A stretch of DNA of 64,000 nucleotides from NCBI GenBank assembly GCA_020633955.1, contig JACKCP010000006.1, forward strand, positions 34,404 to 98,403, read 5' to 3'. This stretch comes from Desulfobacteraceae bacterium. GTDB lineage: Bacteria > Desulfobacterota > Desulfobacteria > Desulfobacterales > JACKCP01. The notes below the pieces were generated by a model that worked only from the letters and a program-made list of their open reading frames with translations, was not told the DNA's origin and made no database searches. How positions within the stretch are numbered: the first letter of the stretch is position 1; each line of letters starts with the position of its first letter. This document shows, piece after piece, positions 1-64,000 of the stretch. The position numbers were made by a program, and so were the translations under genes.

Positions 1-1563
1 CAAAGAAAAGAAGAAAAAAAAGATCACTGCCTCCCTGAAATAACTGCACTTATAAGCAGGGATCAATTCAGGGCAATAACACTTGAACCTGAAAAAACAT
101 TTATTCTTCAGGGAAGTGCCGGAAGCGGGAAAACCACCATAGGACTTCACAGAATTGCATATATGTCATATTCATACCCTGAAAAATTTCCCCCCTATAA
201 AATTCTTGTGGTAATGTACAACAAATCCCTTCAAAAATATATTGAGGGAGTTCTTCCAGACCTTGGGATCTCAGGAGGAGTAAAAACACTCACATTCCAT
301 AAATTTGCGTTTTCAATTCTTTCAAGGGAAAAATTTGTATCAAAATGGAGAAACGGAAATCCGGAAACTTATAAAATCAAAAAAAGCGGTTTTGCAGTAA
401 AACTTGTTCTGGCTTATTGTGAAAGACTTTTTGAGAAATCAATGGAATGGATTACACAAAAATTTCATGAATTTAAACTCTCAAAAGAAATCGAGACATT
501 AAACAGTGCCTCATCATTAAAAGAACTGATAAATATCATAAGGGGCTTCCAATCAATTTCAACTGATTCAATTGAAAATATAACAATTAAAAAGATTTCA
601 TCAAAACTATTGGCAAGACTTAATAACCACAATCTTGATCTTTATAAAATTTTTACGGATGAAGACCTAATCAAAACAACAGCTCAAAAGGAAAATTTTG
701 AAATTGACGAAAGGCTTTTAAGTGAGCTTGTAACCAATCAGAAAAATTTTTATGAAAACCAGGAAAGCGATTTTGCCGATATTGGAATTCTTATTTATCT
801 TCTCCAGCTAAAAGGAGTTGAATCAGCACTTCCAGGCTATTCACATATCATGGTTGATGAGGCACAGGATTTAAGTCCTGCAGAACTTGCAGCTGTAATA
901 AATGCATCTGATGAAAAAAAGTCAGTTACAATCTGCGGAGACATGGCACAAACAATTAAAAACGATGTCTACTTTGATAAAAAAAAAGGTTTTGCAGGGT
1001 TTGTGAGGGAGCTTTCATCTTCAAACAGGGCAGCTACAGCTGCAGAAACCTTAAAAGTCGGCTACAGGGCAACAAAAGAAATAATGGATTTATCATGGTA
1101 TATAATGAAGGAACAAAACCAAAATGCATCTTATTCAAGAAAAGGTGATCCTGTTTCAATAATTTCAACTTCTTCTTTTGATGAAACTGTTTTCAGAGCA
1201 AAAGCATTTATCCTGTCCACCCATTCAATGCGCCCAAACTCTTTAAGCTGCATAATATGCAAATTCAAGAAAGACGCTGACAAAATTTTTGAAGAACTTA
1301 ATAAGACTTCCGAAATTAAAGATTTAAGAAGACATGAAAAAGATGATTTTATTTTCACTCCTGGAGTTATTGTAACCAATGCACATCAGGTTAAAGGACT
1401 TGAATTTTCAAATGTTATTTTCATAAACCCCTCAGATTCTCAGTTTCAGGATAATGATCATGACAGAATGCTTCTTCACGTTGCTTTTACAAGAGCTTCT
1501 GAGAAACTTATAATAATCGGCCATGAAAAAATGGCATATAATCTTTCAGATTATAATCCTTAA
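1..1563 (+). CDS. Superfamily-1 UvrD/Rep/HelD-type DNA helicase; 5' end lies outside the window
   Basis: Frame 1 is open from base 1; the ORF track begins at an internal ATG at 163. Bases 100-160 translate to FILQGSAGSGKTTIGLHRIAY (Walker A). Later motifs are MVDEAQDLSP (II), ICGDMAQTI (III), VGYRATKEI (IV), TNAHQVKGLEFSNVIF (V) and VAFTRASEKLIIIG (VI). Confidence 0.85.
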   Translation, partial: QRKEEKKDHCLPEITALISRDQFRAITLEPEKTFILQGSAGSGKTTIGLHRIAYMSYSYPEKFPPYKILVVMYNKSLQKYIEGVLPDLGISGGVKTLTFHKFAFSILSREKFVSKWRNGNPETYKIKKSGFAVKLVLAYCERLFEKSMEWITQKFHEFKLSKEIETLNSASSLKELINIIRGFQSISTDSIENITIKKISSKLLARLNNHNLDLYKIFTDEDLIKTTAQKENFEIDERLLSELVTNQKNFYENQESDFADIGILIYLLQLKGVESALPGYSHIMVDEAQDLSPAELAAVINASDEKKSVTICGDMAQTIKNDVYFDKKKGFAGFVRELSSSNRAATAAETLKVGYRATKEIMDLSWYIMKEQNQNASYSRKGDPVSIISTSSFDETVFRAKAFILSTHSMRPNSLSCIICKFKKDADKIFEELNKTSEIKDLRRHEKDDFIFTPGVIVTNAHQVKGLEFSNVIFINPSDSQFQDNDHDRMLLHVAFTRASEKLIIIGHEKMAYNLSDYNP

Positions 1564-1564
1564 C

Positions 1565-1736
1565 GTAAGTGTTCAGTTTAAATCGGAACGGCTGCTTAAT
1601 TATTTCCAAGCCTCATCCCTGCTTAAACTCCCAAACAGGAGATAAAAAAACATCTCCTGAAACCGGATCAGAAAAAATACGGCAGCTATTCTTCAACCAA
1701 ACTGGCTTTTTTCTGAGTTTCAAGCTTAATAGTTAA
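1565..1736 (+). mobile_element. Hairpin MITE family A, copy A1 (diverged full-length copy)
   Basis: Aligns along its length with copies A2/A3/A5: gtaaGtgttcag...caggagataaaaaaacatctcctg...ctgagtttcaagcttaatagttaA. It starts 1 nt after the helicase stop codon. The flanking 8-mers (tccttaac / tcagcaac) match only 5 of 8. Confidence 0.75.
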
Positions 1737-1777
1737 TCAGCAACAAACATTAGCCGCAGGATAAAAATAACCCCGGT

Positions 1778-2383
1778 TTATTTTTTTTTCTCAATTTTTT
1801 CATAAATATCCGGATACTGGCTTTTCACACAGTCCGGACACATTCCATGGGAAAATTTTGCGTAGGACCTTTCTTCCACATACTTCTCCACATCTTCCCA
1901 GAACCCCTTGTCATCCCTTATTTTTTTACAGCAGGCACAAATTGGAATAAAACCTTTCAGGGTTTTAATCTCCTCTCTTGAGCGTTTCAGTTCAACATGG
2001 GTATTTACCCTTGCAAGAAGTTCCCTGTGGTTAAAGGGCTTTGTTATATAATCAACACCTCCTGTTTCAAAACCCTTGACAATATCATCCTCTCCAGTCT
2101 TTGCAGTAAGAAAAATAACCGGAATATTTTTTGTGATTTCGTCCTTTTTCAGAAGAGAGCATACCTCAAAACCGTCCATAACTGGCATCATTATATCAAG
2201 AAGAATAAGATCCGGCTGTTTTTCCTTTGCAAGTTTAAGTGCTGTCTGGCCGTCTCCAACAAGGGAAAGATTGTATCCGTTTTTCCCAAGAATTTTACCA
2301 ACAACCTGAAGATTTTTTGAATTATCATCAACTGCCATAACCAGAGGCTCTTTTTCATTTAATTCTGTCATGATTCCTCTCAA
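1778..2383 (-). CDS. Response regulator: receiver domain plus C-terminal Cys4 module
   Basis: Canonical REC motifs are present: VMAVDDNSKNL, PDLILLDIMMPVMDG, IFLTAK, ITKPF. The C-terminus is IPICACCKKIRDDKGFWEDVEKYVEERSYAKFSHGMCPDC. The start could instead be the ATG at 2371. The gene overlaps the stop of the upstream kinase gene. Confidence 0.85.
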   Translation of the reverse strand: MRGIMTELNEKEPLVMAVDDNSKNLQVVGKILGKNGYNLSLVGDGQTALKLAKEKQPDLILLDIMMPVMDGFEVCSLLKKDEITKNIPVIFLTAKTGEDDIVKGFETGGVDYITKPFNHRELLARVNTHVELKRSREEIKTLKGFIPICACCKKIRDDKGFWEDVEKYVEERSYAKFSHGMCPDCVKSQYPDIYEKIEKKK

Positions 2384-4823
2384 GATTTTTTTTCACATCC
2401 CTCACAAGCACCGGATAAATTTTTATTATTTCATTAAAGCCATCAATATCAAAATCCTCTGCATAGCCTTTTATATCTTTCCCATAAATTATAAAGCAGT
2501 CTGCTCTGAATTTTTCTCCTGCCTCAATAAGTTCATCTGCAAAGTCCGATACATCAGAAAAAATAAAATTATTCCTGACATCCATCCATTTATTCATCAA
2601 TACCAAATCAAATACCTCACAAAACTTTTCAAAACTGTATTCATAACTTTGACTTATCTTAAAAGAATCTTCTTCCTTAAAATATCCTGAATCCTTTTTT
2701 GTGTGAACCACAGCATTTAAATCCCTTGAATAAGGTATGAATTTTATCAGTTCAGATACAAGCAAGTCCCTTGTAAAAGGCTTTTCAAGAAACCCAGATA
2801 TCCCCTTGCTTTTAATTAATTTAACGTCTCCTGAAACTGCAATCACCATTACTTTTTTTATAAGCTGATTTTGCTCCAGATACTCAATTACGTCCATACT
2901 TTTACTGTCATTAAGATTCATATTCAAAAGAATTATATCAGGAAGTCTTTTTCTTAAAAAATTAATTGTCTGCAGTGAATCTGAAGTCTGAAAAAGTCTT
3001 ACTCCAAAAGGTTTTAAAAGATATGAAACAAGTTCCCTGTCTGAAGAATCATGGTCTGCAATGAGTATTTCAGTCTTTTTTAAAAACATAACTGATGAAA
3101 AACATTTTGAATATTTATAATTTCCAAGTTCAGACTGCTCCACAAGCGCAACATCTCTCAGCAGCACCCTGAAGCTGCTTCCAAAGCCCGCCTTTGAATC
3201 AAGGGTTATCTCTCCTTTCATCATTTCAGCAAGTTTTTTTGCAATTGCAAGCCCAAGACCTGTTCCACCATATTCCCTTGAATCCTGTCCGTTCTGCTGT
3301 GTAAATGGCTCAAAAATTTTTGAGTGCTGATCAAGAGGTATGCCTATTCCTGAATCTTTTACTTCAATTACAATATCTGCTTTTTTTATCACGCCTTCCC
3401 TGAACACCGGATATAAAAAAAGATTTACAAACCCTTTTTCTGTAAATTTAAGTGAATTGCTTAAAAGATTTACAATAATCTGCTTTACCCTCAGCTCATC
3501 AAGAAGAAGATATTTTGGAGTTGAAGGATCTATTATAAGATTGAATTCAAGTTTTTTTTCATTTGCAGTAATTTCAAGTTCAGATTTTACAATATCCAAA
3601 ATATTTCTCAAATCGCAAGGCTGATAATATATTTCAAAACGCCCTGACTCAATTTTTGACATATCAAGAATATCGTCAATAAGATTAAGAAGAGCTTTTC
3701 CTGAATTTTTAATATTTTCTATATATTTTTTTGCTCTTGGGGTTAAATCCTCTTCATTAAGGATTTCTGCAAATCCAAGGACTGAATTCATTGGAGTTCT
3801 GATTTCATGCGAAACATTGGCAAGAAATTTTGATTTTGCAGCGTCCGCCTCATGGGCTTTTTTCATGGCAGCTTCTGCTTCTTTTTTTGCACTGCCAAGC
3901 TCTATTGCTTTTTTTCTCCATGAAAGAAAAAGAAAAAGCATCAAAAAAAACAAACCAAGAGATAAAAAAAATGCTCCAATAAAAACCCGGTCTACAAAAA
4001 ATCTTTTATATTTAAATTGAATCCACTTATTATCAATCTCCTCTTTTTTTTTATCACTGATTGAATTTAAAGATTTTTCAAGAATTGACTGCAAAATCTC
4101 ATGCTTTTTGTTCACACCAAAACACAAATCATACTCATAATCTAAAATCTCGCTAACCCTCACATTTCCTATCATATTTTTTGACTTAAAATATAAAAGA
4201 ACTGGAATATTGGTTATTACTCCGTCAATTTTTCCCATGGAAAGTAAAAAAATTGATTCAAGAATATTATCTGTATATTCAATTATAATATCAGGATAAT
4301 TTTCTCTTATATACCCCTCTGCTGCATATCCTTTTATAAGACCTATTTTTTTTCTGCTCATTTTTTTTAAATGCAGATCCCTGGTGGCCTCTGAGCTTAT
4401 TACAAGAATATTTTGAACTTTTATATATGGAGAAGTGAAATTAAGATATTTTTGTCTTTCCTTTGTATTCTGTACCGAACTTATAAGATCAGCTTCATTG
4501 TTTTTCATTACATCAAGGGCTTCCTGCCAGGTTAAGGTAAAGACATATTTAAATTTAAGGCCTGTAATTTTTGATATTTCCTTTAAATAATCTGAGGCAA
4601 CACCCATATGGGCAGATTTTTTAAGATCAGTAAAATCTATTGGCGCAAAATTAGGGGCAGGAACCACCCTGATCTCTGGATTTGATTTAATCCACTCCTT
4701 TTCCATTTTTGATAAAGTGAGTTTTTTGTGATCGTCTTTAATAAAATAAATCATTAAAAAAAAGATTAAAACCAAAAGAGGAGACAATAATATAAGAATA
4801 AGCCTGAAACTTTTTTTTTCCAT
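2355..4823 (-). CDS. Hybrid sensor histidine kinase with periplasmic solute-binding (SBP family 3-like) domain, HisKA, HATPase_c, a pseudo-receiver and a C-terminal helical domain
   Basis: An N-terminal TM segment is followed by a periplasmic region (IRVVPAPNFAPIDFTD...) and a second TM segment. The H-box is FLANVSHEIRTPMNSV, and the N/G boxes are NLLSNSLKFT, DSGIGIP and GGTGLGLAIA. The receiver-like region is EILIADHD...PDIILLNMNLND. Confidence 0.85.
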   Translation of the reverse strand: MEKKSFRLILILLSPLLVLIFFLMIYFIKDDHKKLTLSKMEKEWIKSNPEIRVVPAPNFAPIDFTDLKKSAHMGVASDYLKEISKITGLKFKYVFTLTWQEALDVMKNNEADLISSVQNTKERQKYLNFTSPYIKVQNILVISSEATRDLHLKKMSRKKIGLIKGYAAEGYIRENYPDIIIEYTDNILESIFLLSMGKIDGVITNIPVLLYFKSKNMIGNVRVSEILDYEYDLCFGVNKKHEILQSILEKSLNSISDKKKEEIDNKWIQFKYKRFFVDRVFIGAFFLSLGLFFLMLFLFLSWRKKAIELGSAKKEAEAAMKKAHEADAAKSKFLANVSHEIRTPMNSVLGFAEILNEEDLTPRAKKYIENIKNSGKALLNLIDDILDMSKIESGRFEIYYQPCDLRNILDIVKSELEITANEKKLEFNLIIDPSTPKYLLLDELRVKQIIVNLLSNSLKFTEKGFVNLFLYPVFREGVIKKADIVIEVKDSGIGIPLDQHSKIFEPFTQQNGQDSREYGGTGLGLAIAKKLAEMMKGEITLDSKAGFGSSFRVLLRDVALVEQSELGNYKYSKCFSSVMFLKKTEILIADHDSSDRELVSYLLKPFGVRLFQTSDSLQTINFLRKRLPDIILLNMNLNDSKSMDVIEYLEQNQLIKKVMVIAVSGDVKLIKSKGISGFLEKPFTRDLLVSELIKFIPYSRDLNAVVHTKKDSGYFKEEDSFKISQSYEYSFEKFCEVFDLVLMNKWMDVRNNFIFSDVSDFADELIEAGEKFRADCFIIYGKDIKGYAEDFDIDGFNEIIKIYPVLVRDVKKNLERNHDRIK

Positions 4824-4961
4824 ATTTTCCCTGTATAAAAACTTGATTGATTAAAATTATCAACTTCAGTTTATATACAAATCTTATTTTTGTCATTCCA
4901 TAAAAAAACAGGGCAAAACTGCCCTGCCTTTTATGAATGAAGGTGTATTGTTTGCTTTTAC

Positions 4962-5966
4962 CTATGCTGCCGAAATATTTCTTCCCTTTTCCTTTAAAAT
5001 CTTTTTGTCTCCAAAAATATAAGGCGTAAATTTTACATACCATGCTGCTGACTGTACCTGAACAATGTATGCAGCCGCAACAACAAGAGCTGCGGTTGAA
5101 CCCTCGCTTCCAAAGGCATTTACGGCAATGGCAAGTGCAATTGAAAGATTTCTCATAACAGTTCCATAAACAAGTGCAATTCCGTCTCCTCTGTTAAGAA
5201 ACAACCTGGCAATAATTGTACTGAATAAAAAATTAACAATATAAATAACTGATACAGGCATAAGAATATAAAGAATTATTTCAGGAGAGTTTCCAATTGA
5301 TTTTGCTTTCAGGGCCATTGCAACAAAAACTATCCCGACCACACCAAGGGTGGAAAGAGCAGGAAACTTAGGTGCAAGATCAGATGAATATTTTTTCATT
5401 CCATATCTTTTAAGGAGAAATTTTCTTGTTAAAAATCCCCCAAGCATTGGGACAAATACAATAAGAATAATTTGTGTAAAAACCTGAAACACATTTATCT
5501 CAATTGCTGTTCCCATCAAAAATTTTACATAAAATGGAGTTACTGCGCTTCCTATTGCAAGACCTGCAACTGTCATTTTAACTGCTGCTTCTACATTTCC
5601 CTTTGCAAAACCAGTCCATGAGATTGTCATTCCGCTTGTTGGAACAAGTCCTGCGAGCAAAAGCCCTAAAAGCATATATGGTTTGTCCGGCCCAAAAAAA
5701 ACAAGGCCTGCAGCATATGCACCAAAAGGGAGAATCAAAAAATTAATTGCTACTGCAAAAAGCTGGGCCTTTGTATCTCCTTTTTCAAAGACTTTGCTGA
5801 TTTTTAAGTTTATCATCATGGGATAAACCATCATCACAGTCAAAGGCATAATGAATGATTTTAAAAAACCAGATTCAAAATACCAGCCAAATATAAATCC
5901 TGAAAGCATCATAAAAGGTATTGCATAGGTCAGGTGTTTTTGAATAAATGAAATCAGTTTCCACAT
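4962..5966 (-). CDS. ACR3/BASS-like (BART superfamily) permease
   Basis: 334-aa polytopic membrane protein. Motifs MVYPMMINLKISKV and LLLAGLVPTSGMTISWTGFAKGNVEAAV resemble the Acr3 / bile-acid:Na+ symporter fold families. The substrate is not inferable. Confidence 0.65.
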   Translation of the reverse strand: MWKLISFIQKHLTYAIPFMMLSGFIFGWYFESGFLKSFIMPLTVMMVYPMMINLKISKVFEKGDTKAQLFAVAINFLILPFGAYAAGLVFFGPDKPYMLLGLLLAGLVPTSGMTISWTGFAKGNVEAAVKMTVAGLAIGSAVTPFYVKFLMGTAIEINVFQVFTQIILIVFVPMLGGFLTRKFLLKRYGMKKYSSDLAPKFPALSTLGVVGIVFVAMALKAKSIGNSPEIILYILMPVSVIYIVNFLFSTIIARLFLNRGDGIALVYGTVMRNLSIALAIAVNAFGSEGSTAALVVAAAYIVQVQSAAWYVKFTPYIFGDKKILKEKGRNISAA

Positions 5967-6013
5967 TTTTTAAGTTTCCTTTTGTTTTTAATTTCGATTA
6001 ACCTTTCATGTAT

Positions 6014-6030
6014 ATTCATTTTACGTGCCA
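6014..6030 (-). promoter_or_regulatory. Candidate sigma-54 (-24/-12) promoter for the permease gene
   Basis: The minus strand reads TGGCACGTAAAATGAA against the consensus TGGCACG-N4-TTGCW. The -24 element is perfect and the -12 element is weak (ATGA). It lies ~50 nt upstream of the ATG at 5966, next to a sigma-54 activator gene. Confidence 0.4.
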
Positions 6031-6099
6031 GAATTAATATCTTCCCGAATCCTGGTTAAATTAAAAGCTATGACGGCAAAGAAATTAACTGAAAAAAAT

Positions 6100-6167
6100 T
6101 TAATTGCATCAATTAAAATAAAAAGTTAACGTTAACCAGGTAATATTAACGTAAACCTAAACGTTAA
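6100..6167. promoter_or_regulatory. Cluster of palindromic candidate activator-binding sites (UAS)
   Basis: Inverted repeat ttaattg-cat-caattaa at 6100-6116. Perfect 12-bp palindrome gttaacgttaac at 6125-6136. Two related half-palindromes, ttaacgtaaa (6146-6155) and taaacgttaa (6158-6167). All lie 70-140 bp upstream of the candidate -24/-12 promoter and just before the activator's own start. Confidence 0.35.
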
Positions 6168-6177
6168 TGGAGAAAAA

Positions 6178-7551
6178 ATGAACGATCATGACCTTTGGAC
6201 GTGCAGATATGTTAACCAGATTATTGATGCAATGGCAGATGGAGTTTTTACAATAACTCCAGATGGTAAAATAGTGTCATGGAACAAATCAATGGAAAGG
6301 ATAACAGGATATTCAAAGGAAGAAGCAAAGGGTAAGGACTGCACATTCATCCATTTTTCAAGCTGTCTTGACGGATCATGTCCAAACGGAATAAAAGACT
6401 GCGGAATACTTGACGCAACATCTGATTTTTCAAGGGAGTGCGTATTATTGTCAAAGCATAAGGAAGAAATTCCCGTACTCAAGAGAGCCAGAGTTTTATT
6501 TGATAGCAGCAGAAATATCAGTGCAATTGTTGAGACAGTAACTGATTTAAGAGAATTGAAAAAGGCAAGGCAAAAAGCTCTTGATGCACAAAATCAGCTT
6601 GCAATAAAAACGGATCTCAAAAAAAATATTATTGGCATAAGCCCGGCAATTGAAGAGCTTCTGTCAAAAATCAAGGTTGCATCAGCAAGTGATGCCAATA
6701 TTCTTATCCAGGGCGAAACCGGAACCGGTAAGGAATTATGTGCAAATGCAGTCCATTATCTTGGCAGAAGAAATGCATTTCCCTTTGTAACCTTAAACTG
6801 TTCGGCTCTTCCAGAAAATCTCCTTGAAAGTGAGCTTTTCGGCCATGTAAAAGGTTCTTTTACAGGAGCATTTAAAGACAGGAAAGGAAGATTTGAAGAG
6901 GCTGAAAACGGTACACTTTTTCTTGATGAAATTGGAGAAATTCCCCTTTCAGTTCAGGTAAAGCTTTTAAGGGCAGTCCAGGAAAGAGAAATCGAAAGGG
7001 TTGGAGATTCCAAAAAAATCAAGACAAACATAAGGATAATTGCAGCCACAAATAAAGATCTTTCAGAGCTTGTTGAAGAAAAAAAATTCAGAGAAGACCT
7101 TTATTACAGACTCAGGGTTTTTCCCATAACAATTCCCCCATTAAGAAACAGAAAAGAAGATATCCCCCTTCTTCTTGATTTTTTTATAAAAAAATTAAGA
7201 AAGGAAACAAAAAAAAATATACTCAAGGCTGACAAAAAAGCTGTAAATGCCCTGATGAACCATGACTGGCCGGGAAATGTCAGGGAACTTGAAAATGCAG
7301 TTTCTTATGCATTTGTGGTTGCAGGCCAGGAAATACTTTCAAAAGACGATTTTCCTCCAGAAACAGTCTGTTCAAGCAAAAAAAATCAAATTGCCATTCA
7401 AAGAAACCCAAAAAAACCCGATTCAAAAAAAGAGCTTTTGAAATTACTTGAAGAATGCGGCTGGAATAAGGCAGAAGCTGGAAGAAAAGCGGGGCTCAGC
7501 AGAACAACAATATGGAAATATATGAAAAAATGGGATATACCATTAAACTGA
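6178..7551 (+). CDS. Sigma-54-dependent transcriptional activator (PAS - AAA+ - Fis-type HTH)
   Basis: PAS domain at the N-terminus. AAA+ motifs are GETGTGKE (Walker A), [15 protein letters not shown] (GAFTGA loop), LFLDEIGE (Walker B) and [17 protein letters not shown]. The C-terminal HTH is [18 protein letters not shown]. Confidence 0.92.
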
Positions 7552-7552
7552 A

Positions 7553-7720
7553 GTAACTGTTCAGCTCAATTTAGAACGGCTGCTGCATTCTTTCTGAGCC
7601 TCATTCTCGCTTAAGCTCCGAGGCAGGAGATAAAAAAACTATCTCCTGAAACCGGCTCAGAAAAAATACAGCATCCGTCGCCAAAACGCTTTTTTCTCAG
7701 TTTTTAAGCTGAATAGTTAC
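7553..7720 (+). mobile_element. Hairpin MITE family A, copy A2 (full length, perfect 8-bp TSD AAACTGAA)
   Basis: Termini are gtaactgttcagctcaa / ttaagctgaatagttac (inverted). The central perfect hairpin is caggagata-aaaaaaac-tatctcctg. The sequence aaactgaa is present at both 7545-7552 and 7721-7728. Confidence 0.9.
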
Positions 7721-7984
7721 AAACTGAATTTGATATTTTGCCTGTTCGGGGCTAAAGTGAGTGCATAAAATTGACCTCAGGCTGTTTTGCAATATTAAAG
7801 AATGGCCTGAATACGGATTAACCGGAAGCAAAGCTTTTTAGTTCAGCAGGTAAATACTCAATTAAAAAAAACTTGCTGATATATCAGATAAAAGTTTAAT
7901 AAAATGCCTGGCCTGCACTGAATATGACTGATTTTAAAATCGTTCAATCAGGGCTTATTTGATATTTTTTAATTTCTGTTTTTT

Positions 7985-10900
7985 TTGGAGAAAGATTTGA
8001 ATAATCCAACAAACCCTAACACTGAAACCCATCTTAACAATTCAAAAAATGAGAAAATCACTGATCTCATAATATCTGGGTACAAGCTCAACAAAATAAT
8101 TTATGAGGGTAAAATCTCAAAGATAATAAGAGGTTTTGACACTTTAAAGAAGCAGCCTGTTGTAATTAAAATACTAAATCCGGAAGAAGTTTCACCCATT
8201 CAGACAATGAGGTTCAGGCAGGATTTTGAAATAAGAAAACACCTTGAATCTGATTTTATTGTAAAAGCATACACTTTCCAGTTTTATCACCACAGGCCCT
8301 TCATTGTAATGGAAGACTTTAATGCAAAATGTCTTAATACACTCTTCAAGACCAGTCAGCCACATGTCTCACAGTTTTACTCCATTGCTGAAAAAAGCCT
8401 TGAAGCACTTGAATACATCCATAAAAAAGAAGTCATCCACAAAGATATCAAGCCATGCAATATACTTTTGAATGATGAAACAGGAGTTGTGAAATTAACT
8501 GATTTCGGCATCTCAACTATGCTTTTTCAGGAGCATCCATCTTTTCTTAATCCAAGATCACTTGAAGGCACAATTGGTTTTATTTCTCCTGAACAGACCG
8601 GAAGAATGAACAGGTTCCTCGACTATAGGACAGATTTCTATTCAATTGGCGCAACATTTTATTTTCTATTGTCAGGCCATCCACCTTTTTCCGAAGATTC
8701 GCCAATGGCAATGATCCACGCACATTTAGCAAAGGAGGCAATGCCGCTTTATCTGGTCAATAAAGATGTCCCCTTTTCCCTTTCTGAAATTATAATGAAG
8801 CTCCTTTCAAAAAACCCTGAAGACAGATACCAGAGTATTGAAGGAATTTTATCTGACCTTAAAAAATCTGAAGAGATATTTAAAAGCGGTGAAAAAAATA
8901 AAACCTTTGCCCTTGGAAAAACAGATTTTTCAGAAAAATTTACAATACCTGAAAAAATTTACGGTAGAAAAAAAGAACTTAACTCTTTAATTGAATCCTT
9001 TTTCAAAATCAAAGGAGGATCAGATGAGATTGCAATTATTGAAGGCTATTCAGGATCAGGAAAAACAGTAATTGTTAAGGAACTGCAAAAACAGATTTCT
9101 GATCCAGACTGTTATTTTATCTCAGGAAAATACGAGGAATTCTCTGAAAGTCAGGCATACAGAGGGATAATCCAGGCCTTTGAAGAGCTTATTTCAGAAA
9201 TTCTTGGAGAGAACCAGGATACAATTAATAATTTCAAAAGTGAAATTTCCAGATCAATAGGTGAAAACGGAAAAATACTTACTGATCTTTTTCCGAAACT
9301 TCAAATTATTACAGGTCCTCAAAAAGAAATTCCAAACCTTGGGGTTTCTGAAACAAGAAGCAGATTTAATTATACATTCCGGGAGTTTGTCAAGATTTTC
9401 ACAAAAAACCAGAGAAAACTAATTTTATTCCTTGACGACATGCAGTGGATAGACTCTGCTTCTCTAGGTCTTTTAAAGGCTCTTTTTTCTGGAGAAAAAA
9501 TTAAAAATTTTCTATTTATAGGATCATACAGAAAAGACGAAGTAAACAGCAGCCATCCAGTTTCAATTTTTTTAGAAGAAACAAAAAAACAAAATGAAAA
9601 TGTAAATACAATAGAACTGAAGCCTCTTTCTTTTAAGGATACACTTGATCTTGTTTCAGACACAGTTATCTGCGAAAAATCCAGGGCCTATAAATTATGC
9701 GAACTTATATTCAATAAAACTGGAGCAAACCCATTTTTCATTAAAGAATTTCTCATGTCTCTTTACAGAGAAAGACTTATTTCATTCAGCAAAAATACAA
9801 AAAAATGGGAATGGGATATTGAAAAAATAAAGTCACAGAATATAACCCAAAACGTTGTTTCACTCCTTATTGACAGAATAGAAAAACTACCGGAAAAATC
9901 ACTTGATATTTTAAAAAAGGCAGCATGCATTGGAAGCAGAACAAGTTACAAAAAACTTTTTTCTGTCTGTGAGATGAGAGAAAAAGAGTTTAACATTTAT
10001 CTATTTGAAATATTAAAACAAGGTATGCTTATACCTGTTTCCGGATACAGCCCGGATCAAAATACTGATCCTGAAAAAACTGACATAAAAAAAAATATAA
10101 GGCCCGATTATATTTTCCAGCACGACAGACTGCGCCAGGCAGCCTATGAAACCATAAAAAAGGAAAATAGAACATCAATCCATCTTTCCATAGGAAAGAA
10201 ATTCTTTGAAATTGCAGATAAAGATTTTTTTGAACAAAACCTTTTTGAAATTGTAAACCATATGAACGAAGGCAGAGAGCTTTTAGCAGATAATGACGAC
10301 TTTGACCTTCTTGTTCACCTAAATTATATTTCAGGCAAAAAAGCTAAAAATTCAGGTGCCTACCAGAGAGCTCTCAAATATTTTGAAATCACCCGGTCAA
10401 TTCTGCCCCAAAACAATAATGACATTTTTTACAAAACAGTATTAAAAGAGCTTGCTGAAACAAAATATCTGTGCGGAGAACTTCAGGAATCAAGAAAAAT
10501 ACTTGAAGATCTTTTAGTTTCCGAAAAAGACATAATAGAAAAATGCAGAATTTATGAGCTTTTAATTTTAATATGCACAATGAGCGCAAGCTATGACGAG
10601 GCACTCATAACTGGTAAAACAGCCCTTGATCTTCTTGAGGTAAATCTGCCAATAGAAAATATTGAGTCTGAAACTTCAACAGAAGTTGCCAAAGCAATTA
10701 AAAAACTAAAAAAATCCCAAATAAAAAAACTTATAAACACACCTGAAGCCAAAGATCCTAAAATCAGAACTGCAATGAAAATTCTCATAAGACTTCAGGC
10801 AACCTCATATTTTTTCAAGACAAACCTTTATCCCTTTATTCTTGCAAAAATGGTTAACTTATCACTAGATTACGGACATACTCCAGAATCTGCTAAAGGT

Positions 10901-13900
10901 TATGCAAGTTTTGGCAATATTTACTCAAACAAAACAAAAGATTATAAAACGGCCTACGAACTTGGAACACTGGGACTGAACCTGAGTAGAAAATTCAGGG
11001 ACAAAAAGATTGAATGCCAGTCAAGGCTTTCAATTGCCGCATTTCTTATTCACGGTGTTGATCATCTTAAAGAAGGTGAGGATCATATTTTTCAGGGATA
11101 TCAGTCGGGACTTGAATCCGGTGAAATTCAATATGCAGGACTTCTTTTGTTCAACAAAATTCTAAACAGATTTTTTCAGGGATACAGACTTGATTATCTG
11201 GAAAAAGAAATTAATGATGATCTGAACTTCTGCATAAAAACAGGAAACAGCATAGCAATTGATGTAATAACACCATTTAGACTTGCAGTTTTGAATCTAA
11301 GAAAAAAAACAAAAAATCCATTTGATTTTTCAGATGAATGCTGTTCATTCAATGACTATTATGAAAAAATGACAAAAAATCAAAGCATGCCTGCACTTTT
11401 TCTTCTATGGCTTTTAAAGGCATTTGTATTGTATCTGAACGGCAAAATACAAAACGCGGCAAATGCAATATCAAAGGCTGAAAAATACTGGGCTGCAACA
11501 ACAGGATATTTTTCAGACACAGAATACCTTTTTTTGAAGGCACTCATACTGGCTTCAGTGTTCAAGGATTCAGATAATGATGAAAAACAGGAAATACTTG
11601 AAACAATAAAAAATATTTCCCAGATTCTTAAGCACAAGTCTTTGACCGCACCTCAAAATCATCTTTCAAGACACTATCTTGTTGAAGCAGAGTTTTACAG
11701 GATTAAAGGAGAGAATGAAACAGCTTCAAACTTTTATGACCAGGCAGTTGAATCAGCATCTCAATATGATTTTATTCAGATTGAGGCCATTGCAAATGAA
11801 CTTTGCGCAAATTTCTGGACAGACCTGAATAAAAAGAAACTCTCAAGGCCATACCTTGAAGATGCCTGCGAAGCTTATGAAAAATGGGGTGCTCTGAGAA
11901 AAATTAAAAGCCTTGAAAAAAATCTGCCGGGTTATTCATCAAAAACCACCAAACTCCAGCTATTCAATACCCAGACCTCAAGTTACCCTGATTCTGAAAT
12001 TGATTATTCATCAGCACTTGATATGGAGTCAGTGGCAAAAACATCCAGGGTTATTTCAAGCGAAGTCAACATTGAAAAACTCCTTAAAAAATTAATGAGG
12101 ATAATGATTGAAAGTGCAGGAGCACAAAAGGGATTCATTATTTTAAAAAAGGGAGAGTCTCTTTACATCCAGGCCTATTCCGACTCCAAAACAGTAAATG
12201 TACTTCAGGCTAAACCAATTGACAAAACAGATGAAATAGCAGAGTCAGTTGTAAGATATGTAATTCATACTTCTGAAGATGTAATAGTAGATGATATTTC
12301 TACAAATACAAAGTTTAACAGTGACAGATGGCTTAGAAAAAACAATTCCGGCTCTCTTTTGTGCACACCTTTAAAGTATAAGGACAAAACAATTGGAGCC
12401 CTTTATCTTGAAAACAGTATTGCCACCAGGGTTTTTTCAGGAGAAAGGCTTAGAATTCTAAAATATCTTTTACCACAGGCAGCAATATCAATTGATAATG
12501 CCATAATATTTGCAGAAACTGCAAAACTAACAAAAAGCCTTGAAAAAGAAGTTGAACACAGGAAAAAAATACAGGAAGAACTTGAAAAAAGCGAACAAAA
12601 ATACAGAGAAATATTTGAAAATACAAGAGATATTTACATTGAAACTGCAATTGACGGAACAATCATTGAGGTAAGTCCTTCAGTTGTTGAATCAGCTGGC
12701 TATACAAGGGAAGAGCTGGTTGGTGAAAAAGTGAGCAGAAGATATATCGATCCCGCTGATCAAAAAAGTTTAATGGAAAATTTATTTAAATTCGGCAAAG
12801 TTTCAAATTTTGAAGCAAAGTGCAAAACAAAAAACAACAACTTTGCAGATTCTTCAATAAATGCAATGGTAATAAAAGACAAAAATGGAAAGCCCGAAAA
12901 AGTAATTGTCTCAATAAGAGACATAACTGAAAAAAAACAGCTTGAGTTAAAACTTTTCCACTCACAGAAAATGGAGGCAATAGGAACTCTTGCAGGCGGA
13001 ATAGCCCATGATTTTAATAATATCCTGGCAGGAATAACAGGATATACAGATATTGCCAAACTTAAGCTGAAAAAAGAACCTGAAAAAATCCCCATCTACC
13101 TTGATGGAATATCAAGGGCTGGTGAAAGAGCAAAAAATCTTGTTAGCCAGATTTTATCTTTCACAAGAAACACCGAAACAAAAAGAAAGAACATAAACCC
13201 TCTTCCAGTTATAAAGGAAGCATTGAAACTTCTAAGATCATCGATTCCCTCATCCATTGAAATGGTGGAGGAAATTAAAACAAAGGCACCTCTTATAAAA
13301 GGCAACACAACCCAGCTTCATCAGGTGATAATGAATCTTTGCACCAATGCAGCCCACTCAATGAAAGAAACCGGAGGTGTGCTTACAACAAGAATAGAAA
13401 CAATTAATATTAATAAAAACAACCTGTTTGAAACAAGCTTTGGAGAAATCACCCCAGGAGATTACCTGAAAATAAGCGTAAAAGACACGGGCCACGGAAT
13501 TCAGGAACAAATTGGAGCAAAAATTTTTGACCCATATTTCACAACTAAAAAAACAGGCGAAGGAACAGGGCTTGGACTTTCAATGGTACATGGAATTGTT
13601 AAAAACCATGGAGGATATTTAAAATTCTCAAGCATACCAGATAAAGGTACCTGTTTTGAAATTTATTTTCCACTTGCCCAGGAATTCATGAAACAGCCAA
13701 AGCAGAAAAAACACTACAATCCAATAACCGGAGGCGAGCAAATCCTTTTTGTAGACGATGAGGAGATTCTTGCCGAACTCATGGAAGAGCTGCTTCAGGA
13801 ATCAGGCTACAAAGTTAAATGTGTCAACAGTTCAGTTGAAGCCTTGAACCTGTTTAATGAGAATCCAGATAAATATGATATAATTATTACTGATATGACC

Positions 13901-14107
13901 ATGCCGGTAATGACAGGAGTTAAACTCTGCAAGGAAATCTTTAAAGTAAGACCGGATATTCCTGCCATAATATGCACTGGATATTCAGAAGCTATCCCGG
14001 AAAAATCATTTGAAAATACAGGAATAAGAAAAAAACTTTTAAAACCATTTAATATTGAGGAACTTAACACTGCAATAAGAGATATTCTTGAAGAAAATAA
14101 ACACTAA
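7985..14107 (+). CDS. Giant multidomain sensor: Ser/Thr protein kinase - P-loop NTPase (AAA_16/STAND-like) - helical repeats - GAF - PAS - HisKA/HATPase_c - receiver
   Basis: STK motifs: VIHKDIKPCNILL, LTDFGIS, GFISPEQ. NTPase motifs: IIEGYSGSGKTVIV (Walker A), LILFLDDMQWID (Walker B). A GAF region lies near SRVISSEVNIEKLLKKLM and a PAS domain near YREIFENTRDIY. The H-box is GGIAHDFNNIL and the G-box is GEGTGLGLSMV. The REC domain reads ILFVDDEE...DIIITDMTMPVMTG...LKPF. The start is TTG at 7985 or TTG at 7997; the latter has GGAG 6 nt upstream. Confidence 0.88.
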   Translation: MEKDLNNPTNPNTETHLNNSKNEKITDLIISGYKLNKIIYEGKISKIIRGFDTLKKQPVVIKILNPEEVSPIQTMRFRQDFEIRKHLESDFIVKAYTFQFYHHRPFIVMEDFNAKCLNTLFKTSQPHVSQFYSIAEKSLEALEYIHKKEVIHKDIKPCNILLNDETGVVKLTDFGISTMLFQEHPSFLNPRSLEGTIGFISPEQTGRMNRFLDYRTDFYSIGATFYFLLSGHPPFSEDSPMAMIHAHLAKEAMPLYLVNKDVPFSLSEIIMKLLSKNPEDRYQSIEGILSDLKKSEEIFKSGEKNKTFALGKTDFSEKFTIPEKIYGRKKELNSLIESFFKIKGGSDEIAIIEGYSGSGKTVIVKELQKQISDPDCYFISGKYEEFSESQAYRGIIQAFEELISEILGENQDTINNFKSEISRSIGENGKILTDLFPKLQIITGPQKEIPNLGVSETRSRFNYTFREFVKIFTKNQRKLILFLDDMQWIDSASLGLLKALFSGEKIKNFLFIGSYRKDEVNSSHPVSIFLEETKKQNENVNTIELKPLSFKDTLDLVSDTVICEKSRAYKLCELIFNKTGANPFFIKEFLMSLYRERLISFSKNTKKWEWDIEKIKSQNITQNVVSLLIDRIEKLPEKSLDILKKAACIGSRTSYKKLFSVCEMREKEFNIYLFEILKQGMLIPVSGYSPDQNTDPEKTDIKKNIRPDYIFQHDRLRQAAYETIKKENRTSIHLSIGKKFFEIADKDFFEQNLFEIVNHMNEGRELLADNDDFDLLVHLNYISGKKAKNSGAYQRALKYFEITRSILPQNNNDIFYKTVLKELAETKYLCGELQESRKILEDLLVSEKDIIEKCRIYELLILICTMSASYDEALITGKTALDLLEVNLPIENIESETSTEVAKAIKKLKKSQIKKLINTPEAKDPKIRTAMKILIRLQATSYFFKTNLYPFILAKMVNLSLDYGHTPESAKGYASFGNIYSNKTKDYKTAYELGTLGLNLSRKFRDKKIECQSRLSIAAFLIHGVDHLKEGEDHIFQGYQSGLESGEIQYAGLLLFNKILNRFFQGYRLDYLEKEINDDLNFCIKTGNSIAIDVITPFRLAVLNLRKKTKNPFDFSDECCSFNDYYEKMTKNQSMPALFLLWLLKAFVLYLNGKIQNAANAISKAEKYWAATTGYFSDTEYLFLKALILASVFKDSDNDEKQEILETIKNISQILKHKSLTAPQNHLSRHYLVEAEFYRIKGENETASNFYDQAVESASQYDFIQIEAIANELCANFWTDLNKKKLSRPYLEDACEAYEKWGALRKIKSLEKNLPGYSSKTTKLQLFNTQTSSYPDSEIDYSSALDMESVAKTSRVISSEVNIEKLLKKLMRIMIESAGAQKGFIILKKGESLYIQAYSDSKTVNVLQAKPIDKTDEIAESVVRYVIHTSEDVIVDDISTNTKFNSDRWLRKNNSGSLLCTPLKYKDKTIGALYLENSIATRVFSGERLRILKYLLPQAAISIDNAIIFAETAKLTKSLEKEVEHRKKIQEELEKSEQKYREIFENTRDIYIETAIDGTIIEVSPSVVESAGYTREELVGEKVSRRYIDPADQKSLMENLFKFGKVSNFEAKCKTKNNNFADSSINAMVIKDKNGKPEKVIVSIRDITEKKQLELKLFHSQKMEAIGTLAGGIAHDFNNILAGITGYTDIAKLKLKKEPEKIPIYLDGISRAGERAKNLVSQILSFTRNTETKRKNINPLPVIKEALKLLRSSIPSSIEMVEEIKTKAPLIKGNTTQLHQVIMNLCTNAAHSMKETGGVLTTRIETININKNNLFETSFGEITPGDYLKISVKDTGHGIQEQIGAKIFDPYFTTKKTGEGTGLGLSMVHGIVKNHGGYLKFSSIPDKGTCFEIYFPLAQEFMKQPKQKKHYNPITGGEQILFVDDEEILAELMEELLQESGYKVKCVNSSVEALNLFNENPDKYDIIITDMTMPVMTGVKLCKEIFKVRPDIPAIICTGYSEAIPEKSFENTGIRKKLLKPFNIEELNTAIRDILEENKH

Positions 14108-14159
14108 TCAAGACATTTTTATAAGATTAAATTGTTATTGCCTAAATAAATATGTAATT

Positions 14160-14202
14160 GTATCAGACAAAATTATTGTATGTCTGATACAATTAATTTT
14201 TT
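14160..14202 (+). terminator. Rho-independent terminator after the giant kinase gene, possibly bidirectional
   Basis: 10-bp perfect stem gtatcagaca / tgtctgatac with an 11-nt loop, followed by aattaatttttt. It lies between convergent genes. Confidence 0.6.
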
Positions 14203-14216
14203 CAATTACTTACTTT

Positions 14217-15155
14217 TTAATTGTCTTTTTTAATTTTATAAAAAACACCTCTCTCAAGCTCCTCAGCTTCAACTTTTCCCTGATTAACAAGAACATCAAG
14301 ATATTTACCAATATCGTTTCTGTGAAGACCCAGTATTTCAGTTAAATCCTCAATTGTACACGGTCTTCTAAAAATCATTCCATAAACGGCCTCTTCCCTG
14401 TCTTCCCTGTATGAGGCAATGTTTTTCCTTTGAATACTTTTAGAAATTATCTGTGTGTTTTTAAAATCAAGGTCTTTTTTTATTTTAATAAGTTCTGCTT
14501 CGGAGGCAGCAGTAAGTCCTGGCTGGGCACCTGGTCTGTCAAGGGAGTTTAAAAGCAAAAGATCTGGATTTATCTGTTGCACAGCTTTTTTTAATTTTAA
14601 AATATCATCTTGAGAATCATTGAAGCCTGGAAGAATAAAAACTTCAAGATCAAACCTGTTTTTAAATTCCTTTTTAAAATCACAAAGACCTTTGATATAA
14701 TTTTCAAGTGTTATTTCCTTGCAGGGCCTGTTTATCCTCAAAAAAGACTTTTCATCTGCACTGTCAAAAGAAGGCATCACAAGATCAGCCTTTAAAAGCT
14801 CTTTTCTAAGATTTGGATCATTAAAAAGAGTTCCGTTTGTTAAAACGCATACACTGACATCAAAATTTGATTTAATAAAATCAAGCACCTCTCCAATCTT
14901 AGAATTAAGACATGGCTCTCCTGAACCTGAAAAAGTAACAAAATCAGGCTTGGGATTTTTTTTAAAATAATCTTTAAGCTCCTCTTTTACTTCATCTGCA
15001 GGAACGTATTCTTTTCTTATGGCTGTAAGATCTGTTGTTTTCCCGCATTCACAATAAACACAGTCAAGTGAGCAGGTTTTGTGAGTAACAAGATCAACGC
15101 CAAGTGAAACCCCGAGCCTTCTTGAAGGAACAGGACCAAATATATATTTATACAT
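14217..15155 (-). CDS. Radical SAM protein (COG0731-like) with C-terminal winged-helix-like tail
   Basis: CSLDCVYCECG is a CxxxCxxC cluster motif. I place the start at the ATG at 15155 (MYKYIFGPVPSRRLG), preceded by GGGAGAG 5 nt upstream. The longer track ORF (to 15200) runs into a repeat element. Confidence 0.8.
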   Translation of the reverse strand: MYKYIFGPVPSRRLGVSLGVDLVTHKTCSLDCVYCECGKTTDLTAIRKEYVPADEVKEELKDYFKKNPKPDFVTFSGSGEPCLNSKIGEVLDFIKSNFDVSVCVLTNGTLFNDPNLRKELLKADLVMPSFDSADEKSFLRINRPCKEITLENYIKGLCDFKKEFKNRFDLEVFILPGFNDSQDDILKLKKAVQQINPDLLLLNSLDRPGAQPGLTAASEAELIKIKKDLDFKNTQIISKSIQRKNIASYREDREEAVYGMIFRRPCTIEDLTEILGLHRNDIGKYLDVLVNQGKVEAEELERGVFYKIKKDN

Positions 15156-15177
15156 AATGACTCTCCCATATATTTTG

Positions 15178-15258
15178 CTGGATTGAACTACTATTTTCAA
15201 ATTTGCTGCATATAGAAAATAAACTGAAAATTTAAAAACATTAACCGCACAATTCAGG
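15178..15258 (+). repeat. Intergenic repeat family C, copy C1
   Basis: ctggattga..ttttcaaatttgctgcatata..gaaaa..tttaaa..cat.aac..caattcagg aligns with 21646-21720. The two copies share an exact 13-mer, TTTGCTGCATATA. Confidence 0.55.
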
Positions 15259-15275
15259 TTTTAATAAAAACCCAA

Positions 15276-15445
15276 GTAACTATTCAGCTTGAAAACTGAG
15301 AAAAAGCCGTTTTGGCGACGGTTGCTGTATTTTTTCTGAGCCGGGGTATCAGGAGATAGTTTTTTAATCTCCTGCATCAAAACTTAAGCAAAAATGAGGC
15401 TCAGAAATAATGCAGCAGCCACTCTAAATTGAACTGAACAGTTAC
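15276..15445 (-). mobile_element. Hairpin MITE family A, copy A3 (full length, inverted orientation, perfect 8-bp TSD AAACCCAA)
   Basis: It is the reverse complement of the A2/A5 arrangement. The sequence aaacccaa is present at both 15268-15275 and 15446-15453. It lies between divergently transcribed genes. Confidence 0.9.
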
Positions 15446-15665
15446 AAACCCAATAGCTTTTAGTACCACTGCCTGATTTTTCTGTAAAGGCAGGATAAAA
15501 TTTATTACTTTACACATTAAAAACTCTTTATTAGTTAATAATTCAACAAAATTATCTTTTTTGTCCATTTGAGTTTCGCATGAAAAATTAATTCTTAAAA
15601 TCGGGGATTCCAGAAGATGGTTTTGAACTTTAACCGGTATTAATTCATGTTTTGGAGCGCATTAT

Positions 15666-16511
15666 ATGAAAACATTTCTTGACTGTATACCCTGCCTTAT
15701 GAAACAGGCTCTTCGTGCAGGAAGGCAAACCAGTGCAGATGAAAAAACACTAAAAAGAATTCTTGATGAAACAGGATCTCTAATAAAAAACATTCCACTT
15801 GAAAATACACCTGTTGAAACAGCGGCAGATATTTACAAAACAGTGAGCAGGATTACAGGAGTTAAGGACCCATACAAAAAAATTAAAAATGAAAATATTT
15901 TACAGGCAAAAGAACTTCTGCCTGAACTTGAAAAAAAGATTAATACAGCAAAAGACCCTCTTCTTTGTGCTATTAGAATTTCCATTGCCGGAAATGTTAT
16001 TGATCTTGGTGTAGACAAAAAATTTAATATTTCAAATGACTTGGATAAAATCATTGATCAGGATTTTGGAATTTTTGATTATGAAGCATTTAAAGAAAAT
16101 TTAAATAGTTCAAAAACAGTTCTTTTTATTGGAGACAATTGCGGAGAATCTGTGTTTGACACTCTTTTAATAAAACAGCTTGGAAAAAAAATTTATTATG
16201 CAGTAAGAGACGTTCCGGTTATAAATGATGTAACATATGATGATGCAATCAGTTCAGGACTTGATAAGGTATCTGAAATTATATCTTCAGGAGTAGACTC
16301 TCCCGGAGCTGTTTTATCCAAAGCAAATAATCACTTTAAAGATTTATTTAAAAATGCAGATCTTGTAATAAGCAAAGGCCAGGGTAATTATGAAGGACTT
16401 TCTTTGGAAAAAAGAACAGTCTTTTTTCTTTTAAAGGCAAAGTGCCAGGTAATAGCACAGGATATTGGAGTAAAAGAAGATGATATTATTCTAAAGGGAA
16501 TAAACATATAA
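15666..16511 (+). CDS. DUF89 / ARMT1-like damage-control phosphatase family protein
   Basis: The N-terminus MKTFLDCIPCLMKQALRA and the C-terminal ISKGQGNYEGL are characteristic of the DUF89 (COG1578) family as I recall it. Confidence 0.7.
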   Translation: MKTFLDCIPCLMKQALRAGRQTSADEKTLKRILDETGSLIKNIPLENTPVETAADIYKTVSRITGVKDPYKKIKNENILQAKELLPELEKKINTAKDPLLCAIRISIAGNVIDLGVDKKFNISNDLDKIIDQDFGIFDYEAFKENLNSSKTVLFIGDNCGESVFDTLLIKQLGKKIYYAVRDVPVINDVTYDDAISSGLDKVSEIISSGVDSPGAVLSKANNHFKDLFKNADLVISKGQGNYEGLSLEKRTVFFLLKAKCQVIAQDIGVKEDDIILKGINI

Positions 16512-16609
16512 AGTTTTTAGAGAAAACATAAAGTAATCGGACAAAGAACTTCTTAAAATTGAGAATTTTTTCAGTTTAACATATCAAAGCCCTGAATTCA
16601 GGTATAAGT

Positions 16610-16765
16610 GTTACTATTCAGTTTAAATTGCAACGACTGCTGCATTTTTATGAGCCTTATTTAAGCTCTGAGCCAGGAGATAGAAGAAACTATCTCCTGA
16701 ATCCCCTTAAAAAAAATACAGCATCCCTCAGCAAACTGGCTTTTTCTATGTTTTCAGAGAAACCG
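16610..16765 (+). mobile_element. Hairpin MITE family A, copy A4 (degenerate; right terminus eroded)
   Basis: gttactattcagtttaaattgcaacgactgctgcattttt...ccaggagatagaagaaactatctcctg...acagcatccctcagcaaactggcttttt aligns with the other copies. The right end is unrecognisable and abuts the stop codon of the minus-strand gene at 16766. Confidence 0.65.
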
Positions 16766-18259
16766 CTATTTAATCCAGATTTCAACTCGCCTGTTTTTTG
16801 ATCTTCCTGATTCAGAATCATTTGAAGCAACAGGAATTTCTTCCCCTGCACTTAACATGGAAATGCCTGAAATCCCCCTTGACCTTAGTTCATCATATAC
16901 AATTTTAGTCCTTTTTGATGCAAGATCATAATTATACAAATAATCTCCGTTTGAATCTGTAAAACCAGCCAGAATTATTTTTTTATCAGAATTTTCAGGC
17001 TGCTTTAAAAAGTCCACAACCCTGTAAAGATCCCTTAAAGCCCTGTTATCAAGGATAAAACTGTTTGGTCTGAATCTGAAGTTGAGGGAAAGCCTTTTTG
17101 AACCCTTGATTTTTTCCATGTAATTATTCAGAACAGATTTATCCTGAAATGCCTGATTCTCCTCAAACTCGTGACTGAACGCATTGACTGTCAGGTCAAC
17201 AAACCCATTTTCCCTTGCCATTTGCTGCCCTTTTTCAGAAAGTGCAAAATTTATGAATTCCAATGTGTGTGAATTATAAGGAACAGAAGGAGTATAAAAG
17301 TAAAGCCTTCTTGACAAAGGATAATCTTCAGTTGCAACAGTAAAAAAGGTTGGAAGAATTTTTGCTCCGTTTCCTTCAGATATTGCAAGTGCTTTTGAGC
17401 TTCCAATATATGGAAGACCAGTAAAACCTATTGAATTTGGATCATTTGAAACGGATTTTGAAAGTATTTCATTTGATTCAAATCTTTTAGCCCCGGAAAA
17501 AAGTTTATTCTTTTTTAGAATAAGAGACTTGAAAGTATCAAAGGTACCTGATTTGTCATCTCTTGCATATATTTCAATTTCTCCTTCAATATCAATTCCT
17601 GCTTCTTTCCAGGTTCTTATTTTTCCCTGAAAAATTTCTGACAAAAGATTTGCCGATATACCAGTCATTGGATTTGAAGGGTGTACAATTACTGCAATAC
17701 CGTCAAGTGCTGCAACATGCTCTGAGGCAAAGGATTCCATATCTCCAAGAGCCAAAAGACTTAAAACCTCTTTTTCCTTTATTTTTCTTGATGCCATTCC
17801 AATATCACATAATTTATTTTCAAGATCCAAAAAACCAGTTGAAGATCCGTGGGCTTTTATTTCAATTGCAAGGATTTCATTATTTCTCATACCTGTAATT
17901 ATTTTTTCTTCTTTTCCTGTTGTCTTTTGAAATATTTCACTGCATCCAAGTTTTTCAAGATAACCAGCAGCAAGAGAAGGCGCAAAAAAAGCACCTATTG
18001 TGTTTGACCCGCTCAGCTTTAATATTGTTTTTATTTCTTTTTCTTCATTTATTTTGTAAGAATTATTATTTTCAGCAGCAGGCAAAGCATCCGCAGGTAA
18101 ATTTTTGCCTGGACTTTCCAAAACAACCATTTCTTTTTCGATTTTATTTTTTTCGGTCAGTGATAAGTCATTATAAACAAAATAAAAACATGCAGATATA
18201 AAAACAATCACAAATATCAGTAAGCCAAAAATTCCAACAATCTCTTTATCCTTGAACAT
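16766..18259 (-). CDS. PstS-like periplasmic phosphate-binding domain fused to a C-terminal OmpA-family peptidoglycan-binding domain
   Basis: I place the start at the ATG at 18259 (MFKDKEIVGIFGLLIFVIV, a TM/signal anchor), with GGAG 7 nt upstream. The PBP-like core contains SGSNTIG and DKSGTFDTF. The OmpA_C-like end reads ILAGFTDSNGDYLYNYDLASKRTKIVYDELRSRG...NRRVEIWI. Confidence 0.75.
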   Translation of the reverse strand: MFKDKEIVGIFGLLIFVIVFISACFYFVYNDLSLTEKNKIEKEMVVLESPGKNLPADALPAAENNNSYKINEEKEIKTILKLSGSNTIGAFFAPSLAAGYLEKLGCSEIFQKTTGKEEKIITGMRNNEILAIEIKAHGSSTGFLDLENKLCDIGMASRKIKEKEVLSLLALGDMESFASEHVAALDGIAVIVHPSNPMTGISANLLSEIFQGKIRTWKEAGIDIEGEIEIYARDDKSGTFDTFKSLILKKNKLFSGAKRFESNEILSKSVSNDPNSIGFTGLPYIGSSKALAISEGNGAKILPTFFTVATEDYPLSRRLYFYTPSVPYNSHTLEFINFALSEKGQQMARENGFVDLTVNAFSHEFEENQAFQDKSVLNNYMEKIKGSKRLSLNFRFRPNSFILDNRALRDLYRVVDFLKQPENSDKKIILAGFTDSNGDYLYNYDLASKRTKIVYDELRSRGISGISMLSAGEEIPVASNDSESGRSKNRRVEIWIK

Positions 18260-18407
18260 AAAAAATCTCCAATACTTGAATATGGTAAAACTTGTTAAAC
18301 CTGAAAAACAAACAGGCAAAACCAAAGAGATACTAATACATGGGGATTGTTAGATTTATGCTAAATGAAGTTTTTTTTTGACTAGTTATGGATTGGTTAA
18401 TTATGTG

Positions 18408-18448
18408 GGAAAAAAATTTAAGACCGCTTTAAAAATCAAAGCGGTCTT
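18408..18448 (-). terminator. Rho-independent terminator of the acyl-CoA dehydrogenase gene
   Basis: 11-bp perfect stem aagaccgcttt / aaagcggtctt with a 7-nt loop. On the minus strand it is followed by AAATTTTTTTT. Confidence 0.8.
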
Positions 18449-18469
18449 TTCAATTAACTTAAAACAAAA

Positions 18470-20272
18470 TTATTTGCTTCCAAACATTGCATCTTCCATA
18501 TCAGCTATTGAGCCGTCAGTCTGAGCTATAGCATCAAGTTTTCCTGAAGAAACAGGAAGAATTGTTTTTATAAAATATCTTGCTGTATTTATCTGGCCTT
18601 TGTAGAAATTATCGTCTTTTTTCTTCTGGCCTACTTTTGGTGCAGCTACAGAAGCTCTCCACAAAAGCATCCATGCCATTGAAAGATCACCTGTTGTTTC
18701 AAGGAAAGGATGTGAGAAAGAAAATGCCTTTAAAACATCATCAGAGCCTGCTTTTTCTCCAAGAATTTTTGCTGTTTTTGCATATTTTTCAAAATATGCT
18801 GAAAAATCAGCTGCAATTTCTTTTACTTCATTAACCTTCATTGCTTCAGAAAGTGTTTTCTGAATTTCATTTAGAAAATCCATGAAAGGCTTGCCTTTTT
18901 TCATTCCAAGCTTTCTTCCAAGAAGGTCTATGGACTGAATTCCATTGGTTCCTTCATAGATCTGGAAAATTCTTGTATCCCTTAAAAGCTGTGCTACAGG
19001 ATACTCTTCAATAAAACCATATCCTCCGTAAACCTGAACACCGTAGCTGCATACTTCAAAAGCCCTGTCAGTAATGTAGCCTTTTATAATTGGTGTCAGA
19101 ACTTCAAGTATTCCGCTTAATGCTGCTTTTTCATCAGCATTGTCGGAAACAGCCATTTTATCATATAGAAGACCACCATAATAAATAAGACTTCTCATTC
19201 CCTCAACATGGGATTTCATGAAAAGAAGCTGTCTTTTAACGTCTGGGTGTTCAATAATAAAAGCAGGGCCAGATCCTGGTGCTGCTGTCATATGCTTGGT
19301 CTGACGTCTTTCCCTTGCATAGTTCATGGCATAGATATATGAAGCTGTTGCATTGGCAAAACCCTGAAGTCCAACCATCTGTCTTGCTTCGTTCATCATC
19401 TGAAACATTGCTGCCATGCCTTTGTTTTCTTCACCAATAAGAGTTCCTATACACTCGCCTTTTCCACCAAGATCAAGGGAGCATGTGCAGTTTCCGTGAA
19501 GTCCCATTTTATGTTCAATACCTGTACACTCAACATTGTTGAATTCTCCAAGGCTTCCGTCGTCATTGATCCTGAATTTTGGAACAAGGAAAAGTGAAAT
19601 ACCTCTGGTACCTTCAGGCGCACCTTCAATTCTTGCAAGGGTTGGATGAATGATATTTTCAACCATATCCTGCTCCCCGCCTGATATAAAAATTTTCTGG
19701 CCTTTTATTGAGTATGTTCCATCTGGATTTTTTACAGCTGAGGTTGTAAGTGCACCAACGTCTGACCCTGCTTCAGGCTCTGTTAAAAGCATGGTTCCAG
19801 ACCATTTGCCTGAATACATGTTTTTGAGGCATTTATTTTTCTGATCTTCAGTCCCGTAATTTTCAATAAGTTTTGCAGCACCATGTGAAAGCATGTGAAA
19901 AAGCATGAATGAGTTGCAGGCACCATAAAAATATTCATTAGCAGCAAGAGATACAGTTTTTGGCATTCCCTGTCCGCCCCATTCAGGGTCGTCATACATT
20001 GCAAGCCAGCCTCCTTCACAATAGTTTTTATAAACCTTGTGATATTCCTTTGGAACACTTACTTTGCCTGCATCAAAAACACAACCTTCGTCACTGATTT
20101 TCTGCAAAGGAAGAATTTCTTTTACGGCAAGATTTACAGCCTCTTTCATTATCATATCTATTGTTTTTTTATTGTAATCTGAAAATTTTTCATATTCTGA
20201 AAAATCTCCGATTGAAAACTGTTCATGTAAAACAAAATCAACATCTCTTTTGTCTGCAATCAGCTGAGCCAT
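18470..20272 (-). CDS. Long-form acyl-CoA dehydrogenase (~600 aa, with extra C-terminal domain)
   Basis: Motifs LLTEPEAGSDVG, KIFISGGE and RIFQIYEGTNGIQ, plus a C-terminal helical extension. Confidence 0.88.
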   Translation of the reverse strand: MAQLIADKRDVDFVLHEQFSIGDFSEYEKFSDYNKKTIDMIMKEAVNLAVKEILPLQKISDEGCVFDAGKVSVPKEYHKVYKNYCEGGWLAMYDDPEWGGQGMPKTVSLAANEYFYGACNSFMLFHMLSHGAAKLIENYGTEDQKNKCLKNMYSGKWSGTMLLTEPEAGSDVGALTTSAVKNPDGTYSIKGQKIFISGGEQDMVENIIHPTLARIEGAPEGTRGISLFLVPKFRINDDGSLGEFNNVECTGIEHKMGLHGNCTCSLDLGGKGECIGTLIGEENKGMAAMFQMMNEARQMVGLQGFANATASYIYAMNYARERRQTKHMTAAPGSGPAFIIEHPDVKRQLLFMKSHVEGMRSLIYYGGLLYDKMAVSDNADEKAALSGILEVLTPIIKGYITDRAFEVCSYGVQVYGGYGFIEEYPVAQLLRDTRIFQIYEGTNGIQSIDLLGRKLGMKKGKPFMDFLNEIQKTLSEAMKVNEVKEIAADFSAYFEKYAKTAKILGEKAGSDDVLKAFSFSHPFLETTGDLSMAWMLLWRASVAAPKVGQKKKDDNFYKGQINTARYFIKTILPVSSGKLDAIAQTDGSIADMEDAMFGSK

Positions 20273-20523
20273 ACAAAACTCCTTTACTGTTTATTTTTTA
20301 AATTAATGAATATTTTTTTACACATTGTCCGAATGTGTTTCTTTTCTCATGACTGTAAACATAATTCAATAGAATAAGCCACATGCATTGTCAATATAAT
20401 GGTGTTTAATTCATAAATTTTTATTAATTGAAAAAAACATGAAAAATTTTATACCAAATTAATGATTAATATTTTAAACTTAGTAACTTGAAGAATCGGA
20501 AATGACTTCAGGTGAATAAAATC

Positions 20524-20645
20524 AGGCTGATCCAAAATTGAAGATTTTTGTTTATTTCATAGAAGATGAAAAATATAATTCTCAGGATACATGGAATATT
20601 TTGAAGATTAAATTTTTCAGCTTACTTCGAAATTTACAAAAAGAC
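20524..20645 (+). repeat. Intergenic repeat family B, copy B3 (mini-ORF on the plus strand, 20591-20611)
   Basis: Aligns over ~120 bp with the reverse complements of 30587-30710 and 41004-41124. It contains ATGGAATATTTTGAAGATTAA (MEYFED stop), preceded by AGGA. Confidence 0.7.
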
Positions 20646-20801
20646 CGTTTACCTTCAGCCAGAAATTAATCTGCAAAACAAATCAGATATAATCTGGAAA
20701 TGATTGTGAAAAGTTGACAATTAAGTTTGTTTAGGGCAAAAGTAGTAATATATCAATTTCCTTTTCATTGCTCATTACAAAAAATCTCAGGAAGGTTATA
20801 A

Positions 20802-21635
20802 ATGTTTATAAAATGCTGGGGTGCAAGGGGTTCCATACCTGTTTCCGGAAAAGAGTTTACAAAATACGGCGGAGATACAACATGCGTTGAAATACGAAGC
20901 AAAAACAATGAAATTATCATAGTTGATGCAGGTACTGGAATAAGACGACTTGGAAATAAGCTGATAAATGAAAAAAAATCATCTTATCATATGCTTTTTA
21001 CCCATGCTCACTGGGACCATCTTATGGGTTTTCCCTTTTTCAAGCCAATATTTCTTTCAAAAACCAAACTTAATATTGTAAGATGCCCTCACCCTGGGAA
21101 GTATGCAGAAGAAATGATGAAAAGAGTAATGTCACCTCCCAATTTTCCAATAAAATACACAGATATCAAAGCAACCATTACCTATGAAGAGGGTTGTCCC
21201 GGCGGCTTTACGATTGACACAATTGAAATATTGCCAATAAACCTGAGTCATCCAAATTCCGGCTGCGGCTACAAATTCACTGAAGAGGACAAAAGCTTTG
21301 TATTTCTTACAGATAATGAGCTTGGACATATCCATGAAAACGGAAAAACAATTGAAGAATATGCAGCCTTTTCCAAAAAATGTGATCTTCTTATTCACGA
21401 CTGTGAATACACAGATCAAGATTACCTAAAAAGAAAAGAATGGGGTCATTCAAGTGTAAGCCAGGTTGCAGAACTTGCAAAACTTGCAGAAGTAAAAAAA
21501 CTTGGACTGTTTCATCATAATCAGGACAAAACAGATAATGATGTTGACCTTTTAGTTAACTCAGTAAAAAAACAATTGGAAAATACAGATATTGAAGTAT
21601 TTGGAGTTTTTGCGGATATGGAAATTTCACTGTAG
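20802..21635 (+). CDS. MBL-fold metallo-hydrolase
   Basis: FTHAHWDHLMG is the HxHxDH motif, with a later conserved His/Asp (LIHDCEY, GLFHHN). Confidence 0.8.
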   Translation: MFIKCWGARGSIPVSGKEFTKYGGDTTCVEIRSKNNEIIIVDAGTGIRRLGNKLINEKKSSYHMLFTHAHWDHLMGFPFFKPIFLSKTKLNIVRCPHPGKYAEEMMKRVMSPPNFPIKYTDIKATITYEEGCPGGFTIDTIEILPINLSHPNSGCGYKFTEEDKSFVFLTDNELGHIHENGKTIEEYAAFSKKCDLLIHDCEYTDQDYLKRKEWGHSSVSQVAELAKLAEVKKLGLFHHNQDKTDNDVDLLVNSVKKQLENTDIEVFGVFADMEISL

Positions 21636-21645
21636 CTTTTATAAC

Positions 21646-21720
21646 CTGGATTGATGGGTTTTCAAGTTTGCTGCATATATTGAAAAACTTTAATTTAAAT
21701 TCATAACACCCTCAATTAAG
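21646..21720 (+). repeat. Intergenic repeat family C, copy C2
   Basis: ctggattgatgggttttcaagtttgctgcatatattgaaaaac...cataacaccctcaattaag aligns with 15178-15258. Confidence 0.55.
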
Positions 21721-21758
21721 TAAGGTAAAAATCAAAAAATTAGATATAAGGACTTATT

Positions 21759-22505
21759 GTGGAAAATCTTATTGAAAAAGCCGCCTCAAAAATCAAAAAC
21801 TCAAAACTTACAATTGCACTTACAGGAGCTGGAATTTCTGTTGAAAGCGGAATCCCTCCCTTCAGGGGAAAAGGATCTTTATGGGAAAAATTTGATCCTA
21901 TGAAATACGCTGAAATAAACTATTTTCTTAAAAATCCAAATGAGGTTTGGGAAGTTTTTTTAAAAGACTTTGAAAAAACACTTAAAAAAGCGAAACCAAA
22001 TTCCGGGCACAAAGGGCTTTTTGAATTAGAAAAAAAAGGACTTCTAACTACAATAATAACCCAGAATATTGACGGACTTCACCAAAAAGCAGGCAGTAAC
22101 GATGTTATAGAATTTCATGGTAGTTTTGCCAATTTTTACTGTCTTGAATGCTTTGAAAGAGTAGACATTCAAGGTCTTGATCTTTCCCAGATCCCTCCAA
22201 AATGCAAAAAATGCAATGGCATTTTAAGACCTGACTGTGTTTTTTTCGGAGAAATGATACCTCAAGATGCTCTTGAAAGAGCAAGTATGCTTGCCTCTCA
22301 ATGCGAAGTAGTTATTGTGATTGGAACATCAGCACTTGTTCAGCCAGCAGCATCAATTCCTGTTGTTGCAAAAACATCAAAAGCCTTTGTTATTGAAATT
22401 AACCCTGAACCAACCCCTCTTTCAGATTCAATTGCAGATATTACTCTTTTGGGAGAAGCAGGCAGTGTAATAACAGATCTGTTAATAGAACTTGAGACAT
22501 TTTAA
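21759..22505 (+). CDS. cobB: NAD-dependent protein deacylase (Sir2 family)
   Basis: Motifs GAGISVESGIPPFRG and TQNIDGLH, plus the zinc ribbon CLEC...CKKC. The GTG start has AAGGA 5 nt upstream. Confidence 0.9.
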   Translation: MENLIEKAASKIKNSKLTIALTGAGISVESGIPPFRGKGSLWEKFDPMKYAEINYFLKNPNEVWEVFLKDFEKTLKKAKPNSGHKGLFELEKKGLLTTIITQNIDGLHQKAGSNDVIEFHGSFANFYCLECFERVDIQGLDLSQIPPKCKKCNGILRPDCVFFGEMIPQDALERASMLASQCEVVIVIGTSALVQPAASIPVVAKTSKAFVIEINPEPTPLSDSIADITLLGEAGSVITDLLIELETF

Positions 22506-22524
22506 ATTACAATTATCATAAAAA

Positions 22525-22557
22525 GGCCGGAAAATAAAAAATCTATTTTATCCGGCC
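22525..22557. terminator. Hairpin between convergent genes, possibly a bidirectional terminator
   Basis: ggccgga / tccggcc is a 7-bp GC-rich stem with a 19-nt A/T loop and A/T-rich flanks on both sides. Confidence 0.4.
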
Positions 22558-22623
22558 ATTATATAAAATCACAAAAAAATGTTAATCAAGGTTGTTTTCG
22601 CTCGTCAAATAATTTGTAGTTTT

Positions 22624-24321
22624 TCACTTTAAAACAAATAATGAAATATATTTTGCATCAATATTTTTCAAATCAACAGCTCCAAGCTCTTCCTCAACCT
22701 GCACGAAAAGCTCATCAAATACTTTTCCAAGTCTTTCAAGAAGATGTTCCGGATTTATTTCGGTAATTCTTACAATCCAGTTTAAAAAGTCCTGCTTTTT
22801 TTCTTTTCCAGGAGTTTTTATACCCTTATCTTCAACCCACAGCCATTGATAAAATTTTCTGAAGTCTTTAATTTCAATGGGTTGAAAAACATTATCATCA
22901 AGGTGAAGCCAGTCCCTTGCCCAAAGAGTCAAAATAAAATTCTGCCAGTTTATGAAAATGTCATCTGTTGTTATTTCTTTTACTCCCATAAGACCGAGAA
23001 GATCATCAACAGCAGATATTTTTTCCAGTTCTTTTTGAGTATTCATTATTTCATCTATTGAAGAAAAATCTTTGTACAGGCTGGATGAATTTTCATAATT
23101 ATCAAAATAAACAGCAGGCCATGCCAGAAGCCCACCGGTTATTCCAAACCATTTTTCTCCAAGAAAACTTAAATTAAGTGAATTTTTTAAAATAAATGAA
23201 TTACTTTGCCATTTCAGAACTTTTTCCCTCAAGTTTCTGACAAGGGTGTTTCCAGCCTTAAAAATATCCATAACATGATAACTTGACAGAACTGATTCCA
23301 TATATTTTTTTTCACTTGTTTTTTCAGTAAAACCGCCAAGATACTGGGAACCAATTTTCAGCAGCCCTGATATACGCTTCACAAGTCGTGAAAGATCCTC
23401 CCTTGTTCTGATTTTTTTATTTTCAGCAGAAATTATCTGATTAAATAAAGAGACAAATTCAAGGGAAAAATCATCTGGATTGAGCAGATAATTATTTACT
23501 GAAAAAATATCAATTACCTGGCTCGAATTTATATCTCCTTTCTCATCAACAAAAATATTATCAAAAGAGCTGTTTTTTGCTGATCTTTTTTTAATATTTT
23601 TCAAATTTACCGGAGCCAAAACTTCAACTGCTTCATGGGATGGAATAATTCCTTTTTCCTCGAGTCTTGCATTTCTGAACCTGAAAAGGTGTTCCTGGTG
23701 CTCGGCGTTTATTACACCGGCGGAAATAAATAAAATAGTCTGAAAATCCCTGTATGACCTGTCTGCAATCCTTCCAAGAATATCATAAACAAGGCTGTTT
23801 ATTTCAATTGGAAGATTCTTGTCTTCCGCAGATTCAAGAACTTTAAAATAAATAACATCATCAAATGTAACAAAATCATCTGGAATTTCAGAAGGATCCT
23901 GGTCATGCTCACGTAAGACTACATCAATTCTGTTTCTTAAAAAATATGTCAGAAAATCTTCCTGATCATCAAGAAGCCAGTCTGAAAGCCTTTTGGGATC
24001 TGCCATATGAAGCACTCCAAGCCAGTAAGAAGCAGTTGATATATTTATTTCATCCTTTTCCCAGATTTCAAGGTCTACAATATATTCCCACTGTTTTTTG
24101 CTGGCCATGGATAAAATCGGCAGAAAATCTTCGTGCCCGGCTTCATGCATGAGCATGTAAAGGGATTGTTCCGGGAAAGAATGAACAAGAGCGTAACTTT
24201 CATTATGGTCAAGAATCTCTTCTATAGCCCTGGCAGGATCCATTTTAAGAATTGATTCCCTTTTTTTCCTTAAAGCTTCAATTTTTTTTTCAACAATGTT
24301 CAAAGCATTTTTTTCCGTCAT
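22624..24321 (-). CDS. Conserved-looking hypothetical protein, 565 aa, no recognisable catalytic motif
   Basis: Long uninterrupted ORF with coding-like composition. I could not identify any motif. Confidence 0.6.
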   Translation of the reverse strand: MTEKNALNIVEKKIEALRKKRESILKMDPARAIEEILDHNESYALVHSFPEQSLYMLMHEAGHEDFLPILSMASKKQWEYIVDLEIWEKDEINISTASYWLGVLHMADPKRLSDWLLDDQEDFLTYFLRNRIDVVLREHDQDPSEIPDDFVTFDDVIYFKVLESAEDKNLPIEINSLVYDILGRIADRSYRDFQTILFISAGVINAEHQEHLFRFRNARLEEKGIIPSHEAVEVLAPVNLKNIKKRSAKNSSFDNIFVDEKGDINSSQVIDIFSVNNYLLNPDDFSLEFVSLFNQIISAENKKIRTREDLSRLVKRISGLLKIGSQYLGGFTEKTSEKKYMESVLSSYHVMDIFKAGNTLVRNLREKVLKWQSNSFILKNSLNLSFLGEKWFGITGGLLAWPAVYFDNYENSSSLYKDFSSIDEIMNTQKELEKISAVDDLLGLMGVKEITTDDIFINWQNFILTLWARDWLHLDDNVFQPIEIKDFRKFYQWLWVEDKGIKTPGKEKKQDFLNWIVRITEINPEHLLERLGKVFDELFVQVEEELGAVDLKNIDAKYISLFVLK

Positions 24322-24400
24322 AATTTCCCCGTATATTCTTTAAAAAGCAGAAACAGGTCATTTTATAATGACCTGCTCCACAATACGACCAAAAGCAATT

Positions 24401-24985
24401 TTAAATCAAAAGGTCATTCAGCTTTATTTTTGGCACATGATGAATATTTTCACTGTCCCGATAATATTTTATAACTCCCGACTCATTTACATCTTCAATT
24501 ATACATTTTTCCGCAGGCTTTCCAATGGCAATTACAAGAACCGGCTCAAAATTTTCATCTATTTCAAAGTCCTTTACAAGATTATTTTTGTTGAATGAAG
24601 CAATCATGCATCCTCCAAATCCCTTTGAAACAGCATCAAGCAAAATTGTCTGTGCACTTATCCCTGCATCAAACATATAATGATTTCCTATTGAGGAAAG
24701 ATCCCTCAACATGATTATATATCCACCAGGCCTGTTACCTTTTTCAGGCCCTTCAAAATCTTTAAGATAGGCTGCCCATGAAAGACTTTTAAAAAGGATT
24801 TCCTTTTCCTTCTGATCAAAAACAAGCCTGTAGCGTAAAGGCTGAAGATTTCCAGCTGAAGCAGTATGCCTTGCCGTAAAAACAAGTTCCTTTAAAAATT
24901 CTTCAGTCAGGGAAGCACTTTCATCAAATTTTCTGTATGACCTGTTTTTAATCACAAGGTCAAAAAAACTGTCTACCTCTGGCAT
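24401..24985 (-). CDS. Nitroreductase-family protein
   Basis: NRSYRKFDE near the N-terminus, ARHTASAGNLQP, and a typical ~190-aa size. It overlaps the rdgB stop by 13 nt. Confidence 0.75.
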   Translation of the reverse strand: MPEVDSFFDLVIKNRSYRKFDESASLTEEFLKELVFTARHTASAGNLQPLRYRLVFDQKEKEILFKSLSWAAYLKDFEGPEKGNRPGGYIIMLRDLSSIGNHYMFDAGISAQTILLDAVSKGFGGCMIASFNKNNLVKDFEIDENFEPVLVIAIGKPAEKCIIEDVNESGVIKYYRDSENIHHVPKIKLNDLLI

Positions 24986-25617
24986 TCGAACTTCTCCTGT
25001 CTGGGAAGATTCTGTTCAAGCCATAAAAGGACTTTATCTATTTCTTTTTTTATTTCACCAAGTGCCCTTCCCCTGTGGCTTACCTCTGATTTTTCATCCA
25101 TTGAAAGTTCTGCAAATGTTTTATTGAACTCTGGATAAAAAAATACAGGGTCATAACCAAAACCGCCTTCACCTTTTGGCTCTCTTGTTATAAATCCTTC
25201 ACATTTACCTTCATATGTAAGTGCGGGGCCTGTTGGAACAGCAATTGAAATTACACACTCAAAAAAGGCATCTCTTTCCTCAATCCCATTCATTTCATTT
25301 AAAAGTTTTTTTACATTTTCTTCATCTGTTGCATTCTCACCTGCATATCTTGCAGAATGAACTCCGGGCCTTCCGCCAAGGGCCTTTACAACAAGACCTG
25401 AATCATCTGAAAGAGCCGGAAAGCCAAGATATCTTGCTGTAAGGCTTGCTTTTTTATAGGCGTTGTCATCAAAGGTTTCACCGTCTTCAATTATTTCTGG
25501 AATGGGACCAAAATCCTCAAGTGTCATAATTTTAACAGGATATCCTTCAAGCAGTTTTGCCATTTCTTTTTTTTTGCCCTGATTTTTTGTGGCAAGTACA
25601 ATTATCTGTTCTTTCAT
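24973..25617 (-). CDS. rdgB: dITP/XTP pyrophosphatase (RdgB/HAM1 family)
   Basis: Motifs ATKNQGKKKEM, SDDSGL, GFGYDPVF and SHRGRA. I place the start at the ATG at 25617, with GGAG 7 nt upstream; the track ORF starts 8 codons earlier. Confidence 0.88.
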   Translation of the reverse strand: MKEQIIVLATKNQGKKKEMAKLLEGYPVKIMTLEDFGPIPEIIEDGETFDDNAYKKASLTARYLGFPALSDDSGLVVKALGGRPGVHSARYAGENATDEENVKKLLNEMNGIEERDAFFECVISIAVPTGPALTYEGKCEGFITREPKGEGGFGYDPVFFYPEFNKTFAELSMDEKSEVSHRGRALGEIKKEIDKVLLWLEQNLPRQEKFECQR

Positions 25618-25682
25618 TTTATACTCCGAATTTATATTCATTAAAAATGGTCATCAAATCTAACAGTTAAACAATATAAATA

Positions 25683-27236
25683 TCAACCTTCAATTTTCAA
25701 ACTTTTTCCAGCCTTTAAAACAAGAAAAAGTACAGGAATTCCAAGAACTGCAGTTATCAGAAAAAAAATCTGATATCCGGCATAATCAACAATTGTTCCT
25801 GAGTACCCGCCGAAAAGTTTTGGAATTAAAGTCATAAGAGAACTGAACACTGCGTATTGCACAGCGGTAAATTTTACGCTTGTCAGAGCAGACAAAAAAG
25901 CAACAAAGGCTGCTCCTGCAAGTCCTGCAGCGAGATTATCTGCTGAAATTACAACGTAAAGCATTAAGGTATTGTGTCCAAGATGTGCTAAAACCATAAA
26001 CAAAAGATTTGTTACAGCTGAAAAAAAAGCTCCCCAGAATAAAATTTTAACAACCCCTTTTTTCTGAGAAAAAATTCCTCCTAAAAACCCTCCAGCTATT
26101 GTCATAAAAAGTCCGAATGTTTTAACAATTCCTGCAATTTCAGTTTTTGTAAAACCAAGATCCTGATAAAAAAGATTTGATACAACACCTAAAACTATAT
26201 CTGAAATTCTATAAAGACCAATGAGCATAAGAAGAAGGATTGCAGTATTTTTTGTGTATCTTGTAAAAAAATCCTTAACAGGCTCAATATATGTATGTTC
26301 TATCATTTGCTGATTAACAAGCCTGGTTTTACCTGAAGTATATGCCAGAAAAAAACCGGCACAAAGCGAAATTGCAAGCCGAAGTGATGCAGTAATAAAA
26401 CCGCTTAAATATTTAAAAAAAATAATATTATTCAAAAAATCAGATAAAAATTCAAAAATAGAGCCGGTAAAATAAAATACTGATACAAATCCGCATATTC
26501 CAATGACAAAAGCTACAAAGGCTCCTAGATAATCTTTTGATTCATATTTATAATTTTTCTCTGAATAAACGTCTGGCTCCTTTATTAGAAGTACTGTAAA
26601 AACTCCGGTAAACATAAAAATACTCATAAACAGATAAGTAAACATCCACGCATTGTAATTATAATGTCCCATCCCTGAACCGAGAAAATCAGCCATGAAA
26701 AGAGCTCCTGCTCCGGCTGTAAGCATTCCTATCCTGTAGCCTGCAATATAAGAAGATGCCATCATTGCCTGAAGACTTAAATGTGCAGACTCAATTCTGT
26801 AAGCATCAATTACAATATCCTGGGTCGCCGATGAAAAACCAAGCAAAACGGCTGCAAAAGCCATTAGATAAACATTTGAATCTCCTTTTGAAGGATCTGT
26901 CAGTGCCATCAATATTATTGATAAAATAACCATAAACTGGGAAAAGAGAATCCATCCTCGCCTTCGGCCAAGTTTTCTGGAAAGAAAAAACACAGGTATA
27001 ACATCTACAGCAGGAGCCCAGATGAATTTAAATGAATAACCAAGAGCAGCCCAGCTGAAAAAGGTTACGGCAGATCTTTCAACCCCTGCTTCCCTGAGCC
27101 ACAAAGAAAGGGATGAAAAAATCAAAAGAATTGGAAGTCCGGCTGAAAACCCGAAAAAAAACATTGTTATTACTCTTTTGTGGAAAAAAGAAAGAAAGAC
27201 CTCTTTCCATGACTTATTTTTTTGCTGATTATACAT
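25683..27236 (-). CDS. ampG: AmpG-family MFS permease (muropeptide transporter-like)
   Basis: 517-aa polytopic protein. The N-terminal FFGFSAGLPILLIFSSLSLWLREAGV and the RRRGWIL loop are typical of AmpG/PAT-family MFS proteins. Confidence 0.72.
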   Translation of the reverse strand: MYNQQKNKSWKEVFLSFFHKRVITMFFFGFSAGLPILLIFSSLSLWLREAGVERSAVTFFSWAALGYSFKFIWAPAVDVIPVFFLSRKLGRRRGWILFSQFMVILSIILMALTDPSKGDSNVYLMAFAAVLLGFSSATQDIVIDAYRIESAHLSLQAMMASSYIAGYRIGMLTAGAGALFMADFLGSGMGHYNYNAWMFTYLFMSIFMFTGVFTVLLIKEPDVYSEKNYKYESKDYLGAFVAFVIGICGFVSVFYFTGSIFEFLSDFLNNIIFFKYLSGFITASLRLAISLCAGFFLAYTSGKTRLVNQQMIEHTYIEPVKDFFTRYTKNTAILLLMLIGLYRISDIVLGVVSNLFYQDLGFTKTEIAGIVKTFGLFMTIAGGFLGGIFSQKKGVVKILFWGAFFSAVTNLLFMVLAHLGHNTLMLYVVISADNLAAGLAGAAFVAFLSALTSVKFTAVQYAVFSSLMTLIPKLFGGYSGTIVDYAGYQIFFLITAVLGIPVLFLVLKAGKSLKIEG

Positions 27237-27358
27237 ATTTATCCTTAATTTTAGTCAAAAAAAAATGTATACTATTGACTGCTTGGAAATTAAATTTCTA
27301 ACTCTTAATAATAGCGGCAAAAAAGGCATAGTTTTATTTCTGAGACCTTTATAAATTT

Positions 27359-27525
27359 GTAACTGTTCAGTTCAATTTAGAGCGGCTGCTCCATTCTTTC
27401 TGAGCCTCATTCTCGCTTTGCTCCGAGGCAGGAGATAAAAAAACTATCTCCTGAAACCGGCTCAGAAAAAATACAGCATCCCTGGCCAAAACGGCTTTTT
27501 CTCAGTTTTTAAGCTGAATAGTTAC
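27359..27525 (+). mobile_element. Hairpin MITE family A, copy A5 (full length, 7/8 TSD)
   Basis: Near-identical to A2. The flanks are ataaattt (27351-27358) and aaaaattt (27526-27533). It lies between divergent ampG and the PAS-Cys4 gene. Confidence 0.88.
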
Positions 27526-27734
27526 AAAAATTTTCAGATAAAACTGTTTTTCTTAACCCCTCAAATCCTGAATTTAAAATTTTAGTACAGATTCTTTCTT
27601 AATTTCAGCTCTAACTATTAAAAACCTTTTTTTCTAAAAATTAATGCTTAGCTTGAAATTGCATAACATTACATATTTATAAATTAAATAACAAAGAAAA
27701 ATATGAGATAACATTAATTCTGCTAAGGAAAAAG

Positions 27735-28388
27735 ATGACTAAAACAATAGAACAAAAAATAGCATCAAATGAAAAAAGATACAGGGTAATTGCCGAGTCT
27801 CTTATTGATAATGTGTGGGTTATAGATGCGGAAACATACAGGTTTTTATATATAAGTACAGATGCATATGAAACAAGGGGATATACCCAAAAGGAACTTA
27901 TAGGCCATACTGCCGATGTCTTTTTTTCAAAAGACTCCTTTGAAAAATTAAAATCACTGGTAAATGAAGCAAAAAATAAATTTCAGACTGGAATTACAAC
28001 CTCACATAAGCTTGAAACTGAAATCATAAAAAAAGATCAAACAACAACCTGGATTGAAATAAGTGCAAAGCTTGTAAAAGATGAAGACGACGGCCGGCTC
28101 AAAATAATTGGTCTTTCAAAGGACATTAATTTAAGAAAGGCTGCTGAAAAAGAAAAGGAAAAAATTCTTTCTGAGCTTGAAACCGCTCTTAAGGAAAAAG
28201 AAAAGCTTTTAGATCAGATAAAAAAGCTTGAAACCCTTTTACCCATTTGTGCTTCCTGCAGAAGAATACGAGATAATTCAGACAAAAAATGGTGGCCTTT
28301 TGAAAAATACATTGAAGAAAAATCAGAGTCAAAGTTCAGCCATACTCTTTGCCCCGACTGCCAGGAAATTCTTTATTCAAAAAAATAA
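27735..28388 (+). CDS. PAS-domain protein with coiled coil and C-terminal Cys4 module
   Basis: PAS domain (ESLIDNVWVIDAETYRFLYIS...), then a KEKEK coiled coil, then LPICASCRRIRDNSDKKWWPFEKYIEEKSESKFSHTLCPDC. This last module is homologous to the C-terminus of the response regulator at 1778-2383. Confidence 0.8.
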   Translation: MTKTIEQKIASNEKRYRVIAESLIDNVWVIDAETYRFLYISTDAYETRGYTQKELIGHTADVFFSKDSFEKLKSLVNEAKNKFQTGITTSHKLETEIIKKDQTTTWIEISAKLVKDEDDGRLKIIGLSKDINLRKAAEKEKEKILSELETALKEKEKLLDQIKKLETLLPICASCRRIRDNSDKKWWPFEKYIEEKSESKFSHTLCPDCQEILYSKK

Positions 28389-28541
28389 CAGCAAAAGCAA
28401 ACTATAAGTTTTAAATATGGAGCAAATTATATCTTTATCATCACTAGAGCATGTTTTTGTGCAGCTTGGTTACATCTCAACGAAACCTGATTCTTTTGTC
28501 CATTCTCAGGAAAAATTTAAGATTAACATAAAATCTGCACT

Positions 28542-29336
28542 TCAAGATCTTCTAACATAGTGTGCAAACTCAACTCCCTGATTAACCAATTCAGACTTTC
28601 CCCTGTTTGTAAGATCTGAAATAAACCTTGTTTGGTGTACTGAATTAACAGGGTATGCCTTGAGCCGATAATGAGTTCCCCAGGGTTTTTCTTTTACAGC
28701 AACATTTACTGAAGAATTGAAAAACAGATATGGACTTGTCAAGGCAACATCTTCAAGTATTTCAATAATTTTATCACTGTCATGGCGATGATCCACATAA
28801 AAATCTGCTGTACACTGAAGCCTTGGTTCTCCATTATTTGAATTAATAACAGGCTGATTCCAGAGAGTGGAATGAGGAATCATGACTCTGTCATCATCAA
28901 GTGTTATAACTTCAACAGTCCTCATCCCCACGTTGTATACTTCTCCATATATGTCACCAACTCTTATCCAGTCTCCATTCCTGTAATTTCTTTCTCCAAC
29001 AGCAACAATTCCTGCAATAAGACTGCTTGCATAATCCTTTAATGCAAAACCAATCGCAAGACCTGCTGTACCAAAAAGAGCAAACATGTTCTCAAATGAT
29101 GGCTCAATTACAATAGGCAGAATAAACATAAAAGAGACAATGATAAGAAAAAGCCTTGCAAAAGGAACCAGAGCAAGAGTTGTAAGCTTTTTCTGACCAT
29201 GAAGACGCTTACTGATCCATCTTAATCCATTCTGAACCCCAGAAATAATCATTAGAGATACAATAACAATTATTACAATTTCAATAATTGTCCACATATC
29301 TATTGTCTTAAAAACATGAAAAGCCTTATTTTCCAT
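28542..29336 (-). CDS. Small-conductance mechanosensitive channel (MscS family)
   Basis: Three N-terminal TM segments, then GTAGLAIGFALKDYASSLIAGI, then the beta-domain GDWIRVGDIYGEVYNVGMRTVEVITLDDDRVMIPHS. Confidence 0.82.
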   Translation of the reverse strand: MENKAFHVFKTIDMWTIIEIVIIVIVSLMIISGVQNGLRWISKRLHGQKKLTTLALVPFARLFLIIVSFMFILPIVIEPSFENMFALFGTAGLAIGFALKDYASSLIAGIVAVGERNYRNGDWIRVGDIYGEVYNVGMRTVEVITLDDDRVMIPHSTLWNQPVINSNNGEPRLQCTADFYVDHRHDSDKIIEILEDVALTSPYLFFNSSVNVAVKEKPWGTHYRLKAYPVNSVHQTRFISDLTNRGKSELVNQGVEFAHYVRRS

Positions 29337-29357
29337 ATTTTATTCCATTACATGCAG

Positions 29358-30551
29358 TTAGAATTTATCTACAAGATAATCCCTTTCAAAAAAAAGCTTT
29401 CTCACTTTAAAAAAAGCAGATTCAGATACACTGAGCTCATTATTTCTTTTTTTTAAAAAGCCAGAATTTAAGAGATCCAAAATCATATTTTTACAGCTAG
29501 ATTTTGAAAATGGAAGAATTTTTATAAGAATATCATGAGAAATACTCCCATGAAGCATAATTGTATGAAGAATAATTACGGACTCATCTCCAGGTACTGA
29601 TGAAAAAACCGGTTCAGAAATATCAGGAATAACCCAGATAAGAGTTTCATTTAATCCTTTTTTAACAGAGGGAATCAAGTCATTGTGACCTGAGCTGTTA
29701 TTTTCCAGACGAAGACTGTCTTTCCAGAATTTTAAAGAGAGAAAAATATTTCCTCTGCAATAAGCAGCAATTTTTGTAATTAATGGATCTGCAGCTTCAT
29801 TTTTTGAGACGGTCCCTCCTATTTTCCTGCCGTTTGAAATATTTAAAAATTTGAATTTTGTATAACTTGCCCCACCTGAAGAAGCAGCAATCATTCTGAT
29901 TAATTTTTCACCGTCAAAAGACTGTAAGGTTATTGAATTTTTTAAAGGGAGTTTCAAAACCATCTGGAGATAAGCCCATGGAAAACTATGGCACCCGATA
30001 ACTCCCTTTCCAAGCTCACCATTTTCTGCCAAATGCAGTAATTTTCTGATTTTTTTCAATCCATTCACATGACGGATAAAATATTTTTCAAGCTCCGGTA
30101 TTACCCATATTCTGCCCTCTTCAGGAAGATTAAAAGAAAGTTTATCAAAATCAGAAAAAATGTCTTCACTGGATGGAGGGGAAATAACACATGCATCGTT
30201 ATTTTCTGCCCATAACCTTAATATTTCGGAATTTTTAGAACAGTGCTGTCCTACAACATAAGTCACATAATTTTTTGTATCATGATTTTCAAGCCAGCCT
30301 TCAAGGCACTCTCCCAACGCATCTGATAAATCCTTTAAATTAACGTCAGGTGCAACAAATTTTTCAAGCCTGTCAGGAAGGACAAACAAGTCCTGCTCAC
30401 TGCCTTTGAACATTTCTTCATGCTTGTTATTATTGAAAGCAAAAAAATTTTTTAGGGATTTAAATGTATTTTCAGCCAGACTTACTGTAGGTATTGGAGG
30501 AATGCAATAGTTTCCAATGGGAACATATTCATAAATATTTCCTTGTTTCAT
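29358..30551 (-). CDS. Hypothetical protein, 397 aa; possibly a degenerate P-loop-like fold plus a C-terminal winged-helix-like region
   Basis: Uninterrupted ORF 21 nt upstream of the MscS gene. VVGQHCSKNS and RIWVIPELE look like decayed Walker A/B motifs, judged by eye only. Confidence 0.55.
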   Translation of the reverse strand: MKQGNIYEYVPIGNYCIPPIPTVSLAENTFKSLKNFFAFNNNKHEEMFKGSEQDLFVLPDRLEKFVAPDVNLKDLSDALGECLEGWLENHDTKNYVTYVVGQHCSKNSEILRLWAENNDACVISPPSSEDIFSDFDKLSFNLPEEGRIWVIPELEKYFIRHVNGLKKIRKLLHLAENGELGKGVIGCHSFPWAYLQMVLKLPLKNSITLQSFDGEKLIRMIAASSGGASYTKFKFLNISNGRKIGGTVSKNEAADPLITKIAAYCRGNIFLSLKFWKDSLRLENNSSGHNDLIPSVKKGLNETLIWVIPDISEPVFSSVPGDESVIILHTIMLHGSISHDILIKILPFSKSSCKNMILDLLNSGFLKKRNNELSVSESAFFKVRKLFFERDYLVDKF

Positions 30552-30586
30552 GACTTTTCCTAATATAATTGCTTAATCAAAACTGT

Positions 30587-30710
30587 CTTTTTTGCCAATT
30601 TCGACGTAAGATTCAAAATTTAATCTTCAAAATACTCCATTTATTCCTGCTGTTAGATTTGGCTTCTTCCATAAATGAACAAAAAATTCCAGTTTTTGGC
30701 CAGTCATTAT
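30587..30710 (-). repeat. Intergenic repeat family B, copy B1 (mini-ORF on the minus strand, 30640-30620)
   Basis: The minus strand reads ...AGGAATAAATGGAGTATTTTGAAGATTAAATTTTGAATC... This copy lies in the 5' region of the 397-aa gene, whose start is at 30551 on the same strand. Confidence 0.7.
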
Positions 30711-30871
30711 TGTTTTAAAACAAATCAATTAAATTGGAAAATAAAATTCCAATTTAGGTTGAGAGTTTTTTGGAAATTAAGTAATTAAATCTTTACACAA
30801 AAAAACCTCATGTTATATGACAGTATTCAGTATTTTAATTAAAACAACTTAAAAGAGCAGGGAAGAAAACA

Positions 30872-32725
30872 ATGCATAAACTTTTACAGGGTGAACCCGA
30901 AAGCAGACACTTCCTACTTGGAAATGAAGCTATTGCAAGAGGTGCTATTGAAGCAGGAGTTGCATTTGCTACAACCTATCCTGGCACACCATCATCTGAA
31001 ATTTCCGCAAACCTGTTTGAAATTTCAAAGGAAACTGATCTTTATTTTGAGTACAGCTCAAATGAAAAAATAGCATTGGAGCTTGCATCTGCATCAGCAA
31101 ACTCAGGGCTTAGAACTCTTTGCCTGATGAAACATGTTGGAGTAAACGTTGCGGCCGATGTTCTTATGACTCTTGCATATCTTGGAGTTAAAAAAGGTCT
31201 TGTCCTTCTTACAGCAGATGATCCGTTCATGTTCTCAAGTCAGAATGAACAGGATAACAGATATTATGGAAGACTTGCCGGGATTCCTGTTCTTGAGCCT
31301 TCTTCAGTAGACGAGGCAAAGGAAATGATTAAATATGCCTTCGATCTTTCAGAGCAGCTCAATGAACCTGTTATTTTCAGAACAACAACAAGGGTTAACC
31401 ATTCTTCTGGAATAGTTGAATTCAAAGACATTGCTGCTCCTCAAACAAAGGGAGAATTCATCAAGGATCCGATGAATTACGTTTCTGTACCAGCAGTATC
31501 AAGAAAAAGACATAAGGTCTTACTGGACAACCTTGAAAAAGCTGCAACAATTTCAGACTCATGCTCATATAATTTTATTAAGGGAAAAGGCAGTCTTGGA
31601 ATTATTTGTAATGGAGTTAGTTACTCATATGTATGCGACTCACTGAAAGACCTTGGAATTGAAGACAAGGTAAAAATACTTAGACCAGGTCTTTCCCATC
31701 CAATGCCTGATGCTCTCATAAAAGAATTTTTGAAAGACACTGAAAAAGTTCTTGTGGTTGAAGAAGGTGAACCTATCATGGAGGAATATGTACGTTCAGT
31801 TGCACAGACAGAAAAAATAGCATGTGAAATTAAGGGTAAACACAAAGACCTTTTATCAAGGCTTTATGAGTTTAATCCATCAATAGTAAGAAGCGCTGTT
31901 GCTAATTTTTTCGGATTTGAAAACAAAAGTGCAAAGCCTGTAGATACTTCAGATCTTCCTGTTTTACCAAACAGACCTCCAAACCTTTGTGCAGGATGCT
32001 CCCATAGAGCAGTTTTTTATGCTGCAAAAAAAGCAGGCGGAGCTGAAACACTTTACCCTTCAGATATTGGATGCTACACACTTGGATTCCTTCCTCCAGT
32101 AGGAATGGGTGATTTTGTTCTGTGCATGGGAGCCTCAATTGGTACTGCATGCGGTTTTTCAAAAAGCACAGGAAAAAACACACTTGCCTTTATAGGAGAT
32201 TCAACTTTTTTCCATTCAGGAATTAACGGCCTTTTAAATGCAGTTTTCAATAATCATGATATTACAGTTGTAATTCTTGACAACCGAACAACAGCAATGA
32301 CAGGTCATCAGCCAAATCCGGGTGTTGACATGACAGAGCTTGGATTTGAAAACTACAATCAGATAGATATTGAAGCTGTAGTAAAAAGTCTTGGGGTTGG
32401 ATATGTTCAGACTGTAAAACCATACAATATCAGAAAAACCCAGGAAGCCATTGAAGAGGCAATGAAATTTAAAGGAGTTTCAGTTGTTATTGCCAAGGAA
32501 AAATGTGTTCTTTACGCCAAGCAGCTAGGTCAGGGTAAAAAGACCGTATTCCAGGTTAATCAGGATAAATGCAAAAACCACAGAAACTGTGTGAACGACC
32601 TTGGATGTCCCGCATTTTACATAGAAAATGACCAGGTCAATATTAACCCTGATATGTGTACAGGCTGTTCGGTCTGTGCCCAGATTTGCCCTGAAAATGC
32701 AATATCTCCGGTAAAAATCAAATAA
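30872..32725 (+). CDS. iorA: Indolepyruvate:ferredoxin oxidoreductase, alpha subunit
   Basis: N-terminal LLGNEAIARGAIEAGVAFATTYPGTPSSEI, the TPP motif GDSTFFHSG, and a C-terminal ferredoxin-like CxxCxxCxxxCP (CTGCSVCAQICPENAI). The 617-aa size is typical and the gene is followed by iorB. Confidence 0.9.
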   Translation: MHKLLQGEPESRHFLLGNEAIARGAIEAGVAFATTYPGTPSSEISANLFEISKETDLYFEYSSNEKIALELASASANSGLRTLCLMKHVGVNVAADVLMTLAYLGVKKGLVLLTADDPFMFSSQNEQDNRYYGRLAGIPVLEPSSVDEAKEMIKYAFDLSEQLNEPVIFRTTTRVNHSSGIVEFKDIAAPQTKGEFIKDPMNYVSVPAVSRKRHKVLLDNLEKAATISDSCSYNFIKGKGSLGIICNGVSYSYVCDSLKDLGIEDKVKILRPGLSHPMPDALIKEFLKDTEKVLVVEEGEPIMEEYVRSVAQTEKIACEIKGKHKDLLSRLYEFNPSIVRSAVANFFGFENKSAKPVDTSDLPVLPNRPPNLCAGCSHRAVFYAAKKAGGAETLYPSDIGCYTLGFLPPVGMGDFVLCMGASIGTACGFSKSTGKNTLAFIGDSTFFHSGINGLLNAVFNNHDITVVILDNRTTAMTGHQPNPGVDMTELGFENYNQIDIEAVVKSLGVGYVQTVKPYNIRKTQEAIEEAMKFKGVSVVIAKEKCVLYAKQLGQGKKTVFQVNQDKCKNHRNCVNDLGCPAFYIENDQVNINPDMCTGCSVCAQICPENAISPVKIK

Positions 32726-32744
32726 AAACACAAGGATAAATACC

Positions 32745-33347
32745 ATGAGCAATATAACTAAACTTATAATAGTTGCAGTAGGCGGACAGGGAAACCTTCT
32801 TGCCTCAAAAATTCTTGGAGAAGCAGCTCTTGATGCCGGAATTCAGGTTCAGATGAGTGAGATTCACGGAATGGCACAAAGAGGAGGAGTTGTAGAATCT
32901 TCCATCCTTTTTGGTGATGCAAAAAGCTCAATAATTGCAGACGGAGAAGCAGATATTCTTCTTGGATTTGAGCCTCTTGAATCATTAAGGGCTGTTGCAA
33001 AGTGCAACAAGAACACGGAAATAATTACAAATATGAGACCTCTACAGCCTTTTACGTCGGCAATAGGTCTTGCGAAATATCCTGAAACAGAAGAAATTGA
33101 AAAACTGTTAAAGGCAAAGTCAAAAAACTTCCTTGGATTCGATGCAACAAAACTTGCAATTGAAGCTGGAACTTCACTTAGTCTTAACATGGTTTTGCTT
33201 GGTGCCCTTGCACAAAGAAATCTTATACCCATAGGAAAAGATCTTATTGAAAAAACAATAAGGGAAAAAACCAAGAAGCAATTTGCAGAAACCAACCTTA
33301 AGGCTTTTAATGCAGGATTTGATAAAGCTTTGGAACTTGGGGTATAA
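32745..33347 (+). CDS. iorB: Indolepyruvate:ferredoxin oxidoreductase, beta subunit
   Basis: 200 aa, with the VGGQGNLLASKILGEAAL motif typical of 2-oxoacid:ferredoxin oxidoreductase gamma/IorB domains. It lies immediately downstream of iorA. Confidence 0.88.
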   Translation: MSNITKLIIVAVGGQGNLLASKILGEAALDAGIQVQMSEIHGMAQRGGVVESSILFGDAKSSIIADGEADILLGFEPLESLRAVAKCNKNTEIITNMRPLQPFTSAIGLAKYPETEEIEKLLKAKSKNFLGFDATKLAIEAGTSLSLNMVLLGALAQRNLIPIGKDLIEKTIREKTKKQFAETNLKAFNAGFDKALELGV

Positions 33348-33348
33348 A

Positions 33349-34833
33349 GTGAAAAAAACAACAGGAATCATATATTCAATTCTGATTTGTTTATTTTTTC
33401 CGTTGTATGTTTTTTCAGGAGAAAAAACACCTGTTTATATTGAAAAGTTTAAAATTCATTCTTCTGATAAGAATGATGAATATATTTCAGAGGGTATCAA
33501 TTCTGTTCTTACGGGATTGATATCCCCCATAAACGGGATAAAAATAAGCGAAGAATATAAAAATGAGGGTTTTATAATTTCAGGAAGCATTGTAATAATA
33601 GACAACTCTTCCATTACATCGGCATCTTTAAAATACAATAAGCAAATTCTGGAGTCATTTAACAAAAAAAACGAAAAAAAATCTGATATTTTAAATAATA
33701 TCAATGATTTTGCTTTAATATGCAAAAAAATAATCGAAAATAAAGCCGTTAATCAAAAACCTCAGATGCCTTTAAATGAAATTAAACCTTCATATAATGA
33801 AACCCAGATGGAAATACTTTTTGTAAGCAATCCAATTACAGAAGAGATTAAAAGTATTTCATGTATTGATATAAACAATGATAAAAAAAAAGAGTTAGCC
33901 TGGATTACAGAAAAAAAACTCACAATTTCTTCCTTTTTGAACAATGAACTTGATGTGATTTCTTCAGTTGATATCCCAACTGAACTAACTCCTCTTTCAC
34001 TGGAGTCCCTGAAAATCCGCGGAACTGAAATGCTGATTGCAAACCTGTTTGATGATAAGGCAAAAAACTTCAAAGCAAGACTTTATTATTTTGATGACAA
34101 ATCAAAAATGCTTATGGAAGATAAAAGCTTTCCAGACAATTATTTTTACAAATCTTCATATTCAGTTTCCGGTGAAAAATTCATAATTGCCAGAAAAGGT
34201 GATAATTTCAAAACAAGCCTTTTCAGAGGGAATATCAAGATACTTGATTCAAAAGATTTCAGCTTTAAGGACATGGAAATTCAAAAAGAGTTTGAATTTT
34301 TTCCCTCACTAGTAACAGGCAATTATACAAAAAATGATGGAAAAGAATGGGTAAGCCTTGATTCAAAAGGTTCAATAACAATTTTTACAAGTAATTTTGA
34401 TAAGGTTTTTGAAACTGATTCAGCCTTTGGCGGTTCGGTTACTTATGCAAATTACGAAACCAAGGGAAGAGATGAAATTGATTCAAGATATTTTTTCCCA
34501 ACCAGATTAATTCCTGTTCTTATGGGAAATGGAAAAACCATGCTTTTGACCATAAAAAACAAAGATGGAGGAAGCAGACTGCTCCAACGGCTAAGATTTT
34601 TTAAGGAAGGTTCAATCAGCGGTCTTATGTGGGATAAAATTTCATTTGAAGAATTTTTTTCATCACGAATATTCAAAGGATGGATATCTGATTTCCAGAT
34701 CTGTGATATTGATATGGACGGCAGAAAAGAAATAATTATTGCAAACCCCCAAAAAGCAAAGAGTTTTACTAAAAATCCTGAAACCAGAATTATTATTATC
34801 CCCTTTGAAAAAAGCCTTTCAGATAATAAGTAA
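33349..34833 (+). CDS. Secreted or membrane-anchored hypothetical protein with FG-GAP/VCBS-like motif
   Basis: I place the start at the GTG at 33349 (VKKTTGIIYSILICLFFPLYVFSG, signal-like), 1 nt after the iorB stop. The track ORF start at 33283 overlaps iorB. The Ca-binding-like motif CDIDMDGRKEIIIAN lies near the C-terminus. Confidence 0.6.
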   Translation: MKKTTGIIYSILICLFFPLYVFSGEKTPVYIEKFKIHSSDKNDEYISEGINSVLTGLISPINGIKISEEYKNEGFIISGSIVIIDNSSITSASLKYNKQILESFNKKNEKKSDILNNINDFALICKKIIENKAVNQKPQMPLNEIKPSYNETQMEILFVSNPITEEIKSISCIDINNDKKKELAWITEKKLTISSFLNNELDVISSVDIPTELTPLSLESLKIRGTEMLIANLFDDKAKNFKARLYYFDDKSKMLMEDKSFPDNYFYKSSYSVSGEKFIIARKGDNFKTSLFRGNIKILDSKDFSFKDMEIQKEFEFFPSLVTGNYTKNDGKEWVSLDSKGSITIFTSNFDKVFETDSAFGGSVTYANYETKGRDEIDSRYFFPTRLIPVLMGNGKTMLLTIKNKDGGSRLLQRLRFFKEGSISGLMWDKISFEEFFSSRIFKGWISDFQICDIDMDGRKEIIIANPQKAKSFTKNPETRIIIIPFEKSLSDNK

Positions 34834-34854
34834 TTTTTTGGAAAACAAAAGCTT

Positions 34855-34960
34855 GTTTCATTTACGACGATTCAAAATTTAACCGTAGAAATACATTAAG
34901 TATTTTGAGGATTAAATTTTGAATCAGGCTTTCAATGGACTAAAAAATTTTGGTTAAACC
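34855..34960 (+). repeat. Intergenic repeat family B, degenerate copy B4 with head-to-head core duplication (hairpin)
   Basis: gattcaaaatttaacc (34869-34884) and ggattaaattttgaatc (34909-34925) are inverted. The right arm aligns with the B core, but the mini-ORF start is lost (ATT AAG TAT TTT GAG GAT TAA). Confidence 0.5.
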
Positions 34961-35108
34961 TCAAATTTAAAAAACCTCCGGTTTAGATATTAATAAAATG
35001 TTTTATAATTACCAATTATGAAAACAAAACAAAAAATTCAAATAAAGTCATATTTTTAAAATAAATCAGTATATATCACTATATATCAATAGATTCAGCA
35101 ATATTTCA

Positions 35109-35191
35109 TTGACAATTTGTTACCATTAACTATTTAATATCTGTTGAAAAACTAATTTTTGTTTGACAGACAGATTAATATTCAATAAATT
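35109..35191 (+). promoter_or_regulatory. Two tandem sigma-70-like promoter candidates in a very AT-rich 490-bp intergenic region
   Basis: TTGACA (35109-35114) - 16 nt - TATTTA (35131-35136), and TTGACA (35163-35168) - 17 nt - TAAATT (35186-35191). Both lie upstream of the ORF starting at 35326. Confidence 0.35.
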
Positions 35192-35325
35192 ACGCAAATA
35201 TTAAGATGAGAGTTTTCTAAGAGGGGGAATTAATAACCATCTTAATTGTTTTTTATTTAACAATGATTATTTATTAAATAAATAATACAAAAAAACCCCA
35301 AAAAAGGGAGTAAGGACTTAACGTT

Positions 35326-35940
35326 ATGAATGAATTCCTTCAGCATTTAAGAGCAACAAGTAATGATCGAAGAAGAAACAATAAAAACTATAAAAACAAT
35401 GATGGAAACATAGGTAATCACCATCCCGAAAGAAGAAGCGGGAATGACAGAAGACTCAGAGCGCCCAAGCCATCAGGCATAAAAGAAGAAGCAATAACTG
35501 CATTGAGACAATCAATTGATGAAATTCAAAATGCCGTTCAGGATCATATCCTTGTACTGGAAAGAAATACTGACGCACAGGAAAGACAGGCTGAAGCTCT
35601 TGAACATATAGCAGATATGTTTGCAGTTTTTCTTGAAAGACTTGATGATGCTCCAGCAGTACACCAGGAAGCTATTCCAAGGGAAGCAGAAATTCTTGAT
35701 GAAAGTAACCTGATGATGAGTGCCGAGGAAGCTGACCAGGTAAAAAAGACAAGCAGGACATATATTCTTAATTTAATCCAGAGTCTCAGAGACAAAAACT
35801 CAACCTATGATGAAATTGCTCTTTATCTTACAGAAAATGACTTCCCTACTTTTTCAGGAAGAGGAAGATGGCACGCACAAACCATCCACAGACTCTGTCA
35901 GGAAATTAAAAAAGCCAAAGCAAAAAAAATGAGACATTAA
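35326..35940 (+). CDS. Hypothetical protein, 204 aa: Arg/Asn-rich N-terminus, acidic helical centre, C-terminal recombinase-like helix-turn-helix
   Basis: GGGAG lies 13 nt upstream of the ATG, so this RBS is weakly placed. The C-terminal STYDEIALYLTENDFPTFSGRGRWHAQTIHRLC resembles, by eye, the LN..G.PT..G..W....V..IL pattern of the serine-recombinase 'Recombinase' domain. Confidence 0.6.
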   Translation: MNEFLQHLRATSNDRRRNNKNYKNNDGNIGNHHPERRSGNDRRLRAPKPSGIKEEAITALRQSIDEIQNAVQDHILVLERNTDAQERQAEALEHIADMFAVFLERLDDAPAVHQEAIPREAEILDESNLMMSAEEADQVKKTSRTYILNLIQSLRDKNSTYDEIALYLTENDFPTFSGRGRWHAQTIHRLCQEIKKAKAKKMRH

Positions 35941-35997
35941 AAACCATAGTTTTCTTAAAGGCAGGAATAACCCTGCCTTATCCAAACCACAAAAAAA

Positions 35998-36276
35998 TTA
36001 TCTCTTAATCTGTGAAAGGTATTCACCCCATTCCATAGGAAGAAGATTTTTCTTTTTATTATTGCATTCTTTGCATGAACATACCAGATTTCCCTTTGTG
36101 CTTTTTCCGCCTCTTGACATGGGAACAACATGATCCATTGTAAGATCTTCAGGTAAAAATGAATTTCCGCAATAAAAACAAACTCCCTTGGAAAGTTTAC
36201 GTTTCCACCATTGACTGTTTCTCAGCTCCCTGGCCTTTGACTTTTCCTTTTTAATATCCTTATCATCAACAAACAT
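35998..36276 (-). CDS. Small stand-alone HNH endonuclease-family protein (92 aa)
   Basis: CFYCGNSF...DHVVPMSRGG...NLVCSCKECNNKK shows the HNH fold with two Cys pairs. The ATG at 36276 directly abuts the era stop codon at 36277-36279. Confidence 0.85.
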   Translation of the reverse strand: MFVDDKDIKKEKSKARELRNSQWWKRKLSKGVCFYCGNSFLPEDLTMDHVVPMSRGGKSTKGNLVCSCKECNNKKKNLLPMEWGEYLSQIKR

Positions 36277-37191
36277 TTATTCTATTCCATACTCCTTGAA
36301 AACTCCCGGTTTCTTAGTCCAGTTTTTATGGACTCTTACAAAAAGATGGAGAACGACCTTTTTCCCTGTAAATTCCTCAATTTCAAGCCTTGACTGAGTA
36401 CCAATTTCTTTAAGCATTGAGCCTTTTTTGCCAATCACAATCCCTTTTTGTGATTCCCTCTCAATATTAATGTTTGCATAAATTTCTATCTGCCTTGATG
36501 ATTCCTTGAATTTATCTATTGTAACTGCCGCTGAATAAGGTATTTCATGGTGTGTAAGATTAAAAACCTTCTCCCGTATAATTTCTGAAACAAAAAATTT
36601 CATAGGCATATCTGTCAAAAAGTCTTCAGGATAAAATGGTGGTGAAAAAGGTAATCTCTGCTCAATTATCGGGATCAGCCTGTCCAGATTATCACCGTTT
36701 ACAGCTGAAATTGGAATAATATCTTCAAAATCAAGCTTTCCCTTCCATTCAGCGATAGAATCAAGGATATCTTCCTTAACCTTGACCTCATCAGCCTTGT
36801 TCAAGAGAAGTATCACCTTTTTATCTACAGACTTGAGTTTTTCGACAATCATTTCATCATCAGGATTTTTATTTAAAAGATCCACGACATATAAAATCAA
36901 GTCGGCTTCTTCAGAGGCTTCAATTGCTTTTTCAACAATCTTTTTGTTCATTATTTTTTCAGATGAATGAATTCCCGGAGTATCAAGAAAAACAATCTGG
37001 GAGTTTTCATTGTTTATCACAGCAAGAATTTTATTTCTGGTTGTCTGAGGCTTATCAGCTGTTATAGCTAACTTTTCACCACAAATACGGTTTAGGAGGG
37101 TTGATTTGCCAACATTTGGTGTTCCAATAATTGAAACATAGCCTGCCCTGAAATCTATTTTACCCTTGAACAAAAAATCTGAATCAATCAT
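36277..37191 (-). CDS. era: GTPase Era
   Basis: G1 motif GTPNVGKSTLLN, G3 motif DTPGI, G4 motif NKAD, and a C-terminal KH domain (GIVIGKKGSMLKEIG). Confidence 0.95.
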   Translation of the reverse strand: MIDSDFLFKGKIDFRAGYVSIIGTPNVGKSTLLNRICGEKLAITADKPQTTRNKILAVINNENSQIVFLDTPGIHSSEKIMNKKIVEKAIEASEEADLILYVVDLLNKNPDDEMIVEKLKSVDKKVILLLNKADEVKVKEDILDSIAEWKGKLDFEDIIPISAVNGDNLDRLIPIIEQRLPFSPPFYPEDFLTDMPMKFFVSEIIREKVFNLTHHEIPYSAAVTIDKFKESSRQIEIYANINIERESQKGIVIGKKGSMLKEIGTQSRLEIEEFTGKKVVLHLFVRVHKNWTKKPGVFKEYGIE

Positions 37192-37804
37192 TTAAAACTC
37201 CTGCATATTTTAATATTTTCCCCCAGACTTTTTCTCTGCCGGTCCCTTTTATACCTGAAGCAGTTAGAAACAAATCTTCATCAAAATTTAATTTTGAAGC
37301 TATCTTTTTCCTCTGGGCAATCTGCTTTGTCTTAGAAAGTTTATCCGCCTTTGTCAGAACATTTATATAATTGATTTTGTTCTGACCAAGCCATAATGCA
37401 AAATTGTGCTCGAACTCCGCAACATCCCTTCTGATATCCATTATCCAGACAAGACAGCAAAGATTACTTCTTGTCAAAAGATAATCCTCAATCATCTTTT
37501 CCCACTCTGCTCTCATTTTTTTAGAAACCTTTGCATACCCGTATCCAGGCAGGTCTACAAATCTTAAAAGATTATTAACCTCAAAAAAATTTATTCTCTG
37601 GGTTCTTCCAGGAGTATTACTGGTTTTGACAAGCTTTTTTCTGTTTACAAGGCAGTTAATAAGAGTTGACTTTCCAACATTTGATCTTCCAGCAAATGCA
37701 ATCTCTGGAAGTGTACCATCTGGATACTCTTTTTTGCTGCCAGCACTTGTCAAAAATTCAGCAGTTTTTATTACATAGCTGTTCTTCTCGTTCTGAGATT
37801 CCAT
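37184..37804 (-). CDS. engB: Ribosome-biogenesis GTPase EngB/YsxC
   Basis: Motifs GRSNVGKSTLIN, DLPGYGYA and TKADK. It overlaps the era start by 8 nt. Confidence 0.92.
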   Translation of the reverse strand: MESQNEKNSYVIKTAEFLTSAGSKKEYPDGTLPEIAFAGRSNVGKSTLINCLVNRKKLVKTSNTPGRTQRINFFEVNNLLRFVDLPGYGYAKVSKKMRAEWEKMIEDYLLTRSNLCCLVWIMDIRRDVAEFEHNFALWLGQNKINYINVLTKADKLSKTKQIAQRKKIASKLNFDEDLFLTASGIKGTGREKVWGKILKYAGVLND

Positions 37805-37806
37805 AT

Positions 37807-38190
37807 TTATTTATATACCTTTTCTGGATCAAAAACTTTTTCTGCAATCACTACAGGATCTCCGGTTTTAACAGAAGTATGAAAACATGAATTATAACCT
37901 TTGTGACAGGCAGCTCCCTTTTGTTCTACCAAAAGAAGTATTGTGTCATTGTCACAGTCAATCAGTATATCAGAAACAGTCTGTATATGCCCCGAACTTT
38001 CTCCTTTAACCCATAATTTATTTCTAGATCTTGAAAAATAGGTAGCCTGTTTTGTACGAAGAGTCTCATCAAAAGCTTCTTTATTCATGTATGCTAGCAT
38101 CAAAACCTCTTTTGTTGTCTTGTCCTGTGTAATAACAGGAACAAGTCCGTTTTGCTTTTCAAAATCAACAAACAGTTTTTCTTCACCCAT
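37807..38190 (-). CDS. hisI: Phosphoribosyl-AMP cyclohydrolase
   Basis: 127 aa, with [20 protein letters not shown] and [26 protein letters not shown]. Confidence 0.9.
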
Positions 38191-38499
38191 CAGATCTCCT
38201 TTGCTTAAAAAATATTTAAGTCGCTGAACAAAAATATTTTTTTCTGACCATTATAAAATAATATTTAAAATCAAATCCTAAAAAACTCAATCCATGGTAA
38301 ATTTTTTGTTCCGACTGAAACAAAGTCATGGTTTCAGACCAGTCAATATTTAATTTACCCAAATCCTTAATTCCTTTATTATAAAGTCCGATACATACTC
38401 CACAGCACAGGCTGTCAAGTTGATATTGCCTTATTATGTTCTATCTGATAGTGATAATCAAAATATTTGAACAAACATTAACTATAAAATAATAAAAAT

Positions 38500-40890
38500 A
38501 TGACTGCAAAAGAAAAAAACGAAAAGCCTCAAAAAAGAAAATCATCCATTTTAAAAAAAATAACCGCTGCCTTTTTTATTTTGTCTATTACAAGCTTTGT
38601 TTTTGGAATAGTGGTAATGACCGGTCTTTACCACTATTTCAGTAAAGATCTTCCTAAAATCAAAACCCTGTCGGATTATTATCCTCCACAGGTAACTGAA
38701 GTCTTTGATGCCAAAGGTGAAAAAATAGCAGAGTTCTATAAGGAAAAAAGGATACTGATCCCACTTGCCCAAATGCCGCACCACCTTATTGAAGCATTCA
38801 TCGCAGCTGAAGACTCAAGGTTTTATGAGCATGGAGGTATAGATCTTGTCAGTATAGCAAGAGCATTTTACAAAAATATTTATGCAGGGGAAATAGTTCA
38901 GGGAGGATCTACCATCACACAGCAGGTTGCAAAGTCTTTTTTTCTTTCGCCTGAAAAAAGTTACACCAGAAAAATCAGGGAAGCAATACTTGCCTACAGA
39001 ATTGATAAATATTTCTCAAAAGACGAAGTATTATATCTTTACCTGAATCAGATTTATCTTGGCAATGGAGCCTACGGCGTTGAAGCAGCAGCCAGAACAT
39101 ATTTTGGAAAAAATGCAAAAAATCTTACACTGAGCGAAAGTGCCATGCTTGCCGGACTACCCCAGGCGCCAAGCCGTTATTCTCCAATAAAATATTTCAG
39201 CAGGGCCAAGGCAAGGCAGGAATATGTTCTTGACCAGATGGTACATAACAATTTCCTGACTAAAGAAGATGCAGAAAAAGCTCTCTCACAGGAAATTATA
39301 TTATCTGAGAACAAAAACTTTTTTATGGAAAAAGCTCCTTATTATTCAGAACATATCAGAAGACTTATTCTTGAAGAATACGGAGAAGAAATGCTTTATA
39401 AGGGAGGCCTCAATATTTACACAGCCCTTTCCCTTGATATTCAGAAAAGTGCCCTTGCAAACCTCAATAAGGGTCTTAGAGATCTTGATAAACGGCAGGG
39501 ATACAGAGGTCCCCTGAAAAATCTCAGTAAAGACGAAATCCAGCCATTTCTTGAAGAACAAAAAAATAAAATCAACCCAAATGATATTGCAAAAGGATTT
39601 GAAACAAATGCAGTAGTTACACTGGTAAACGACAATGATAAATTTGCCCTTGTAAAATTCTGCGGATACACTGGAAAAATTCCAATCCAGAACATGTCCT
39701 GGGCAAGAAAGCCTGATCCTGAGAAATATTATCTTTACCATAGAATCGAAAAACCGGGACAGGCATTAAAAAAGAATGACCTGATAATCATCAAACTTCA
39801 GGCAAAAGATGAAAAAACTGACATATGGGAAGTCTCACTTGAACAGATCCCGGAAGTTTCAGGTGCAATATTGTGCATAGAGGAAGGAACAGGTGAAGTC
39901 AGGGCCATGGTCGGAGGAAAAGACTTCAAATCAAGCCAGTTCAACCGGGCCATTCAGTCTCGAAGACAACCGGGATCAGCCTTTAAGCCCATTATCTATT
40001 CAGCAGCTATTGATAAGGGTTATACGGCAGCATCAGTAATAATGGACAATGCCTTTGTTTTCCATGACAAGGAACAGGACTTTACCTGGAAACCACAAAA
40101 TTACAATGAAACATTTTACGGCCCGACACTACTTAGAAAAGCACTTACTCTTTCACGCAATCTTGTTACCATAAAGCTCATGAAAGAAATAGGAATAGAT
40201 TATGTAATAGATTATGCAAGAAAAATGGGAATAACAGCTCACCTTGACAGGGATCTGTCCCTTTCTCTCGGGTCTTCAGGCCTTTCTCTGCTTGAAATGA
40301 CAAATGCGTATTCTGTATTTGCAAACAATGGTAATTTTATTCCGCCTGTATTCATTAAAAAAATTGAAAATAAAAAAGGTGAACTTTTTTTTCAGTCTAA
40401 AAATGAGTCAAAAAGAGTCATTCCTGAAGAAACGGCCTATATAATGACAAGTATGCTTAAAAGTGTTGTTGAGGAAGGCACTGGATGGAGGGCAAAAAGA
40501 CTTTCCAGGCCAGTGGCAGGAAAAACTGGAACAACAAACAACCTTAATGATGCATGGTTTGTAGGATACACAACTGATTATATTACAGGAGTATGGGTAG
40601 GCTTTGACCATGAGAAATCACTTGGGAAAGAAGAAACAGGCTCAAAATCTGCCTGCCCTATTTGGACAGATTTCATGGAGGAAATCCACAGAGGGCTTCC
40701 AAAAAATGATTTCAAAGTTCCAGACAATATTATTTTCCAGAGAATAGATGCAGAAACCGGTCTTTTACCTGGACCTGAAACAACAGAAACAATTTTTGAA
40801 TGTTTTGTTAAAGGAACCGAACCTGTTGAAACAAGTCCTGTTAAGGAAAAAATAAAAGATAAGACAGATTTCCTTAAATTTGGGATGTAA
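38500..40890 (+). CDS. mrcA: Class A penicillin-binding protein (PBP1A: glycosyltransferase plus transpeptidase)
   Basis: GT51 motifs are EDSRFYEHGGID, GGSTITQQ and RKIREA. Transpeptidase motifs are QPGSAFKP (SxxK), SRN and KTGTTN. Confidence 0.93.
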   Translation: MTAKEKNEKPQKRKSSILKKITAAFFILSITSFVFGIVVMTGLYHYFSKDLPKIKTLSDYYPPQVTEVFDAKGEKIAEFYKEKRILIPLAQMPHHLIEAFIAAEDSRFYEHGGIDLVSIARAFYKNIYAGEIVQGGSTITQQVAKSFFLSPEKSYTRKIREAILAYRIDKYFSKDEVLYLYLNQIYLGNGAYGVEAAARTYFGKNAKNLTLSESAMLAGLPQAPSRYSPIKYFSRAKARQEYVLDQMVHNNFLTKEDAEKALSQEIILSENKNFFMEKAPYYSEHIRRLILEEYGEEMLYKGGLNIYTALSLDIQKSALANLNKGLRDLDKRQGYRGPLKNLSKDEIQPFLEEQKNKINPNDIAKGFETNAVVTLVNDNDKFALVKFCGYTGKIPIQNMSWARKPDPEKYYLYHRIEKPGQALKKNDLIIIKLQAKDEKTDIWEVSLEQIPEVSGAILCIEEGTGEVRAMVGGKDFKSSQFNRAIQSRRQPGSAFKPIIYSAAIDKGYTAASVIMDNAFVFHDKEQDFTWKPQNYNETFYGPTLLRKALTLSRNLVTIKLMKEIGIDYVIDYARKMGITAHLDRDLSLSLGSSGLSLLEMTNAYSVFANNGNFIPPVFIKKIENKKGELFFQSKNESKRVIPEETAYIMTSMLKSVVEEGTGWRAKRLSRPVAGKTGTTNNLNDAWFVGYTTDYITGVWVGFDHEKSLGKEETGSKSACPIWTDFMEEIHRGLPKNDFKVPDNIIFQRIDAETGLLPGPETTETIFECFVKGTEPVETSPVKEKIKDKTDFLKFGM

Positions 40891-40914
40891 AGACTTTGAT
40901 AGTCTTAAAGAATT

Positions 40915-40969
40915 GTAACTCAGTTCAATTTAGAATGGCTTTTTCTCAGTTTTTCAGCTGAATAGTTAC
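40915..40969 (+). mobile_element. Hairpin MITE family A, copy A6: 55-bp internal-deletion derivative retaining both termini, perfect TSD AAAGAATT
   Basis: gtaactcagttcaatttagaatggct|ttttctcagtttttcagctgaatagttac. The sequence aaagaatt is present at both 40907-40914 and 40970-40977. Confidence 0.85.
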
Positions 40970-41003
40970 AAAGAATTTATCTATTTACTGGCGAACAAAA
41001 AAT

Positions 41004-41124
41004 GTTTTTTTGCACATTTCGGCGTAGATCTCAAAATTTAATTCTCAAAATACTCCATGTCTTCCCGGGGCTGAATTTTTCATCATCCCCAGACAAACAA
41101 AACCAGTTTTAGGTCGATCATTAC
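41004..41124 (-). repeat. Intergenic repeat family B, copy B2 (mini-ORF on the minus strand, 41058-41038)
   Basis: The minus strand reads ...GGGAAGACATGGAGTATTTTGAGAATTAAATTTTGAGATC... This copy lies just 3' of the minus-strand radical SAM gene, whose stop is at 41135. Confidence 0.7.
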
Positions 41125-41134
41125 TTAATAAAAA

Positions 41135-42175
41135 TCAATCACTTTTTATTTCAATAAAAAATGACTCAGGAATAATTGAAGAATCTTTTGTTACAGCAAT
41201 ATTTTTAAATCCAAATCTTTTTTTCAAATTATGAAAGTTAGAATTTTTTAAACCTCTTGCTGCAGACTCAAAGGATGGATTCAGGTGGATTAAAAGAGTT
41301 TTTTCAAAAGTTTCTTTTTCTGAAACAATTATTTTTATAACTGCTTTTTTATAAAAACTTTTTGAAATAACAAGTTCACCAAATGACGGGTGCCATGGGC
41401 CGCTTACAATATTATCATTTTGTGCGGCCTCAGAAGGAAGACCCATTCTGATTATTTTTATATTATTTTTTACTGAAAAATCTCTTATCAAGGATGAAAT
41501 ATCAACAGCCTTTTCAAGTGTCAAAGGCTTGAATAAACCCTTGTTGTATAATTTTTCCAACTGGGTATTTTTTAAGATAACCAGGGGATATATTCTCAAA
41601 TAATCAGGTTTTGCAAATTGTAGAAATTTCAAAGTTTTAAAAATACTCTGCCTTGTTTCTCCTGGAAGACCAGGCATAATCTGAAGTCCAAGTTTAATAT
41701 TTTTAAGCTCACTTTTTATAAGCTCAACAGCATTAAAAGAATCTTTTGCTGTATGCCCTCTTCCTGATTTTCTCAACACCTTATCATCCATTGACTGAAT
41801 TCCAAGCTCAATTGTCTGAATATTATAACCGGACAACAGAGCAATTTTCTCCCTGGAAACAGTATCTGGCCTGGTTGAAAACCTTATCCCCCTGTTGCTG
41901 CCTCCCTTGCAAAATGTATCAGCAATTTCAAGGTATTTTAAAATAACATTATTTTCCATTCCCAAAAAATTACCCCCAAAAAAAGCTATTTCAACTGATG
42001 ATTGCAAATTTTTAGAATAGGAAAGAAAAGTATCAAAATAAGATAAAAGCTCGCCTTTTTCAGGAAGAGCAGGCGCAGCTTTGCCAGTTACAAGATTTTG
42101 ATTGCAAAAAAAGCATTTATTGGGACAGCCGTAAAATGGTATAAAAACAGGTATTATAATATGATTATTCATCAT
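41135..42175 (-). CDS. Radical SAM protein (Elp3/HemN-like core)
   Basis: FYGCPNKCFFCNQ is a CxxxCxxC motif within a TIM-barrel-like core. It overlaps the rnc stop by 11 nt. Confidence 0.75.
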   Translation of the reverse strand: MMNNHIIIPVFIPFYGCPNKCFFCNQNLVTGKAAPALPEKGELLSYFDTFLSYSKNLQSSVEIAFFGGNFLGMENNVILKYLEIADTFCKGGSNRGIRFSTRPDTVSREKIALLSGYNIQTIELGIQSMDDKVLRKSGRGHTAKDSFNAVELIKSELKNIKLGLQIMPGLPGETRQSIFKTLKFLQFAKPDYLRIYPLVILKNTQLEKLYNKGLFKPLTLEKAVDISSLIRDFSVKNNIKIIRMGLPSEAAQNDNIVSGPWHPSFGELVISKSFYKKAVIKIIVSEKETFEKTLLIHLNPSFESAARGLKNSNFHNLKKRFGFKNIAVTKDSSIIPESFFIEIKSD

Positions 42176-42863
42176 CTATTTTATCAAGTCCCTGCCTTGC
42201 AGCTTCCTGTTCTGCCGCTTTTTTACTTCTGCCTTTACCAGTAGCCCTGATATCTGCAATTTTCATTTCAACCTTAAAAATCTTGTCGTGATCAGGACCT
42301 GATTCGGAAATCACTTTGTAAACAGGAGGCTCCTTGTATTTCATCTGAGCAAGCTCCTGAAGCCTGCTTTTTGGATCAAGATAATTTTCAGGCTTGCCTG
42401 CAGTTTCAATTACCGGAGAGAACATATACTCTACCATCTTGTATGCTTTTTCAAAGCCTCCGTCTTTATATATTGCAGCAACAAGAGCTTCAAAGGCATT
42501 TGCAAGAATAGAACTTTTTTCTCTTCCCCCAGAACCTTCCTCACCTTTTCCAAGATTCAAGTAGTCGCCAAGGCAAATTTTTCTTGCAAGCTTTGAGAGC
42601 ATGACCTCGTTTACGAGATTTGCCCTTATTCGTGATAGATTGCCTTCATCCATATCCCTGAAATGCTTCATGAGCATGTCGCCAACAACTAAGTTTACAA
42701 CTGAATCACCTAAAAATTCAAGGCGTTCATTGTCTTTAACCGGCTCAAAAGACTCATTTGCATAGGAGCTGTGACAAAGTGCATTAAAACAATATTTTTT
42801 GTTTTTAAACTTATATTTTATTGATTTTTCAAGTTTTTTATATTCATCAGATAATAATCCCAT
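42165..42863 (-). CDS. rnc: Ribonuclease III
   Basis: The signature NERLEFLGDSV, then EALVAAIY, then a C-terminal dsRBD (GPDHDKIFKVEM...GRSKKAAEQEAA). Confidence 0.95.
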   Translation of the reverse strand: MGLLSDEYKKLEKSIKYKFKNKKYCFNALCHSSYANESFEPVKDNERLEFLGDSVVNLVVGDMLMKHFRDMDEGNLSRIRANLVNEVMLSKLARKICLGDYLNLGKGEEGSGGREKSSILANAFEALVAAIYKDGGFEKAYKMVEYMFSPVIETAGKPENYLDPKSRLQELAQMKYKEPPVYKVISESGPDHDKIFKVEMKIADIRATGKGRSKKAAEQEAARQGLDKIDDE

Positions 42864-42973
42864 AATAACCTTTCAATTAAGTTAACATAATAAACACACT
42901 TCAGGTTTCGGGATTATTTACCAGGAAAGACAAGCAGATTATCTTTTCGGGTAAATAGTCCAAAAAATCTTTT

Positions 42974-43822
42974 TTACAGTTCTAATATTGATTTGTAAAC
43001 AGAATATGGGACTTTCAGGTTATTTCTTCCTCTTCCCAAAACAAGTCCTTCATTCTTGTAACCATGAAAATCACTTCCTCCAGTTGATATAAGACCAAGT
43101 CGTTTTGACTCATTTACACAAAAAGAGCGAAAAGATTCAGAGTGGGAAGGATAAAACACTTCAATACCTTTAAGTCCATGATCTTTCAAATACTCAAAAA
43201 AACATGCAAAATCCTTTTTCTGATAATTTTTTATAAGCCCTGGATGTGCTATCACTGGAACACCTCCTGCAAGAATTATTTTTTCTATGGCAGTTTCAAC
43301 AGGTATTTTGTATTTATCAACATAGCAGGGTCTGCCTTTCCCTAAATACTGTGAAAAAGCCTCTTCAACATTTTTGACATAACCCTTTTCAAAAAGATAT
43401 CTGCCAATATGAGCTCTTCCAATTTGAACATTACCGGAAAAAGCCTCAAGACTTTCCATGGAAATATCAACTCCATGCTCTCTTAATTTTTCAACAATTA
43501 ATGGATTTCTATTTTTTCTTGAGTTTTGCAGAAGCAAAAGATCTTTTTCAAGAGATTTATTGTATAAGTCTATTCTGTATCCAAGAATATGTATGCTTTC
43601 AAAGATATTAAAGTCTTTTGATGCACAAGTGCTTATCTCAACACCAGTAAGGACTTCTGGATAGTTTTTCCCGGTTGATTCAAAAGCTTTTCTTGAGCCA
43701 TCAAGAGTATCATGGTCAGTAATGGAAATGGCTTCCAGACCAAGATCTGCAGCCATTTCCAATATTTTTTCAGGAGAGTAGACACCATCAGATGCCGTTG
43801 TATGTATATGTAAATCTATCAT
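42974..43822 (-). CDS. PHP-domain phosphoesterase (TrpH/YciV-like)
   Basis: N-terminal IDLHIHTTASDG, then ITDHDT, AHPG and GGSDFHG. Confidence 0.85.
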   Translation of the reverse strand: MIDLHIHTTASDGVYSPEKILEMAADLGLEAISITDHDTLDGSRKAFESTGKNYPEVLTGVEISTCASKDFNIFESIHILGYRIDLYNKSLEKDLLLLQNSRKNRNPLIVEKLREHGVDISMESLEAFSGNVQIGRAHIGRYLFEKGYVKNVEEAFSQYLGKGRPCYVDKYKIPVETAIEKIILAGGVPVIAHPGLIKNYQKKDFACFFEYLKDHGLKGIEVFYPSHSESFRSFCVNESKRLGLISTGGSDFHGYKNEGLVLGRGRNNLKVPYSVYKSILEL

Positions 43823-43827
43823 CCAAA

Positions 43828-44190
43828 TCAGATACCAAGAGCTCTTTCTCTTGCTTCTGCCTTAATTTTGCAATCAATGCATTCTGTTGTAACAGGTCTT
43901 GCCTTTAATCTTTCAATTGAAATATCTTCGCCGCATGCCTCACAGATTCCAAAAGTTCCTTCCTCTATTCTTCCGAGTGCCTTTTTGATTTTCTTTATCA
44001 GCTTATGCTCTCTGTCACGAATTCTTAGAGTGAAATTTCTGTCTGTTTCATGGGATGCTCTGTCAGTCGGATCAGGAAAATTTTCCTTTGATTCGGTCAT
44101 TCCTACTACAGTATTATCACCATGGGCAAGGAGTTCTTTTAACTGCTCTGTTAAAATTTCTTTAAAATACTGAACATCTTTTTCTTTCAT
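43828..44190 (-). CDS. DksA/TraR-family C4 zinc-finger protein
   Basis: 120 aa with a coiled-coil N-terminus and CEACGEDISIERLKARPVTTECIDCK. Confidence 0.85.
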   Translation of the reverse strand: MKEKDVQYFKEILTEQLKELLAHGDNTVVGMTESKENFPDPTDRASHETDRNFTLRIRDREHKLIKKIKKALGRIEEGTFGICEACGEDISIERLKARPVTTECIDCKIKAEARERALGI

Positions 44191-44350
44191 CGGGCTACAC
44201 CTTTCATCTAGGTTCAGTCTGTCAGATATAAGTTAAAGCGGTTTTGTAACAAATCAAGAGAAACTTGTAAAGTTAAAATAACATTGTTAATTTCATTTGA
44301 CATTATTCCAGACACATTTAGCGATTTCATAATTAAGGTCAAATAAAAAA

Positions 44351-45673
44351 TTAATTCTCAATTTTTTTAACCACACATTCATCTTTTCCCTTATCATCAA
44401 GATTAAAAAGATTACGAACAAGAAGAATATAAGACTGAACATCCCGGTGAGAGCCTGGATTTTTAAGAAAGTTTATTGGATCATGCAAAAGTCTTGAGCA
44501 GATGGAATCTACCATTCTGTAAACAGCTTCGCTTTGAAATGACTTTTCCAGATTATTATCTTTCATTGTACGAAAGATTTCACACTCAACCGCATCCTGA
44601 ACTTTTTTCCTCAGCTCAACTATTGTCGGAACAATTTGGAGACTCTTTTTCCATCCAAGGAACTTTACGGCCATCTCATCAACTATTTCTTCAGCAAGAG
44701 CAGCCTCTTTTTTTCTTTCCTCCATATTAACTTCAACAACATCCTGCAAATCATCAACATCATAGAGGTAAATATTATCAACTTTATTAATATCTGGATC
44801 AATATCCCTTGGTACAGCAATATCAATAAAAAAAAGAGGCCTGTTTTTCCTTTTTTTCATTACCTGGCGCATATCTTTACCGTTAATGATATAATCTGGA
44901 GCACCTGTTGAAGAAATAATAATATCAACCCATTCAAGAGAGGAGACTACTTCCTCAAATCTTATTGCAGAACCAGAAAATCTTTTTGCAAGATCAAGCC
45001 CTTTTTCAAAGGTTCTGTTTGCTACAAAAACATGGGCAACATTATTCTGAACAAGATGCTCAACTGCAAGCTCAGCCATTTCACCTGCACCTACAAGAAG
45101 AACTTTTTTAGTCGAAAGATTTCCAAATATTTTTTTTGCAAGTTCAATAGCTGCATAGCTTATTGAAACCGCATGTCCACCAATACCTGTTTCAGTTCTG
45201 ACACGTTTTGCAGCCTGAAAGGCTCTATGGAAAAGCCTGTTTAAAATTACCTTTGAACTTCCTGCAGAAGTGGCACACTTATAGGCAGTCTTAACCTGTC
45301 CCAAAATCTGAGGTTCTCCAAGAATCATTGAATCAAGACTAGATGCAACCCTGAATATGTGTTTTACAGCATCAATTCCGGTAAGTTTATAAAAACAGGA
45401 AATAAAATCTGACATTGGAACATTTTTGACAAGAGCTAAAATTTCAAAAATCTTTTTAACGCCTTCTTCAGGGCAGTCAGAAACAAAAACAGCCTCAACC
45501 CTGTTGCAGGTAGAAAATAAAAAAGCTTCATTAAAAGCTTTTTTTTCCTTTATAAGACCAAGAGCCTTTTTAATCTCATCCTGACTAAGGGAAAGTTTTT
45601 CCCTTATTTCCACAGGAGCTGTTTTGTGATTCATTCCTGTTACAACAATTTCCTGCTGATTCATAACACTCAT
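44351..45673 (-). CDS. hemA: Glutamyl-tRNA reductase
   Basis: Active-site motif STCNRVE, NADPH motif LLVGAGEMAE, and a typical 440-aa length. Confidence 0.93.
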   Translation of the reverse strand: MSVMNQQEIVVTGMNHKTAPVEIREKLSLSQDEIKKALGLIKEKKAFNEAFLFSTCNRVEAVFVSDCPEEGVKKIFEILALVKNVPMSDFISCFYKLTGIDAVKHIFRVASSLDSMILGEPQILGQVKTAYKCATSAGSSKVILNRLFHRAFQAAKRVRTETGIGGHAVSISYAAIELAKKIFGNLSTKKVLLVGAGEMAELAVEHLVQNNVAHVFVANRTFEKGLDLAKRFSGSAIRFEEVVSSLEWVDIIISSTGAPDYIINGKDMRQVMKKRKNRPLFFIDIAVPRDIDPDINKVDNIYLYDVDDLQDVVEVNMEERKKEAALAEEIVDEMAVKFLGWKKSLQIVPTIVELRKKVQDAVECEIFRTMKDNNLEKSFQSEAVYRMVDSICSRLLHDPINFLKNPGSHRDVQSYILLVRNLFNLDDKGKDECVVKKIEN

Positions 45674-45678
45674 AACGC

Positions 45679-46509
45679 TTAACCCCGAATTATTAAATTA
45701 CCCATGAAGTATTCACCATGGGATGTATCCATAAAAATATTTATACCAATAAAGGAAAAAACAACAATACCAAAACCGATTATTGCCATAACAGCCGCTT
45801 TTCTTCCCCTCCATCTTGAACTAAGCCTGCCGTGAATAAGAGCAGCGTATAAAAACCATACCAGAAAAGACCAGACCTCTTTTGCATCGAGCATTAAAAA
45901 ATGTCCGAATACCTGCTTTGACATGACCACTCCAATCCCAAGACCAACAGTGAGAAAGAAAAAGCCCCACGCAATACAGAAATTACCAGACGATTCAAGA
46001 ATTTCAAGGGATGGAAGTCTCCTAAATATTATTCCGTGTTTTTTGAGTTTAATGTTCTTCTCCTGCACAAGATAAAAAAGCCCAATTACACAGGCAGTAA
46101 AAAAAGCGGCATTTGCAAAAAAAGTAAAAAAGACATGAAGTGCTGTCATAAAAATACTGAAATCTTTTTGACCTATGTATTGGATTTTATCAAAAAAAAG
46201 AGCCAATCCAGTTAGTAAGCCTGAAAAGGCTGCCACAGCCCCGCCCAGTAAATCAACTTTAAATCTTAAATATAGGAGGACAAAAAAAAATGAAACTGAA
46301 AAGGCAAAAATAACAAGTGAATTTCTAATTCCAAAGGCCGGAATATGCCCAATGGAAACTGCATCCAGGAAAAGATTTATGCCAGTACACATAAATCCAA
46401 GTACAAGGAGAAAAAACCCAGGCCTTCTGTAAAAAGGGTTGTTTTGAACCTGAGAAATCACATAGAAACAAAAGGATAAAATATAAAGAAATAAAGCAAC
46501 TGAAATCAT
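45679..46509 (-). CDS. CcsA/HemX-like cytochrome c assembly family membrane protein
   Basis: Polytopic membrane protein. LDAKEVWSFLVWFLYAALIHGRL matches the WDPKE...H pattern of the cytochrome_C_asm family. It lies upstream of hemA, as in hemAX arrangements. Confidence 0.7.
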   Translation of the reverse strand: MISVALFLYILSFCFYVISQVQNNPFYRRPGFFLLVLGFMCTGINLFLDAVSIGHIPAFGIRNSLVIFAFSVSFFFVLLYLRFKVDLLGGAVAAFSGLLTGLALFFDKIQYIGQKDFSIFMTALHVFFTFFANAAFFTACVIGLFYLVQEKNIKLKKHGIIFRRLPSLEILESSGNFCIAWGFFFLTVGLGIGVVMSKQVFGHFLMLDAKEVWSFLVWFLYAALIHGRLSSRWRGRKAAVMAIIGFGIVVFSFIGINIFMDTSHGEYFMGNLIIRG

Positions 46510-47243
46510 AAATCACTCTCTTTTGATAAAAAGGAAAAGCTGTTTCTTTCAACGTCAAAAAAATATTCATTTTTTTCTTCAAGCAATTTATCCATAAGTA
46601 CCTCGGCTAGATCCCGGCTGTCTAAAATTTCCCTTAACTCATTTTCTATTCCTTCAATATCCTTATTTTTAATGGATTTCAACAAATTACCAAAAACCAT
46701 TTCCCTGAAGATATCCCGATTATCCGGATTTCCCCTGCTTTTTTCTAAAATTGCGCATCTTATTTCTCCCAGAAAATACAAAAAAATCTCATATTCATCT
46801 CCAAACTCCTTTTCAAGATCTTTCCTTAGCTTTCTTGACAGAGCCGGACTTTTCCCCCCTGTTGAAACTGCAAGCATCAGATCCCCCCTTTTGATACAGG
46901 AAGGAACAATAAAGCCGGATTTTTCGGGATTATCAGCAATATTACACAAAATTCCACTGGTTTCGCAGATCTGGGAAATAATATAATTAAGTTCCCTGTC
47001 ATCAGTAGCAGAAAAAACAAGGAAAACATCGGAAACATCTTTTTCTTCAAAGGCTTTTAACTGCAGGATTAAGTTAGAGTTTGAGTTTATAGATTCAAAT
47101 CCTTCATGAAACAGGGGTGATACAACCTTGACAAAGGCTTTAGCCTCAAGAAGACTCTTTGTTTTCCTTAAAGCAACAGCCCCGCCTCCAACCACCAGGA
47201 CTTTTTTTCCACGAAGATTCAGGTATACCGGATAATATTCCAT
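46506..47243 (-). CDS. Precorrin-2 dehydrogenase / sirohydrochlorin ferrochelatase (SirC / CysG N-terminal type)
   Basis: YPVYLNLRGKKVLVVGGGAVALRKTKSLLEAKA (Rossmann fold) and SPALSRKLRKDLE. Confidence 0.85.
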   Translation of the reverse strand: MEYYPVYLNLRGKKVLVVGGGAVALRKTKSLLEAKAFVKVVSPLFHEGFESINSNSNLILQLKAFEEKDVSDVFLVFSATDDRELNYIISQICETSGILCNIADNPEKSGFIVPSCIKRGDLMLAVSTGGKSPALSRKLRKDLEKEFGDEYEIFLYFLGEIRCAILEKSRGNPDNRDIFREMVFGNLLKSIKNKDIEGIENELREILDSRDLAEVLMDKLLEEKNEYFFDVERNSFSFLSKESDL

Positions 47244-48002
47244 TTACAATTTTATCTCCATAAGATCTTTGGCAAGTATTATTTCATTTTTAAATATATC
47301 TCTGGCATTTACCAGAAAGTCTTTTCTTTCACACTGGGGATAAAAATGAGTCAAGACCATCTTTCTGACATTTCCAGCTTTTGCCTTTTCAGCTGCAATT
47401 TCAGGTGTGAGATGCCCTTTGACCTTTAAATTATCGGGCATAGAAGCCTCTATAACCAAAAGGTCGCAATTTCTAATAAACATTTCAAATCCGGTGGTTA
47501 TATCCATGTCCCCCGAATAAACAAATGTTTTTTTATTATCCCAAATTTTTAATGCCAGTGATTCCGGCCTGTGATTTACAGGAAAAGTACTCATGGTTAT
47601 ATCATTAAATTCAAATTTTTCACTATTATTTTTATCAAACTCCAAAATTTGAATTTTCCCTTCAAGATCAATCCAGTGTCCATAGACTTTTGTGAGGTTT
47701 TCATAAAAAGCCTTTAGTCCACTCCCCCCAAGAATATAAAATTTATCCTTAAGATTTGAATAGTTGCCGTATTTTAAAGAAAAAAGAATTGGAACAAGCT
47801 CTGAGCTGTGATCAGGGTGAAAATGAGAAAGAAAAATACCATCAAGCTCTTCTATTCTGAAACCTTTTTCCAGAAGCCTTCTTGTACATCCAGTTCCAGC
47901 GTCAAGCAAAAGATTTGTTGATCCAGTTTCAATAAGAATTGATGATGAAGCTCTTTTCAATGAAAAGACACAGCTTCCAGAGCCAAGAATTGTGACTTTC
48001 AA
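47244..48002 (-). CDS. MBL-fold metallo-hydrolase (RNase Z-like)
   Basis: LSHFHPDHSSEL is the HxHxDH motif, with a C-terminal LTHF. Confidence 0.78.
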   Translation of the reverse strand: MKVTILGSGSCVFSLKRASSSILIETGSTNLLLDAGTGCTRRLLEKGFRIEELDGIFLSHFHPDHSSELVPILFSLKYGNYSNLKDKFYILGGSGLKAFYENLTKVYGHWIDLEGKIQILEFDKNNSEKFEFNDITMSTFPVNHRPESLALKIWDNKKTFVYSGDMDITTGFEMFIRNCDLLVIEASMPDNLKVKGHLTPEIAAEKAKAGNVRKMVLTHFYPQCERKDFLVNARDIFKNEIILAKDLMEIKL

Positions 48003-48004
48003 AA

Positions 48005-49006
48005 TTAATTCCCTTTTCTGGCAGTTCGAAGCTCAATATGATTTCTAATCCAGAGTCCAAGTTTTCTCTGATTCCTTGGGGAAATATGTTTTTCTATTGA
48101 TACATATTCAATCTCAGCCCTTGCCATTCCCCTGTGCCCACCGGCAGATCCATATTGTCCAAAACTTGCTTCCGCAACTTTCCCTGCATTTTTTCTTATC
48201 CCGTCATTTCTCAAAATAATAATCACCTTTTCTTCGCAGTTGCCGGAAACTATTGTCCAGTTGATTTTATCCACCCTCATGAAAAAATCTGCTATCTGAA
48301 CCAGAACATCAGGCGTGGGAACATCTCCAAGATGGACATAAAGCCTGTTTCCCTTTATAACTTTTGCATGAAATGCTTTTTCATAGAACTGAAGAAAGTC
48401 GAGAGGAACCTCAGCCTGATCAATTCGCCGCTCAAGATGGATATTTGCAAATTTGAAAAGATATTGAAAAGCCCTTATATCTTCTGGAAGAGTCTGTCTC
48501 TGAAAATTTGAGGTATCTGTTTTTATGCCATAGTACAATCCGGTTGCCAGCTTGACTGAAGGTTTTATGCCTGAAGCCTTTAAATACTCAGTAAGAATAG
48601 TTGCTGTTGCTCCATAATTTGGTCTGATGTCTGTAAATTTTGCCTTATATCCTGTGTCGGGATGATGATCTATTAAAATATCTGGCTTAAATGCCTTAAA
48701 AAGCTCACTATGATCAGGCTGTGAATCAACCATTACAACCTTTGAAAATCTGGTACGGTCAAGATCGTCTATATGGATCATTTTTATTCCAAGAAGTCTT
48801 ATCATTGAAAGGTTATCTGGCCTTTTAACCTTATTTATACTGCAAATGGAAACACCTGCCACCTTTCTCCACAATAACCTTTTTACTGCCATTGCACATG
48901 ACATGGCATCCGGGTCAGCATTTATTAAAATAAGAACCTGATCTTCACCTGAAAAAACACCAAAAAATTTTTTTACCCTTTCTGTATTGGAAAGAGCCAT
49001 AAACAT
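48005..49006 (-). CDS. DHH-family phosphoesterase (NrnA-like)
   Basis: Motifs NADPDAMSC, LIDHHP and GSAGGHRGMA (DHHA1). Confidence 0.8.
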   Translation of the reverse strand: MFMALSNTERVKKFFGVFSGEDQVLILINADPDAMSCAMAVKRLLWRKVAGVSICSINKVKRPDNLSMIRLLGIKMIHIDDLDRTRFSKVVMVDSQPDHSELFKAFKPDILIDHHPDTGYKAKFTDIRPNYGATATILTEYLKASGIKPSVKLATGLYYGIKTDTSNFQRQTLPEDIRAFQYLFKFANIHLERRIDQAEVPLDFLQFYEKAFHAKVIKGNRLYVHLGDVPTPDVLVQIADFFMRVDKINWTIVSGNCEEKVIIILRNDGIRKNAGKVAEASFGQYGSAGGHRGMARAEIEYVSIEKHISPRNQRKLGLWIRNHIELRTARKGN

Positions 49007-49088
49007 TCTCCTTTAAAACCAGATTTCAAATAAAAATAAGCAGTGCATTAAAATAAACTGAATATTTCCAAGCATTATCTATTATATT

Positions 49089-50258
49089 TTAAATCATATT
49101 TTCAGAAATAATATCAATTGTATGACAAATTCTGTTTTTTCCCCCTGCAGATCTTTCTAGCTGCAAAATACAGGCAGGACAACCTGTTAAAAGAGTTTCC
49201 CCTGATTTTAAATTCAGTTCTTCACACTTCAGGTTAAGAATTTTCTTTGAAACTCCAGGGTGATCAAGACTGAAACTACCTCCAAATCCACAGCAGGAAT
49301 CAAGTCTTGAACTTTCATCAAGCTCTAGTCTTAAAATATCTTTCAAGATAAAATCCGCATCTTTCTTACCACCTATAGATTGCAGGTGGCAGGGAAGGTG
49401 CCATTTGCCCTTAAAATCTGAAGAAAGATTAATTTCAAAGTCTTTTGCTTTAAGCTGCTGGGCTGCGAATTGATGAAAATCAAGAATATCAAACCTGGTA
49501 TTTATTTCCTTTCCTGATTTTGAAAAAAAGGGCCAGATTTTTTTGAGAGTTGAAATACATGTGGGACATCCGGAAACAATAATATCTGAGTCAATATTTA
49601 CAAACTTTTCATAAAGCTTTTCACTTGAAGCCATAAATCCTTTTTCATCACCAGAAGACAAAAAAGGAAGACCGCAGCACTCTCCTGAAACAACAACAGG
49701 GTCAAACCCAATTTTTTTAAAAAAACTCAGGGCATTTTCGGTTGTCTGAGGAAAAAATCTGTCAAAGAGGCAGCCTGTAAAAAAGACAAGCTTTTTTTCA
49801 TATGATTTGCAATGCCTGTAATTCTTTTTAAACTCTACTTGGCGTTTTTTGAAAAAACTGAAAAGAGAAGGAAATTTTATAAAAACCCTAATCAGAAACT
49901 TTTTTATAAAAGATTTTTTATCAAATTCATGCATTAAATTTCTTGCTCTTAAAAACAAGGAAACAGTATCAATCCCAGTTGGACATGCATTAGAGCATCT
50001 TCCGCACAAAAGACAAAATCTTAAATGATGTTCTATTAAAGAAGAATCAAAAAGAAAATCGTTTTTAAGCCCTCTTAAAAGAGCAAGTTTCCCTCTTGCA
50101 GTATGCTGCTCAAGTCCTGTCTGTCTGAATACAGGACATACAGACTGGCATTTTCCGCATTTGCGGCATGATTCCGCTGCTGAAAAAATTTCTTCAAACT
50201 CTAACAATGAGTTCTTTATTCTATATTTTTTATCATTTTTTAAAAAATTAATTTTCAT
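49089..50258 (-). CDS. (Fe-S)-binding CCG-domain protein (GlcF / HdrD / LutA-like)
   Basis: Two ferredoxin motifs (CRKCGKCQSVCP and CLLCGRCSNACP) and two CCG motifs (GECCGLPF and DSCCGFGG). Confidence 0.82.
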   Translation of the reverse strand: MKINFLKNDKKYRIKNSLLEFEEIFSAAESCRKCGKCQSVCPVFRQTGLEQHTARGKLALLRGLKNDFLFDSSLIEHHLRFCLLCGRCSNACPTGIDTVSLFLRARNLMHEFDKKSFIKKFLIRVFIKFPSLFSFFKKRQVEFKKNYRHCKSYEKKLVFFTGCLFDRFFPQTTENALSFFKKIGFDPVVVSGECCGLPFLSSGDEKGFMASSEKLYEKFVNIDSDIIVSGCPTCISTLKKIWPFFSKSGKEINTRFDILDFHQFAAQQLKAKDFEINLSSDFKGKWHLPCHLQSIGGKKDADFILKDILRLELDESSRLDSCCGFGGSFSLDHPGVSKKILNLKCEELNLKSGETLLTGCPACILQLERSAGGKNRICHTIDIISENMI

Positions 50259-50272
50259 TTAAAAAGCCAGAA

Positions 50273-51172
50273 CTAATCCTCAAAAGGTTTGTTTTCTTTT
50301 AAGACGCTAACAATAAATTTAATTTTTTCATCAAAAAATTTTTTTTCAACTGAAAAAGCACCCGCGCCCTTATGGCCCCCTCCATTATGTTTTGAAAGAA
50401 GTTTCCCGATGTTTACATTGCAGGTTTTATTAAAAATTGAATGGCCTATGCTTACAATTACTTTTTCAGGATTATCATCTGCATACCTGATTTTAACACT
50501 TACATTTGTCTTTGGAAACATGGAATAAATCAAGAACCTGTTCCCAGAAGGTGCTTTTGTTTCAAATGGTCTCAAATCCAAAATGGAAACATTTTCATCA
50601 ATAATTGTATTTTCATTTAAAATGTTTTTCCATTTGATATTCTCCTCAATGACCTTATTACACCGTTTCTCAACATCTGTGTCTTTCATTATTTCATTAA
50701 TATCTTTTGTTCGAAGAAGATTTATAAGTTTTTCCCAGTAAGGTACATCTTCAAACTGTCTGTTTTTTATTGTCATTGAAAGAAGAACGTATGGATATTT
50801 TTCAGGGAAATTTACTTCATCAATTGAAAGGTCTGCCGAATCAATTTTATCAGTATTTATAATAAGCTCTTTGAACCTGTCTTTAAAAATATCTGAATAA
50901 TAACCATAAATTACCCCGGCAGCCGAAGGCGCAATTTCATGCCGTCCTTCAAACTCTTTTACAGCAGTATTTGACACATGATGGTCAAACCACATTGATG
51001 CATTTTCATGGTATGGGAGGTTAGCAAGGATATCGCCTTTTTTTATATCGCATTCATTATTTTGAATCTGGTTAGGTTCAACCCAGTATACATCCTGCCT
51101 TATATCCAATGCTTCATACAATAAAACAGCACAGACAATTCCATCGAGATCTGGTCTTGTTACAATTCTCAT
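50273..51172 (-). CDS. DHH-superfamily phosphoesterase (COG2404 / NrnB-like)
   Basis: N-terminal TRPDLDGIVCAVLL, then WFDHHVS, then C-terminal NGGGHKGAGAF. Confidence 0.7.
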   Translation of the reverse strand: MRIVTRPDLDGIVCAVLLYEALDIRQDVYWVEPNQIQNNECDIKKGDILANLPYHENASMWFDHHVSNTAVKEFEGRHEIAPSAAGVIYGYYSDIFKDRFKELIINTDKIDSADLSIDEVNFPEKYPYVLLSMTIKNRQFEDVPYWEKLINLLRTKDINEIMKDTDVEKRCNKVIEENIKWKNILNENTIIDENVSILDLRPFETKAPSGNRFLIYSMFPKTNVSVKIRYADDNPEKVIVSIGHSIFNKTCNVNIGKLLSKHNGGGHKGAGAFSVEKKFFDEKIKFIVSVLKENKPFED

Positions 51173-51357
51173 TTTTGTCCTCCAGTCTATATATCAAAAT
51201 TTTTTAATTTATATTATTTTAAACCATCAAACAAGGTTATATTCTTATTGTTTTTGTTGAATTTACCAGTTTTGTTGTTAATATCTTTACTAGATTATAA
51301 AATTAAATTTAAAAATTAATAATACAAGAGTCTAACAGACCAGAAAAAGAGAGAAAA

Positions 51358-52320
51358 ATGAAAAAAATTATCCGGGACCCAAAGCTTTGCGAACCAGCTA
51401 AAGACTCACTTGAAGAATATAAAAAAAAACTACATCATATTACCGAAACAATAATTGAATCGTGTTTTGACAAGGATTCATTTACTCATATAAATAATGA
51501 GCCTATCCCTTCAAGGGCTGAGATTGTCAACATTATTAATGAATTTATTAAAATTCTTTTCCCCGGGTATTTTTCAAAACAAAAAATTGAACAATACAAT
51601 CTCAAGTATAAAATCGGTTTAAGTGTTTCTAATTTATTCCCCCGCCTTGCAGAACAGATAATAAAAAGCTTTCGCCATGAATGTTTCAGATATGACAAAC
51701 CTTGTGAAGTGTGTATTAACAAAGGATATGAATCAGCCCTTTGCCTGTTTGAAAAAATACCTGAATTAAGAAAAATACTTGCAACCGATGTCAAGGCAAC
51801 ATTTGACGGAGATCCCGCAGCGAAAAACTATGATGAAATAATTTTTTCCTATCCAGGAATATTTGCAATTACGGTATACAGAATTGCCCATGAACTTTTT
51901 AAAATGGAAGTTCCCCTTATTCCAAGAATAATGACAGAATATGCACACAGCGCCACAGGAATAGATATACACCCGGGTGCAAATATTGATGAAAGGTTTG
52001 CAATTGATCACGGAACAGGTGTTGTAATAGGCGAAACAACAGATATCGGTAAAAATGTCAGACTTTATCAGGGAGTAACCCTTGGTGCTCTCTCACTTCC
52101 AAAAGACGCAGGAGAAAGATTAAAGGGAGTTAAAAGACATCCGACACTTGAAGATGATGTAATTGTTTATTCAGGTACAACAATTCTTGGTGGAAATACT
52201 GTTATCGGCAAAAGGGCCGTAATAGGTGGTAACGTGTGGCTTACAAAATCTGTTCCTCCGGATACAATGGTTTTGCTTGAGGAGCCAAAACTTAATTACA
52301 AACAAAAACACCAGAGCTGA
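51358..52320 (+). CDS. cysE: Serine O-acetyltransferase (long form)
   Basis: Hexapeptide-repeat region GIDIHPGANIDERFAIDHGTGVVIGETTDIGKNVRLYQGVTLG with an N-terminal helical SATase domain. Confidence 0.85.
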   Translation: MKKIIRDPKLCEPAKDSLEEYKKKLHHITETIIESCFDKDSFTHINNEPIPSRAEIVNIINEFIKILFPGYFSKQKIEQYNLKYKIGLSVSNLFPRLAEQIIKSFRHECFRYDKPCEVCINKGYESALCLFEKIPELRKILATDVKATFDGDPAAKNYDEIIFSYPGIFAITVYRIAHELFKMEVPLIPRIMTEYAHSATGIDIHPGANIDERFAIDHGTGVVIGETTDIGKNVRLYQGVTLGALSLPKDAGERLKGVKRHPTLEDDVIVYSGTTILGGNTVIGKRAVIGGNVWLTKSVPPDTMVLLEEPKLNYKQKHQS

Positions 52321-52324
52321 ATTT

Positions 52325-53692
52325 ATGAATGTATTTGAAAAAAAAATTAAACTTAATTTCAGTTCCAGTGATGTTTTCAAATTCCATGAAAACCCAGGAG
52401 CTCTTAAAAGACTTTCGCCTCCATGGCAGAAAATTTCTGTTAAACTCCATAAAGGCGGAATTAAAAAAGGTGCAAAAGTCAAAATGCACCTTTATGACCC
52501 TTTTAAAATAACCTGGAAGGCTGTACACACTGAATATGAAAAAAACAATTATTTTGAGGATATCCAGACTTTTGGTCCCTTTTCAAAGTGGAAGCACAAG
52601 CATATTTTTAAAGAAGATGGAAAAGGTTTGTGCGAAATGACAGATAAAATTGAATTTAAACTTTTTTTTCATTTTTTAACCTTTCCCTTATTTAAAAATC
52701 TTTTATTAAAAAAACTTAATTCAATTTTTAAGTTCAGACATAAGATTTTACAAAGAGACCTGGAAATAAACTCAAAATTTAAAGAAAAAAAAACAATTCT
52801 TATAACAGGATCAGGTGGAGTTCTTGGAAATCTTTTAATTCCAAGGCTTACAACAGCAGGACATGAGGTAAAAAAACTTGTAAGAAGACTTCCTAAAAAT
52901 GAAAATGAATTCTACTGGAATCCAGATAAAAAAATAATAGACAAAAAGGCCTTTTTAAATACAGATGTTGTAATAAATCTTTCAGGAGAACCCATTGGAG
53001 AAGGGTTATGGACAAAAAAGAAAAAAGAAAAAATTATTTCAAGCAGAAAAAACACAGCCTCTCTTCTTGCAGAAACAATAAACGACCTTAAAAATCCCCC
53101 CAAACTTTTTATCTCTTCTTCTGCAACAGGTTTCTACGGAAACAGGGGAAATGAAAGACTAAACGAGGATTCAAAAAAAGGAAATCTCTTTATTTCTGAG
53201 GTTTGTAAAATATGGGAAGACTCTGCTCTTTTTTGTACAAACAAAAAAACAAGGGTAGTTATTTTAAGAACAGGAGTTGTTCTAACTCCTGAAGGAGGAG
53301 CACTTCCAATTATTTTAAAAGGGTTTTTCACAGGAACAGCAGCAGTTCCAGGAAGTGGTAACCAGTATGTAAGCTGGATTTCACATGAGGACTGGATAAA
53401 TGGAGTATACAATATAATTTTTAATAAAAATATTAAGGGATTTGTAAATCTCTGTTCAAATAACCCTGTTACTTTCAGTCAGCTTATGTCTGATATTTCA
53501 AATTCAGTCAAACTTCCATTTTATTTTAAAATTCCATCAGTCATAATAAAACTGTTTATTGGCCAGAAAGGATATGAAACAGTTTTATGCGGTGCAAAAG
53601 TTTTTCCAGACAAACTTCTTGCAAATAATTTTAAATTTTTCCATAACTCTCCTAGAGAAGCTTTTGACGAAATGCTTGGAAAGGACAGCTAA
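52325..53692 (+). CDS. SRPBCC-domain / TIGR01777 (YfcH-like) NAD-dependent epimerase-family fusion protein
   Basis: I place the start at the ATG at 52325 (MNVFEKKIKLNF); the track ORF start at 52226 overlaps cysE. The Rossmann motif is ILITGSGGVLGNLL, with a C-terminal DUF1731-like end. Confidence 0.75.
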   Translation: MNVFEKKIKLNFSSSDVFKFHENPGALKRLSPPWQKISVKLHKGGIKKGAKVKMHLYDPFKITWKAVHTEYEKNNYFEDIQTFGPFSKWKHKHIFKEDGKGLCEMTDKIEFKLFFHFLTFPLFKNLLLKKLNSIFKFRHKILQRDLEINSKFKEKKTILITGSGGVLGNLLIPRLTTAGHEVKKLVRRLPKNENEFYWNPDKKIIDKKAFLNTDVVINLSGEPIGEGLWTKKKKEKIISSRKNTASLLAETINDLKNPPKLFISSSATGFYGNRGNERLNEDSKKGNLFISEVCKIWEDSALFCTNKKTRVVILRTGVVLTPEGGALPIILKGFFTGTAAVPGSGNQYVSWISHEDWINGVYNIIFNKNIKGFVNLCSNNPVTFSQLMSDISNSVKLPFYFKIPSVIIKLFIGQKGYETVLCGAKVFPDKLLANNFKFFHNSPREAFDEMLGKDS

Positions 53693-54796
53693 ATGAAATA
53701 TTGGGATAAAATTTTTCTTGCTCTTCTTATGTGGACGGCCTTTGCCTTTGGATTTAGCGACCATATTTTACCACAGATTAATGGTCTTCACTTTGATCGC
53801 CTCCATATTTTTCTTTTTAATTTATGTGCCGGTGGAACAATTATCTATTCATACACATTGAATAAAACAATATTTTCAAAACCAGGAATGCTTTTTATAT
53901 CTGTTTCACTTATTTTTGCTTTTGCTGCATTTACAGAGCTTTATATTCTGGCAATAAGCTGCGCTTTTTTTCTTTCTTTTACAACAGAGCTTGCAAGATC
54001 AAAAAGGTTTGGTTTTTTCCCCTGGATGTTCTTTGACAACAGAATGATAGTACATAAAAAATTCCATAATGCTTCTATGCTCTGCCTCTCGCTTGGTCTT
54101 TTAATTTCAGCACTTGTTATGATCAATAATGAATACCTTCACATGGTCCAAATGAAAAAGCTTGAGCTTAATACTTTTTTCCTGGGTTTTTCATTTCCCC
54201 TGTCTCTTATAACAATGAGCGTAATGTTCAAGCTTACCGGAGACAACAGAATCTATCGAACAAGAGTATTAAAAAACATTGGGTTCTGGACTGTAAACCT
54301 TGGAGTAATTATATTCTTTATTTTTATTCTTTTTGAACTTATGACGCTACAGCTTATTATATCAGTAATTTTATTTTTTGCAGTTATTCTGATTTTCTAT
54401 GTTTTTCTTACAGACAAGTTCAACAAGCAGCAAAGAACCTTTCTTGTGTCAGGAATGTGTTTTCTCCTTTTCACAGGAATAAGCGGAATAGCATATATTG
54501 TTCTTGAAATGACTCCATACTACACTCCTGAAGCAGGAGAAATCCTTTTAAGAATGCATTCCTTTACATCTGTATACGGGTGGAACTTAAGCGGACTTGC
54601 TGTTCTTATCAGATTTGAGGATTTTCCAATCGAACTTCACTCAAAAAAATTCATTGCACTTCACTGGCTGACATCTCTTATTTTTGCACCTCTTGGTTCA
54701 ATTTCGGCATTATCGGCTCTTTTAGCTGTTTTGTCCTATGCAATAATCATTAAATGGATCTTTTTCAGTAACTCTAGAAAAAAGGAGCTTGCATAG
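53693..54796 (+). CDS. Polytopic membrane protein of unknown function (367 aa)
   Basis: The ATG directly follows the upstream TAA (TAAATG). There are about 9-10 hydrophobic segments and no recognisable motif. Confidence 0.6.
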   Translation: MKYWDKIFLALLMWTAFAFGFSDHILPQINGLHFDRLHIFLFNLCAGGTIIYSYTLNKTIFSKPGMLFISVSLIFAFAAFTELYILAISCAFFLSFTTELARSKRFGFFPWMFFDNRMIVHKKFHNASMLCLSLGLLISALVMINNEYLHMVQMKKLELNTFFLGFSFPLSLITMSVMFKLTGDNRIYRTRVLKNIGFWTVNLGVIIFFIFILFELMTLQLIISVILFFAVILIFYVFLTDKFNKQQRTFLVSGMCFLLFTGISGIAYIVLEMTPYYTPEAGEILLRMHSFTSVYGWNLSGLAVLIRFEDFPIELHSKKFIALHWLTSLIFAPLGSISALSALLAVLSYAIIIKWIFFSNSRKKELA

Positions 54797-54825
54797 TTAT
54801 TTATGGATAAACTGGATCTTGTGTT

Positions 54826-54897
54826 CATTTTTGAACCAGATTGAAAATTAAATCTTAAAAACACTTAAGTTTAAAAAGATTAAATTTTTCAATTAAA
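54826..54897. repeat. Family B-like palindromic core, copy B5 (degenerate), between convergent genes
   Basis: gattgaaaattaaatctt...aagattaaatttttcaat forms inverted arms related to the B core GATTCAAAATTTAATC. Confidence 0.4.
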
Positions 54898-54909
54898 CTG
54901 AAGAAATAA

Positions 54910-55776
54910 TTATAGTTTTGCGTCAGTCACAGGAGCAGTATCATCTATATTAAAGATCATATCAAACCCGTCTTCAATGAAAATTTCATTGTGTATTCCA
55001 AGCCTTAAGGCAATCTGCCAGATAAGATTCTTTTTTTCAGAGATTTTATCTGGGTTTGAAAAACTGACACGCCCTCCCTGGATCATCAATGTTTCAATAT
55101 TATTATTTTTTAAAAAATCTTTTGTTTCAAGTGCCTGCCGGTAAGCCTTGTGATAAATTATAAACAGTTTTTTTAGATACAAAACAAAATCTGAGTCACT
55201 AATATTAAAGCTTGCCAGTATATTTATAAAAAAATTAAATTCTTTTTCGGAAAATAAAAAAGGAAGTACTGACTTTTCAAGATAACCAGTTAAAATTTTT
55301 TCTTTTTTACCCTGAAGGTTATTTACATTTTTCCAGAGAACAGATGCAACTATTTCTTTTTCATTATCATTTAACAAATTCACTGTACTTAAAACATTAG
55401 TGTTAAGTTTTTTAGAGAAATCGAGTTTTTCTAAAAAAAACAAAATCAATTTTTTATCTGCAAGTATACTATCAGTCAGCCCTTTATAATTAATATTAAT
55501 TTTACTAATTCTCCGGCAAACTGAATCTAAGTCAAACTCCTTGTTTTCACACTGAATTTCAATCCAAATCAATGAAAATCTTTTTCTGGTTTCAAAATCA
55601 GGTGTAAAAAGAAAAAAGTTAAGTTCATCAGAAAATTCACAGGACGAATCTGAAATAACTTTTTTCAGGTCATAAAAACCCAAATCAATTCCAAGGTTAC
55701 CAGCATATTCAAAAAAATTATCTTCAATAAGAAAACCTTTTTCAAATTCATTTATTATCTTTTCATTAATATCCAA
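54910..55776 (-). CDS. Hypothetical protein (288 aa), no recognisable motif
   Basis: Uninterrupted, very AT-rich ORF, divergent from the P-loop NTPase gene. Confidence 0.5.
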   Translation of the reverse strand: MDINEKIINEFEKGFLIEDNFFEYAGNLGIDLGFYDLKKVISDSSCEFSDELNFFLFTPDFETRKRFSLIWIEIQCENKEFDLDSVCRRISKININYKGLTDSILADKKLILFFLEKLDFSKKLNTNVLSTVNLLNDNEKEIVASVLWKNVNNLQGKKEKILTGYLEKSVLPFLFSEKEFNFFINILASFNISDSDFVLYLKKLFIIYHKAYRQALETKDFLKNNNIETLMIQGGRVSFSNPDKISEKKNLIWQIALRLGIHNEIFIEDGFDMIFNIDDTAPVTDAKL

Positions 55777-55897
55777 GATTTACTCCCGCAAAAATTTACC
55801 AATTACATATCTTTACAAAAATTAAATTTATCACTAATCTCTCATATTATATTTAAGAAGTGAATATTTATTATTTTTACAAATTAAGGCTAAAAAA

Positions 55898-57775
55898 TTG
55901 AATAGCACAACCTTTAACAACCCGTTTTTGATATCAAGGGTAGACAATCCCTTTCAAAACCATCCAGATATTAAATCCATTCATGAAAATGAATTCAAAA
56001 CTCTTTGTCAGGCAATAAGTGAAATTAAAAAAGACACAAACTCACAAAGCAGAGCAATTACAATTATCGGTGCTCCAGGCTGCGGAAAAACACATCTTGC
56101 CATGAGACTTGCCAATGAAATTCTATTTTCAAACAGGCTTTTATTCATAAGACAGCCAAACAACAGGGATTCTGTTTATCTGCACATTTACACAAGAATT
56201 CTTGAATCAATGGTCGAAAATGTGCCTGGCACTCCATATTCACAGCTTGCCTATCTCCTTGGAAAAAGTTTTTCTGCAATTATTATTAATCAGATAAAAA
56301 ATAAAGAAAACCTGAGCTTGAAGGATAAAAGCATCCTTGAAATCCTTCAGGCTGACCCCATGAATATTTATAAAAAAATTGGTGGAGAAGGTACTGAAAC
56401 AAGAAGAAGAAACTGGAAATATATTGAAAATATAACTCTTCAATGGTGGGAATCAAATTACGGACTTGGCGGACATTCCAAAGACATTTTAAAAGGTTTT
56501 ATAAAATACTGCTCATATACAGACCCTAAAAGAAAACACCTGATATACAGATGGCTTAATTTTTTGGATATTTCAGAGCAGGAAGCCGGACTTACAGGTC
56601 TTATGCCCCATAAAGAAAATGATATGCACGAAGAGTTTGCACTTGATGCAATGATTGTAATTTCAAGGCTTTCCCTTGCAGATGAGCCTCTTGTTATAAT
56701 TTTTGACCAGCTTGAAGGCCTCAAGTATAATGAAGATCTTCTTTTTAAATTTTTTGAATCAGTAAAAGAACTTTTCACTCATCTTCCCAATTCACTTTTT
56801 ATTTTTAATCTTTTTTCAGACAGGTGGGAAAATTGGCAAAAAATTCTTGACCCTTCAATAACTGACAGGCTTTCCCAGTCTGTTATTCATTTACAAGCTC
56901 CTGATTTCACAAAAAAAATCCAGATTCTTGAAATCAGAGCACAGGAAGCTGGCTTTTCCCTTGAAAATTTTTTCTCTGAAGATGAGTTAAGGGTTATAAC
57001 CAATAATTATTCAATAAGAAGTATGCTTGTATCTGCATCAAACCATTTCAGACACAAAACAGGCAGTCTTCCGCTGGCAGATACATACGAATCATTTGAA
57101 GAAAAAATTGAGAACCAGATTAAAGAACTAAAGCAGGAAATCAGTCAGCTTAAAAAATATCTTAATATCAGCCTTCCAACTTTTCGTGAAGTAATAGAAT
57201 CTGAAAGTATAGATTTTTTCATTGAAGAAAAAAAACAGGAACTTTTAAAGGAAAAGACAGAAAAAAGAGTTTATTCTGAAACAGACGATGCAGGAAAAAT
57301 CCTTGTGATTATAAACCTGTTTAAAGGCAAAATCATTACAGAAACCGGAAGGCTCAAGGCAGGTGCAAGAAAACTTCCAGAGCATGTTCTCATTAAAGGA
57401 TCAAGAAATGACATAATTGCAGGCTTTTTACATATGTCTGGAAACAGTCTTACAGGAAGGCTTAAAAACCTTTATACACTTTGTATTAATAATCCTTTAA
57501 CAGATTTTTACATTTTCAGAAATTTTTCATCATCTCCAGTTAAGTCAAAAATTGCAAAGGAAACCCTTGCAAAACTTAAGGAACTCAATAATTTCAAATT
57601 CAGGCTGATTTCAGAAAAAGAAAGACTTGAATTTGAAATAATATACGAGTTAATAACTGCCATTCAAAATAAAGATATTGAGGGAGATCCAATATTTGCA
57701 TTAAAAATTACCAGAAATAAATTTAGTTCATTATTTTTGTTTCAGCTTCTTGAATCAGCAGAAATTGCATTGTAG
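55898..57775 (+). CDS. P-loop NTPase (AAA+/STAND-like) of unknown function, 625 aa
   Basis: Walker A is ITIIGAPGCGKTHLAMRLA and Walker B-like is PLVIIFDQLEG. The centre is a coiled coil (EEKIENQIKELKQEISQLKK). The C-terminal ~200 aa are unassigned. The start codon is TTG. Confidence 0.7.
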   Translation: MNSTTFNNPFLISRVDNPFQNHPDIKSIHENEFKTLCQAISEIKKDTNSQSRAITIIGAPGCGKTHLAMRLANEILFSNRLLFIRQPNNRDSVYLHIYTRILESMVENVPGTPYSQLAYLLGKSFSAIIINQIKNKENLSLKDKSILEILQADPMNIYKKIGGEGTETRRRNWKYIENITLQWWESNYGLGGHSKDILKGFIKYCSYTDPKRKHLIYRWLNFLDISEQEAGLTGLMPHKENDMHEEFALDAMIVISRLSLADEPLVIIFDQLEGLKYNEDLLFKFFESVKELFTHLPNSLFIFNLFSDRWENWQKILDPSITDRLSQSVIHLQAPDFTKKIQILEIRAQEAGFSLENFFSEDELRVITNNYSIRSMLVSASNHFRHKTGSLPLADTYESFEEKIENQIKELKQEISQLKKYLNISLPTFREVIESESIDFFIEEKKQELLKEKTEKRVYSETDDAGKILVIINLFKGKIITETGRLKAGARKLPEHVLIKGSRNDIIAGFLHMSGNSLTGRLKNLYTLCINNPLTDFYIFRNFSSSPVKSKIAKETLAKLKELNNFKFRLISEKERLEFEIIYELITAIQNKDIEGDPIFALKITRNKFSSLFLFQLLESAEIAL

Positions 57776-57782
57776 GTATAAA

Positions 57783-58517
57783 ATGAATATTTATGAAAAT
57801 CTATTCACAGCCTTTAAAGGCCTTGCACAAGAAAAAACAATTGAAAAGATAGTTACCGGAAATTCATACACAGCTGTAAAACTGAAAGATTCAAGCATTG
57901 GTATTTCATATACCATGGGAAGTTTTGTATCAAAAAAATCAAATTATTATTCAGAAATAACAACTCTTGATATTTTATCTCTCATTACTGGAAACAGCTC
58001 TTATGATAAAACTGTTTCAATGGCTCTTATAAATGCTCTTAACTTTACCGAATGCTTAAAAATGCCTGAAGACAATAAAAATAGTGGTTTATTAAATCAA
58101 ATTGTATTTAATGAAAATACAAAAGTATCAATGGCTGGCTTTATTAAACCTCTGGCAGAAAAAATTATGTGCAAAGCCAAAAATATTGATGTCCTGGATT
58201 ACGGAAAAAATATTGGCTCAGAAAAGGATTTTTTTAGAAATCTAAAATCGGCTGATTATCTTATTCTTACTTCTACTTCTCTTTTAAACTCGAGTTTTCA
58301 AAAAATAATGGATGAATCAGGGGAAAATACTGAAATTTTTCTTACAGGTCCTACTACCCCCATGGCAAAAGAAGCTTTTAAGGAAACCAGGGTTAGCTTT
58401 CTTGCTGGCTCTCATTTTATTCCTCAATATGAAGAACAACTCATTGAAAATATTTCACTTGGATTCGGAACACCAGTTTTAAAAAAATTTCTAAGAAAAA
58501 TTTTTTTAAAACTATAA
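57783..58517 (+). CDS. DUF4213/DUF364-like (putative Rossmann-like chelatase fold) protein
   Basis: I place the start at the ATG at 57783 (MNIYENLF). GNSYTAVKLKDSSIGISYT matches the N-terminal pattern I recall for DUF4213, and the C-terminal half is Rossmann-like. Confidence 0.55.
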   Translation: MNIYENLFTAFKGLAQEKTIEKIVTGNSYTAVKLKDSSIGISYTMGSFVSKKSNYYSEITTLDILSLITGNSSYDKTVSMALINALNFTECLKMPEDNKNSGLLNQIVFNENTKVSMAGFIKPLAEKIMCKAKNIDVLDYGKNIGSEKDFFRNLKSADYLILTSTSLLNSSFQKIMDESGENTEIFLTGPTTPMAKEAFKETRVSFLAGSHFIPQYEEQLIENISLGFGTPVLKKFLRKIFLKL

Positions 58518-58520
58518 AAA

Positions 58521-59558
58521 TCAGTCAAGCCCGTATTTTTCGATTAGTTTTTTTCTTTCATATTTGATTTTTTCTGTTCTTTCAAATCTTTCAAGCTGAT
58601 TTTTAGTAAAAATCTGATTTTTTAAATTTGCGATTTCAATATCTTTTTCTTCTTTTGTAAGTGCCCCGTTTTCAAGAAGAACTTGTTTTTTTTCATTAAA
58701 ATCAGTTACTGCCTTATCATAAAGATTCATTTCGTCTTCAATATTTTTTCTTTTTTCAAGCATATCTTCAGTAAAATACTCTTTTTTCAGCTCTTGTTTC
58801 CTATATTCATATTGATCTTTATCTAATTCACTCATATCTTTTTGATTTATCAGAAGTGCTTCCATATATTTTTCATATGAAGACTTTATTTTTTCCTCCA
58901 AATTATATTTATCTTTTATTTCTTGTAAAAGTGCCTTTTTTTCATAAGCATAAAGATCTTTATCATGAATTACAGAATTTACTTCAATACGATATTTTTT
59001 AATTTTTGCCTCATCCTTATATAAAGCATTATATAACTCTTCTCCAAGATATTCTTTTCTAAATTCTTCTACATAATCAATTCTTTCTAATATTTCATTT
59101 TTATTTACAGGCATTGGAAGAAGGCTTAGTTTAACAGAAAGCTCTTCACTGCATTTTACAAATTCACTGTAATTTGAAAAAATAAAATCGGCTGTATCTT
59201 TATCATAATTTTTTTCCAAATAATTATAAACATCTTCAAAATGGGAAGACATATTAATTGAATCCTTAAATTTTGCAGTAATGAGTTTAAAAAGTTCAAT
59301 TAAATTATCTGGTTCAATCAAACTGCTCTCATTTTTCTTATTTATTCTTTTATTATTCATACTGCTTATTATTTTATTATTTTGATTATCAGCATTTTTT
59401 TTTGCAGAATTTAGTTCTTCATCATTAATAATTTGAGCTGATTTGGTTCTCTTAATTTCAAAATCATTATTGAAATTGTAAAATCCAGCAAAATAAATAA
59501 AAAACAGCAGAATTAAAATAAAACCTGCTGAAAATGAAAAAAAAGTTTTAATTCCCAT
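58521..59558 (-). CDS. Lipase-specific foldase (Lif / lipase chaperone family)
   Basis: N-terminal TM anchor, then a long helical body. EEFRKEYLGEELYNALYKDEAKIKKYRIEVNSVIHDKDLYAYEKKALLQEIKDKY aligns by eye with the Pseudomonas LipH region ALRARIFSNEAHVAFFADEETYNQFTLERLAIRQDGKLSAEEKAAAIDRLRASL. It lies immediately downstream of a family-I lipase gene. Confidence 0.7.
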   Translation of the reverse strand: MGIKTFFSFSAGFILILLFFIYFAGFYNFNNDFEIKRTKSAQIINDEELNSAKKNADNQNNKIISSMNNKRINKKNESSLIEPDNLIELFKLITAKFKDSINMSSHFEDVYNYLEKNYDKDTADFIFSNYSEFVKCSEELSVKLSLLPMPVNKNEILERIDYVEEFRKEYLGEELYNALYKDEAKIKKYRIEVNSVIHDKDLYAYEKKALLQEIKDKYNLEEKIKSSYEKYMEALLINQKDMSELDKDQYEYRKQELKKEYFTEDMLEKRKNIEDEMNLYDKAVTDFNEKKQVLLENGALTKEEKDIEIANLKNQIFTKNQLERFERTEKIKYERKKLIEKYGLD

Positions 59559-59570
59559 CTAAAACTCTCC

Positions 59571-59605
59571 CTCAAACCAAAAAAGGGCCCTGAAAAAGGC
59601 CCTTT
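59571..59605 (-). terminator. Intercistronic Rho-independent terminator/attenuator hairpin between the lipase and foldase genes
   Basis: 8-bp GC-rich stem aaagggcc / ggcccttt with an 8-nt loop. On the minus strand it is followed by TTTTTTGGTTT. The foldase RBS (GGGAGAG) follows directly. Confidence 0.7.
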
Positions 59606-59629
59606 AATTTTGATTAAGACTTTCCAAGT

Positions 59630-60514
59630 CTAAAAACCTCTGTTCTTTAAATCACTGACTATACCAACATAAAATGCAGGAGCATCAAATCCAGGAGTAA
59701 TACCAAACATCTGATCAACAATATTAAGATGATCAACTCCTGCACTGTACCATGCGCCGCTTTTTACACCTTTAAAATTTCCCCATTTTGCACTTTCAAC
59801 TCCAACAAGACCGTCATTTGCTCCTTCCTTTACAAGCATAATAAGCCAGGTGGGCTGTAGAATTAAACTGGGACAACTCCATTTTGCCTTTGCAGCATAA
59901 CTTTGGTAATAAATACCATCTATGTCAGGTGTGTTTGGGTTAAAAACGTTTTTCATGTAATCCGTTGTAAGATCAATTGCATTTTGCAGACTATCTGGAT
60001 TTGTATCACCGAACACCCAGGTATAAATAAAATCAAAAGCTCCGCCTACATCATCATGGAGTGAATCAGGAAGTGTATCAATTACCATATCCGCGATGGA
60101 ACTTCCCCTGTGTGGACCAGCGATGCTAGTGTAACTTGCAACATATGGTCCAAGTCCAAGGTTTGAAATCGCATACCTTGAGTAAAGAGTTCCATGGGAA
60201 TGTCCAATGATATTTACCTTTTCTTTTCCTGTTGCAGCAAGAATGTCTAAAACCTGTCTTTTGAAATCTTCTGCCTTTGCAATGGTTCCATCCATGCCGT
60301 TGACAGATGTTTTAAATACCGCAGCACCATTTTTTTCCAATTCATCATCAATGCTCCACCAATAATCAACAATTCCTAAAATTTCTGCACTTGCACCCAT
60401 GCCGTGCGCAAGAACAACAGGATATTTCGTAGAGGCGTCGCCAGCAAAAACATTATTTGATGAAAGAAGGCAAACTAAAAGACACAAACAAATTGAATTG
60501 AATAATTTTTTCAT
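59630..60514 (-). CDS. Secreted triacylglycerol lipase, bacterial family I.1/I.2-like
   Basis: I place the start at the ATG at 60514 (MKKLFNSICLCLLVCLLSSNNVFAG, a signal peptide), with GGAGA upstream. YPVVLAHGMGA is the oxyanion region and NIIGHSHGT is the GxSxG nucleophile elbow. ANDGLVGVES and GVDHLNIVDQ supply the Asp and His of the triad, as in Pseudomonas LipA. Confidence 0.85.
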   Translation of the reverse strand: MKKLFNSICLCLLVCLLSSNNVFAGDASTKYPVVLAHGMGASAEILGIVDYWWSIDDELEKNGAAVFKTSVNGMDGTIAKAEDFKRQVLDILAATGKEKVNIIGHSHGTLYSRYAISNLGLGPYVASYTSIAGPHRGSSIADMVIDTLPDSLHDDVGGAFDFIYTWVFGDTNPDSLQNAIDLTTDYMKNVFNPNTPDIDGIYYQSYAAKAKWSCPSLILQPTWLIMLVKEGANDGLVGVESAKWGNFKGVKSGAWYSAGVDHLNIVDQMFGITPGFDAPAFYVGIVSDLKNRGF

Positions 60515-60613
60515 TGCTTTTCTCCATAAAATTATCATTAACATAAACCACAAACACACAGATAAACACTGTTTACAGTGAGGCCAAAAAAAATAAGAAC
60601 TTTGTTTTTTCAA

Positions 60614-60642
60614 AATGTAACAAATTGATGCTTTAAGGTCAA
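60614..60642 (-). promoter_or_regulatory. Candidate sigma-70 promoter of the lipase operon
   Basis: The minus strand reads TTGACC (60642-60637) - 17 nt - TACATT (60619-60614), ~95 nt upstream of the lipase ATG. Confidence 0.3.
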
Positions 60643-60856
60643 CATTATATACTAAAACGAAATATATTTTCAGATCTGCAAGACAAAACATCGATAAAGT
60701 AATGGATAAAATTGGATTTATTATTCGTTTACGGAAATAATCATAATATAAATAAAGAACTCATAAAAATTTTTTTACCTCAGCCAAATATATTCTAAGT
60801 TTTATAAGAAAAAAACAGAGTCTTCAATAATTCAGCAGTTGATTTTAAATAGAATT

Positions 60857-60973
60857 GTAACTGTTAAGCTCCCAGGCAGGAGATAAAAAAACTATCTCCT
60901 GAAACCAGCTCAGAAAAAATACTACAGCCGTCACCAAAACACTTTTTTCTCAGTTTTTAAGCAGAATAGTTAC
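60857..60973 (+). mobile_element. Hairpin MITE family A, copy A7: left-arm deletion derivative (117 bp)
   Basis: gtaactgt is joined directly to taagctcccaggcaggagataaaaaaactatctcctg...ctcagtttttaagcagaatagttac. About 50 bp of the left arm is missing. The flanking 8-mers (atagaatt / aaataatt) match 6 of 8. Confidence 0.8.
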
Positions 60974-61000
60974 AAATAATTTAAAATAAAACACTTCTCT

Positions 61001-61038
61001 TAAAAATAAAAAACCCCTGAAGAAAAATCTTCAGGGGT
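61001..61038 (-). terminator. Rho-independent terminator of the rRNA operon
   Basis: 10-bp perfect stem acccctgaag / cttcaggggt with a 6-nt loop. On the minus strand it is followed by TTTTTATTTTA. It lies ~12 nt after the 5S 3' end. Confidence 0.85.
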
Positions 61039-61050
61039 TATATATTTTAT

Positions 61051-61165
61051 CCGGCAGCGTCCTACTCTCCCACACAGTCTACCATGCAGTACCATCGGCG
61101 ATGTAAGGCTTAACTTCCGTGTTCGGGATGGTTACGGGTGTGACCCTTACTCCATCGCCACCGAA
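61051..61165 (-). rRNA. rrf: 5S ribosomal RNA
   Basis: The reverse complement shows the conserved 5S core (...CCGAACACGGAAGTTAAGCC...GGTACTGCATGG...GGGAGAGTAGGACGCTGCCGG). It is ~115 nt long and lies downstream of the 23S. Confidence 0.93.
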
Positions 61166-61251
61166 TTTGTTAACTTACAATTCATAACGAGTCTTACTTC
61201 TACAACAGCTTCTTAACTTACGCAATTTATTTTTTATGACCATCAATATTG

Positions 61252-64000
<2,749 letters not shown>

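Follow-up and report, generated by a model that had tools for sequence, protein, structure and literature searches.

A four-cysteine module at the C-termini of a response regulator and a PAS protein of a Desulfobacteraceae bacterium: apparently an unnamed, very widespread family of signaling output domain

Organization of the locus

The window, i.e., the whole stretch of DNA that was analyzed, comprises 64,000 nucleotides from a Desulfobacteraceae bacterium (GCA_020633955.1, JACKCP010000006.1:34404-98403) and carries two genes whose products end in the same four-cysteine (Cys4) module, a response-regulator gene and a PAS-protein gene. Their features are listed in Table 1, together with the kinase gene that adjoins the former. 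The start of the response regulator according to NCBI is the ATG at position 2371, which yields a protein of 197 aa; over this length the protein is 100% identical to a database sequence (P0275) named 'response regulator' from a Desulfobacteraceae MAG.

Table 1. Coordinates of the features discussed in the text (positions counted from the first nucleotide of the window)
Feature	Position	Strand	Description
Response-regulator gene	1778..2383	-	201-aa ORF from TTG 2383: REC, coiled-coil linker, Cys4 module
REC domain of the response regulator	2003..2341	-	residues 15-127; Pfam PF00072, E 2e-30
REC alpha5 and coiled-coil linker	1952..2041	-	K115 (KP motif) to G144
Full conserved module of the response regulator	1811..1969	-	residues 139-191, IKTLKG-FIPIC..C...W...FSH..CPDC...YP; 118 bits to family HMM
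Hybrid histidine kinase gene	2355..4823	-	SBP_bac_3 periplasmic sensor, HisKA, HATPase_c, REC (Pfam)
PAS-protein gene	27735..28388	+	PAS residues 27-131, 42-residue helical linker, Cys4 module; Pfam PAS_9, E 3e-12
Module copy 2	28218..28379	+	IKKLET-LLPICASC...CPDC...YS; 92 bits to family HMM

The REC domain of the response regulator is a member of PF00072 (105.7 bits against a cut-off of 30.2), and a Pfam scan of the protein outside REC returned no further domain. Its phospho-acceptor set is intact and comprises the acidic pair in VDD, the motif LLDIMMP, the threonine of FLTAK and the lysine of TKPF. The best Foldseek matches of the REC domain were receivers of PleD and of the OmpR family (approximately 41% identity; E 1e-13 for the PleD REC), and the matches of the full-length model were confined to the REC part. 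The 3' end of the hybrid kinase gene overlaps the start of the response-regulator gene, and the kinase, adjacent and encoded in the same operon, is cognate to the response regulator. At four orthologous loci a gene for a large multi-domain sensor likewise lies directly upstream, with HisKA, HATPase_c and REC listed for at least two of them, and the response-regulator orthologue is the last gene; one of these loci carries two REC-GGDEF genes alongside.

The original prediction had placed a four-cysteine tail on the response regulator at 1829-1951. This segment of the (-) strand encodes exactly F145-C185 of the 201-aa protein, FIPICACCKKIRDDKGFWEDVEKYVEERSYAKFSHGMCPDC, with the module cysteines at positions 149, 152, 182 and 185, and the tail is thereby confirmed. 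The prediction also stated that the same module ends the protein encoded at 27735-28388, which is identical to NCBI MCB9481124.1 ('PAS domain S-box protein', Desulfobacteraceae MAG) and is a one-component-type sensor. The tail of this protein (28236-28361, (+) strand) reads LLPICASCRRIRDNSDKKWWPFEKYIEEKSESKFSHTLCPDC and shares 29 of 56 positions (52%) with that of the response regulator (BLASTP, E 2e-19). When the six-frame translation of the window was compared with the family HMM with filters off, the two copies scored 118 and 92 bits and everything else at most 7 bits; a regular-expression scan of the window agreed on two module copies only. Given the E value and the gap between these scores and the rest, the resemblance of the two tails reflects homology and not chance. 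The two cysteine pairs, predicted to lie about 30 residues apart, are separated by 29 residues in the response regulator and by 30 in the PAS protein, whose copy differs by a one-residue loop insertion and by a threonine that replaces the hinge glycine.

Distribution and conservation of the module

A profile built from 18 modules was searched exhaustively against 1.84 billion representative sequences (50% identity level), and 24,121 representatives were found at E<=1e-3 and 19,800 at E<=1e-10 (HMMER, 50% identity level), with the match almost always at the extreme C-terminus. The spread over phyla was determined by scanning a single genome for each GTDB species, and the best 80 of at least 600 loci were examined. 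The majority of these best 80 loci belonged to Desulfobacterota; also represented among them were Nitrospirota, Nitrospinota, Chloroflexota, Ignavibacteria/Bacteroidota, Calditrichota, Spirochaetota (including Leptospirales), Planctomycetota, Lentisphaerae and other PVC members, Zixibacteria, Hydrogenedentota, Cloacimonadota, Gemmatimonadota, Neomarinimicrobiota and one actinomycete. A search of 72,556 plasmids yielded a single module remnant, which was IS-disrupted.

Residue conservation was determined from 492 unique modules that had been selected by the HMM and not by the motif. The four cysteines, the loss of which among homologues would have counted against the original prediction, were present in 491, 491, 492 and 492 of these modules, the tryptophan in all 492 and the proline preceding the first cysteine (Cys1) in 489. 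The histidine of the FSH motif was found in 457 (93%). Most of the exceptions were internal copies of two-module MASE6 proteins with all four cysteines kept, and internal modules of two-module proteins had lost the histidine and retained the cysteines and the tryptophan. That internal copies keep the cysteines without the histidine points to the four cysteines as the metal ligands and to a functional, not a structural, role of the histidine. Of 358 modules, 353 had 29 residues between the CxxC and the CPxC pair; the others, among them the PAS copy of the window, had 30. The net charge of the module is close to zero (mean -0.3, SD 1.6).

Among 451 modules selected by regular expression, the arginine was conserved in 98%, the two consecutive aspartates in 90% and 97%, the glycine in 99%, the glutamate in 96%, the tyrosine in 97% and the phenylalanine in 96%; the 150 best matches and the 80 loci lean toward consensus-like members, and conservation figures such as these may overstate the whole family. 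Numbered from Cys1 = 0, the non-ligand polar residues above 90% were K4, R7, D8, D9, G11, E17, Y19, F28 and S29. The conservation is regarded as general because 82% of all matches exceed E 1e-10 on the 65-position profile.

Domain architecture of the carriers and genomic neighborhood

Pfam censuses were carried out on 104 representative and 76 genome-derived carrier proteins. The cytoplasmic domains that accompany the module were PAS (the commonest), REC (approximately 10-15%), GAF, PrpR_N and Tll0287-like domains; the membrane-bound or periplasmic ones were HAMP, dCache/sCache, CHASE/CHASE3/CHASE4, MASE3, MASE6, VUPS, HisKA_7TM, Reg_prop/Y_Y_Y and SBP_bac_3. The module, which had been proposed to be shared between sensory inputs on the strength of REC and PAS, is thus attached to many input domains beyond these two. 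HTH, HisKA/HATPase_c, GGDEF, EAL and cyclase domains were absent from the 25 most frequent families of the 41 and of the 51 found in the two censuses. Ten members were scanned singly, eight of which were 535-1405 aa long, and had only input domains besides the module; complete scans of the eight long members (the longest of 1405 aa) detected no HTH, HisKA/HATPase or GGDEF domain, and one carrier of 398 aa (P0023) gave no Pfam match at all. Because only input domains accompany it, the module occupies the place that is otherwise taken by kinases, GGDEF or MCP signaling domains. This is in line with the signaling output originally proposed: in proteins of up to 1405 aa the module is the sole non-sensor part, preceded by a heptad-phased signaling helix.

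One carrier had the order GAF-module-REC, and a minority were tandem fusions in which a sensor and a module occur twice in succession. At least one transmembrane segment was predicted in 42% and 63% of the proteins in two samples (simple hydropathy criterion). Short ORFs consisting of a coil plus the module, which dominated one of the searches, were for the most part fragments of genes or ends of PAS genes set off by a frameshift. Of three such standalone proteins checked on long contigs, two were frameshifted PAS-gene ends and the third was probably a truncated remnant.

The neighborhoods of 80 loci had nothing in common beyond signaling genes. A Pfam census of 81 neighbors recovered 151 families, none of them in more than 9, and an all-versus-all BLASTP comparison of 618 neighboring ORFs yielded a PAS/REC/histidine kinase cluster only and no partner gene.

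Searches for a named domain

The original prediction had been unable to assign a known function to the module, and no mapping to a characterized domain was seen in Pfam, NCBIfam, the PDB sequences or Foldseek. The module of the response regulator had no match in Pfam-A at E<=10. For the PAS copy the only Pfam matches were below threshold, to DUF3039 (17.8 against 22.7 bits) and to Zn_ribbon_ACC, both on the CPDC knuckle. Searches of NCBIfam with the module and with the full proteins gave nothing significant (best E 0.31), searches of the PDB sequences with a single sequence (phmmer) and with a profile (hmmsearch) gave chance matches only (best E 0.13), and Foldseek comparison of the module model with the PDB and BFVD gave nothing at E<1. 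In the databases the homologues are named 'response regulator', 'PAS domain S-box protein', 'sensor with HAMP domain' or 'hypothetical protein'; the precomputed Pfam annotation is empty for the short homologues and consists of PF00072 alone for the response-regulator homologues, i.e., only the N-terminal domains are covered. A full-text literature search that included motif strings found no description of the module, InterPro and most subscription journals lying outside its scope. The Cys4 module is therefore provisionally regarded as undescribed and is apparently an unnamed, new and very widespread family of signaling output domain.

Predicted fold and metal site

The module alone was modeled with confidence (AF2 monomer, pLDDT 83.9), as was the full-length response regulator (pLDDT 89.2), in which a single unbroken helix leads from alpha5 into the linker (residues 115-135 in the 197-aa numbering); the structure prediction suggested as a check thus yielded a folded module on a continuous alpha5-linker helix. 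In the predicted secondary structure a strand ends at the first cysteine pair and a helix starts at the CPxC pair, which suggests a site formed by a knuckle plus a helix N-terminus, treble-clef-like in the model. The zinc-ribbon-like character proposed earlier is accordingly plausible with respect to the two knuckles and their invariant cysteines, but imprecise with respect to the second pair, which is placed at a helix; Foldseek found no zinc-ribbon or rubredoxin-like fold at E<1. Judged from the invariance and the spacing of the four cysteines, the metal that they would bind is most probably zinc.

Several motifs of similar appearance were tried and rejected. Rubredoxin of C. pasteurianum has the same 29-residue spacing and a CPxC second knuckle; hhalign assigned a probability of 2.6% to the relationship and aligned only the CPxC (comparison with the C. 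pasteurianum sequence), and the central helix of the module model is absent in rubredoxin. The c-type haem motif CxxCH is absent from the sequence, as is the RxxD of the GGDEF I-site from KKIRDDK. A reading of FSH as a histidine kinase H-box found no HisKA match, and AF2 predicts a strand there. The ZAS anti-sigma motif (zf-HC2) is H-x3-C-x2-C, whereas the module has H-x2-C-x2-C, gives no PF13490 match and is predicted to have strands around the histidine. The fingers of DksA/TraR and FlgZ were searched as PF01258 and PF02591 without a match at E<=10, and neither a PDB sequence nor a fold match to them was obtained.

The linker between input domain and module

The distance from the KP motif (the beta5 lysine of REC) to Cys1 was 34, 41, 48 or 55 residues in 13 of 13 REC-linked proteins. 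Among the 120 closest homologues of the response regulator, 119 of which have the module, it was 27 (1 protein), 34 (97), 41 (9), 48 (11) or 55 (1), so that in the pooled set all 132 of 132 REC-module proteins have a length of 27, 34, 41, 48 or 55, each 6 mod 7. The response regulator of the window, with 34 residues, belongs to the commonest length class. In 71 of 73 PAS proteins the PAS motif D[IVL][TS]x[RKQ][KR] (DIT) lies 35 residues before Cys1; in the PAS copy of the window this distance is 42 residues. The consensus of the last heptads is L-x-x-A-L-x-x-[IV]-K-T-L-x-G, i.e., a..de..a..d followed by a glycine that is conserved in 97%; in the full-length model of the response regulator the alpha5 helix extends unbroken up to this glycine.

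For 1,991 Rec-GGDEF proteins it has been reported that lengths counted from the KP motif come in multiples of 7 and that the last heptad, axxdexx, is ambiguous; the crystal structures of DgcR explain both features by a register switch of the coiled coil, which phosphorylation drives and by which two effector domains are re-oriented about a hinge (PMC8041772). S-helix linkers of about five heptads typically precede effector domains as a general theme (PMC1592074). The REC-module proteins display all the features taken from the former study as signs of register-switch coupling (discrete lengths, steps of seven, an a..de.. last heptad), which concern the mode of coupling and not homology. By analogy, the Cys4 module would be regulated like a Rec-GGDEF effector and would work as a pair.

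Comparison with known systems

As regards coupling, the module proteins work like Rec-GGDEF or PAS-GGDEF proteins. Rec-GGDEF proteins of the DgcR/WspR type share with the response regulator a PleD/OmpR-like REC and a parallel coiled coil that extends its alpha5. With the module proteins at large they share a KP-to-effector distance in multiples of seven, the ambiguous a..de.. heptad, a short hinge, an input repertoire of PAS, GAF, HAMP, REC, MASE and Cache domains, and a similar membrane-bound proportion. They differ in the effector, which is a GGDEF domain of about 160 aa versus a Cys4 module of about 45 aa that has no match to the GGDEF HMM and no known catalytic activity.

Resemblance to the remaining systems, namely HalOD2, FlgZ/HP0958, DksA/TraR, ANTAR and the ZAS motif, is only in the logic of a coil plus a small output. 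ANTAR is likewise a small output (about 50 aa) that follows a coiled coil and is fused to REC, PAS and GAF; unlike the module it is all-helical, metal-free and cytoplasmic, and its HMM found no match. DksA/TraR, a C4 zinc-finger factor of RNA polymerase, consists of a coiled coil and a small Cys4 domain with the spacing CxxC-x17-CxxC and binds a universal hub. It offers a model for many paralogues that share one target, but it lacks sensor fusions, PF01258 remained silent and Foldseek found no similarity. The coil of FlgZ is an antiparallel hairpin. FlgZ/HP0958 (DUF164, zf-RING_7; a coiled coil with a C4 zinc ribbon, sigma-54-protecting) resembles the module in its coiled coil and its CXXC...CXXC zinc site, and it acts by binding protein or RNA (PMC3372290); unlike the module proteins it is not fused to sensors, and no HMM match was obtained. 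In HalOD2, an output of halobacterial response regulators, a helical segment is likewise followed by two CXXC motifs with predicted zinc binding (PMC5847659). It is set apart by its own description, which gives a spacing of 20-25 residues versus 29 in the Cys4 module (PMC5847659), and it occurs in few halobacteria only, as against more than 24,000 bacterial clusters for the module.

Proposed mechanism

The reading that we prefer, to which we give about an even chance, is that the module, in one-component sensors as well as in two-component response regulators of bacteria, is a Zn(Cys4)-stabilized dimeric effector which is switched by the register of a coiled coil and engages one target common to all paralogues. 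In the response regulator the upstream hybrid kinase would phosphorylate the REC aspartate; in the paralogues the trigger would instead be a ligand or light sensed through PAS, GAF or HAMP inputs. The REC dimer would then rearrange, and alpha5 and the linker, which together make up a parallel coiled coil, would shift in register. Because the linker length is always 6 mod 7 residues, the shift would reach the conserved hinge L-x-G in fixed phase and turn the two Cys4 modules of the dimer, one arrangement of which would render the invariant polar face (C-KKIRDD-x-G-Y-W, E-x-Y and F-S-H) competent for the target. The target is probably a single common cellular component, be it a hub protein or some small ligand, rather than gene-specific DNA, because the face is near-identical across paralogues and phyla, the charge is neutral and many members are membrane-tethered. 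The analysis establishes the existence of the family, its invariant residues, the input-only architectures, the heptad steps of the linker and the operon context; zinc as the metal, the oligomeric state, the geometry of the dimer as the variable under control and the nature of the target are inferred.

Signal-transduction censuses sort proteins by their output domain, and proteins with this module alone as output now count as sensors without a known output. With a spread over Desulfobacterota, Nitrospirota, Chloroflexota, Spirochaetota, the PVC group, Bacteroidota/Ignavibacteria and others, the family represents a sizeable blind spot in what has been mapped of regulation in anaerobes of environmental importance, and a named HMM would at once improve the annotation of the proteins concerned. 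The fixed heptad phase constitutes a concrete, testable structural hypothesis, and the extreme conservation of the module surface predicts a single shared target. More tentatively, and with doubts that outweigh our confidence, the module may represent a previously unrecognized major class of transmitter in addition to the histidine kinase, GGDEF/EAL, cyclase and MCP outputs, with sensors converging on one hub. If this were true, the sensors of a community, different ones in their hundreds, would meet at this hub via a register-switched pair of 45-residue zinc modules. The hub could be a universal protein, e.g., RNA polymerase, a sigma factor or a protease; alternatively, a small messenger could be bound or made by the paired modules themselves.

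Alternative explanations

It is unlikely that the module is a nucleic-acid-binding zinc finger, the dimeric fingers of which would bind DNA or RNA upon the coil switch in the manner of a transcription factor or an antiterminator. Two CxxC knuckles on a dimeric coil do resemble predicted response-regulator outputs such as the archaeal HalOD2 (PMC5847659). Small RNA-binding domains on a coil, such as ANTAR, are comparable, K, K, R and K are conserved in the loop after the first knuckle, and a palindromic site would be a natural match for a dimer in heptad phase. Against this, the net charge of the module is about zero, and the putative recognition surface is near-invariant over thousands of paralogues and over phyla, which misfits operators that differ from gene to gene. 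Roughly half of the carriers are sensors anchored in the membrane with HAMP, Cache or MASE domains, a fusion that to our knowledge is unusual for DNA-binding outputs. Neither an HTH-like nor a known DNA-binding-finger HMM matched, and conserved adjacent target genes were not found at the 80 loci. The histidine together with the acidic pair could point to catalysis or ligand binding and not to docking, and a minimal catalytic or small-ligand unit, in which the coil-paired modules form a composite site for a nucleotide messenger as in GGDEF or class III cyclase dimers, is a further reading that we consider rather improbable. It would explain why the linker follows the rule of Rec-GGDEF proteins, where two half-sites are aligned, and how membrane-tethered members obtain the diffusible output that they need; K-K-x-R-D-D-x-G-aromatic-W plus S-H form an invariant constellation, as is more usual in a ligand-binding or active site than in a docking surface, and one orthologue of the response regulator is encoded in an operon beside the two REC-GGDEF genes mentioned above. 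However, approximately 45 residues are far below the size of any known nucleotide cyclase or hydrolase, similarity to enzyme folds was detected neither by Foldseek nor by the PDB profile search, and the histidine is missing from the internal copies of two-module proteins that keep cysteines and tryptophan.

The module could also be a sensor and not an output, i.e., a redox or metal centre (a Zn-thiolate switch, a rubredoxin-type Fe(Cys)4 or an Fe-S site), to which we assign a small probability. The CxxC and CPxC motifs plus the conserved histidine, the spacing and CPxC knuckle shared with rubredoxin, and the concentration of the family in anaerobe-rich phyla (among the best 80 of at least 600 loci) are consistent with such a centre, and Zn-CxxC redox switches serve as a known signaling device (PMC3184428). 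The carriers would, however, be left without any output, the heptad-phased linker downstream of REC, PAS or HAMP is the signature of coupling to an effector, and the conserved non-ligand polar residues (R, DD, G, W, E, Y, S) would be superfluous for a simple metal site. A relationship to rubredoxin is also disfavored by the low hhalign probability given above, by the silence of the Pfam Rubredoxin and zf-HC2 HMMs and by the lack of rubredoxin among the Foldseek results. Single-domain REC proteins are known as phosphate sinks, and they set a precedent for the view that the module is a mere structural clasp on proteins which act via PAS or REC, e.g., as phosphate sinks or heterodimerizing decoys. 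Small zinc sites often only stabilize folds, and short ORFs with coil plus module do exist; yet the three short forms checked were two frameshift artefacts of PAS genes and one probable truncated remnant. We regard the clasp as very improbable: it would need neither the approximately 20 near-invariant, surface-type residues nor a fixed heptad phase, and in proteins of at least 1000 aa that have large periplasmic sensors the module is all that is found at the end.

Module-bearing homologues

Proteins P0033-P0061 of the representative library, each about 500-550 aa in length, carry two copies of the module, the Cys4 tail of about 45 residues. In most two-module proteins one copy, usually the internal one, is missing the His of the FSH motif and the YP tail; the copy that is devoid of this His retains all four Cys residues and the Trp. 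P0030, the sole two-module protein that was scanned, has the architecture [MASE6-module]x2. The module is also internal in P0162, a GAF-module-REC protein with the receiver placed after it, an order which resembles that of hybrid kinases with a REC domain following the transmitter.

Short ORFs, plasmid and eukaryotic records

At two loci from long-read MAG assemblies (L081, 3077-4330; L083, 3460-4342; local coordinates) the apparently 'stand-alone' module ORF is about 110 aa long and either adjoins a PAS ORF upstream of it or overlaps with that ORF. Most likely a frameshift artefact has split a single gene in each case. At a third locus (L082, 3477-6099) a 107-aa ORF consisting of a coil plus the module is flanked by an ArsR-type HTH gene on one side and by Pyr_redox_2 (sulfide:quinone-reductase-like) and DsrE genes on the other; the ORF is possibly linked to sulfur metabolism, or possibly a truncated remnant.

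The only plasmid match to the module was found on the Dongshaea marina plasmid NZ_CP028898.1 (L088, 831-4138). The GAF-module gene is disrupted there, because an IS21 transposase stands between the GAF-domain gene and an unannotated module remnant. P0361, a REC-module regulator, is filed under a eukaryote (Anaeramoba ignava transcriptome) and probably originates from a bacterial symbiont or a contaminant.

Other genes in the window

The Pfam scan gave no match for the hybrid kinase segment listed below and zero matches for the 397-aa ORF. The kinase segment may represent an HPt domain of divergent sequence that feeds the REC-Cys4 response regulator.

Features of the window and the analysis applied to each
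Feature	Position	Strand	Analysis
Hybrid kinase, last ~120 residues after REC	2355-2720	-	Pfam scan
Giant signalling protein, 2040 aa	7985-14107	+	Domain content
DUF6178 protein, 565 aa	22624-24321	-	Domain content
397-aa ORF adjoining mechanosensitive-channel gene	29358-30551	-	Pfam scan

The giant signalling protein comprises Ser/Thr protein kinase, AAA_16 ATPase, GAF, PAS, HisKA, HATPase_c and REC domains, with a long unassigned stretch between AAA_16 ATPase and GAF.

Follow-up and report, generated by a model that had tools for sequence, protein, structure and literature searches.

A small non-coding MITE in a Desulfobacteraceae genome with ends that match single-gene IS66-family insertion sequences of the ISBst12 group

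Copies of the element in the 64-kb window

The window, that is, the whole 64,000-nucleotide stretch of DNA analysed, comes from an uncultured Desulfobacteraceae/Desulforegulaceae-type bacterium, of sulfate-reducer type and ~34% G+C. Searches with blastn, using the copy at 7553-7720 as the query, and with an nhmmer profile revealed exactly seven copies of a non-coding, hairpin-forming element of ~168 bp, the same number that an earlier sequence-only reading had counted. The coordinates proposed in that reading held overall, except that the copy starting at 16610 ends at ~16767 instead of ~16765. The copies, and the duplications bordering the reference copy, are the following.

1565-1736, plus strand: copy 1, ~172 bp, full-length, old and diverged, 79% identity (blastn span 1565-1735)
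7545-7552, no strand: left target-site duplication of the 7553 copy, AAACTGAA
7553-7720, plus strand: copy 2, the reference and blastn query, full-length, 168 bp
7721-7728, no strand: right target-site duplication of the 7553 copy, AAACTGAA
15276-15445, minus strand: copy 3, full-length, 170 bp, 89% identity to the reference
16610-16767 (end approximate), plus strand: copy 4, old and diverged, 77% identity, right end decayed
27359-27525, plus strand: copy 5, full-length, 167 bp, 95% identity to the reference
40915-40969, plus strand: copy 6, a 55-bp mini form with an internal deletion and both ends kept
60857-60973, plus strand: copy 7, 117 bp, with an internal deletion

All seven copies are intergenic, lie in both orientations and have divergent, convergent or tandem neighbouring genes. 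The ORF at 163..1563 has its stop codon 1 nt ahead of the 1565 copy, the TGA stop of a sigma-54 activator gene (6178..7551) falls inside the left duplication of the 7553 copy, and the stop codon of a minus-strand ORF (16766..18325) overlaps the decayed right end of the 16610 copy. The 15276 and 27359 copies each have divergent genes on either side, and the 60857 copy lies downstream of a 5S rRNA gene, ~76 bp from its 3' end. The interior of the 40915 mini copy has been lost between two ACGGCT direct repeats.

The element is bounded by 14-bp terminal inverted repeats, GTAACTRTTCAGYT. In the 7553 copy the left end reads GTAACTGTTCAGCTCAA and the reverse-complemented right end GTAACTATTCAGCTTAA. 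The 17-mer end GTAACTGTTCAGCTCAA gives 10 matches at <=3 mismatches, compared to 0.22 in shuffles, with fewer than 10 in each of 100 shuffles, which bears out the inverted GTAAC termini described earlier. The MITE ends GTAACTGTTCAGCT and GTAACTATTCAGCT delimit the conserved block, which stops exactly at GTAAC/GTTAC; beyond it the flanks are unalignable and the alignment contains no conservation at all. A block extending past these ends, which the sequence-only reading had named as evidence against a mobile element, was thus not seen. Only decayed termini, GTAAGTG...GTTAA, are left in the 1565 copy.

The 8-bp flanks match at 8/8 positions in three copies, at 7/8 in one, at 6/8 in one, and at 5/8 and 3/8 in the two oldest, which have lost their duplications. 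Against 8-mers of equal spacing taken at random places in the 64-kb window, the chance of an 8/8 match is 4.5e-5 and that of a 7/8 match 1.2e-3. Besides the 7553 copy, perfect duplications flank the 15276 copy (AAACCCAA, at 15268-15275 and 15446-15453) and the 40915 mini copy (AAAGAATT, at 40907-40914 and 40970-40977), whereas the 27359 copy has ATAAATTT and AAAAATTT (7/8), and the 60857 copy ATAGAATT and AAATAATT (6/8). The flanks of the 1565 copy, TCCTTAAC and TCAGCAAC, match at 5/8, and those of the 16610 copy at only 3/8, leaving no recognisable duplication. The four duplications listed earlier therefore stand and a fifth is added at 60857, but those of the two remaining copies are unconvincing. 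All are 8-mers of varied sequence.

As expected of the imperfect palindrome that had been described, folding gives a single long hairpin across the full length of the element; against shuffled controls, z is -6.1 for DNA and -8.2 for RNA. The central stem-loop of the 7553 copy is CAGGAGATA-7nt-TATCTCCTG, with the loop AAAAAAC; its 9-bp stem agrees with the previous description, but the loop has 7 nt rather than 8. No copy contains a stop-free stretch of more than 55 aa, in line with the earlier view of a non-autonomous element lacking an ORF, and a scan for terminator or promoter consensus found nothing in the element.

Other Desulfobacterales MAGs and metagenomes carry the element as well, at unrelated loci (L001, L002, L160, L163, L184 and L119); the L001 copy has 91% identity and a perfect 8-bp duplication, AAATAAAT. 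We considered whether the L002 and L160 copies are insertions shared with the window, but the neighbouring genes are similar only at the paralogue level (~45-60% aa), which indicates independent insertions. One further contig, L004, ends exactly at an element copy. In L138, 24 bp match the element end, but neither an IS nor a second end lies nearby, and this was set aside as a solitary or chance match; scanning viral contigs with the 17-mer end gave 106 single chance matches, none with the element.

At the site of the mini copy, the window spacer is 244 bp long, whereas two related species with full conservation of gene order have empty spacers of 64 bp and 99 bp and no copy of the element within the 18-22 kb compared. 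The empty sites that the earlier reading proposed to look for in related strains were thus found between species but not within one: the insertions are present in every near-identical assembly (99.9%), with no filled-versus-empty polymorphism. The copies differ from one another by 5-28%, so the amplification is old and shows no sign of current activity. On every testable feature the element agrees with its previous description as a MITE: the copies are short (55-172 bp), non-coding and transposase-less, have inverted repeats and 8-bp duplications of fixed length, occupy many unrelated intergenic sites and are absent from matching loci in relatives.

Insertion sequences with matching ends

A metagenome contig, L157, carries at 3017-4527 an IS of 1511 bp, bordered on both sides by AAACTATT, an 8-bp duplication without mismatches. 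Its one 482-aa ORF contains the Pfam domains DDE_Tnp_IS66 (PF03050, 3e-45), DUF6444 and zf-IS66. The right end of this IS, GTAACTGTTCAGCTCAA, is identical to the left end of the element at 17/17 bases, and its left end, GTAACTATTCAGC..AAA..CTGAGA, is similar to the right end of the element; past ~27 bp the two have no sequence in common. Six further sites, whose flanks differ, carry the same IS. Its host differs from that of the element. Most named relatives of the L157 transposase come from Bacteroidota, with Brocadia and others in addition; a transposase of the host lineage was looked for among the named relatives listed, which include no Desulfobacterales. A tblastn search with the L157 transposase found no transposase gene in the 64-kb window, nor was an IS66-family transposase gene present in any Desulfobacterales locus examined.

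The end motif is kept in relatives of this transposase down to 43% identity, namely L203 (66%), L202 (63%), L206 (48%) and L205 (43%). The ISs of L157, L202, L203 and L205 have ends of the form GTAACT(A/G)(T/C)TCAG; the motif stands at both termini in L202, L203 and L205, and in L206 at the right end, the one end found. A plasmid of B. thuringiensis carries the L205 IS, which is 1629 bp long and flanked by a perfect 8-bp duplication. All matching ISs are 1511-1682 bp in length and possess a single ORF of 470-484 aa, without tnpA or tnpB. The sequence-only reading had named GTAA termini and 8-bp duplications as the hallmark of the IS66 family, which agrees with the literature (PMC11946415; PMC12898284). 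Its proposed link to IS66 is borne out by the L157 IS, whereas its expectation of a tnpA/tnpB/tnpC trio is not, as the matching ISs are single-gene elements. With ends that start with GTAA and flank a DDE_Tnp_IS66 gene, 8-bp duplications and a single transposase ORF, they fall into the ISBst12 group of the IS66 family. A member of this group, ISDge4, has the ends GTGACTACTCAGCA and GTAACTGCTCAGCA and an 8-bp duplication, and its transposition has been observed (PMC12898284).

Mobilisation of the element and alternative readings

Altogether, the element is very probably a MITE that descends from a single-gene ISBst12-group IS of the IS66 family and is moved by it in trans. That such mobilisation takes place in this host is inferred from two features, the matching ends and the length of the duplications. 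The likely mobiliser is of the ISBst12 group, rather than an IS66 element with tnpA, tnpB and tnpC, because the L157 IS, the distant relatives of its transposase and ISDge4 have the same end motif. We propose that a TnpC-type DDE transposase would recognise the ~14-25-bp ends (GTAACTRTTCAGYT...) and integrate the element by an 8-bp staggered cut, which would give rise to the 8-bp direct repeats observed. The source would be an IS of 1.5-1.7 kb with GTAACTRTTCAG ends and a DDE_Tnp_IS66 gene. The left end of the element is the counterpart of the right end of the IS, where the transposase gene has its final codons and its stop, and the right end of the element is the counterpart of the left end of the IS. 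Between them lies a long imperfect palindrome that is free of any sign of selection and decays via point mutations and internal deletions, the latter leading to the 55-bp and 117-bp copies.

The same motif raises the question of a different transposase family. In L117, at 449-1953, GTAACTATTCAG stands on either side of a 468-aa ORF that matches DDE_Tnp_1_4 (1e-38), and a MITE moved by a family of this kind (IS4/IS1380-like) could in principle have such ends. However, the inverted repeat of L117 reaches ~17 bp further out (TGAAGCGGCAT.CATCC), therefore GTAAC is not its terminus, and no 8-bp duplication is present at the motif boundary; we thus rejected this 1505-bp motif pair as part of a different element. 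By contrast, in four independent IS66-type ISs, two of them with perfect 8-bp duplications, each terminus is precisely GTAAC or GTAAT, and in a fifth (L206) this is true of the one end found, which makes mobilisation by another family very improbable. A conserved structured RNA or regulatory palindrome (a REP/BIME-like element, terminator or sRNA) kept by selection on its fold would account for a hairpin well beyond shuffled controls and for the several copies that lie directly 3' of stop codons. However, in nine copies none of the 49 pairs has changed on both sides, substitutions merely break pairs, and the covariation score is under the shuffled mean; no Rfam match was found with the gathering score, nor with a limit of E<=1. 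There is also no terminator-like site within or beside the reference copy, and the copies lie in both orientations and in all gene contexts, have target-site duplications and are missing from matching loci of related species. Covariation, which the earlier reading had named among the signs of a structured RNA instead of a mobile element, and Rfam membership, which it had proposed to check, thus both came out negative. Because there are neither compensatory changes nor an Rfam match, the structured-RNA reading is without support, and we regard it as extremely improbable.

The position of the copies relative to stop codons deserves a separate consideration, as it is compatible with a MITE moved by an ISBst12-group IS. 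The arrangement of a gene, its stop codon and then a GTAACTG end is found in five of the ~11 copies of this MITE family, each <=2 nt from the stop codon of the neighbouring gene, as are three of the seven window copies, and the L157 IS has an equal geometry. Just 1.5% of restored intergenic positions are that close, giving a binomial p of ~1e-4 for the window and ~3e-7 for the family, under a null that ignores selection against promoter or terminator insertions in short spacers, by itself a possible cause. Some copies of MITE origin might have been co-opted at gene 3' ends, or steered there on insertion, for instance as modules that act on transcript ends or mRNA stability, which would account for the many copies next to stop codons. 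We consider this quite unlikely, since the sample is small, there is neither a terminator consensus nor structural covariation, and most of seven partial end-copies (six of the L157 IS and one of the related L111) lack a long gene that terminates at the junction; a 74-aa open frame at L174 comes closest. It is also conceivable, though unlikely, that ISBst12-group transposases choose, or are steered to, the first nucleotides past a stop codon, in which case the 8-bp duplication would contain the stop. If so, elements of 55-63 bp would be complete substrates, and a target-selection rule together with minimal ends would be at hand for an IS group whose mechanism has barely been studied.

The preferred reading, a MITE mobilised by an ISBst12-group IS, makes the element a real and ordinary small non-coding MITE of intergenic spaces, with termini that match single-gene ISs of the IS66 family (ISBst12 group). 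For annotation, it puts a name to a repeat that breaks assemblies of uncultured Desulfobacterales and prevents its confusion with a regulatory RNA. As regards transposons, the ISBst12 group gives rise to many unrelated MITE families, in hosts from ~30% to 63% G+C, that have one common 12-14-bp end; moreover, the perfect duplications around elements of 55-63 bp suggest that transposition may require no more than ~25 bp per end. Neither point changes the understanding of MITEs.

Comparison with known systems

The element resembles Correia/NEMIS, RUP, ERIC, MITEPsy1, MITEAba12 and bcr1 in being short and non-coding, with inverted ends, target duplications, hairpins, an intergenic position and a high copy number, but differs from them in ends, duplication lengths and hosts. 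The duplication of MITEPsy1 is 4 nt long (PMC3189936), and bcr1 is associated with a TTTAT motif and restricted to the B. cereus group (PMC6542083). The bcr repeats of B. cereus, considered in view of the 34% G+C, were rejected, as the host is a Desulfobacteraceae MAG and the duplications are varied 8-mers. A literature search of incomplete coverage found no described MITE assigned to IS66/ISBst12.

Canonical IS66 elements (IS66, IS679 and ISRm14, with tnpA, tnpB and tnpC) have the same GTAA start and 8-bp duplication (PMC11946415), and the transposase of the matching ISs is likewise of the DDE_Tnp_IS66 type. However, the canonical ends read GTAAGCG... (PMC11946415), whereas those of the element and of the matching ISs read GTAACT..., and the matching ISs have one ORF, a length of ~1.5-1.7 kb and no tnpA or tnpB. 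With the ISBst12 group (ISBst12 and ISDge4), the element shares both the terminal motif, GTAACTRTTCAGYT compared to GTAACTGCTCAGCA and GTGACTACTCAGCA of ISDge4 (PMC12898284), and the 8-bp target duplications. It differs in being 168 bp long, without a transposase gene and with an unrelated long palindrome as its interior, and is thus a passenger rather than an IS.

Copies, boundaries and hairpin fold of the element

A blastn search with the 168 bases at 7553-7720 located the element at seven places in the window, and a profile built from nine element copies recovered the same seven and no others, in agreement with the count of the sequence-only reading. The copy at 16610 is present as that reading held, with its right end at 16767 by profile rather than at ~16765.

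Window copies of the element by blastn, with their 8-mer flanks
1565-1735: 79% identity to the reference; flanks agree at 5/8
7553-7720: reference (query); AAACTGAA / AAACTGAA, 8/8
15276-15445, minus strand: 89% identity; AAACCCAA / AAACCCAA, 8/8
16610-16754: 77% identity, right limit 16767 by profile; flanks agree at 3/8
27359-27525: 95% identity; ATAAATTT / AAAAATTT, 7/8
40915-40969: two short pieces; AAAGAATT / AAAGAATT, 8/8
60864-60973 (copy 60857): 93% identity over the right 110 bases; ATAGAATT / AAATAATT, 6/8

Alignment of the copies with their flanks revealed that the similarity ends precisely with GTAAC at the left terminus and GTTAC at the right one, beyond which the flanks are unalike, so the conserved block stops at the termini first proposed. 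The 17-base end GTAACTGTTCAGCTCAA has 10 window matches at up to three mismatches, compared to 0.22 in shuffles, a number reached by none of 100 shuffles. Every window copy sits between ORFs, and the longest stop-free stretch in any element copy is 55 codons, consistent with the earlier view that the copies lack an ORF. The 8-bp duplications originally read at four copies were borne out by three perfect pairs and one 7/8 pair; random 8-mers at equal spacing in this window agree at 8/8 with a frequency of 4.5e-5 and at 7/8 with 1.2e-3. The copies at 1565 and 16610 are the most diverged two in the window.

Folding the element gives a single long hairpin that exceeds controls (z = -6.1 as DNA, -8.2 as RNA), with a central loop of 7 nt instead of the 8 nt described before. 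Such a fold would also suit a conserved structured RNA, the alternative raised by the sequence-only reading, but this explanation is extremely improbable. In nine copies aligned on the hairpin structure, pairing is 88% and none of the 49 pairs changed on both sides; moreover, covariation scores lower than the mean of the shuffles, and substitutions just leave pairs broken. Rfam gave no match to the element at the gathering score or at E<=1, and a terminator consensus scan found none within or beside the reference copy.

An IS66-type insertion sequence with matching ends

A degenerate 23-base end pattern was run against a metagenome collection and inverted pairs of the end motif were then sought, yielding a 1511-bp insertion sequence (IS) at 3017-4527 of contig L157, flanked by the perfect duplication AAACTATT. 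It carries one ORF, of 482 aa, with Pfam matches to DDE_Tnp_IS66 (3e-45) and DUF6444 (2e-20), as well as to zf-IS66 below the family cutoff. The right end GTAACTGTTCAGCTCAAATGAGAGC equals the left end of the element over the first 17 bases, and the left end GTAACTATTCAGCCCAAAGGGCTGAGA resembles the element's right end GTAACTATTCAGCTTAAAAACTGAGA. On these matches, the element consists of both ends of an IS of this type, inverted in orientation, with a palindromic core of unrelated sequence between them. The right end of the IS also encodes the last codons of the transposase plus TGA; in many relatives of this transposase the last residue before the stop is C or S, which fits the conserved (A/T)GCTGA of the end sequence. 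Six further contigs terminate in copies of this IS, and the flanks differ from one to the next. Because IS66-family genes are absent from the window and all Desulfobacterales loci fetched, and most of the named closest relatives of the L157 transposase come from Bacteroidota, we infer rather than observe mobilisation by an IS66-type transposase in this host, from the matching ends and the duplication length.

At E<=1e-20 the L157 transposase (TnpC) has over 7,600 relatives, the named ones being annotated "IS66 family transposase". The end motif is kept at the termini of related ISs, each with a single ORF, as identity to L157 TnpC falls from 66% to 43%, and it is shared across the whole transposase clade.

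Related ISs, with identity to L157 TnpC
L203 (Brocadia MAG): 66%; 1682 bp; GTAACTATTCAG at both ends
L202: 63%; 1512 bp; ends GTAATTATTCAG / GTAACTGTTCAG
L206 (Pseudanabaena plasmid): 48%; GTAACTACTCAG at the right end, left end not found
L205 (B. thuringiensis plasmid): 43%; 1629 bp; both termini GTAACTACTCAG; flanking duplication CTTTTTTC, perfect

The Brocadia IS (1262-1281, 2964-2983) is without a simple 8-bp duplication; (T/C)AATTTCAAAAA is found on either side of it, at positions offset from each other, a hint that its insertion followed a more complex course.

The element might instead have been moved by a transposase of another family that shares the end motif, such as the DDE_Tnp_1_4 of contig L117, whose gene is flanked by the motif on both sides (449-1953). 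However, the L117 inverted repeat runs ~17 bp further out, beyond GTAAC, and no 8-bp duplication is found at the GTAAC boundary, leaving this origin very unlikely. The 1.5-kb L117 element has inverted repeats of ~30 bp with GTAACTATTCAG internal, which may reflect a fortuitous similarity or an ancient link between the end sequences.

Copies in other genomes and insertion sites

The window has a G+C content of ~34% and ends in a 5S-23S rRNA operon. The protein adjoining the reference copy is also found in GCA_020633935.1, a Desulfobacteraceae bacterium MAG, at 99.9% DNA identity, and the nearest PBP1A relatives (80-85% amino acid identity) include a Desulforegulaceae MAG. Since the host is thereby traced to Desulfobacteraceae, the bcr repeats of the Bacillus cereus group were rejected as an identification. 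The reference copy lies between a sigma-54 activator gene and, directly downstream of that gene, a 2040-aa ORF at 7985-14107 (+) with Ser/Thr kinase, AAA_16, GAF, PAS and histidine-kinase domains.

An exact 28-mer of the central hairpin matches MAGs from two other species: a Desulfobacteraceae MAG (L001) contains the complete element, 91% identical and flanked by the perfect duplication AAATAAAT, and a Desulforegulaceae MAG (L002) an 84% identical copy truncated at its left end. Metagenome contigs L160, L163, L184 and L119 carry more copies or short derivatives. As the genes beside these copies are non-orthologous to those at the window sites, they are independent insertions. The short-read Logan contig L004 (window 6088-7564) ends exactly at the MITE start, and contigs L123, L132, L148, L164, L174 and L136 end inside the L157-type IS; both repeats therefore fragment assemblies of their carrier organisms.

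An empty site, of the kind suggested earlier as a check, was found in related species. In two of them (L207, L208), gene order around PBP1A is fully conserved and nucleotide identity is 76-78%; the PBP1A/radical-SAM gene spacer measures 64 and 99 bp, compared to 244 bp in the window, where it contains the 55-bp mini copy and a second repeat. In neither species does an element copy occur within the 18-22 kb examined. Filled-versus-empty polymorphism was not seen, every same-species assembly found being 99.9% identical with the same insertions, as expected since the copies diverge from one another by 5-28% and thus long predate the strains. The second repeat is one of an unrelated intergenic family, ~140 bp long and sharing CAAAATTTAATCCTCAAAATACTCCATGTATTCCTG as its conserved core. 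It lies 29 bp after the mini copy at 40915 and, in L002, directly follows the copy of the MITE. L207 and L208 lack this repeat in their syntenic regions, and Rfam offers no credible match to it.

Places of the second repeat
30579-30729 (+), window
40998-41139 (+), window
20534-20650 (-), window
34857-34925 (-), window
~7085-7230, L002

The mini copies at 40915-40969 and in L119 (~7632-7687), 55-57 bp in different organisms, have the same internal junction. Loss of the stretch between the two direct ACGGCT repeats that the full element carries could account for it, whether slippage happened more than once or the mini form is itself a mobile subfamily. Three of the seven window copies, and five of ~11 family copies, have the stop codon of an adjoining gene no more than 2 nt away, compared to only 1.5% of restored intergenic positions, and their duplications include that stop (window 1561-1564, 7549-7552 and 16766-16768; L001 4167-4171; L119). 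The L157 IS is placed likewise (4528-4535). The adjacency is missing from most of the seven partial end-copies tested, six of them from the L157 IS and one from the related L111. Target choice or selection could be the cause, the latter acting against hits in promoters or terminators of short spacers.

Related MITE families and known insertion sequences

At least five other MITE families with unrelated interiors, from 63 to ~580 bp (684 bp in L176) and in hosts of ~37% to 63% G+C, share the GTAACTATTCAG ends over 12-14 bp together with 8-bp duplications, which are perfect except in L147 and L176. The shared ends suggest that ISBst12-group ISs, the single-gene members of the IS66 family, spawn MITEs often.

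Other MITE families
153-154 bp, G+C-rich contigs: L112 786-939, L118 2387-2539
172-173 bp: L147 5246-5417 (duplication 6/8), L194 6435-6607
285 bp: L180 4798-5082
~580 bp: L122 3632-4212, L133 820-1394, L140 1427-2005
684 bp: L176 (duplication 7/8)
63 bp: L124 1407-1469

Altogether, the element is very probably a true MITE, of the ISBst12 group within the IS66 family, carried by an uncultured lineage of Desulfobacterales. This upholds the sequence-only reading apart from the 7-nt loop and its suggestion of a tnpA/tnpB/tnpC partner, the matching ISs being of the single-gene ISBst12 group. ISDge4 of Deinococcus geothermalis, whose transposition has been seen, belongs to the same group; it has the ends GTGACTACTCAGCA / GTAACTGCTCAGCA, encodes one transposase of 449 aa and has an 8-bp duplication (PMC12898284). 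The rule for the IS66 family is 20-30-bp repeats starting GTAAGCG with 8-bp duplications (PMC11946415). Together with the L157 and L205 ISs and the end motif of the clade, this literature confirms the hallmark named by the sequence-only reading, GTAA ends plus 8-bp duplications.

Follow-up and report, generated by a model that had tools for sequence, protein, structure and literature searches.

The repeat that recurs between genes in the DNA analyzed here (the window, a stretch of 64,000 nucleotides from a Desulfobacteraceae bacterium) is most probably a member of a previously unnamed family of non-coding MITEs of around 143 bp, of the ERIC/Correia/RUP kind, a reading to which we give a probability of about 0.87. 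The element is small and carries no transposase gene, it has terminal inverted repeats (TIRs), a target-site duplication is found at its flanks, and many dispersed intergenic copies lie beside unrelated genes. A first-pass annotation had listed "a second MITE" as the last of its possible explanations, and it is this one that the TIRs, the flanking duplication, the intergenic dispersal and the presence or absence of copies between relatives support. The six-codon open reading frame (ORF) carried by the best copies is an accident of the hairpin tip, explained by the anatomy of the hairpin and by shared descent. Bacterial MITEs are non-coding and A+T-rich, measure less than 200 bp, and have TIRs, 5'-TA-3' termini and target-site duplications; when transcribed they form RNA stem-loops, and incidental ORFs are frequent in them (PMC2229807; PMC10969869).

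The three best copies in the window were confirmed at the positions first assigned to them, where they align over more than 120 nt and are far more alike than expected by chance. An nhmmer profile built from these copies detected them with E values of 5e-41, 1.4e-40 and 2.8e-37, and also found a degenerate copy near 34853 (E = 3.4e-10). The 64-kb window contains four exact occurrences of the 20-mer TATTTTGARRATTAAATTTT, and when up to three mismatches were allowed eight matches were obtained against 0.95 expected, a number reached by no shuffle. With a family-wide nhmmer model six copies were detected, around one per 10 kb, three of them degenerate; the hits of this model to the three best copies cover 30569-30706, 40989-41120 and 20527-20660. 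The initial description of three aligned copies of about 120 bp holds with respect to their existence and similarity, but not with respect to the length of the unit, which is about 143 bp in the family model, and further copies were found in the window. The six putative MITE copies, with their scores under the family model, are:

30567-30708, minus strand: copy c30, 105 bits, E = 1.4e-30, model columns 1-143, near full length
40986-41122, minus strand: copy c41, 82 bits, E = 2e-23
20522-20663, plus strand: copy c20, 70 bits, E = 1e-19
34842-34955, plus strand: degenerate copy c34, 55 bits, E = 3.9e-15, with ATT AAG in place of ATG GAG and the central 16-bp stem intact
54809-54930, minus strand: degenerate copy c54, 35 bits, E = 6.7e-9, core mutated and without ATG
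38220-38345, minus strand: degenerate copy c38, 29 bits, E = 3.8e-7, between hisI and the PBP1A gene

Copy c30 lies in a divergent intergenic region between a 397-aa gene and an IorA-like gene, in such a way that its 3' end is around 15 nt upstream of the start codon of the 397-aa gene. Copy c20 is also in a divergent intergenic region, between the genes for an acyl-CoA dehydrogenase and an MBL-fold hydrolase, and c41 is in a convergent one, directly 3' of a radical SAM gene and flanked by TAAGTA and TAAATA. The gene contexts initially given for these copies (two located 5' of genes on the same strand, one 3' of the radical SAM gene) were correct. The genes beside the window copies, which code for an acyl-CoA dehydrogenase, an MBL-fold hydrolase, an IorA-like oxidoreductase, PBP1A, HisI and a radical SAM enzyme, are functionally unrelated.

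A second dispersed repeat family, of around 190 nt and with the ends GTAACTGTTCAG...CTGAATAGTTAC, is also present in the window, at 1565-1690, 7553-7740, 15255-15448 (inverted), 16610-16756, 27356-27546 and 60864-60992, and as a fragment at 40934-40978 that abuts c41. It is presumably the family that had been described as the "first" one in the earlier annotation, and is probably another MITE.

The six-codon ORF of each of the three best copies, ATG-GAR-TAT-TTT-GAR-RAT-TAA, was confirmed from the sequence, as was the purine-rich AGGA or GGGA upstream of it, at a spacing of 3-4 nt:

30620-30640, minus strand: mini-ORF of c30, ATG GAG TAT TTT GAA GAT TAA, with ATGGA as its apical loop (model columns 70-74), the next G and the rest forming the 3' stem arm
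41038-41058, minus strand: mini-ORF of c41, ATG GAG TAT TTT GAG AAT TAA, with the same anatomy
20591-20611, plus strand: mini-ORF of c20, ATG GAA TAT TTT GAA GAT TAA, with the same anatomy

One proposal for these mini-ORFs was that they are translated into a conserved peptide, MEYFE(D/N), which would serve the downstream gene as a leader peptide or attenuator. This proposal would account for the fact that the ATG, the frame, the stop codon and the upstream purine stretch are kept in the three copies, and for the variation of only 3 of 21 columns within the mini-ORF against 65 of 122 elsewhere (p = 0.0008). The rest of the family, however, makes it hardly credible. Among 91 copies from about ten Desulfobacterales-type MAGs and metagenome contigs, only seven retain the ATG, six codons and the stop; of these seven, three are in the window itself. 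At the position of ATG-GAG the most frequent hexamers are ATTTAG (17 copies, in which TAG is a stop at codon 2), ATTGAG (12), CTGGAG (10) and ATGGAG (6). Most of the copies were fetched via a pattern that requires an intact TAT TTT GAR RAT TAA, and the loss of the mini-ORF was seen regardless. In the closest relative found, the ortholog of c30, located upstream of the same 397-aa gene, reads ATT TAG, and the fourth copy of the window itself (c34) has ATT, as already noticed for the degenerate copy near 34855-34960. The start codon is thus lost from most copies while the element is kept, which is the pattern that the first-pass annotation had itself named as refuting its proposal.

The substitutions seen in the three best copies do not behave as codon changes either. 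Three were counted within the 21 nt, two GAG/GAA and one GAT/AAT, and this count is right; all of them, including the two described as synonymous, which are G-to-A changes, sit on three G positions, the sole ones of an otherwise A/T run. In the whole family G/C sites differ at 36.6% and A/T sites at 11.8%, in such a way that G/C decays three times faster. No codon-position pattern of substitution was found, the variation being concentrated in the loop and at the G sites; no conservation of start, frame and stop was detected, nor a consistent position and orientation before a regulated class of genes. Moreover, conservation extends around 5 nt beyond the stop codon (ATTTT), and the copies are placed 5', 3' and antisense to unrelated genes. 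In tandem-gene contexts 23 copies have the orientation of the genes and 14 the opposite one, with no significant bias, so that transcription of all copies in the sense of the mini-ORF, as had been claimed, fits the three named contexts but not the family in general.

Attenuator leader-peptide ORFs are likewise very short, with a purine-rich stretch upstream, an overlapping stem and, in two of the three copies here, a gene downstream. By contrast, the start codon is not conserved in this family, the downstream genes are unrelated, the orientation is unbiased, and a single symmetric hairpin is found instead of the alternative pairing of terminator and antiterminator. Since the ATG is absent from most copies, the loop is highly variable and the changes fall on fast-decaying G sites, the mini-ORF is not a conserved feature of the element, of which it is nevertheless the longest ORF. 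The ATGGAG loop variant is common to the three best window copies by descent.

The element is A+T-rich and measures around 143 bp, or around 145 bp with a TA at each end (143 columns in the family model). Its TIRs are imperfect, with TAGTGATTGGCCGAAAACG at the 5' end and, as reverse complement, TAGTTGCTGAACGAAAACG at the other; a segment with these ends reads TAGTGATTGGCCGAAAACG ... CGTTTTCGTTCAGCAACTA. The symmetry of the TIRs runs on inward, and a long imperfect hairpin can be formed on either strand. The family consensus folds as a single stem-loop over all 143 positions (-47.8 kcal/mol), in which columns 70-74 (ATGGA) make up an apical loop of 5 nt, the "Shine-Dalgarno" AGGA occupies the foot of the 5' arm (columns 62-65), its GGA pairing with the T run of TATTTT, and the body and the stop codon of the mini-ORF are in the 3' arm. 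A quasi-palindrome, GATTAAATTTTGAATC, had been described around the stop codon; the sequence is as reported, but it does not represent a separate palindrome, as it is part of the 3' arm of the whole-element hairpin and pairs with GATGAAAAATTTAACC.

The pairs were counted on the structure of the consensus fold because RNAalifold predicted only seven basal pairs from 60 copies; a local alifold run returned no structure. Standard pairs were found in 91.9% of 3114 pair cells (60 copies), compared with 38-58% when the partners were slid by 1-3 columns. Changes on both sides were detected in 18 pairs, a number reached in 0 of 500 shuffles (9.7 +/- 2.0), and 13 of the 18 are in the outer helix, which corresponds to the TIR region and has 30 pairs with 90.7% of their cells paired. 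Among the window copies, c20 folds as a long hairpin with the ATG in the apical loop (-26.8 kcal/mol, z = -2.6) and c34 has a fold with z = -3.4, and the hairpin has decayed in two of the three best copies (z = +0.36 for c30).

Conservation along the element was measured in a sample free of fetch bias, made of 25 secondary copies in loci that are retrievable through a different copy. At A/T sites, the loop (columns 70-75) differs by 27.8%, being about the most variable region, and columns 60-69 by 33.1%. Lower values were obtained for columns 76-95, which include the body of the ORF and beyond (6.9%), for the 5'-arm partner in columns 49-59 (5.5%), for the outermost TIR segments in columns 1-20, 110-122 and 123-143 (4.9-7.0%), and for the inner TIR segment in columns 21-35 (12.3%). 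A special conservation of the central core throughout the family was considered and rejected on these values, as the core is about as conserved as the outermost TIRs and its 5'-arm partner; the loci in which it had appeared had been fetched by that same 20-mer. In the window only, A/T sites of the core differ at 3.4% against 13.9% outside it, a difference that is not seen in the unbiased sample from other genomes, and the 3'-arm core TATTTTGARRATTAAATTTT is intact in four of six copies that differ at 20-35% of their other positions.

Divergent subfamilies were also observed, represented by L007:4628-4736, L007:1892-2007 and L030:11-119, by L108:7782-7923, L058:5263-5402 and L040:2117-2276, and by L057:6633-6752 and L103:375-498. 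In these three sets (L007/L030, L108/L058/L040 and L057/L103) the central hairpin is kept and both ends have changed together, for example to GAGACCTTTGAAAAA...TTTTTCAAAGGTCTC. Such paired changes may reflect co-evolution with different transposases.

Two properties are not predicted by a purely selfish element, namely the better folding of the sense strand and the better-kept 3'-arm core in the window. The consensus folds at -47.8 kcal/mol in the sense strand and at -33.7 kcal/mol in the antisense, and the sense strand is the more stable one in 61 of 68 copies (Wilcoxon p = 1.3e-11). G.U pairs outnumber A.C in the pairing cells (388 versus 98), in counts that are not independent events because they are common to the copies by descent. 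A structured RNA with a function for the host, or a domesticated MITE, kept by selection rather than by transposition, would explain this asymmetry and the compensatory changes in the 18 pairs. When transcribed in sense it could stabilize mRNA, provide a site for processing by RNase III/E, work in the manner of a terminator or serve as a small RNA, and ERIC and Correia elements have been reported to affect the fate of mRNA in this way (PMC10969869). The similarity of copies between genera (around 80-92% identity, with coding DNA around 70% identical and flanks that cannot be aligned) could be taken in the same sense, and it also fits recent independent bursts or horizontal spread. We consider such selective maintenance quite unlikely, as the orientation relative to genes is unbiased and decay of the hairpin is already seen in two of the three best copies of the window. 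In addition, insertion is shown by the duplications at the flanks, promoter-like and terminator-like sites are not above the counts of shuffles, and Rfam gives no match. It is also rather unlikely, but suggested by the G.U-based sense folding, by the compensatory changes across subfamilies with diverged ends and by the 3'-arm core in the window, that the element is a MITE-borne, strand-specific hairpin module exploited by its hosts, for instance in RNA processing or stability or for the binding of a protein.

The preferred reading, a MITE family that spreads by insertion, is supported by the flanks of the copies. When the alignments were extended to the limits of similarity, the element, running GTGATTGG...CAGCAAC, was seen to have TA-nn-TA on either side. 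Of 49 full-length copies, 34 carry the same nn at both flanks, whereas 8.4 would be expected and none of 2000 shuffles gave more than 18 (TATGTAG in L105, TACTTAG in L029 and TAATTAG in L006 are examples). As the TA dinucleotides are nearly invariant, the duplication is compatible with 2, 4 or 6 bp. These flanks also bear on the possibility of a REP/BIME-like repeat, moved by a RAYT (TnpA-REP) or by a single-strand transposase of the IS200/IS605 type and not by a DDE enzyme. A strand-asymmetric, G.T-tolerant hairpin is what recognition of single-stranded DNA would allow; however, a flanking direct duplication is present, and HUH single-strand transposition (IS200/IS605) is not known to produce one. 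The TIRs with TA termini and the unit of around 143 bp, A+T-rich instead of a 20-40-nt G+C-rich palindrome, also argue against it, and we regard a REP/BIME-like origin as most improbable.

Regarding location, 95 copies were scorable, of which 20 were too near the edge of their locus to have genes on both sides; among the remaining 75, 73 are intergenic and two overlap a long ORF. Comparison with relatives revealed differences in occupancy. Locus L110, whose IorA is 90% identical to that of the window, is syntenic with window positions 30783-43201 (12 kb) and has no copy of the family, so that the sites of c34, c38 and c41 are unoccupied there, in intergenic DNA too diverged for a base-exact empty site; at the c38 locus, L110 has around 190 bp less sequence. 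The closest relative found, L109 (IorA 96% identical, syntenic with window 20785-34753), shares c30 (30567-30708), as its ortholog at 9623-9763, and has copies that are missing from the window. On the other hand, orthologous positions kept between genera (3 of 6 comparable pairs) were discarded as an argument, since by a rough estimate they are not above chance given the locus sampling.

Some further arrangements were observed at these loci. The L109 copy at 9623-9763 is almost the family consensus, while the orthologous c30 differs at around 20% of positions, a contrast that suggests either uneven decay or, in the relative, conversion by active copies. Adjoining this copy, L109:9764-9840 is a 75-nt mini-element with two 3'-type ends in inverted orientation and the flanks TAATTA and TGATTA, which is absent from the orthologous site of the window. 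Double insertions, tandem or head-to-head, with one common TAnnTA were seen at L071:1523-1804, L004 around 6480-6669 and L065:5100-5307, a pattern to be expected where each insertion restores the preferred target. Finally, the same orthologous intergenic site is occupied by this family in L109:6443-6559 and by the other repeat family in window 27251-27617, which suggests an insertion hot spot.

We propose that the element would be mobilized by a DDE-type transposase encoded elsewhere, which would bind both ends and place the element into TA-NN-TA sites of A+T-rich intergenic regions, duplicating at least the two central bases. Inserted copies would then decay through A/T-biased mutation. The mini-ORF is a by-product, in which the ATGGAG loop variant spells ATG and the conserved 3' arm happens to run TAT TTT GAG GAT TAA. 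The 5' end may resemble a Tc1-type end (CAGTGCTGGCCAAAAAG compared with TAGTGATTGGCCGAAAACG).

The candidate transposase was searched for in the sampled sequence. Within 1.38 Mb, no autonomous IS or transposase turned up whose ends match those of the element; the ORFs beside solitary ends in L082, L009 and L104 include no transposase, and those adjoining orphan ends (up to five mismatches) include none that is transposase-like. All-against-all blastp for multicopy ORFs gave a single group, of paralogs around 40-50% identical and not of recent IS copies.

When one genome per species was scanned for the 20-mer, at least 106 loci were obtained, and real copies were found in 67 of them by profile search; the remaining ones (in Prochlorococcus, Bacteroidota and others) do not fit the family profile and were regarded as chance hits to an A/T-rich word. 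Altogether, around 90-100 distinct copies were recovered and aligned. Most of them are in the MAGs Desulforegulaceae BF1_10 (JAVERC01), which accounts for at least 45 of the 8-kb loci listed, and Thermodesulfobacteriota Y23_45dBSd4.bin.16 (JBNJDM01), with further copies in Desulfobacteraceae, Desulfobacterales and Desulfopila MAGs. Desulforegulaceae is a family within the order Desulfobacterales. A copy of the Y23_45dBSd4.bin.16 subtype was also observed in L041 (JBNJGP010000235.1), a 2.5-kb contig binned as Candidatus Muiribacteriota, which may be mis-binned, the Y22/Y23 isolate names being apparently from one study.

Outside these organisms the element had no match in a plasmid collection or, by blastn, in 5,426 E. 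coli genomes. In IMG/VR, 26 loci were collected with a 16-mer of the TIR and the 20-mer of the core, and none of the 26 matches the family model, so they were rejected as chance matches. A search of Rfam, a check proposed along with the initial description, gave no family match for the element: in a scan of the window at the gathering threshold only rRNAs reached the score, and at E <= 1 nothing was found at the element in L013 and L109, two loci with good copies. The rRNA genes of the window are at its end:

61049-61165, minus strand: 5S rRNA
61251-64000, minus strand: most of the 23S rRNA gene

In the literature searched, no description of MITEs in Desulfobacter-type organisms was found. With an architecture like that of ERIC, Correia and RUP, and without a match in these sequence collections, Rfam or the literature searched, the repeat appears as a new family within a known class.

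ERIC (MITEEc1) and YPAL/RU-2 share with it a length of around 127-168 bp, an imperfect palindrome, an intergenic location, one long RNA hairpin when transcribed, a copy number that varies between relatives and frequent incidental short ORFs, and in ERIC also 5'-TA-3' termini and target-site duplications (PMC2229807; PMC10969869). By contrast, there is no sequence similarity to ERIC in the E. coli genomes, the hosts are of the Desulfobacterales type, and the flanking repeat is TA-nn-TA and not a simple TA. The Correia/NEMIS elements of Neisseria and RUP of Streptococcus pneumoniae are also A+T-rich MITEs of around 107-155 bp with TIRs, TA termini, TA-containing targets and many intergenic copies (PMC2229807), and IS630-Spn1 has been proposed to mobilize RUP. 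The family described here differs from them in that a cognate IS was not identified within the 1.38 Mb of sampled sequence, neither an IHF site nor a promoter could be shown, and it is the central dinucleotide between two TAs that is duplicated, a plain TA duplication being insufficient.

For annotation, these data dispose of an attractive false positive, namely a six-codon ORF that seems "conserved" and is preceded by a motif like a Shine-Dalgarno sequence. The element is otherwise an ordinary example of a well-known class, and what is defined here is an apparently unnamed MITE family, with its consensus, its ends and its TA-nn-TA target, which is abundant in Desulforegulaceae-like and other Desulfobacterales-type MAGs. 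Repeats of this sort break metagenome assemblies and can mislead binning, as exemplified by the copy on the short contig binned as Muiribacteriota, and they may perturb the expression of neighboring genes.

Follow-up and report, generated by a model that had tools for sequence, protein, structure and literature searches.

An ORC/Cdc6-like AAA+ NTPase from a Desulfobacteraceae bacterium belongs to a conserved, uncharacterised family

Among AAA+ ATPases, the ORC/Cdc6 clade is defined by the position of an insert after strand 2 of the core (PMC12839542). BrxC, BrxD and DUF499 with an N-terminal HEPN domain are bacterial conflict proteins of this clade, and a proposed function of BrxD is the loading or activation of a partner helicase (PMC12839542). 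In the window (the whole 64-kb stretch of DNA analysed here), a gene on the forward strand (positions 55898 to 57775) encodes a stand-alone AAA+ NTPase of 625 aa. The best PDB fold matches of this protein are archaeal Orc1/Cdc6 and ORC subunits (2qby_A, E 9e-4, probability 1.0), followed by 1fnn, 2v1u and 7tjf. There are weak NCBIfam matches to Orc1/Cdc6, Hda and DnaA. The preliminary description likened the Walker A motif of the protein to that of DnaA, DnaC and IstB; this is not sustained, as NCBIfam and Pfam matches to Hda, DnaA, IstB and Orc1 cover the P-loop segment only and score 16-26 bits against cutoffs of at least 190. Its other comparison, of the N-terminal lead-in to AAA_16/STAND NTPases, agrees with the present placement as an AAA_16/STAND-ORC-like NTPase. 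AAA_16 scores 27 bits for the window protein and 35-62 bits for its relatives. At 100% identity, it matches an NCBI MAG protein that bears the name "exonuclease", and its close homologs number 167. This name is misleading because the window protein, an exonuclease-less ("short") form, does not contain an exonuclease domain. The NTPase is a member of a strongly conserved, uncharacterised and widespread family of ORC/Cdc6-like AAA+ proteins.

Across the family, the proteins share an invariant N-terminal peptide, a full set of ORC/Cdc6-type motifs, an expanded helical insert, a hairpin and a private C-terminal domain. The positions given here are all on the forward strand, and the secondary structure is that of the AF2 model of the window protein (pLDDT 86.5, pTM 0.85). 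The signature peptide NPFxxSRVDxPFQxHxD (residues 8-24, 55919 to 55969) precedes the AAA+ core. In 35 short forms there is no variation at N8, P9, F10, R14, V15, D16, P18, F19, Q20, H22 and D24, and these residues are nearly invariant in an alignment of 31 mixed sequences. In the Planctomycetota branch, DRVDTPW is found at the same position. The Walker A motif, GAPGCGKTH (residues 58-66, 56069 to 56095), follows model strand 52-57. G58, G61, G63, K64 and H66 do not vary in either branch; T65 is fixed in the family and nearly so across branches. The Walker B strand and motif, LVIIFDQLEGL, spans residues 265-275 (56690 to 56722). Within the family, F269, D270, Q271, L272, E273, G274 and L275 do not vary; in the distant branch, F269, D270, L272, E273 and G274 are invariant and Q271 and L275 are nearly so. 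Both Walker motifs had been recognised earlier, and both GAPGCGKTH and IIFDQLEGL (267-275) are invariant in the family. Gln271 occupies the usual position of the AAA+ catalytic Glu, and hydrolysis may therefore be slow or unconventional. The second acidic residue, Glu273 at +3, is reminiscent of the NACHT DGxDE motif.

Core strands 2 (80-84) and 3 (265-269) are separated in the model by helices that run from 90 to 261. Between the two strands lies an all-helical insert of approximately 155 aa (residues 106-262, 56213 to 56683). In it, the family alignments show no variation at Q116, W184, W219 and E245, and W173 is invariant in one alignment (A1) and nearly so in another (A4). Judged from topology alone, the insert appears to lie where ORC/Cdc6-clade ATPases have their HEH/ISM insert. 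Asn304 (56807 to 56809), at the C terminus of core strand 4 (299-305), is nearly invariant in the family and is the candidate sensor 1. Two arginines are invariant in both branches. Arg324 (56867 to 56869), just before core strand 5 (328-331), is the candidate arginine finger, and Arg374 (57017 to 57019), in the lid helix 373-387, is the candidate sensor 2. The retention of Walker A, D270/E273, N304, R324 and R374, together with a dN/dS of 0.08, suggests that the ATPase is probably active and under constraint.

The central coiled coil and the unassigned C-terminal domain of approximately 200 aa that were first described from the sequence correspond to two elements of the model. The first is a helical hairpin or coiled coil (residues 401-451, 57098 to 57250) made up of helices 401-422 and 429-451 and followed by a linker of variable length. 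The length of the hairpin region varies greatly in the family: cyanobacterial and Beggiatoaceae forms can be longer here by as many as about 100 residues. The second is a separate, family-private alpha/beta domain (residues 461-620, 57278 to 57757) with the topology alpha-beta-beta-beta-alpha-beta-alpha-beta-alpha (domain model pLDDT 93.4) and invariant residues G466, K467, P494, F510, R521, R541, N565 and R576. Foldseek returns no confident PDB match for this domain; its matches are weak (E at least 0.0096, TM 0.3-0.37) and include Nt.BspD6I, SfsA, EcoT38I, LmuA, Kpn2I, Mus81-Eme1 and Shedu as well as many APOBEC/AID deaminases. The modelled domain weakly resembles the restriction-endonuclease (PD-(D/E)xK) fold. 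It lacks a canonical catalytic motif; in the alignment, (D/E)xK is not found on the third strand.

Family members occur in Desulfobacterales, cable bacteria, Beggiatoaceae and Cyanobacteria, and there is a distant branch in Planctomycetota. A pattern scan finds 271 relatives among 185,579 GTDB species genomes, confined to a few lineages. The family profile recovers 155, 511 and 1223 clusters at 50% identity with E-value limits of 1e-30, 1e-10 and 1e-3, respectively. The clades are taxon-coherent, with approximately 40% identity between phyla. Paralogs co-reside in some genomes, and 8-9 cyanobacterial plasmids carry family members. No phage homolog of the family was found.

Approximately half of the family ORFs (41 of 81) contain an N-terminal extension of 82-193 aa at the exonuclease position, and 37 of these 41 contain both the DxE and HxAxxD motifs. 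The N-terminal domain of these long forms matches PF00929 and PDB entries 2p1j and 4fzx, and its matches include the PolC exonuclease domain, ExoX, RNase T and Pol III epsilon. Within the 64-kb window, including the sequence upstream of the NTPase gene, neither a paralog nor an exonuclease remnant is present, and no nuclease or motor gene lies beside the NTPase gene. Distant relatives are fused to HerA/DUF87, FtsK_SpoIIIE, TrwB, SF1 helicase (AAA_12), Topo-I zinc ribbon or Sigma54_DBD domains.

No neighbour family is found at over 7 of the 81 loci, and conserved gene order is limited to single genera. Genes that lie directly beside family members in the same orientation include SbcD-SbcC in the sister MAG (L001), an SbcD-like gene at two loci (L076 and L078), RadA in Electrothrix, UvrD-like helicases at three loci (L002, L003 and L044) and HerA and NurA on a Tolypothrix plasmid. 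A dnaE-like gene neighbours one distant relative. Defence-type genes are present at all four plasmid loci examined (p11801_1, Tolypothrix, Calothrix and Nostoc C057): ThsB_TIR with ThsA_Macro, DUF262/DUF1524 and NACHT, a PLD nuclease with a helicase, and HerA-NurA. The chromosomal neighbours are mostly housekeeping genes. The repair and defence neighbours are few and come from just 4-6 independent lineages, and their number may be no more than expected by chance.

The best explanation overall, which is on balance probable, is that this single-gene NTPase works as a DNA-binding switch, driven by ATP, through which nucleases or motors are recruited. The protein would oligomerise in an ATP-dependent manner, and its fusions and neighbours suggest that it binds DNA. 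Recognition of a DNA substrate or structure would fall to the helical insert and the C-terminal domain. By binding and hydrolysing ATP across subunit interfaces, with Arg324 as the candidate finger, the NTPase would assemble on DNA, and it would then deliver or activate a DNA-processing enzyme. About half of the family would use a DEDDh 3'-5' exonuclease that is covalently attached, and distant relatives would use a HerA/FtsK ATPase or an SF1 helicase to which they are fused. The exonuclease-less forms, including the window copy, would use a partner in trans or act through DNA binding alone. Against this explanation stand the missing nuclease domain of the window copy and the lack of a nuclease or motor gene next to it, the C-terminal domain with neither a confident structural match nor a catalytic motif, Gln271, and the small number of repair and defence neighbours.

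The role of the switch is the least certain part of this explanation. Surveillance of foreign or aberrant DNA, as in genome conflict, is a realistic possibility and is tentatively placed ahead of housekeeping repair, which is a doubtful one. The lean towards conflict is based on the defence-type genes beside plasmid members, the presence or absence of the gene among close relatives (L084 and L085), the co-resident paralogs, the modular swapping of enzymatic appendages, and the fact that other bacterial ORC/Cdc6-clade ATPases are conflict proteins (PMC12839542). Neither a PADLOC match nor a phage homolog was found, the chromosomal neighbours are mostly housekeeping genes and the sequence is strongly conserved between phyla, which argues against a defence role.

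Housekeeping genome maintenance survives best among the alternatives and is unlikely. The NTPase would then assist chromosomal DNA repair or replication as an accessory factor, with no role in conflict with mobile elements. For example, at breaks or stalled forks it might load or regulate end-processing nucleases and helicases. Strong purifying selection is congruent with such a function, as are clades that track taxonomy and the stable genus-level synteny in Lyngbya/Capilliphycus, Electrothrix and one Desulfobacterales group. The radA, sbcDC, uvrD-like and (in a distant relative) dnaE-like neighbours, the largely housekeeping character of the immediate neighbours and the negative PADLOC result also point in this direction. 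However, the family is patchily spread, the same locus occurs with or without the gene in equally related genomes, and paralogs multiply within genomes. The Thoeris-like, GmrSD-like, PLD and NACHT genes beside plasmid members and the modular shuffling of nuclease, motor and helicase appendages are also not congruent with housekeeping.

A replicon initiator or copy-number factor, with chromosomal copies as relics of integrated elements, is very improbable. The top fold matches to Orc1/Cdc6 and ORC would fit such a protein, and the member on p11801_1, a small plasmid of S. elongatus PCC 11801, is divergently adjacent to parA-parB. However, this plasmid contains a separate Rep gene of the CyRepA1 family, and the known cyanobacterial Rep proteins are helicase-like and unrelated (PMC10899382). 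A winged-helix DNA-binding domain after the lid is missing from the family in the AF2 model, most members sit on chromosomes, in ordinary surroundings that lack par, rep or integrase genes, and a fused 3'-5' exonuclease is unexpected in an initiator.

The two genes that flank the NTPase were proposed as its partners in a conflict, defence or maintenance module on an island. The three ORFs all lie where they had been placed, as do the nearby lipase, lipase chaperone, 5S and 23S genes. On the reverse strand, orf288 (54910 to 55776) encodes a 288-aa protein with no match in Pfam, NCBIfam, PADLOC or PDB, consistent with its initial characterisation as having no recognisable motif. It is a lineage-restricted orphan gene with only 4 homologs among 5.8 billion proteins (51-100% identity). 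The divergent intergenic region between orf288 and the NTPase gene (55777 to 55897) is 121 bp in length, as reported before, and is near-identical to its L001 counterpart. A promoter scan of this region is at chance level. The DUF4213+DUF364 gene, on the forward strand, extends from an ATG at 57783 to 58517 (244 aa; the ORF list gives a TTG start at 57750 and 255 aa), and the 8-nt gap runs from the last base of the NTPase stop codon to this ATG. Its assignment is secure in Pfam (DUF364, 81.8 bits, cutoff 23, E 5e-23; DUF4213, 46.1 bits, cutoff 23.5, E 6e-12). Its PDB relative is 3npg, a DUF364 family protein (E 8e-6). Proteins of this type (Dhaf4260-type) combine an enolase-N-like and a Rossmann-like fold (PMC2954201). 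The product has a metabolic-type enzyme fold and is not a conserved partner of the NTPase; adjacency to the NTPase family is confined to the window's lineage.

Both genes lie beside the NTPase at 1 of the 80 other family loci, in the sister MAG L001, which contains an 89%-identical ortholog. In L084, the order CCG/Fer4-DHH-SAT-yfcH-memb367-orf288 is kept and both the NTPase and DUF364 genes are missing. In L085, orf288 is directly divergent from DUF364 and the NTPase gene does not lie between them. Positions of about 55791 to 55883 are homologous to the L085 orf288-DUF364 intergenic region (local alignment of 93 columns, approximately 78% identity). This homology with a locus that lacks the NTPase indicates an insertion or deletion of the NTPase gene between the spacer and DUF364. 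The orf288 gene travels with the conserved yfcH/membrane-protein block on its left and not with the NTPase as a partner. To the right of orf288, gene content varies between three roughly equally related genomes, which marks a synteny breakpoint. This part of the island-like context stands, whereas no flanking repeats, tRNA gene or integrase were found at the block, and the supposed bracketing repeats reduce to short, low-complexity, AT-rich chance matches between 50000 and 61300. The block is AT-richer than the window, with a GC content of 0.308 (rank 14 of 287) against a mean of 0.341 (sd 0.015 for 3.6-kb segments), but "extremely AT-rich" was an overstatement. The deficit is due to orf288 (0.279) and DUF364 (0.297), and the NTPase gene (0.333) is typical for the window.

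The three-gene module therefore has almost nothing to recommend it. In its favour, the window and L001 have all three genes side by side, with a 121-bp spacer and an 8-nt gap in both, in a somewhat AT-rich block at a breakpoint. Against it, neither flanking gene is present at the other 79 loci, orf288 occurs without the NTPase in L084 and L085, the dN/dS values of the three genes are very unequal (orf288 0.24, NTPase 0.08, DUF364 0.19), one flanking gene is an orphan, the other belongs to a metabolic-type enzyme family, and flanking repeats, a tRNA gene and an integrase are missing. The 625-aa gene is a single-gene unit, and orf288 and DUF364 are unrelated neighbours by accident of gene order.

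The NTPase fits no known defence system by PADLOC, and it does not match a characterised housekeeping family, in agreement with the initial view that it belongs to no described system. The N-terminal domain of the long forms corresponds to DnaQ-like DEDDh 3'-5' exonucleases, with DxE and HxAxxD kept, and is wholly missing from the window protein. The archaeal and eukaryotic Orc1/Cdc6 initiators (for example 2qby, 1fnn and 2v1u) are the best structural match for the ATPase region and share its AAA+ motif order, but the matches are weak (E about 1e-3, TM 0.26-0.45). Their insert is a short HEH instead of about 155 aa, their C-terminal winged helix is replaced in the NTPase by the hairpin and private alpha/beta domain, and they do not share the Gln at the catalytic-Glu position.

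The long forms share the effector-NTPase-C-terminal module layout of Avs/AVAST proteins (nSTAND3/nSTAND5, NACHT). The family has weak Pfam matches to nSTAND5, nSTAND3, NACHT and NPHP3_N, which for the window protein fall under the gathering thresholds and hardly extend past the P-loop. The family has no repeat sensors, whether TPR, WD40 or others, and PADLOC does not match the window protein to Avs. The enrichment of the family in filamentous or large bacteria resembles the pattern that PMC7159879 reports for STAND/Avs-type systems; that paper does not mention the family.

Significant sequence matches to BREX or DUF499 proteins are missing (DUF6079 scores 19 bits over the P-loop only), and PADLOC does not match the window protein to BrxC, BrxD or PglY. 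The wHTH, alpha+beta and wHTH triad of BREX-type proteins is missing from the family, and PglZ and methyltransferase genes are not in its neighbourhood. BrxC/DUF6079, BrxD and DUF499 nevertheless share with the NTPase an N-terminal AAA+ core with Walker A and B, the post-strand-2 insert, the arginine before strand 5, the helical lid, and extra C-terminal domains with coiled-coil elements. Some relatives in both groups have an N-terminal nuclease fusion, HEPN in DUF499 ATPases and the DEDDh exonuclease in the NTPase family. The helicase loading proposed for BrxD is paralleled by the helicase and HerA fusions and neighbours of the NTPase family.

Three open reading frames occupy the locus. The gene for a 288-aa protein (orf288; 54910-55776, minus strand) is separated by a 121-bp spacer from the divergent gene for a 625-aa AAA+ protein, here called the NTPase (55898-57775, plus strand). 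A DUF364-type gene follows on the plus strand; its longest ORF begins at a TTG at position 57750, and its ATG lies at 57783, 8 nt on from the final base of the NTPase stop codon. These coordinates bear out the gene arrangement of the preliminary description, which regarded the three genes as a possible defence, conflict or maintenance module on an AT-rich, repeat-bracketed island. The 255-aa downstream product is a DUF4213/DUF364 protein, as had been proposed (Pfam DUF364 81.8 bits, cutoff 23; DUF4213 46.1 bits, cutoff 23.5), and has a relative in the PDB (3npg, E 8e-6). The orf288 product, described as having no recognisable motif, has no match in Pfam, NCBIfam, PADLOC or the PDB. As also described, a lipase gene, the gene for its chaperone and the 5S and 23S rRNA genes come next, on the minus strand.

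Two of the island features described for this position are not upheld. The block is not bracketed by genuine repeats; a repeat search returned short, low-complexity, AT-rich chance matches only. A tRNA gene and an integrase were also sought as island borders, and no tRNA gene was found; flanking repeats, a tRNA gene and an integrase were rejected as borders. The block is AT-rich, moderately rather than extremely so (GC 0.308 vs. 0.341 ± 0.015 in 3.6-kb windows). The deficit is due to orf288 (0.279) and DUF364 (0.297). GC content is 0.333 in the NTPase gene; the lowest value in the vicinity, 0.243, belongs to the lipase chaperone gene. Promoter and terminator counts in the three-gene block are at chance level. 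Immediately downstream of the 5S rRNA gene (61049-61165, minus strand), a 21-nt inverted repeat with 90% complementarity and a 4-nt loop (61003-61048) is probably the terminator of the rrn operon.

When GTDB genomes, one for each species, were scanned with a sequence pattern, 271 relatives of the NTPase were recovered, and the best 80 loci were fetched. One NCBI MAG protein, from a Desulfobacteraceae bacterium, matches the NTPase at 100% identity; a second relative, from a Desulforegulaceae MAG (the sister-MAG locus L001), is 89% identical. When all ten window proteins of the region were compared with the fetched loci by tblastn, orf288 and DUF364 were found beside the NTPase in one of the best 80 loci of the 271 relatives, that of the sister MAG. 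Homologs of orf288 number four among 5.8 billion proteins, and two loci, L084 and L085, contain orf288 without the NTPase. These co-occurrence results contradict a conserved three-gene module. All-against-all clustering of 907 neighbouring ORFs recovered no neighbour family in more than 7 of 81 loci, with the exception of one catch-all cluster in which unrelated proteins of variable length were grouped. Synteny around the NTPase family is kept within genera only.

The flanking genes of L084 are 80-88% identical to those of the window, about as close as those of L001. This locus keeps the order CCG/Fer4-DHH-SAT-yfcH-membrane protein-orf288, followed by a ferredoxin-type gene, and contains neither the NTPase nor DUF364. 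In L085, orf288 and DUF364 are divergent neighbours 232 bp apart, and the NTPase is absent between them. The window sequence at ~55791-55883 aligns with the L085 spacer at ~78% identity, so the NTPase gene is an insertion or deletion between this region and DUF364. A 26-nt direct repeat (55846-55871 and 57769-57794) could have been a target-site duplication left by insertion of the NTPase gene, a reading rejected because the empty site in L085 has it too. In L001, the NTPase, DUF364, SbcD and SbcC genes form a co-oriented string (8001-15155) with gaps of 8, 39 and 10 nt that looks like an operon. These gene orders show that orf288 is part of the conserved block on its left and that a synteny breakpoint lies to its right, where gene content is different in each genome. 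The dN/dS values relative to L001 differ among genes (NTPase 0.08, membrane protein 0.10, DUF364 0.19, orf288 0.24), in accord with this breakpoint. A three-gene island module does not exist at this locus, which removes a false lead from the window; the NTPase gene stands alone and is under strong constraint.

Two further gene pairs were observed in this region. SbcDC was not found anywhere in the 64-kb window; at that place there is instead the lipase and lipase-chaperone pair (58521-60691), which is absent at the equivalent L001 position. If anything beside the rrn operon is a recent arrival, it is this pair. In the second pair, a yfcH-like oxidoreductase of the TIGR01777 family (253.6 bits), extended at its N terminus by ~190 aa, accompanies a multi-pass membrane protein of 367 aa that has no family match. 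The two genes are co-oriented and adjacent in the window (52226-54796), L001 (4388-6954), L025 (3462-5997) and L084 (8884-11357), and are a conserved pair in these four genomes. In L025, the pair is directly downstream of an NTPase family member. The longest yfcH-like ORF has a GTG start and a 95-nt overlap with the end of the upstream hexapeptide-transferase gene (52226-52320). The ortholog called in L084 is shorter (457 vs. 488 aa), so the true start is probably further downstream.

In alignments of 31 and of 35 members of the NTPase family, 55-63 columns are invariant and identity between phyla is ~40%. The AF2 model of the NTPase, built with an alignment, has a pLDDT of 86.5 and a pTM of 0.85. 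An N-terminal peptide (residues 8-24) carries the invariant motif NPFxxSRVDxPFQxHxD. The strands of the AAA+ core are placed by AF2 at residues 52-57, 80-84, 265-269, 299-305 and 328-331, with the Walker A motif (GxxGxGKTH) at residues 58-66 and an all-helical insert of ~155 aa (residues 106-262) between strands 2 and 3. In the Walker B motif (FDQLEGL, residues 269-275), Gln occupies the usual position of the catalytic Glu and an invariant Glu is found at +3. Asn304, at the end of strand 4, is a candidate sensor-1, and the invariant Arg324, just before strand 5, is a candidate arginine finger. The lid (residues 337-387) holds the invariant Arg374, which has a putative sensor-2 role. A low-confidence linker, a helical hairpin (residues 401-451) and a five-stranded C-terminal α/β domain (residues 461-620; pLDDT 93.4 when modelled alone) follow the lid, and there is no winged helix at this position in the AF2 model. 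K64/T65, D270/E273, R324 and R374 are invariant in the family alignments and N304 is nearly invariant. Together, the alignments and the model point to a full AAA+ motif set, with Walker A and B, sensor-1, arginine finger, sensor-2 and an insert after strand 2.

The sequence FDQLE is present at Walker B in every member (window 56699-56716, residues 268-273). Replacing the catalytic Glu with Gln is a laboratory means of holding AAA+ proteins in their ATP-bound form, and the family may hydrolyse ATP slowly or through a shifted catalytic residue. The best PDB fold matches of the NTPase are Orc1/Cdc6 and ORC subunits, and these are weak (E about 1e-3). The fold matches of the C-terminal domain are also weak (E ≥ 0.0096, TM ≤ 0.37). 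They include the PD-(D/E)xK nucleases Nt.BspD6I, SfsA, EcoT38I, LmuA, Kpn2I, Mus81-Eme1 and Shedu as well as many APOBEC/AID deaminases. No canonical catalytic motif was found in this domain, and its modelled likeness to a nuclease fold is a lead rather than a result. Against Pfam AAA_16 (PF13191), the NTPase scores 27.0 bits (E 7e-6; gathering threshold 32.6), and three relatives score above the threshold (P0012, 37.1; P0049, 34.8; P0193, 62.1). By these scores, the family appears to be at the edge of the broad AAA_16 model.

Of 81 family ORFs, 40 are short like that of the window and 41 have an N-terminal extension at the position of an exonuclease domain. Both the DxE and HxAxxD motifs are present in 37 of the 41 extended ORFs. 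The N-terminal domain of these long forms matches PF00929 and, in the PDB, the exonuclease domain of PolC, ExoX, RNase T and ε. The NCBI name "exonuclease" is explained by the DEDDh 3′-5′ exonuclease domain of the long-form relatives and is wrong for the window copy, in which this domain is missing. The NTPase starts 7 residues ahead of the family N-terminal peptide and has no Pfam match to PF00929. A degraded exonuclease domain upstream and a paralog elsewhere were also considered, and neither an exonuclease remnant nor an NTPase paralog was found in the 64-kb window.

In the midpoint-rooted neighbour-joining tree, the clades of the family follow taxonomy. The short forms of the Desulfobacterales are nearest the root and the Electrothrix sequences are long forms. 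The Cyanobacteria have long forms with a nested short clade of Xenococcaceae, which implies independent loss of the exonuclease. The Beggiatoaceae, which are large sulfur bacteria, form separate long and short clades, and both forms can reside in one MAG (L021/L049, L022/L040, L026/L041 and L037/L045); these paralogs could build mixed protein assemblies or divide labour between them. The pair formed by the window and L001 is sister to a paralog clade; one member of this clade, L002, shares its MAG with L001.

A profile of the short form recovers 155, 511 and 1223 clusters at 50% identity with E ≤ 1e-30, 1e-10 and 1e-3, respectively, and the last figure takes in a distant branch. This second tier is 21-27% identical, mostly from Planctomycetota, and retains the N-terminal motif (DRVDTPW), all ATPase motifs and the C-terminal domain (for example, P0204, P0207, P0221, P0193, P0229, P0183 and P0270-P0308). 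Many of its members are ~1100 aa long with a C-terminal HerA/FtsK-type ATPase; other appendages are an SF1 helicase domain, a Topo-I zinc ribbon and an N-terminal Sigma54 DNA-binding domain. Family members are found mainly in large, filamentous or polyploid bacteria, including Cyanobacteria, Beggiatoaceae, cable bacteria and Desulfobacterales. The family has no full-length Pfam or NCBIfam model and no solved structure beyond the optional exonuclease domain. It is not mentioned in the eLife 2020 STAND paper, the NAR 2026 domain-centric defence screen or the literature searched by keyword.

The immediate neighbours of family members (best 80 of 271 loci) are heterogeneous and mostly housekeeping genes, including PUFA/PKS synthases, AdoMet decarboxylase, transporters and a ThiI-like enzyme. 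Some are DNA-processing genes co-oriented with the family member. SbcD-SbcC adjoins the NTPase in L001 and an SbcD-like gene is found in L076 and L078; RadA adjoins members in four Electrothrix-type loci and UvrD-like helicases in L002, L003 and L044. A DnaE-like polymerase is beside one distant relative. These DNA-processing neighbours come from few independent lineages and no excess over chance is claimed for them. Solid PADLOC matches are sporadic among the 139 immediate neighbours: PDC-S01 (L007), an NsnB/AriA-like ATPase (L046) and a helicase (L044). The last is the UvrD-like helicase of a Campylobacteraceae MAG (PADLOC model "Helicase", E 2e-114), where a short form is followed by the co-oriented helicase and a DUF2290 protein (9923-12843); the helicase and DUF2290 genes look like a separate candidate defence pair. 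Two PADLOC models were rejected as signs of a hidden conserved partner. The commonest, mad8 (6 neighbours), gives generic P-loop matches and is non-specific, since it also matches RadA and UvrD-like proteins. The other, mad3, matches 4 of the 139 immediate neighbours (best E 5e-57), and the neighbour clustering gives no specific cluster that spans more than 7 of the 81 loci. Individual scans of 20 neighbours did not identify the proteins that match mad3; candidates are the ThiI-like/NFACT-R proteins of L002, L003 and L005.

No phage homolog of the family was found. Family members are present on eight or nine cyanobacterial plasmids, and all four of the plasmid loci inspected are defence-rich. 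On p11801_1 of Synechococcus elongatus PCC 11801 (L081/L083, record 627-6163), an 810-aa long form lies between the parA-parB genes, which are divergent (parB-parA), and co-oriented ThsB_TIR and ThsA_Macro genes in a Thoeris-like arrangement. The members on the other plasmids are found by HerA-NurA (Tolypothrix), a helicase and a PLD nuclease (Calothrix), or NACHT, DUF262/DUF1524 and HNH genes (Nostoc).

Exonuclease, translocase and helicase domains are covalently joined to family members or their distant relatives. The N-terminal peptide, AAA+ core, insert, hairpin and C-terminal domain may together form a DNA-binding switch that depends on ATP and oligomerises. Such a switch would recruit or activate a DNA-processing activity, in cis in the long forms; for short forms such as the window NTPase, this activity would act in trans or be absent. 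The step held with least confidence is the biological role; we put a role in genome conflict somewhat below an even chance. The patchy distribution of the family, its presence or absence between close relatives and its paralogy lean in this direction, as do plasmid carriage beside defence genes and the modular appendages. A role in repair or maintenance is given a slightly lower chance; it is consistent with the slow evolution of the NTPase, clades that track taxonomy, the housekeeping contexts, the radA and sbcCD neighbours and the lack of a PADLOC match. A role as a plasmid replication initiator, suggested by the parAB adjacency, is unlikely because p11801_1 already encodes a CyRepA1 Rep protein and the family is unrelated to the known Reps of cyanobacteria (PMC10899382).

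On a more far-reaching reading, the family and its Planctomycetota branch could be an undescribed single-protein DNA-surveillance system, in which an ORC-like loader brings a nuclease or motor to foreign or aberrant DNA; we regard this as a speculative proposal of low probability. Foreign or aberrant DNA would be recognised via the private C-terminal domain and the large helical insert. The enzyme would be supplied in cis (DEDDh exonuclease, HerA/FtsK or SF1 helicase) or in trans (SbcCD, UvrD-like or HerA-NurA), and copies without the exonuclease, such as the window NTPase, would be trans-acting sensors.

The analysis delineates a sizeable, very well conserved AAA+ family that is uncharacterised and experimentally accessible. 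Because it is repeatedly fused to or adjacent to exonucleases, HerA/FtsK ATPases, SF1 helicases, SbcCD and HerA-NurA, it is a tractable candidate; through it, bacteria could be linking an ORC-like ATP switch in a new way to the degradation or translocation of DNA. Members suited to testing are present on small plasmids of S. elongatus PCC 11801, which is culturable and genetically tractable.

The NTPase was compared with known systems. The DnaA/DnaC/IstB-style assignment in the preliminary description is not upheld by the scores for Hda (25.7 bits, cutoff 194.8), DnaA (19.4, cutoff 343.9), IS21 IstB (20.1, cutoff 200) and Pfam IstB_IS21 (15.7, cutoff 24.1); the Hda, DnaA and IstB matches span residues ~28-79 only. 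Matches to Orc1, NACHT, nSTAND3/5, IetA and mad8 are likewise below threshold and confined to the P-loop. The earlier statement that the NTPase fits no described defence system agrees with PADLOC-DB v2.0.0, in which the best matches are IetA (23 bits) and mad8 (22.5 bits), in the P-loop segment only, and in which orf288 and DUF364 have no match.

In the ORC/Cdc6 clade of ATPases, strand 2 is followed by an insert, strand 5 has an arginine at its base, and a helical bundle is present (PMC12839542). The NTPase shares the insert, an arginine by strand 5 and a helical bundle. Unlike the Orc1/Cdc6 initiators, which have a C-terminal winged helix after the lid, it has no wHTH. The match to the BREX protein BrxC/PglY (DUF6079) is 19.1 bits over 36 residues in one family relative, and neither PglZ nor BrxX is found among the 139 immediate neighbours. 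The full-length match, the wHTH / alpha+beta / wHTH architecture and the PglZ gene in the locus that are expected of BrxC/PglY and BrxD are all lacking for the NTPase. STAND NTPases contain winged-helix/HETHS modules and C-terminal repeat sensors, whereas the NTPase model has no repeat domain and scores below the cutoffs for nSTAND3 (21.6, cutoff 27.2), nSTAND5 (16.1, cutoff 34) and NACHT (15.6, cutoff 26.7). Because the family-level scores, winged-helix or repeat modules and partner genes that were tested are lacking, the NTPase is a member of neither the ORC/Cdc6-clade conflict ATPases nor the effector-fused STAND NTPases. By analogy, it would work most like the BrxC, BrxD and DUF499 ATPases and the effector-fused STAND NTPases. 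The proposed recruitment by the NTPase would parallel the loading of motors by ATPases of the ORC/Cdc6/DnaC type and the action that has been proposed for BrxD on BrxHI (PMC12839542).
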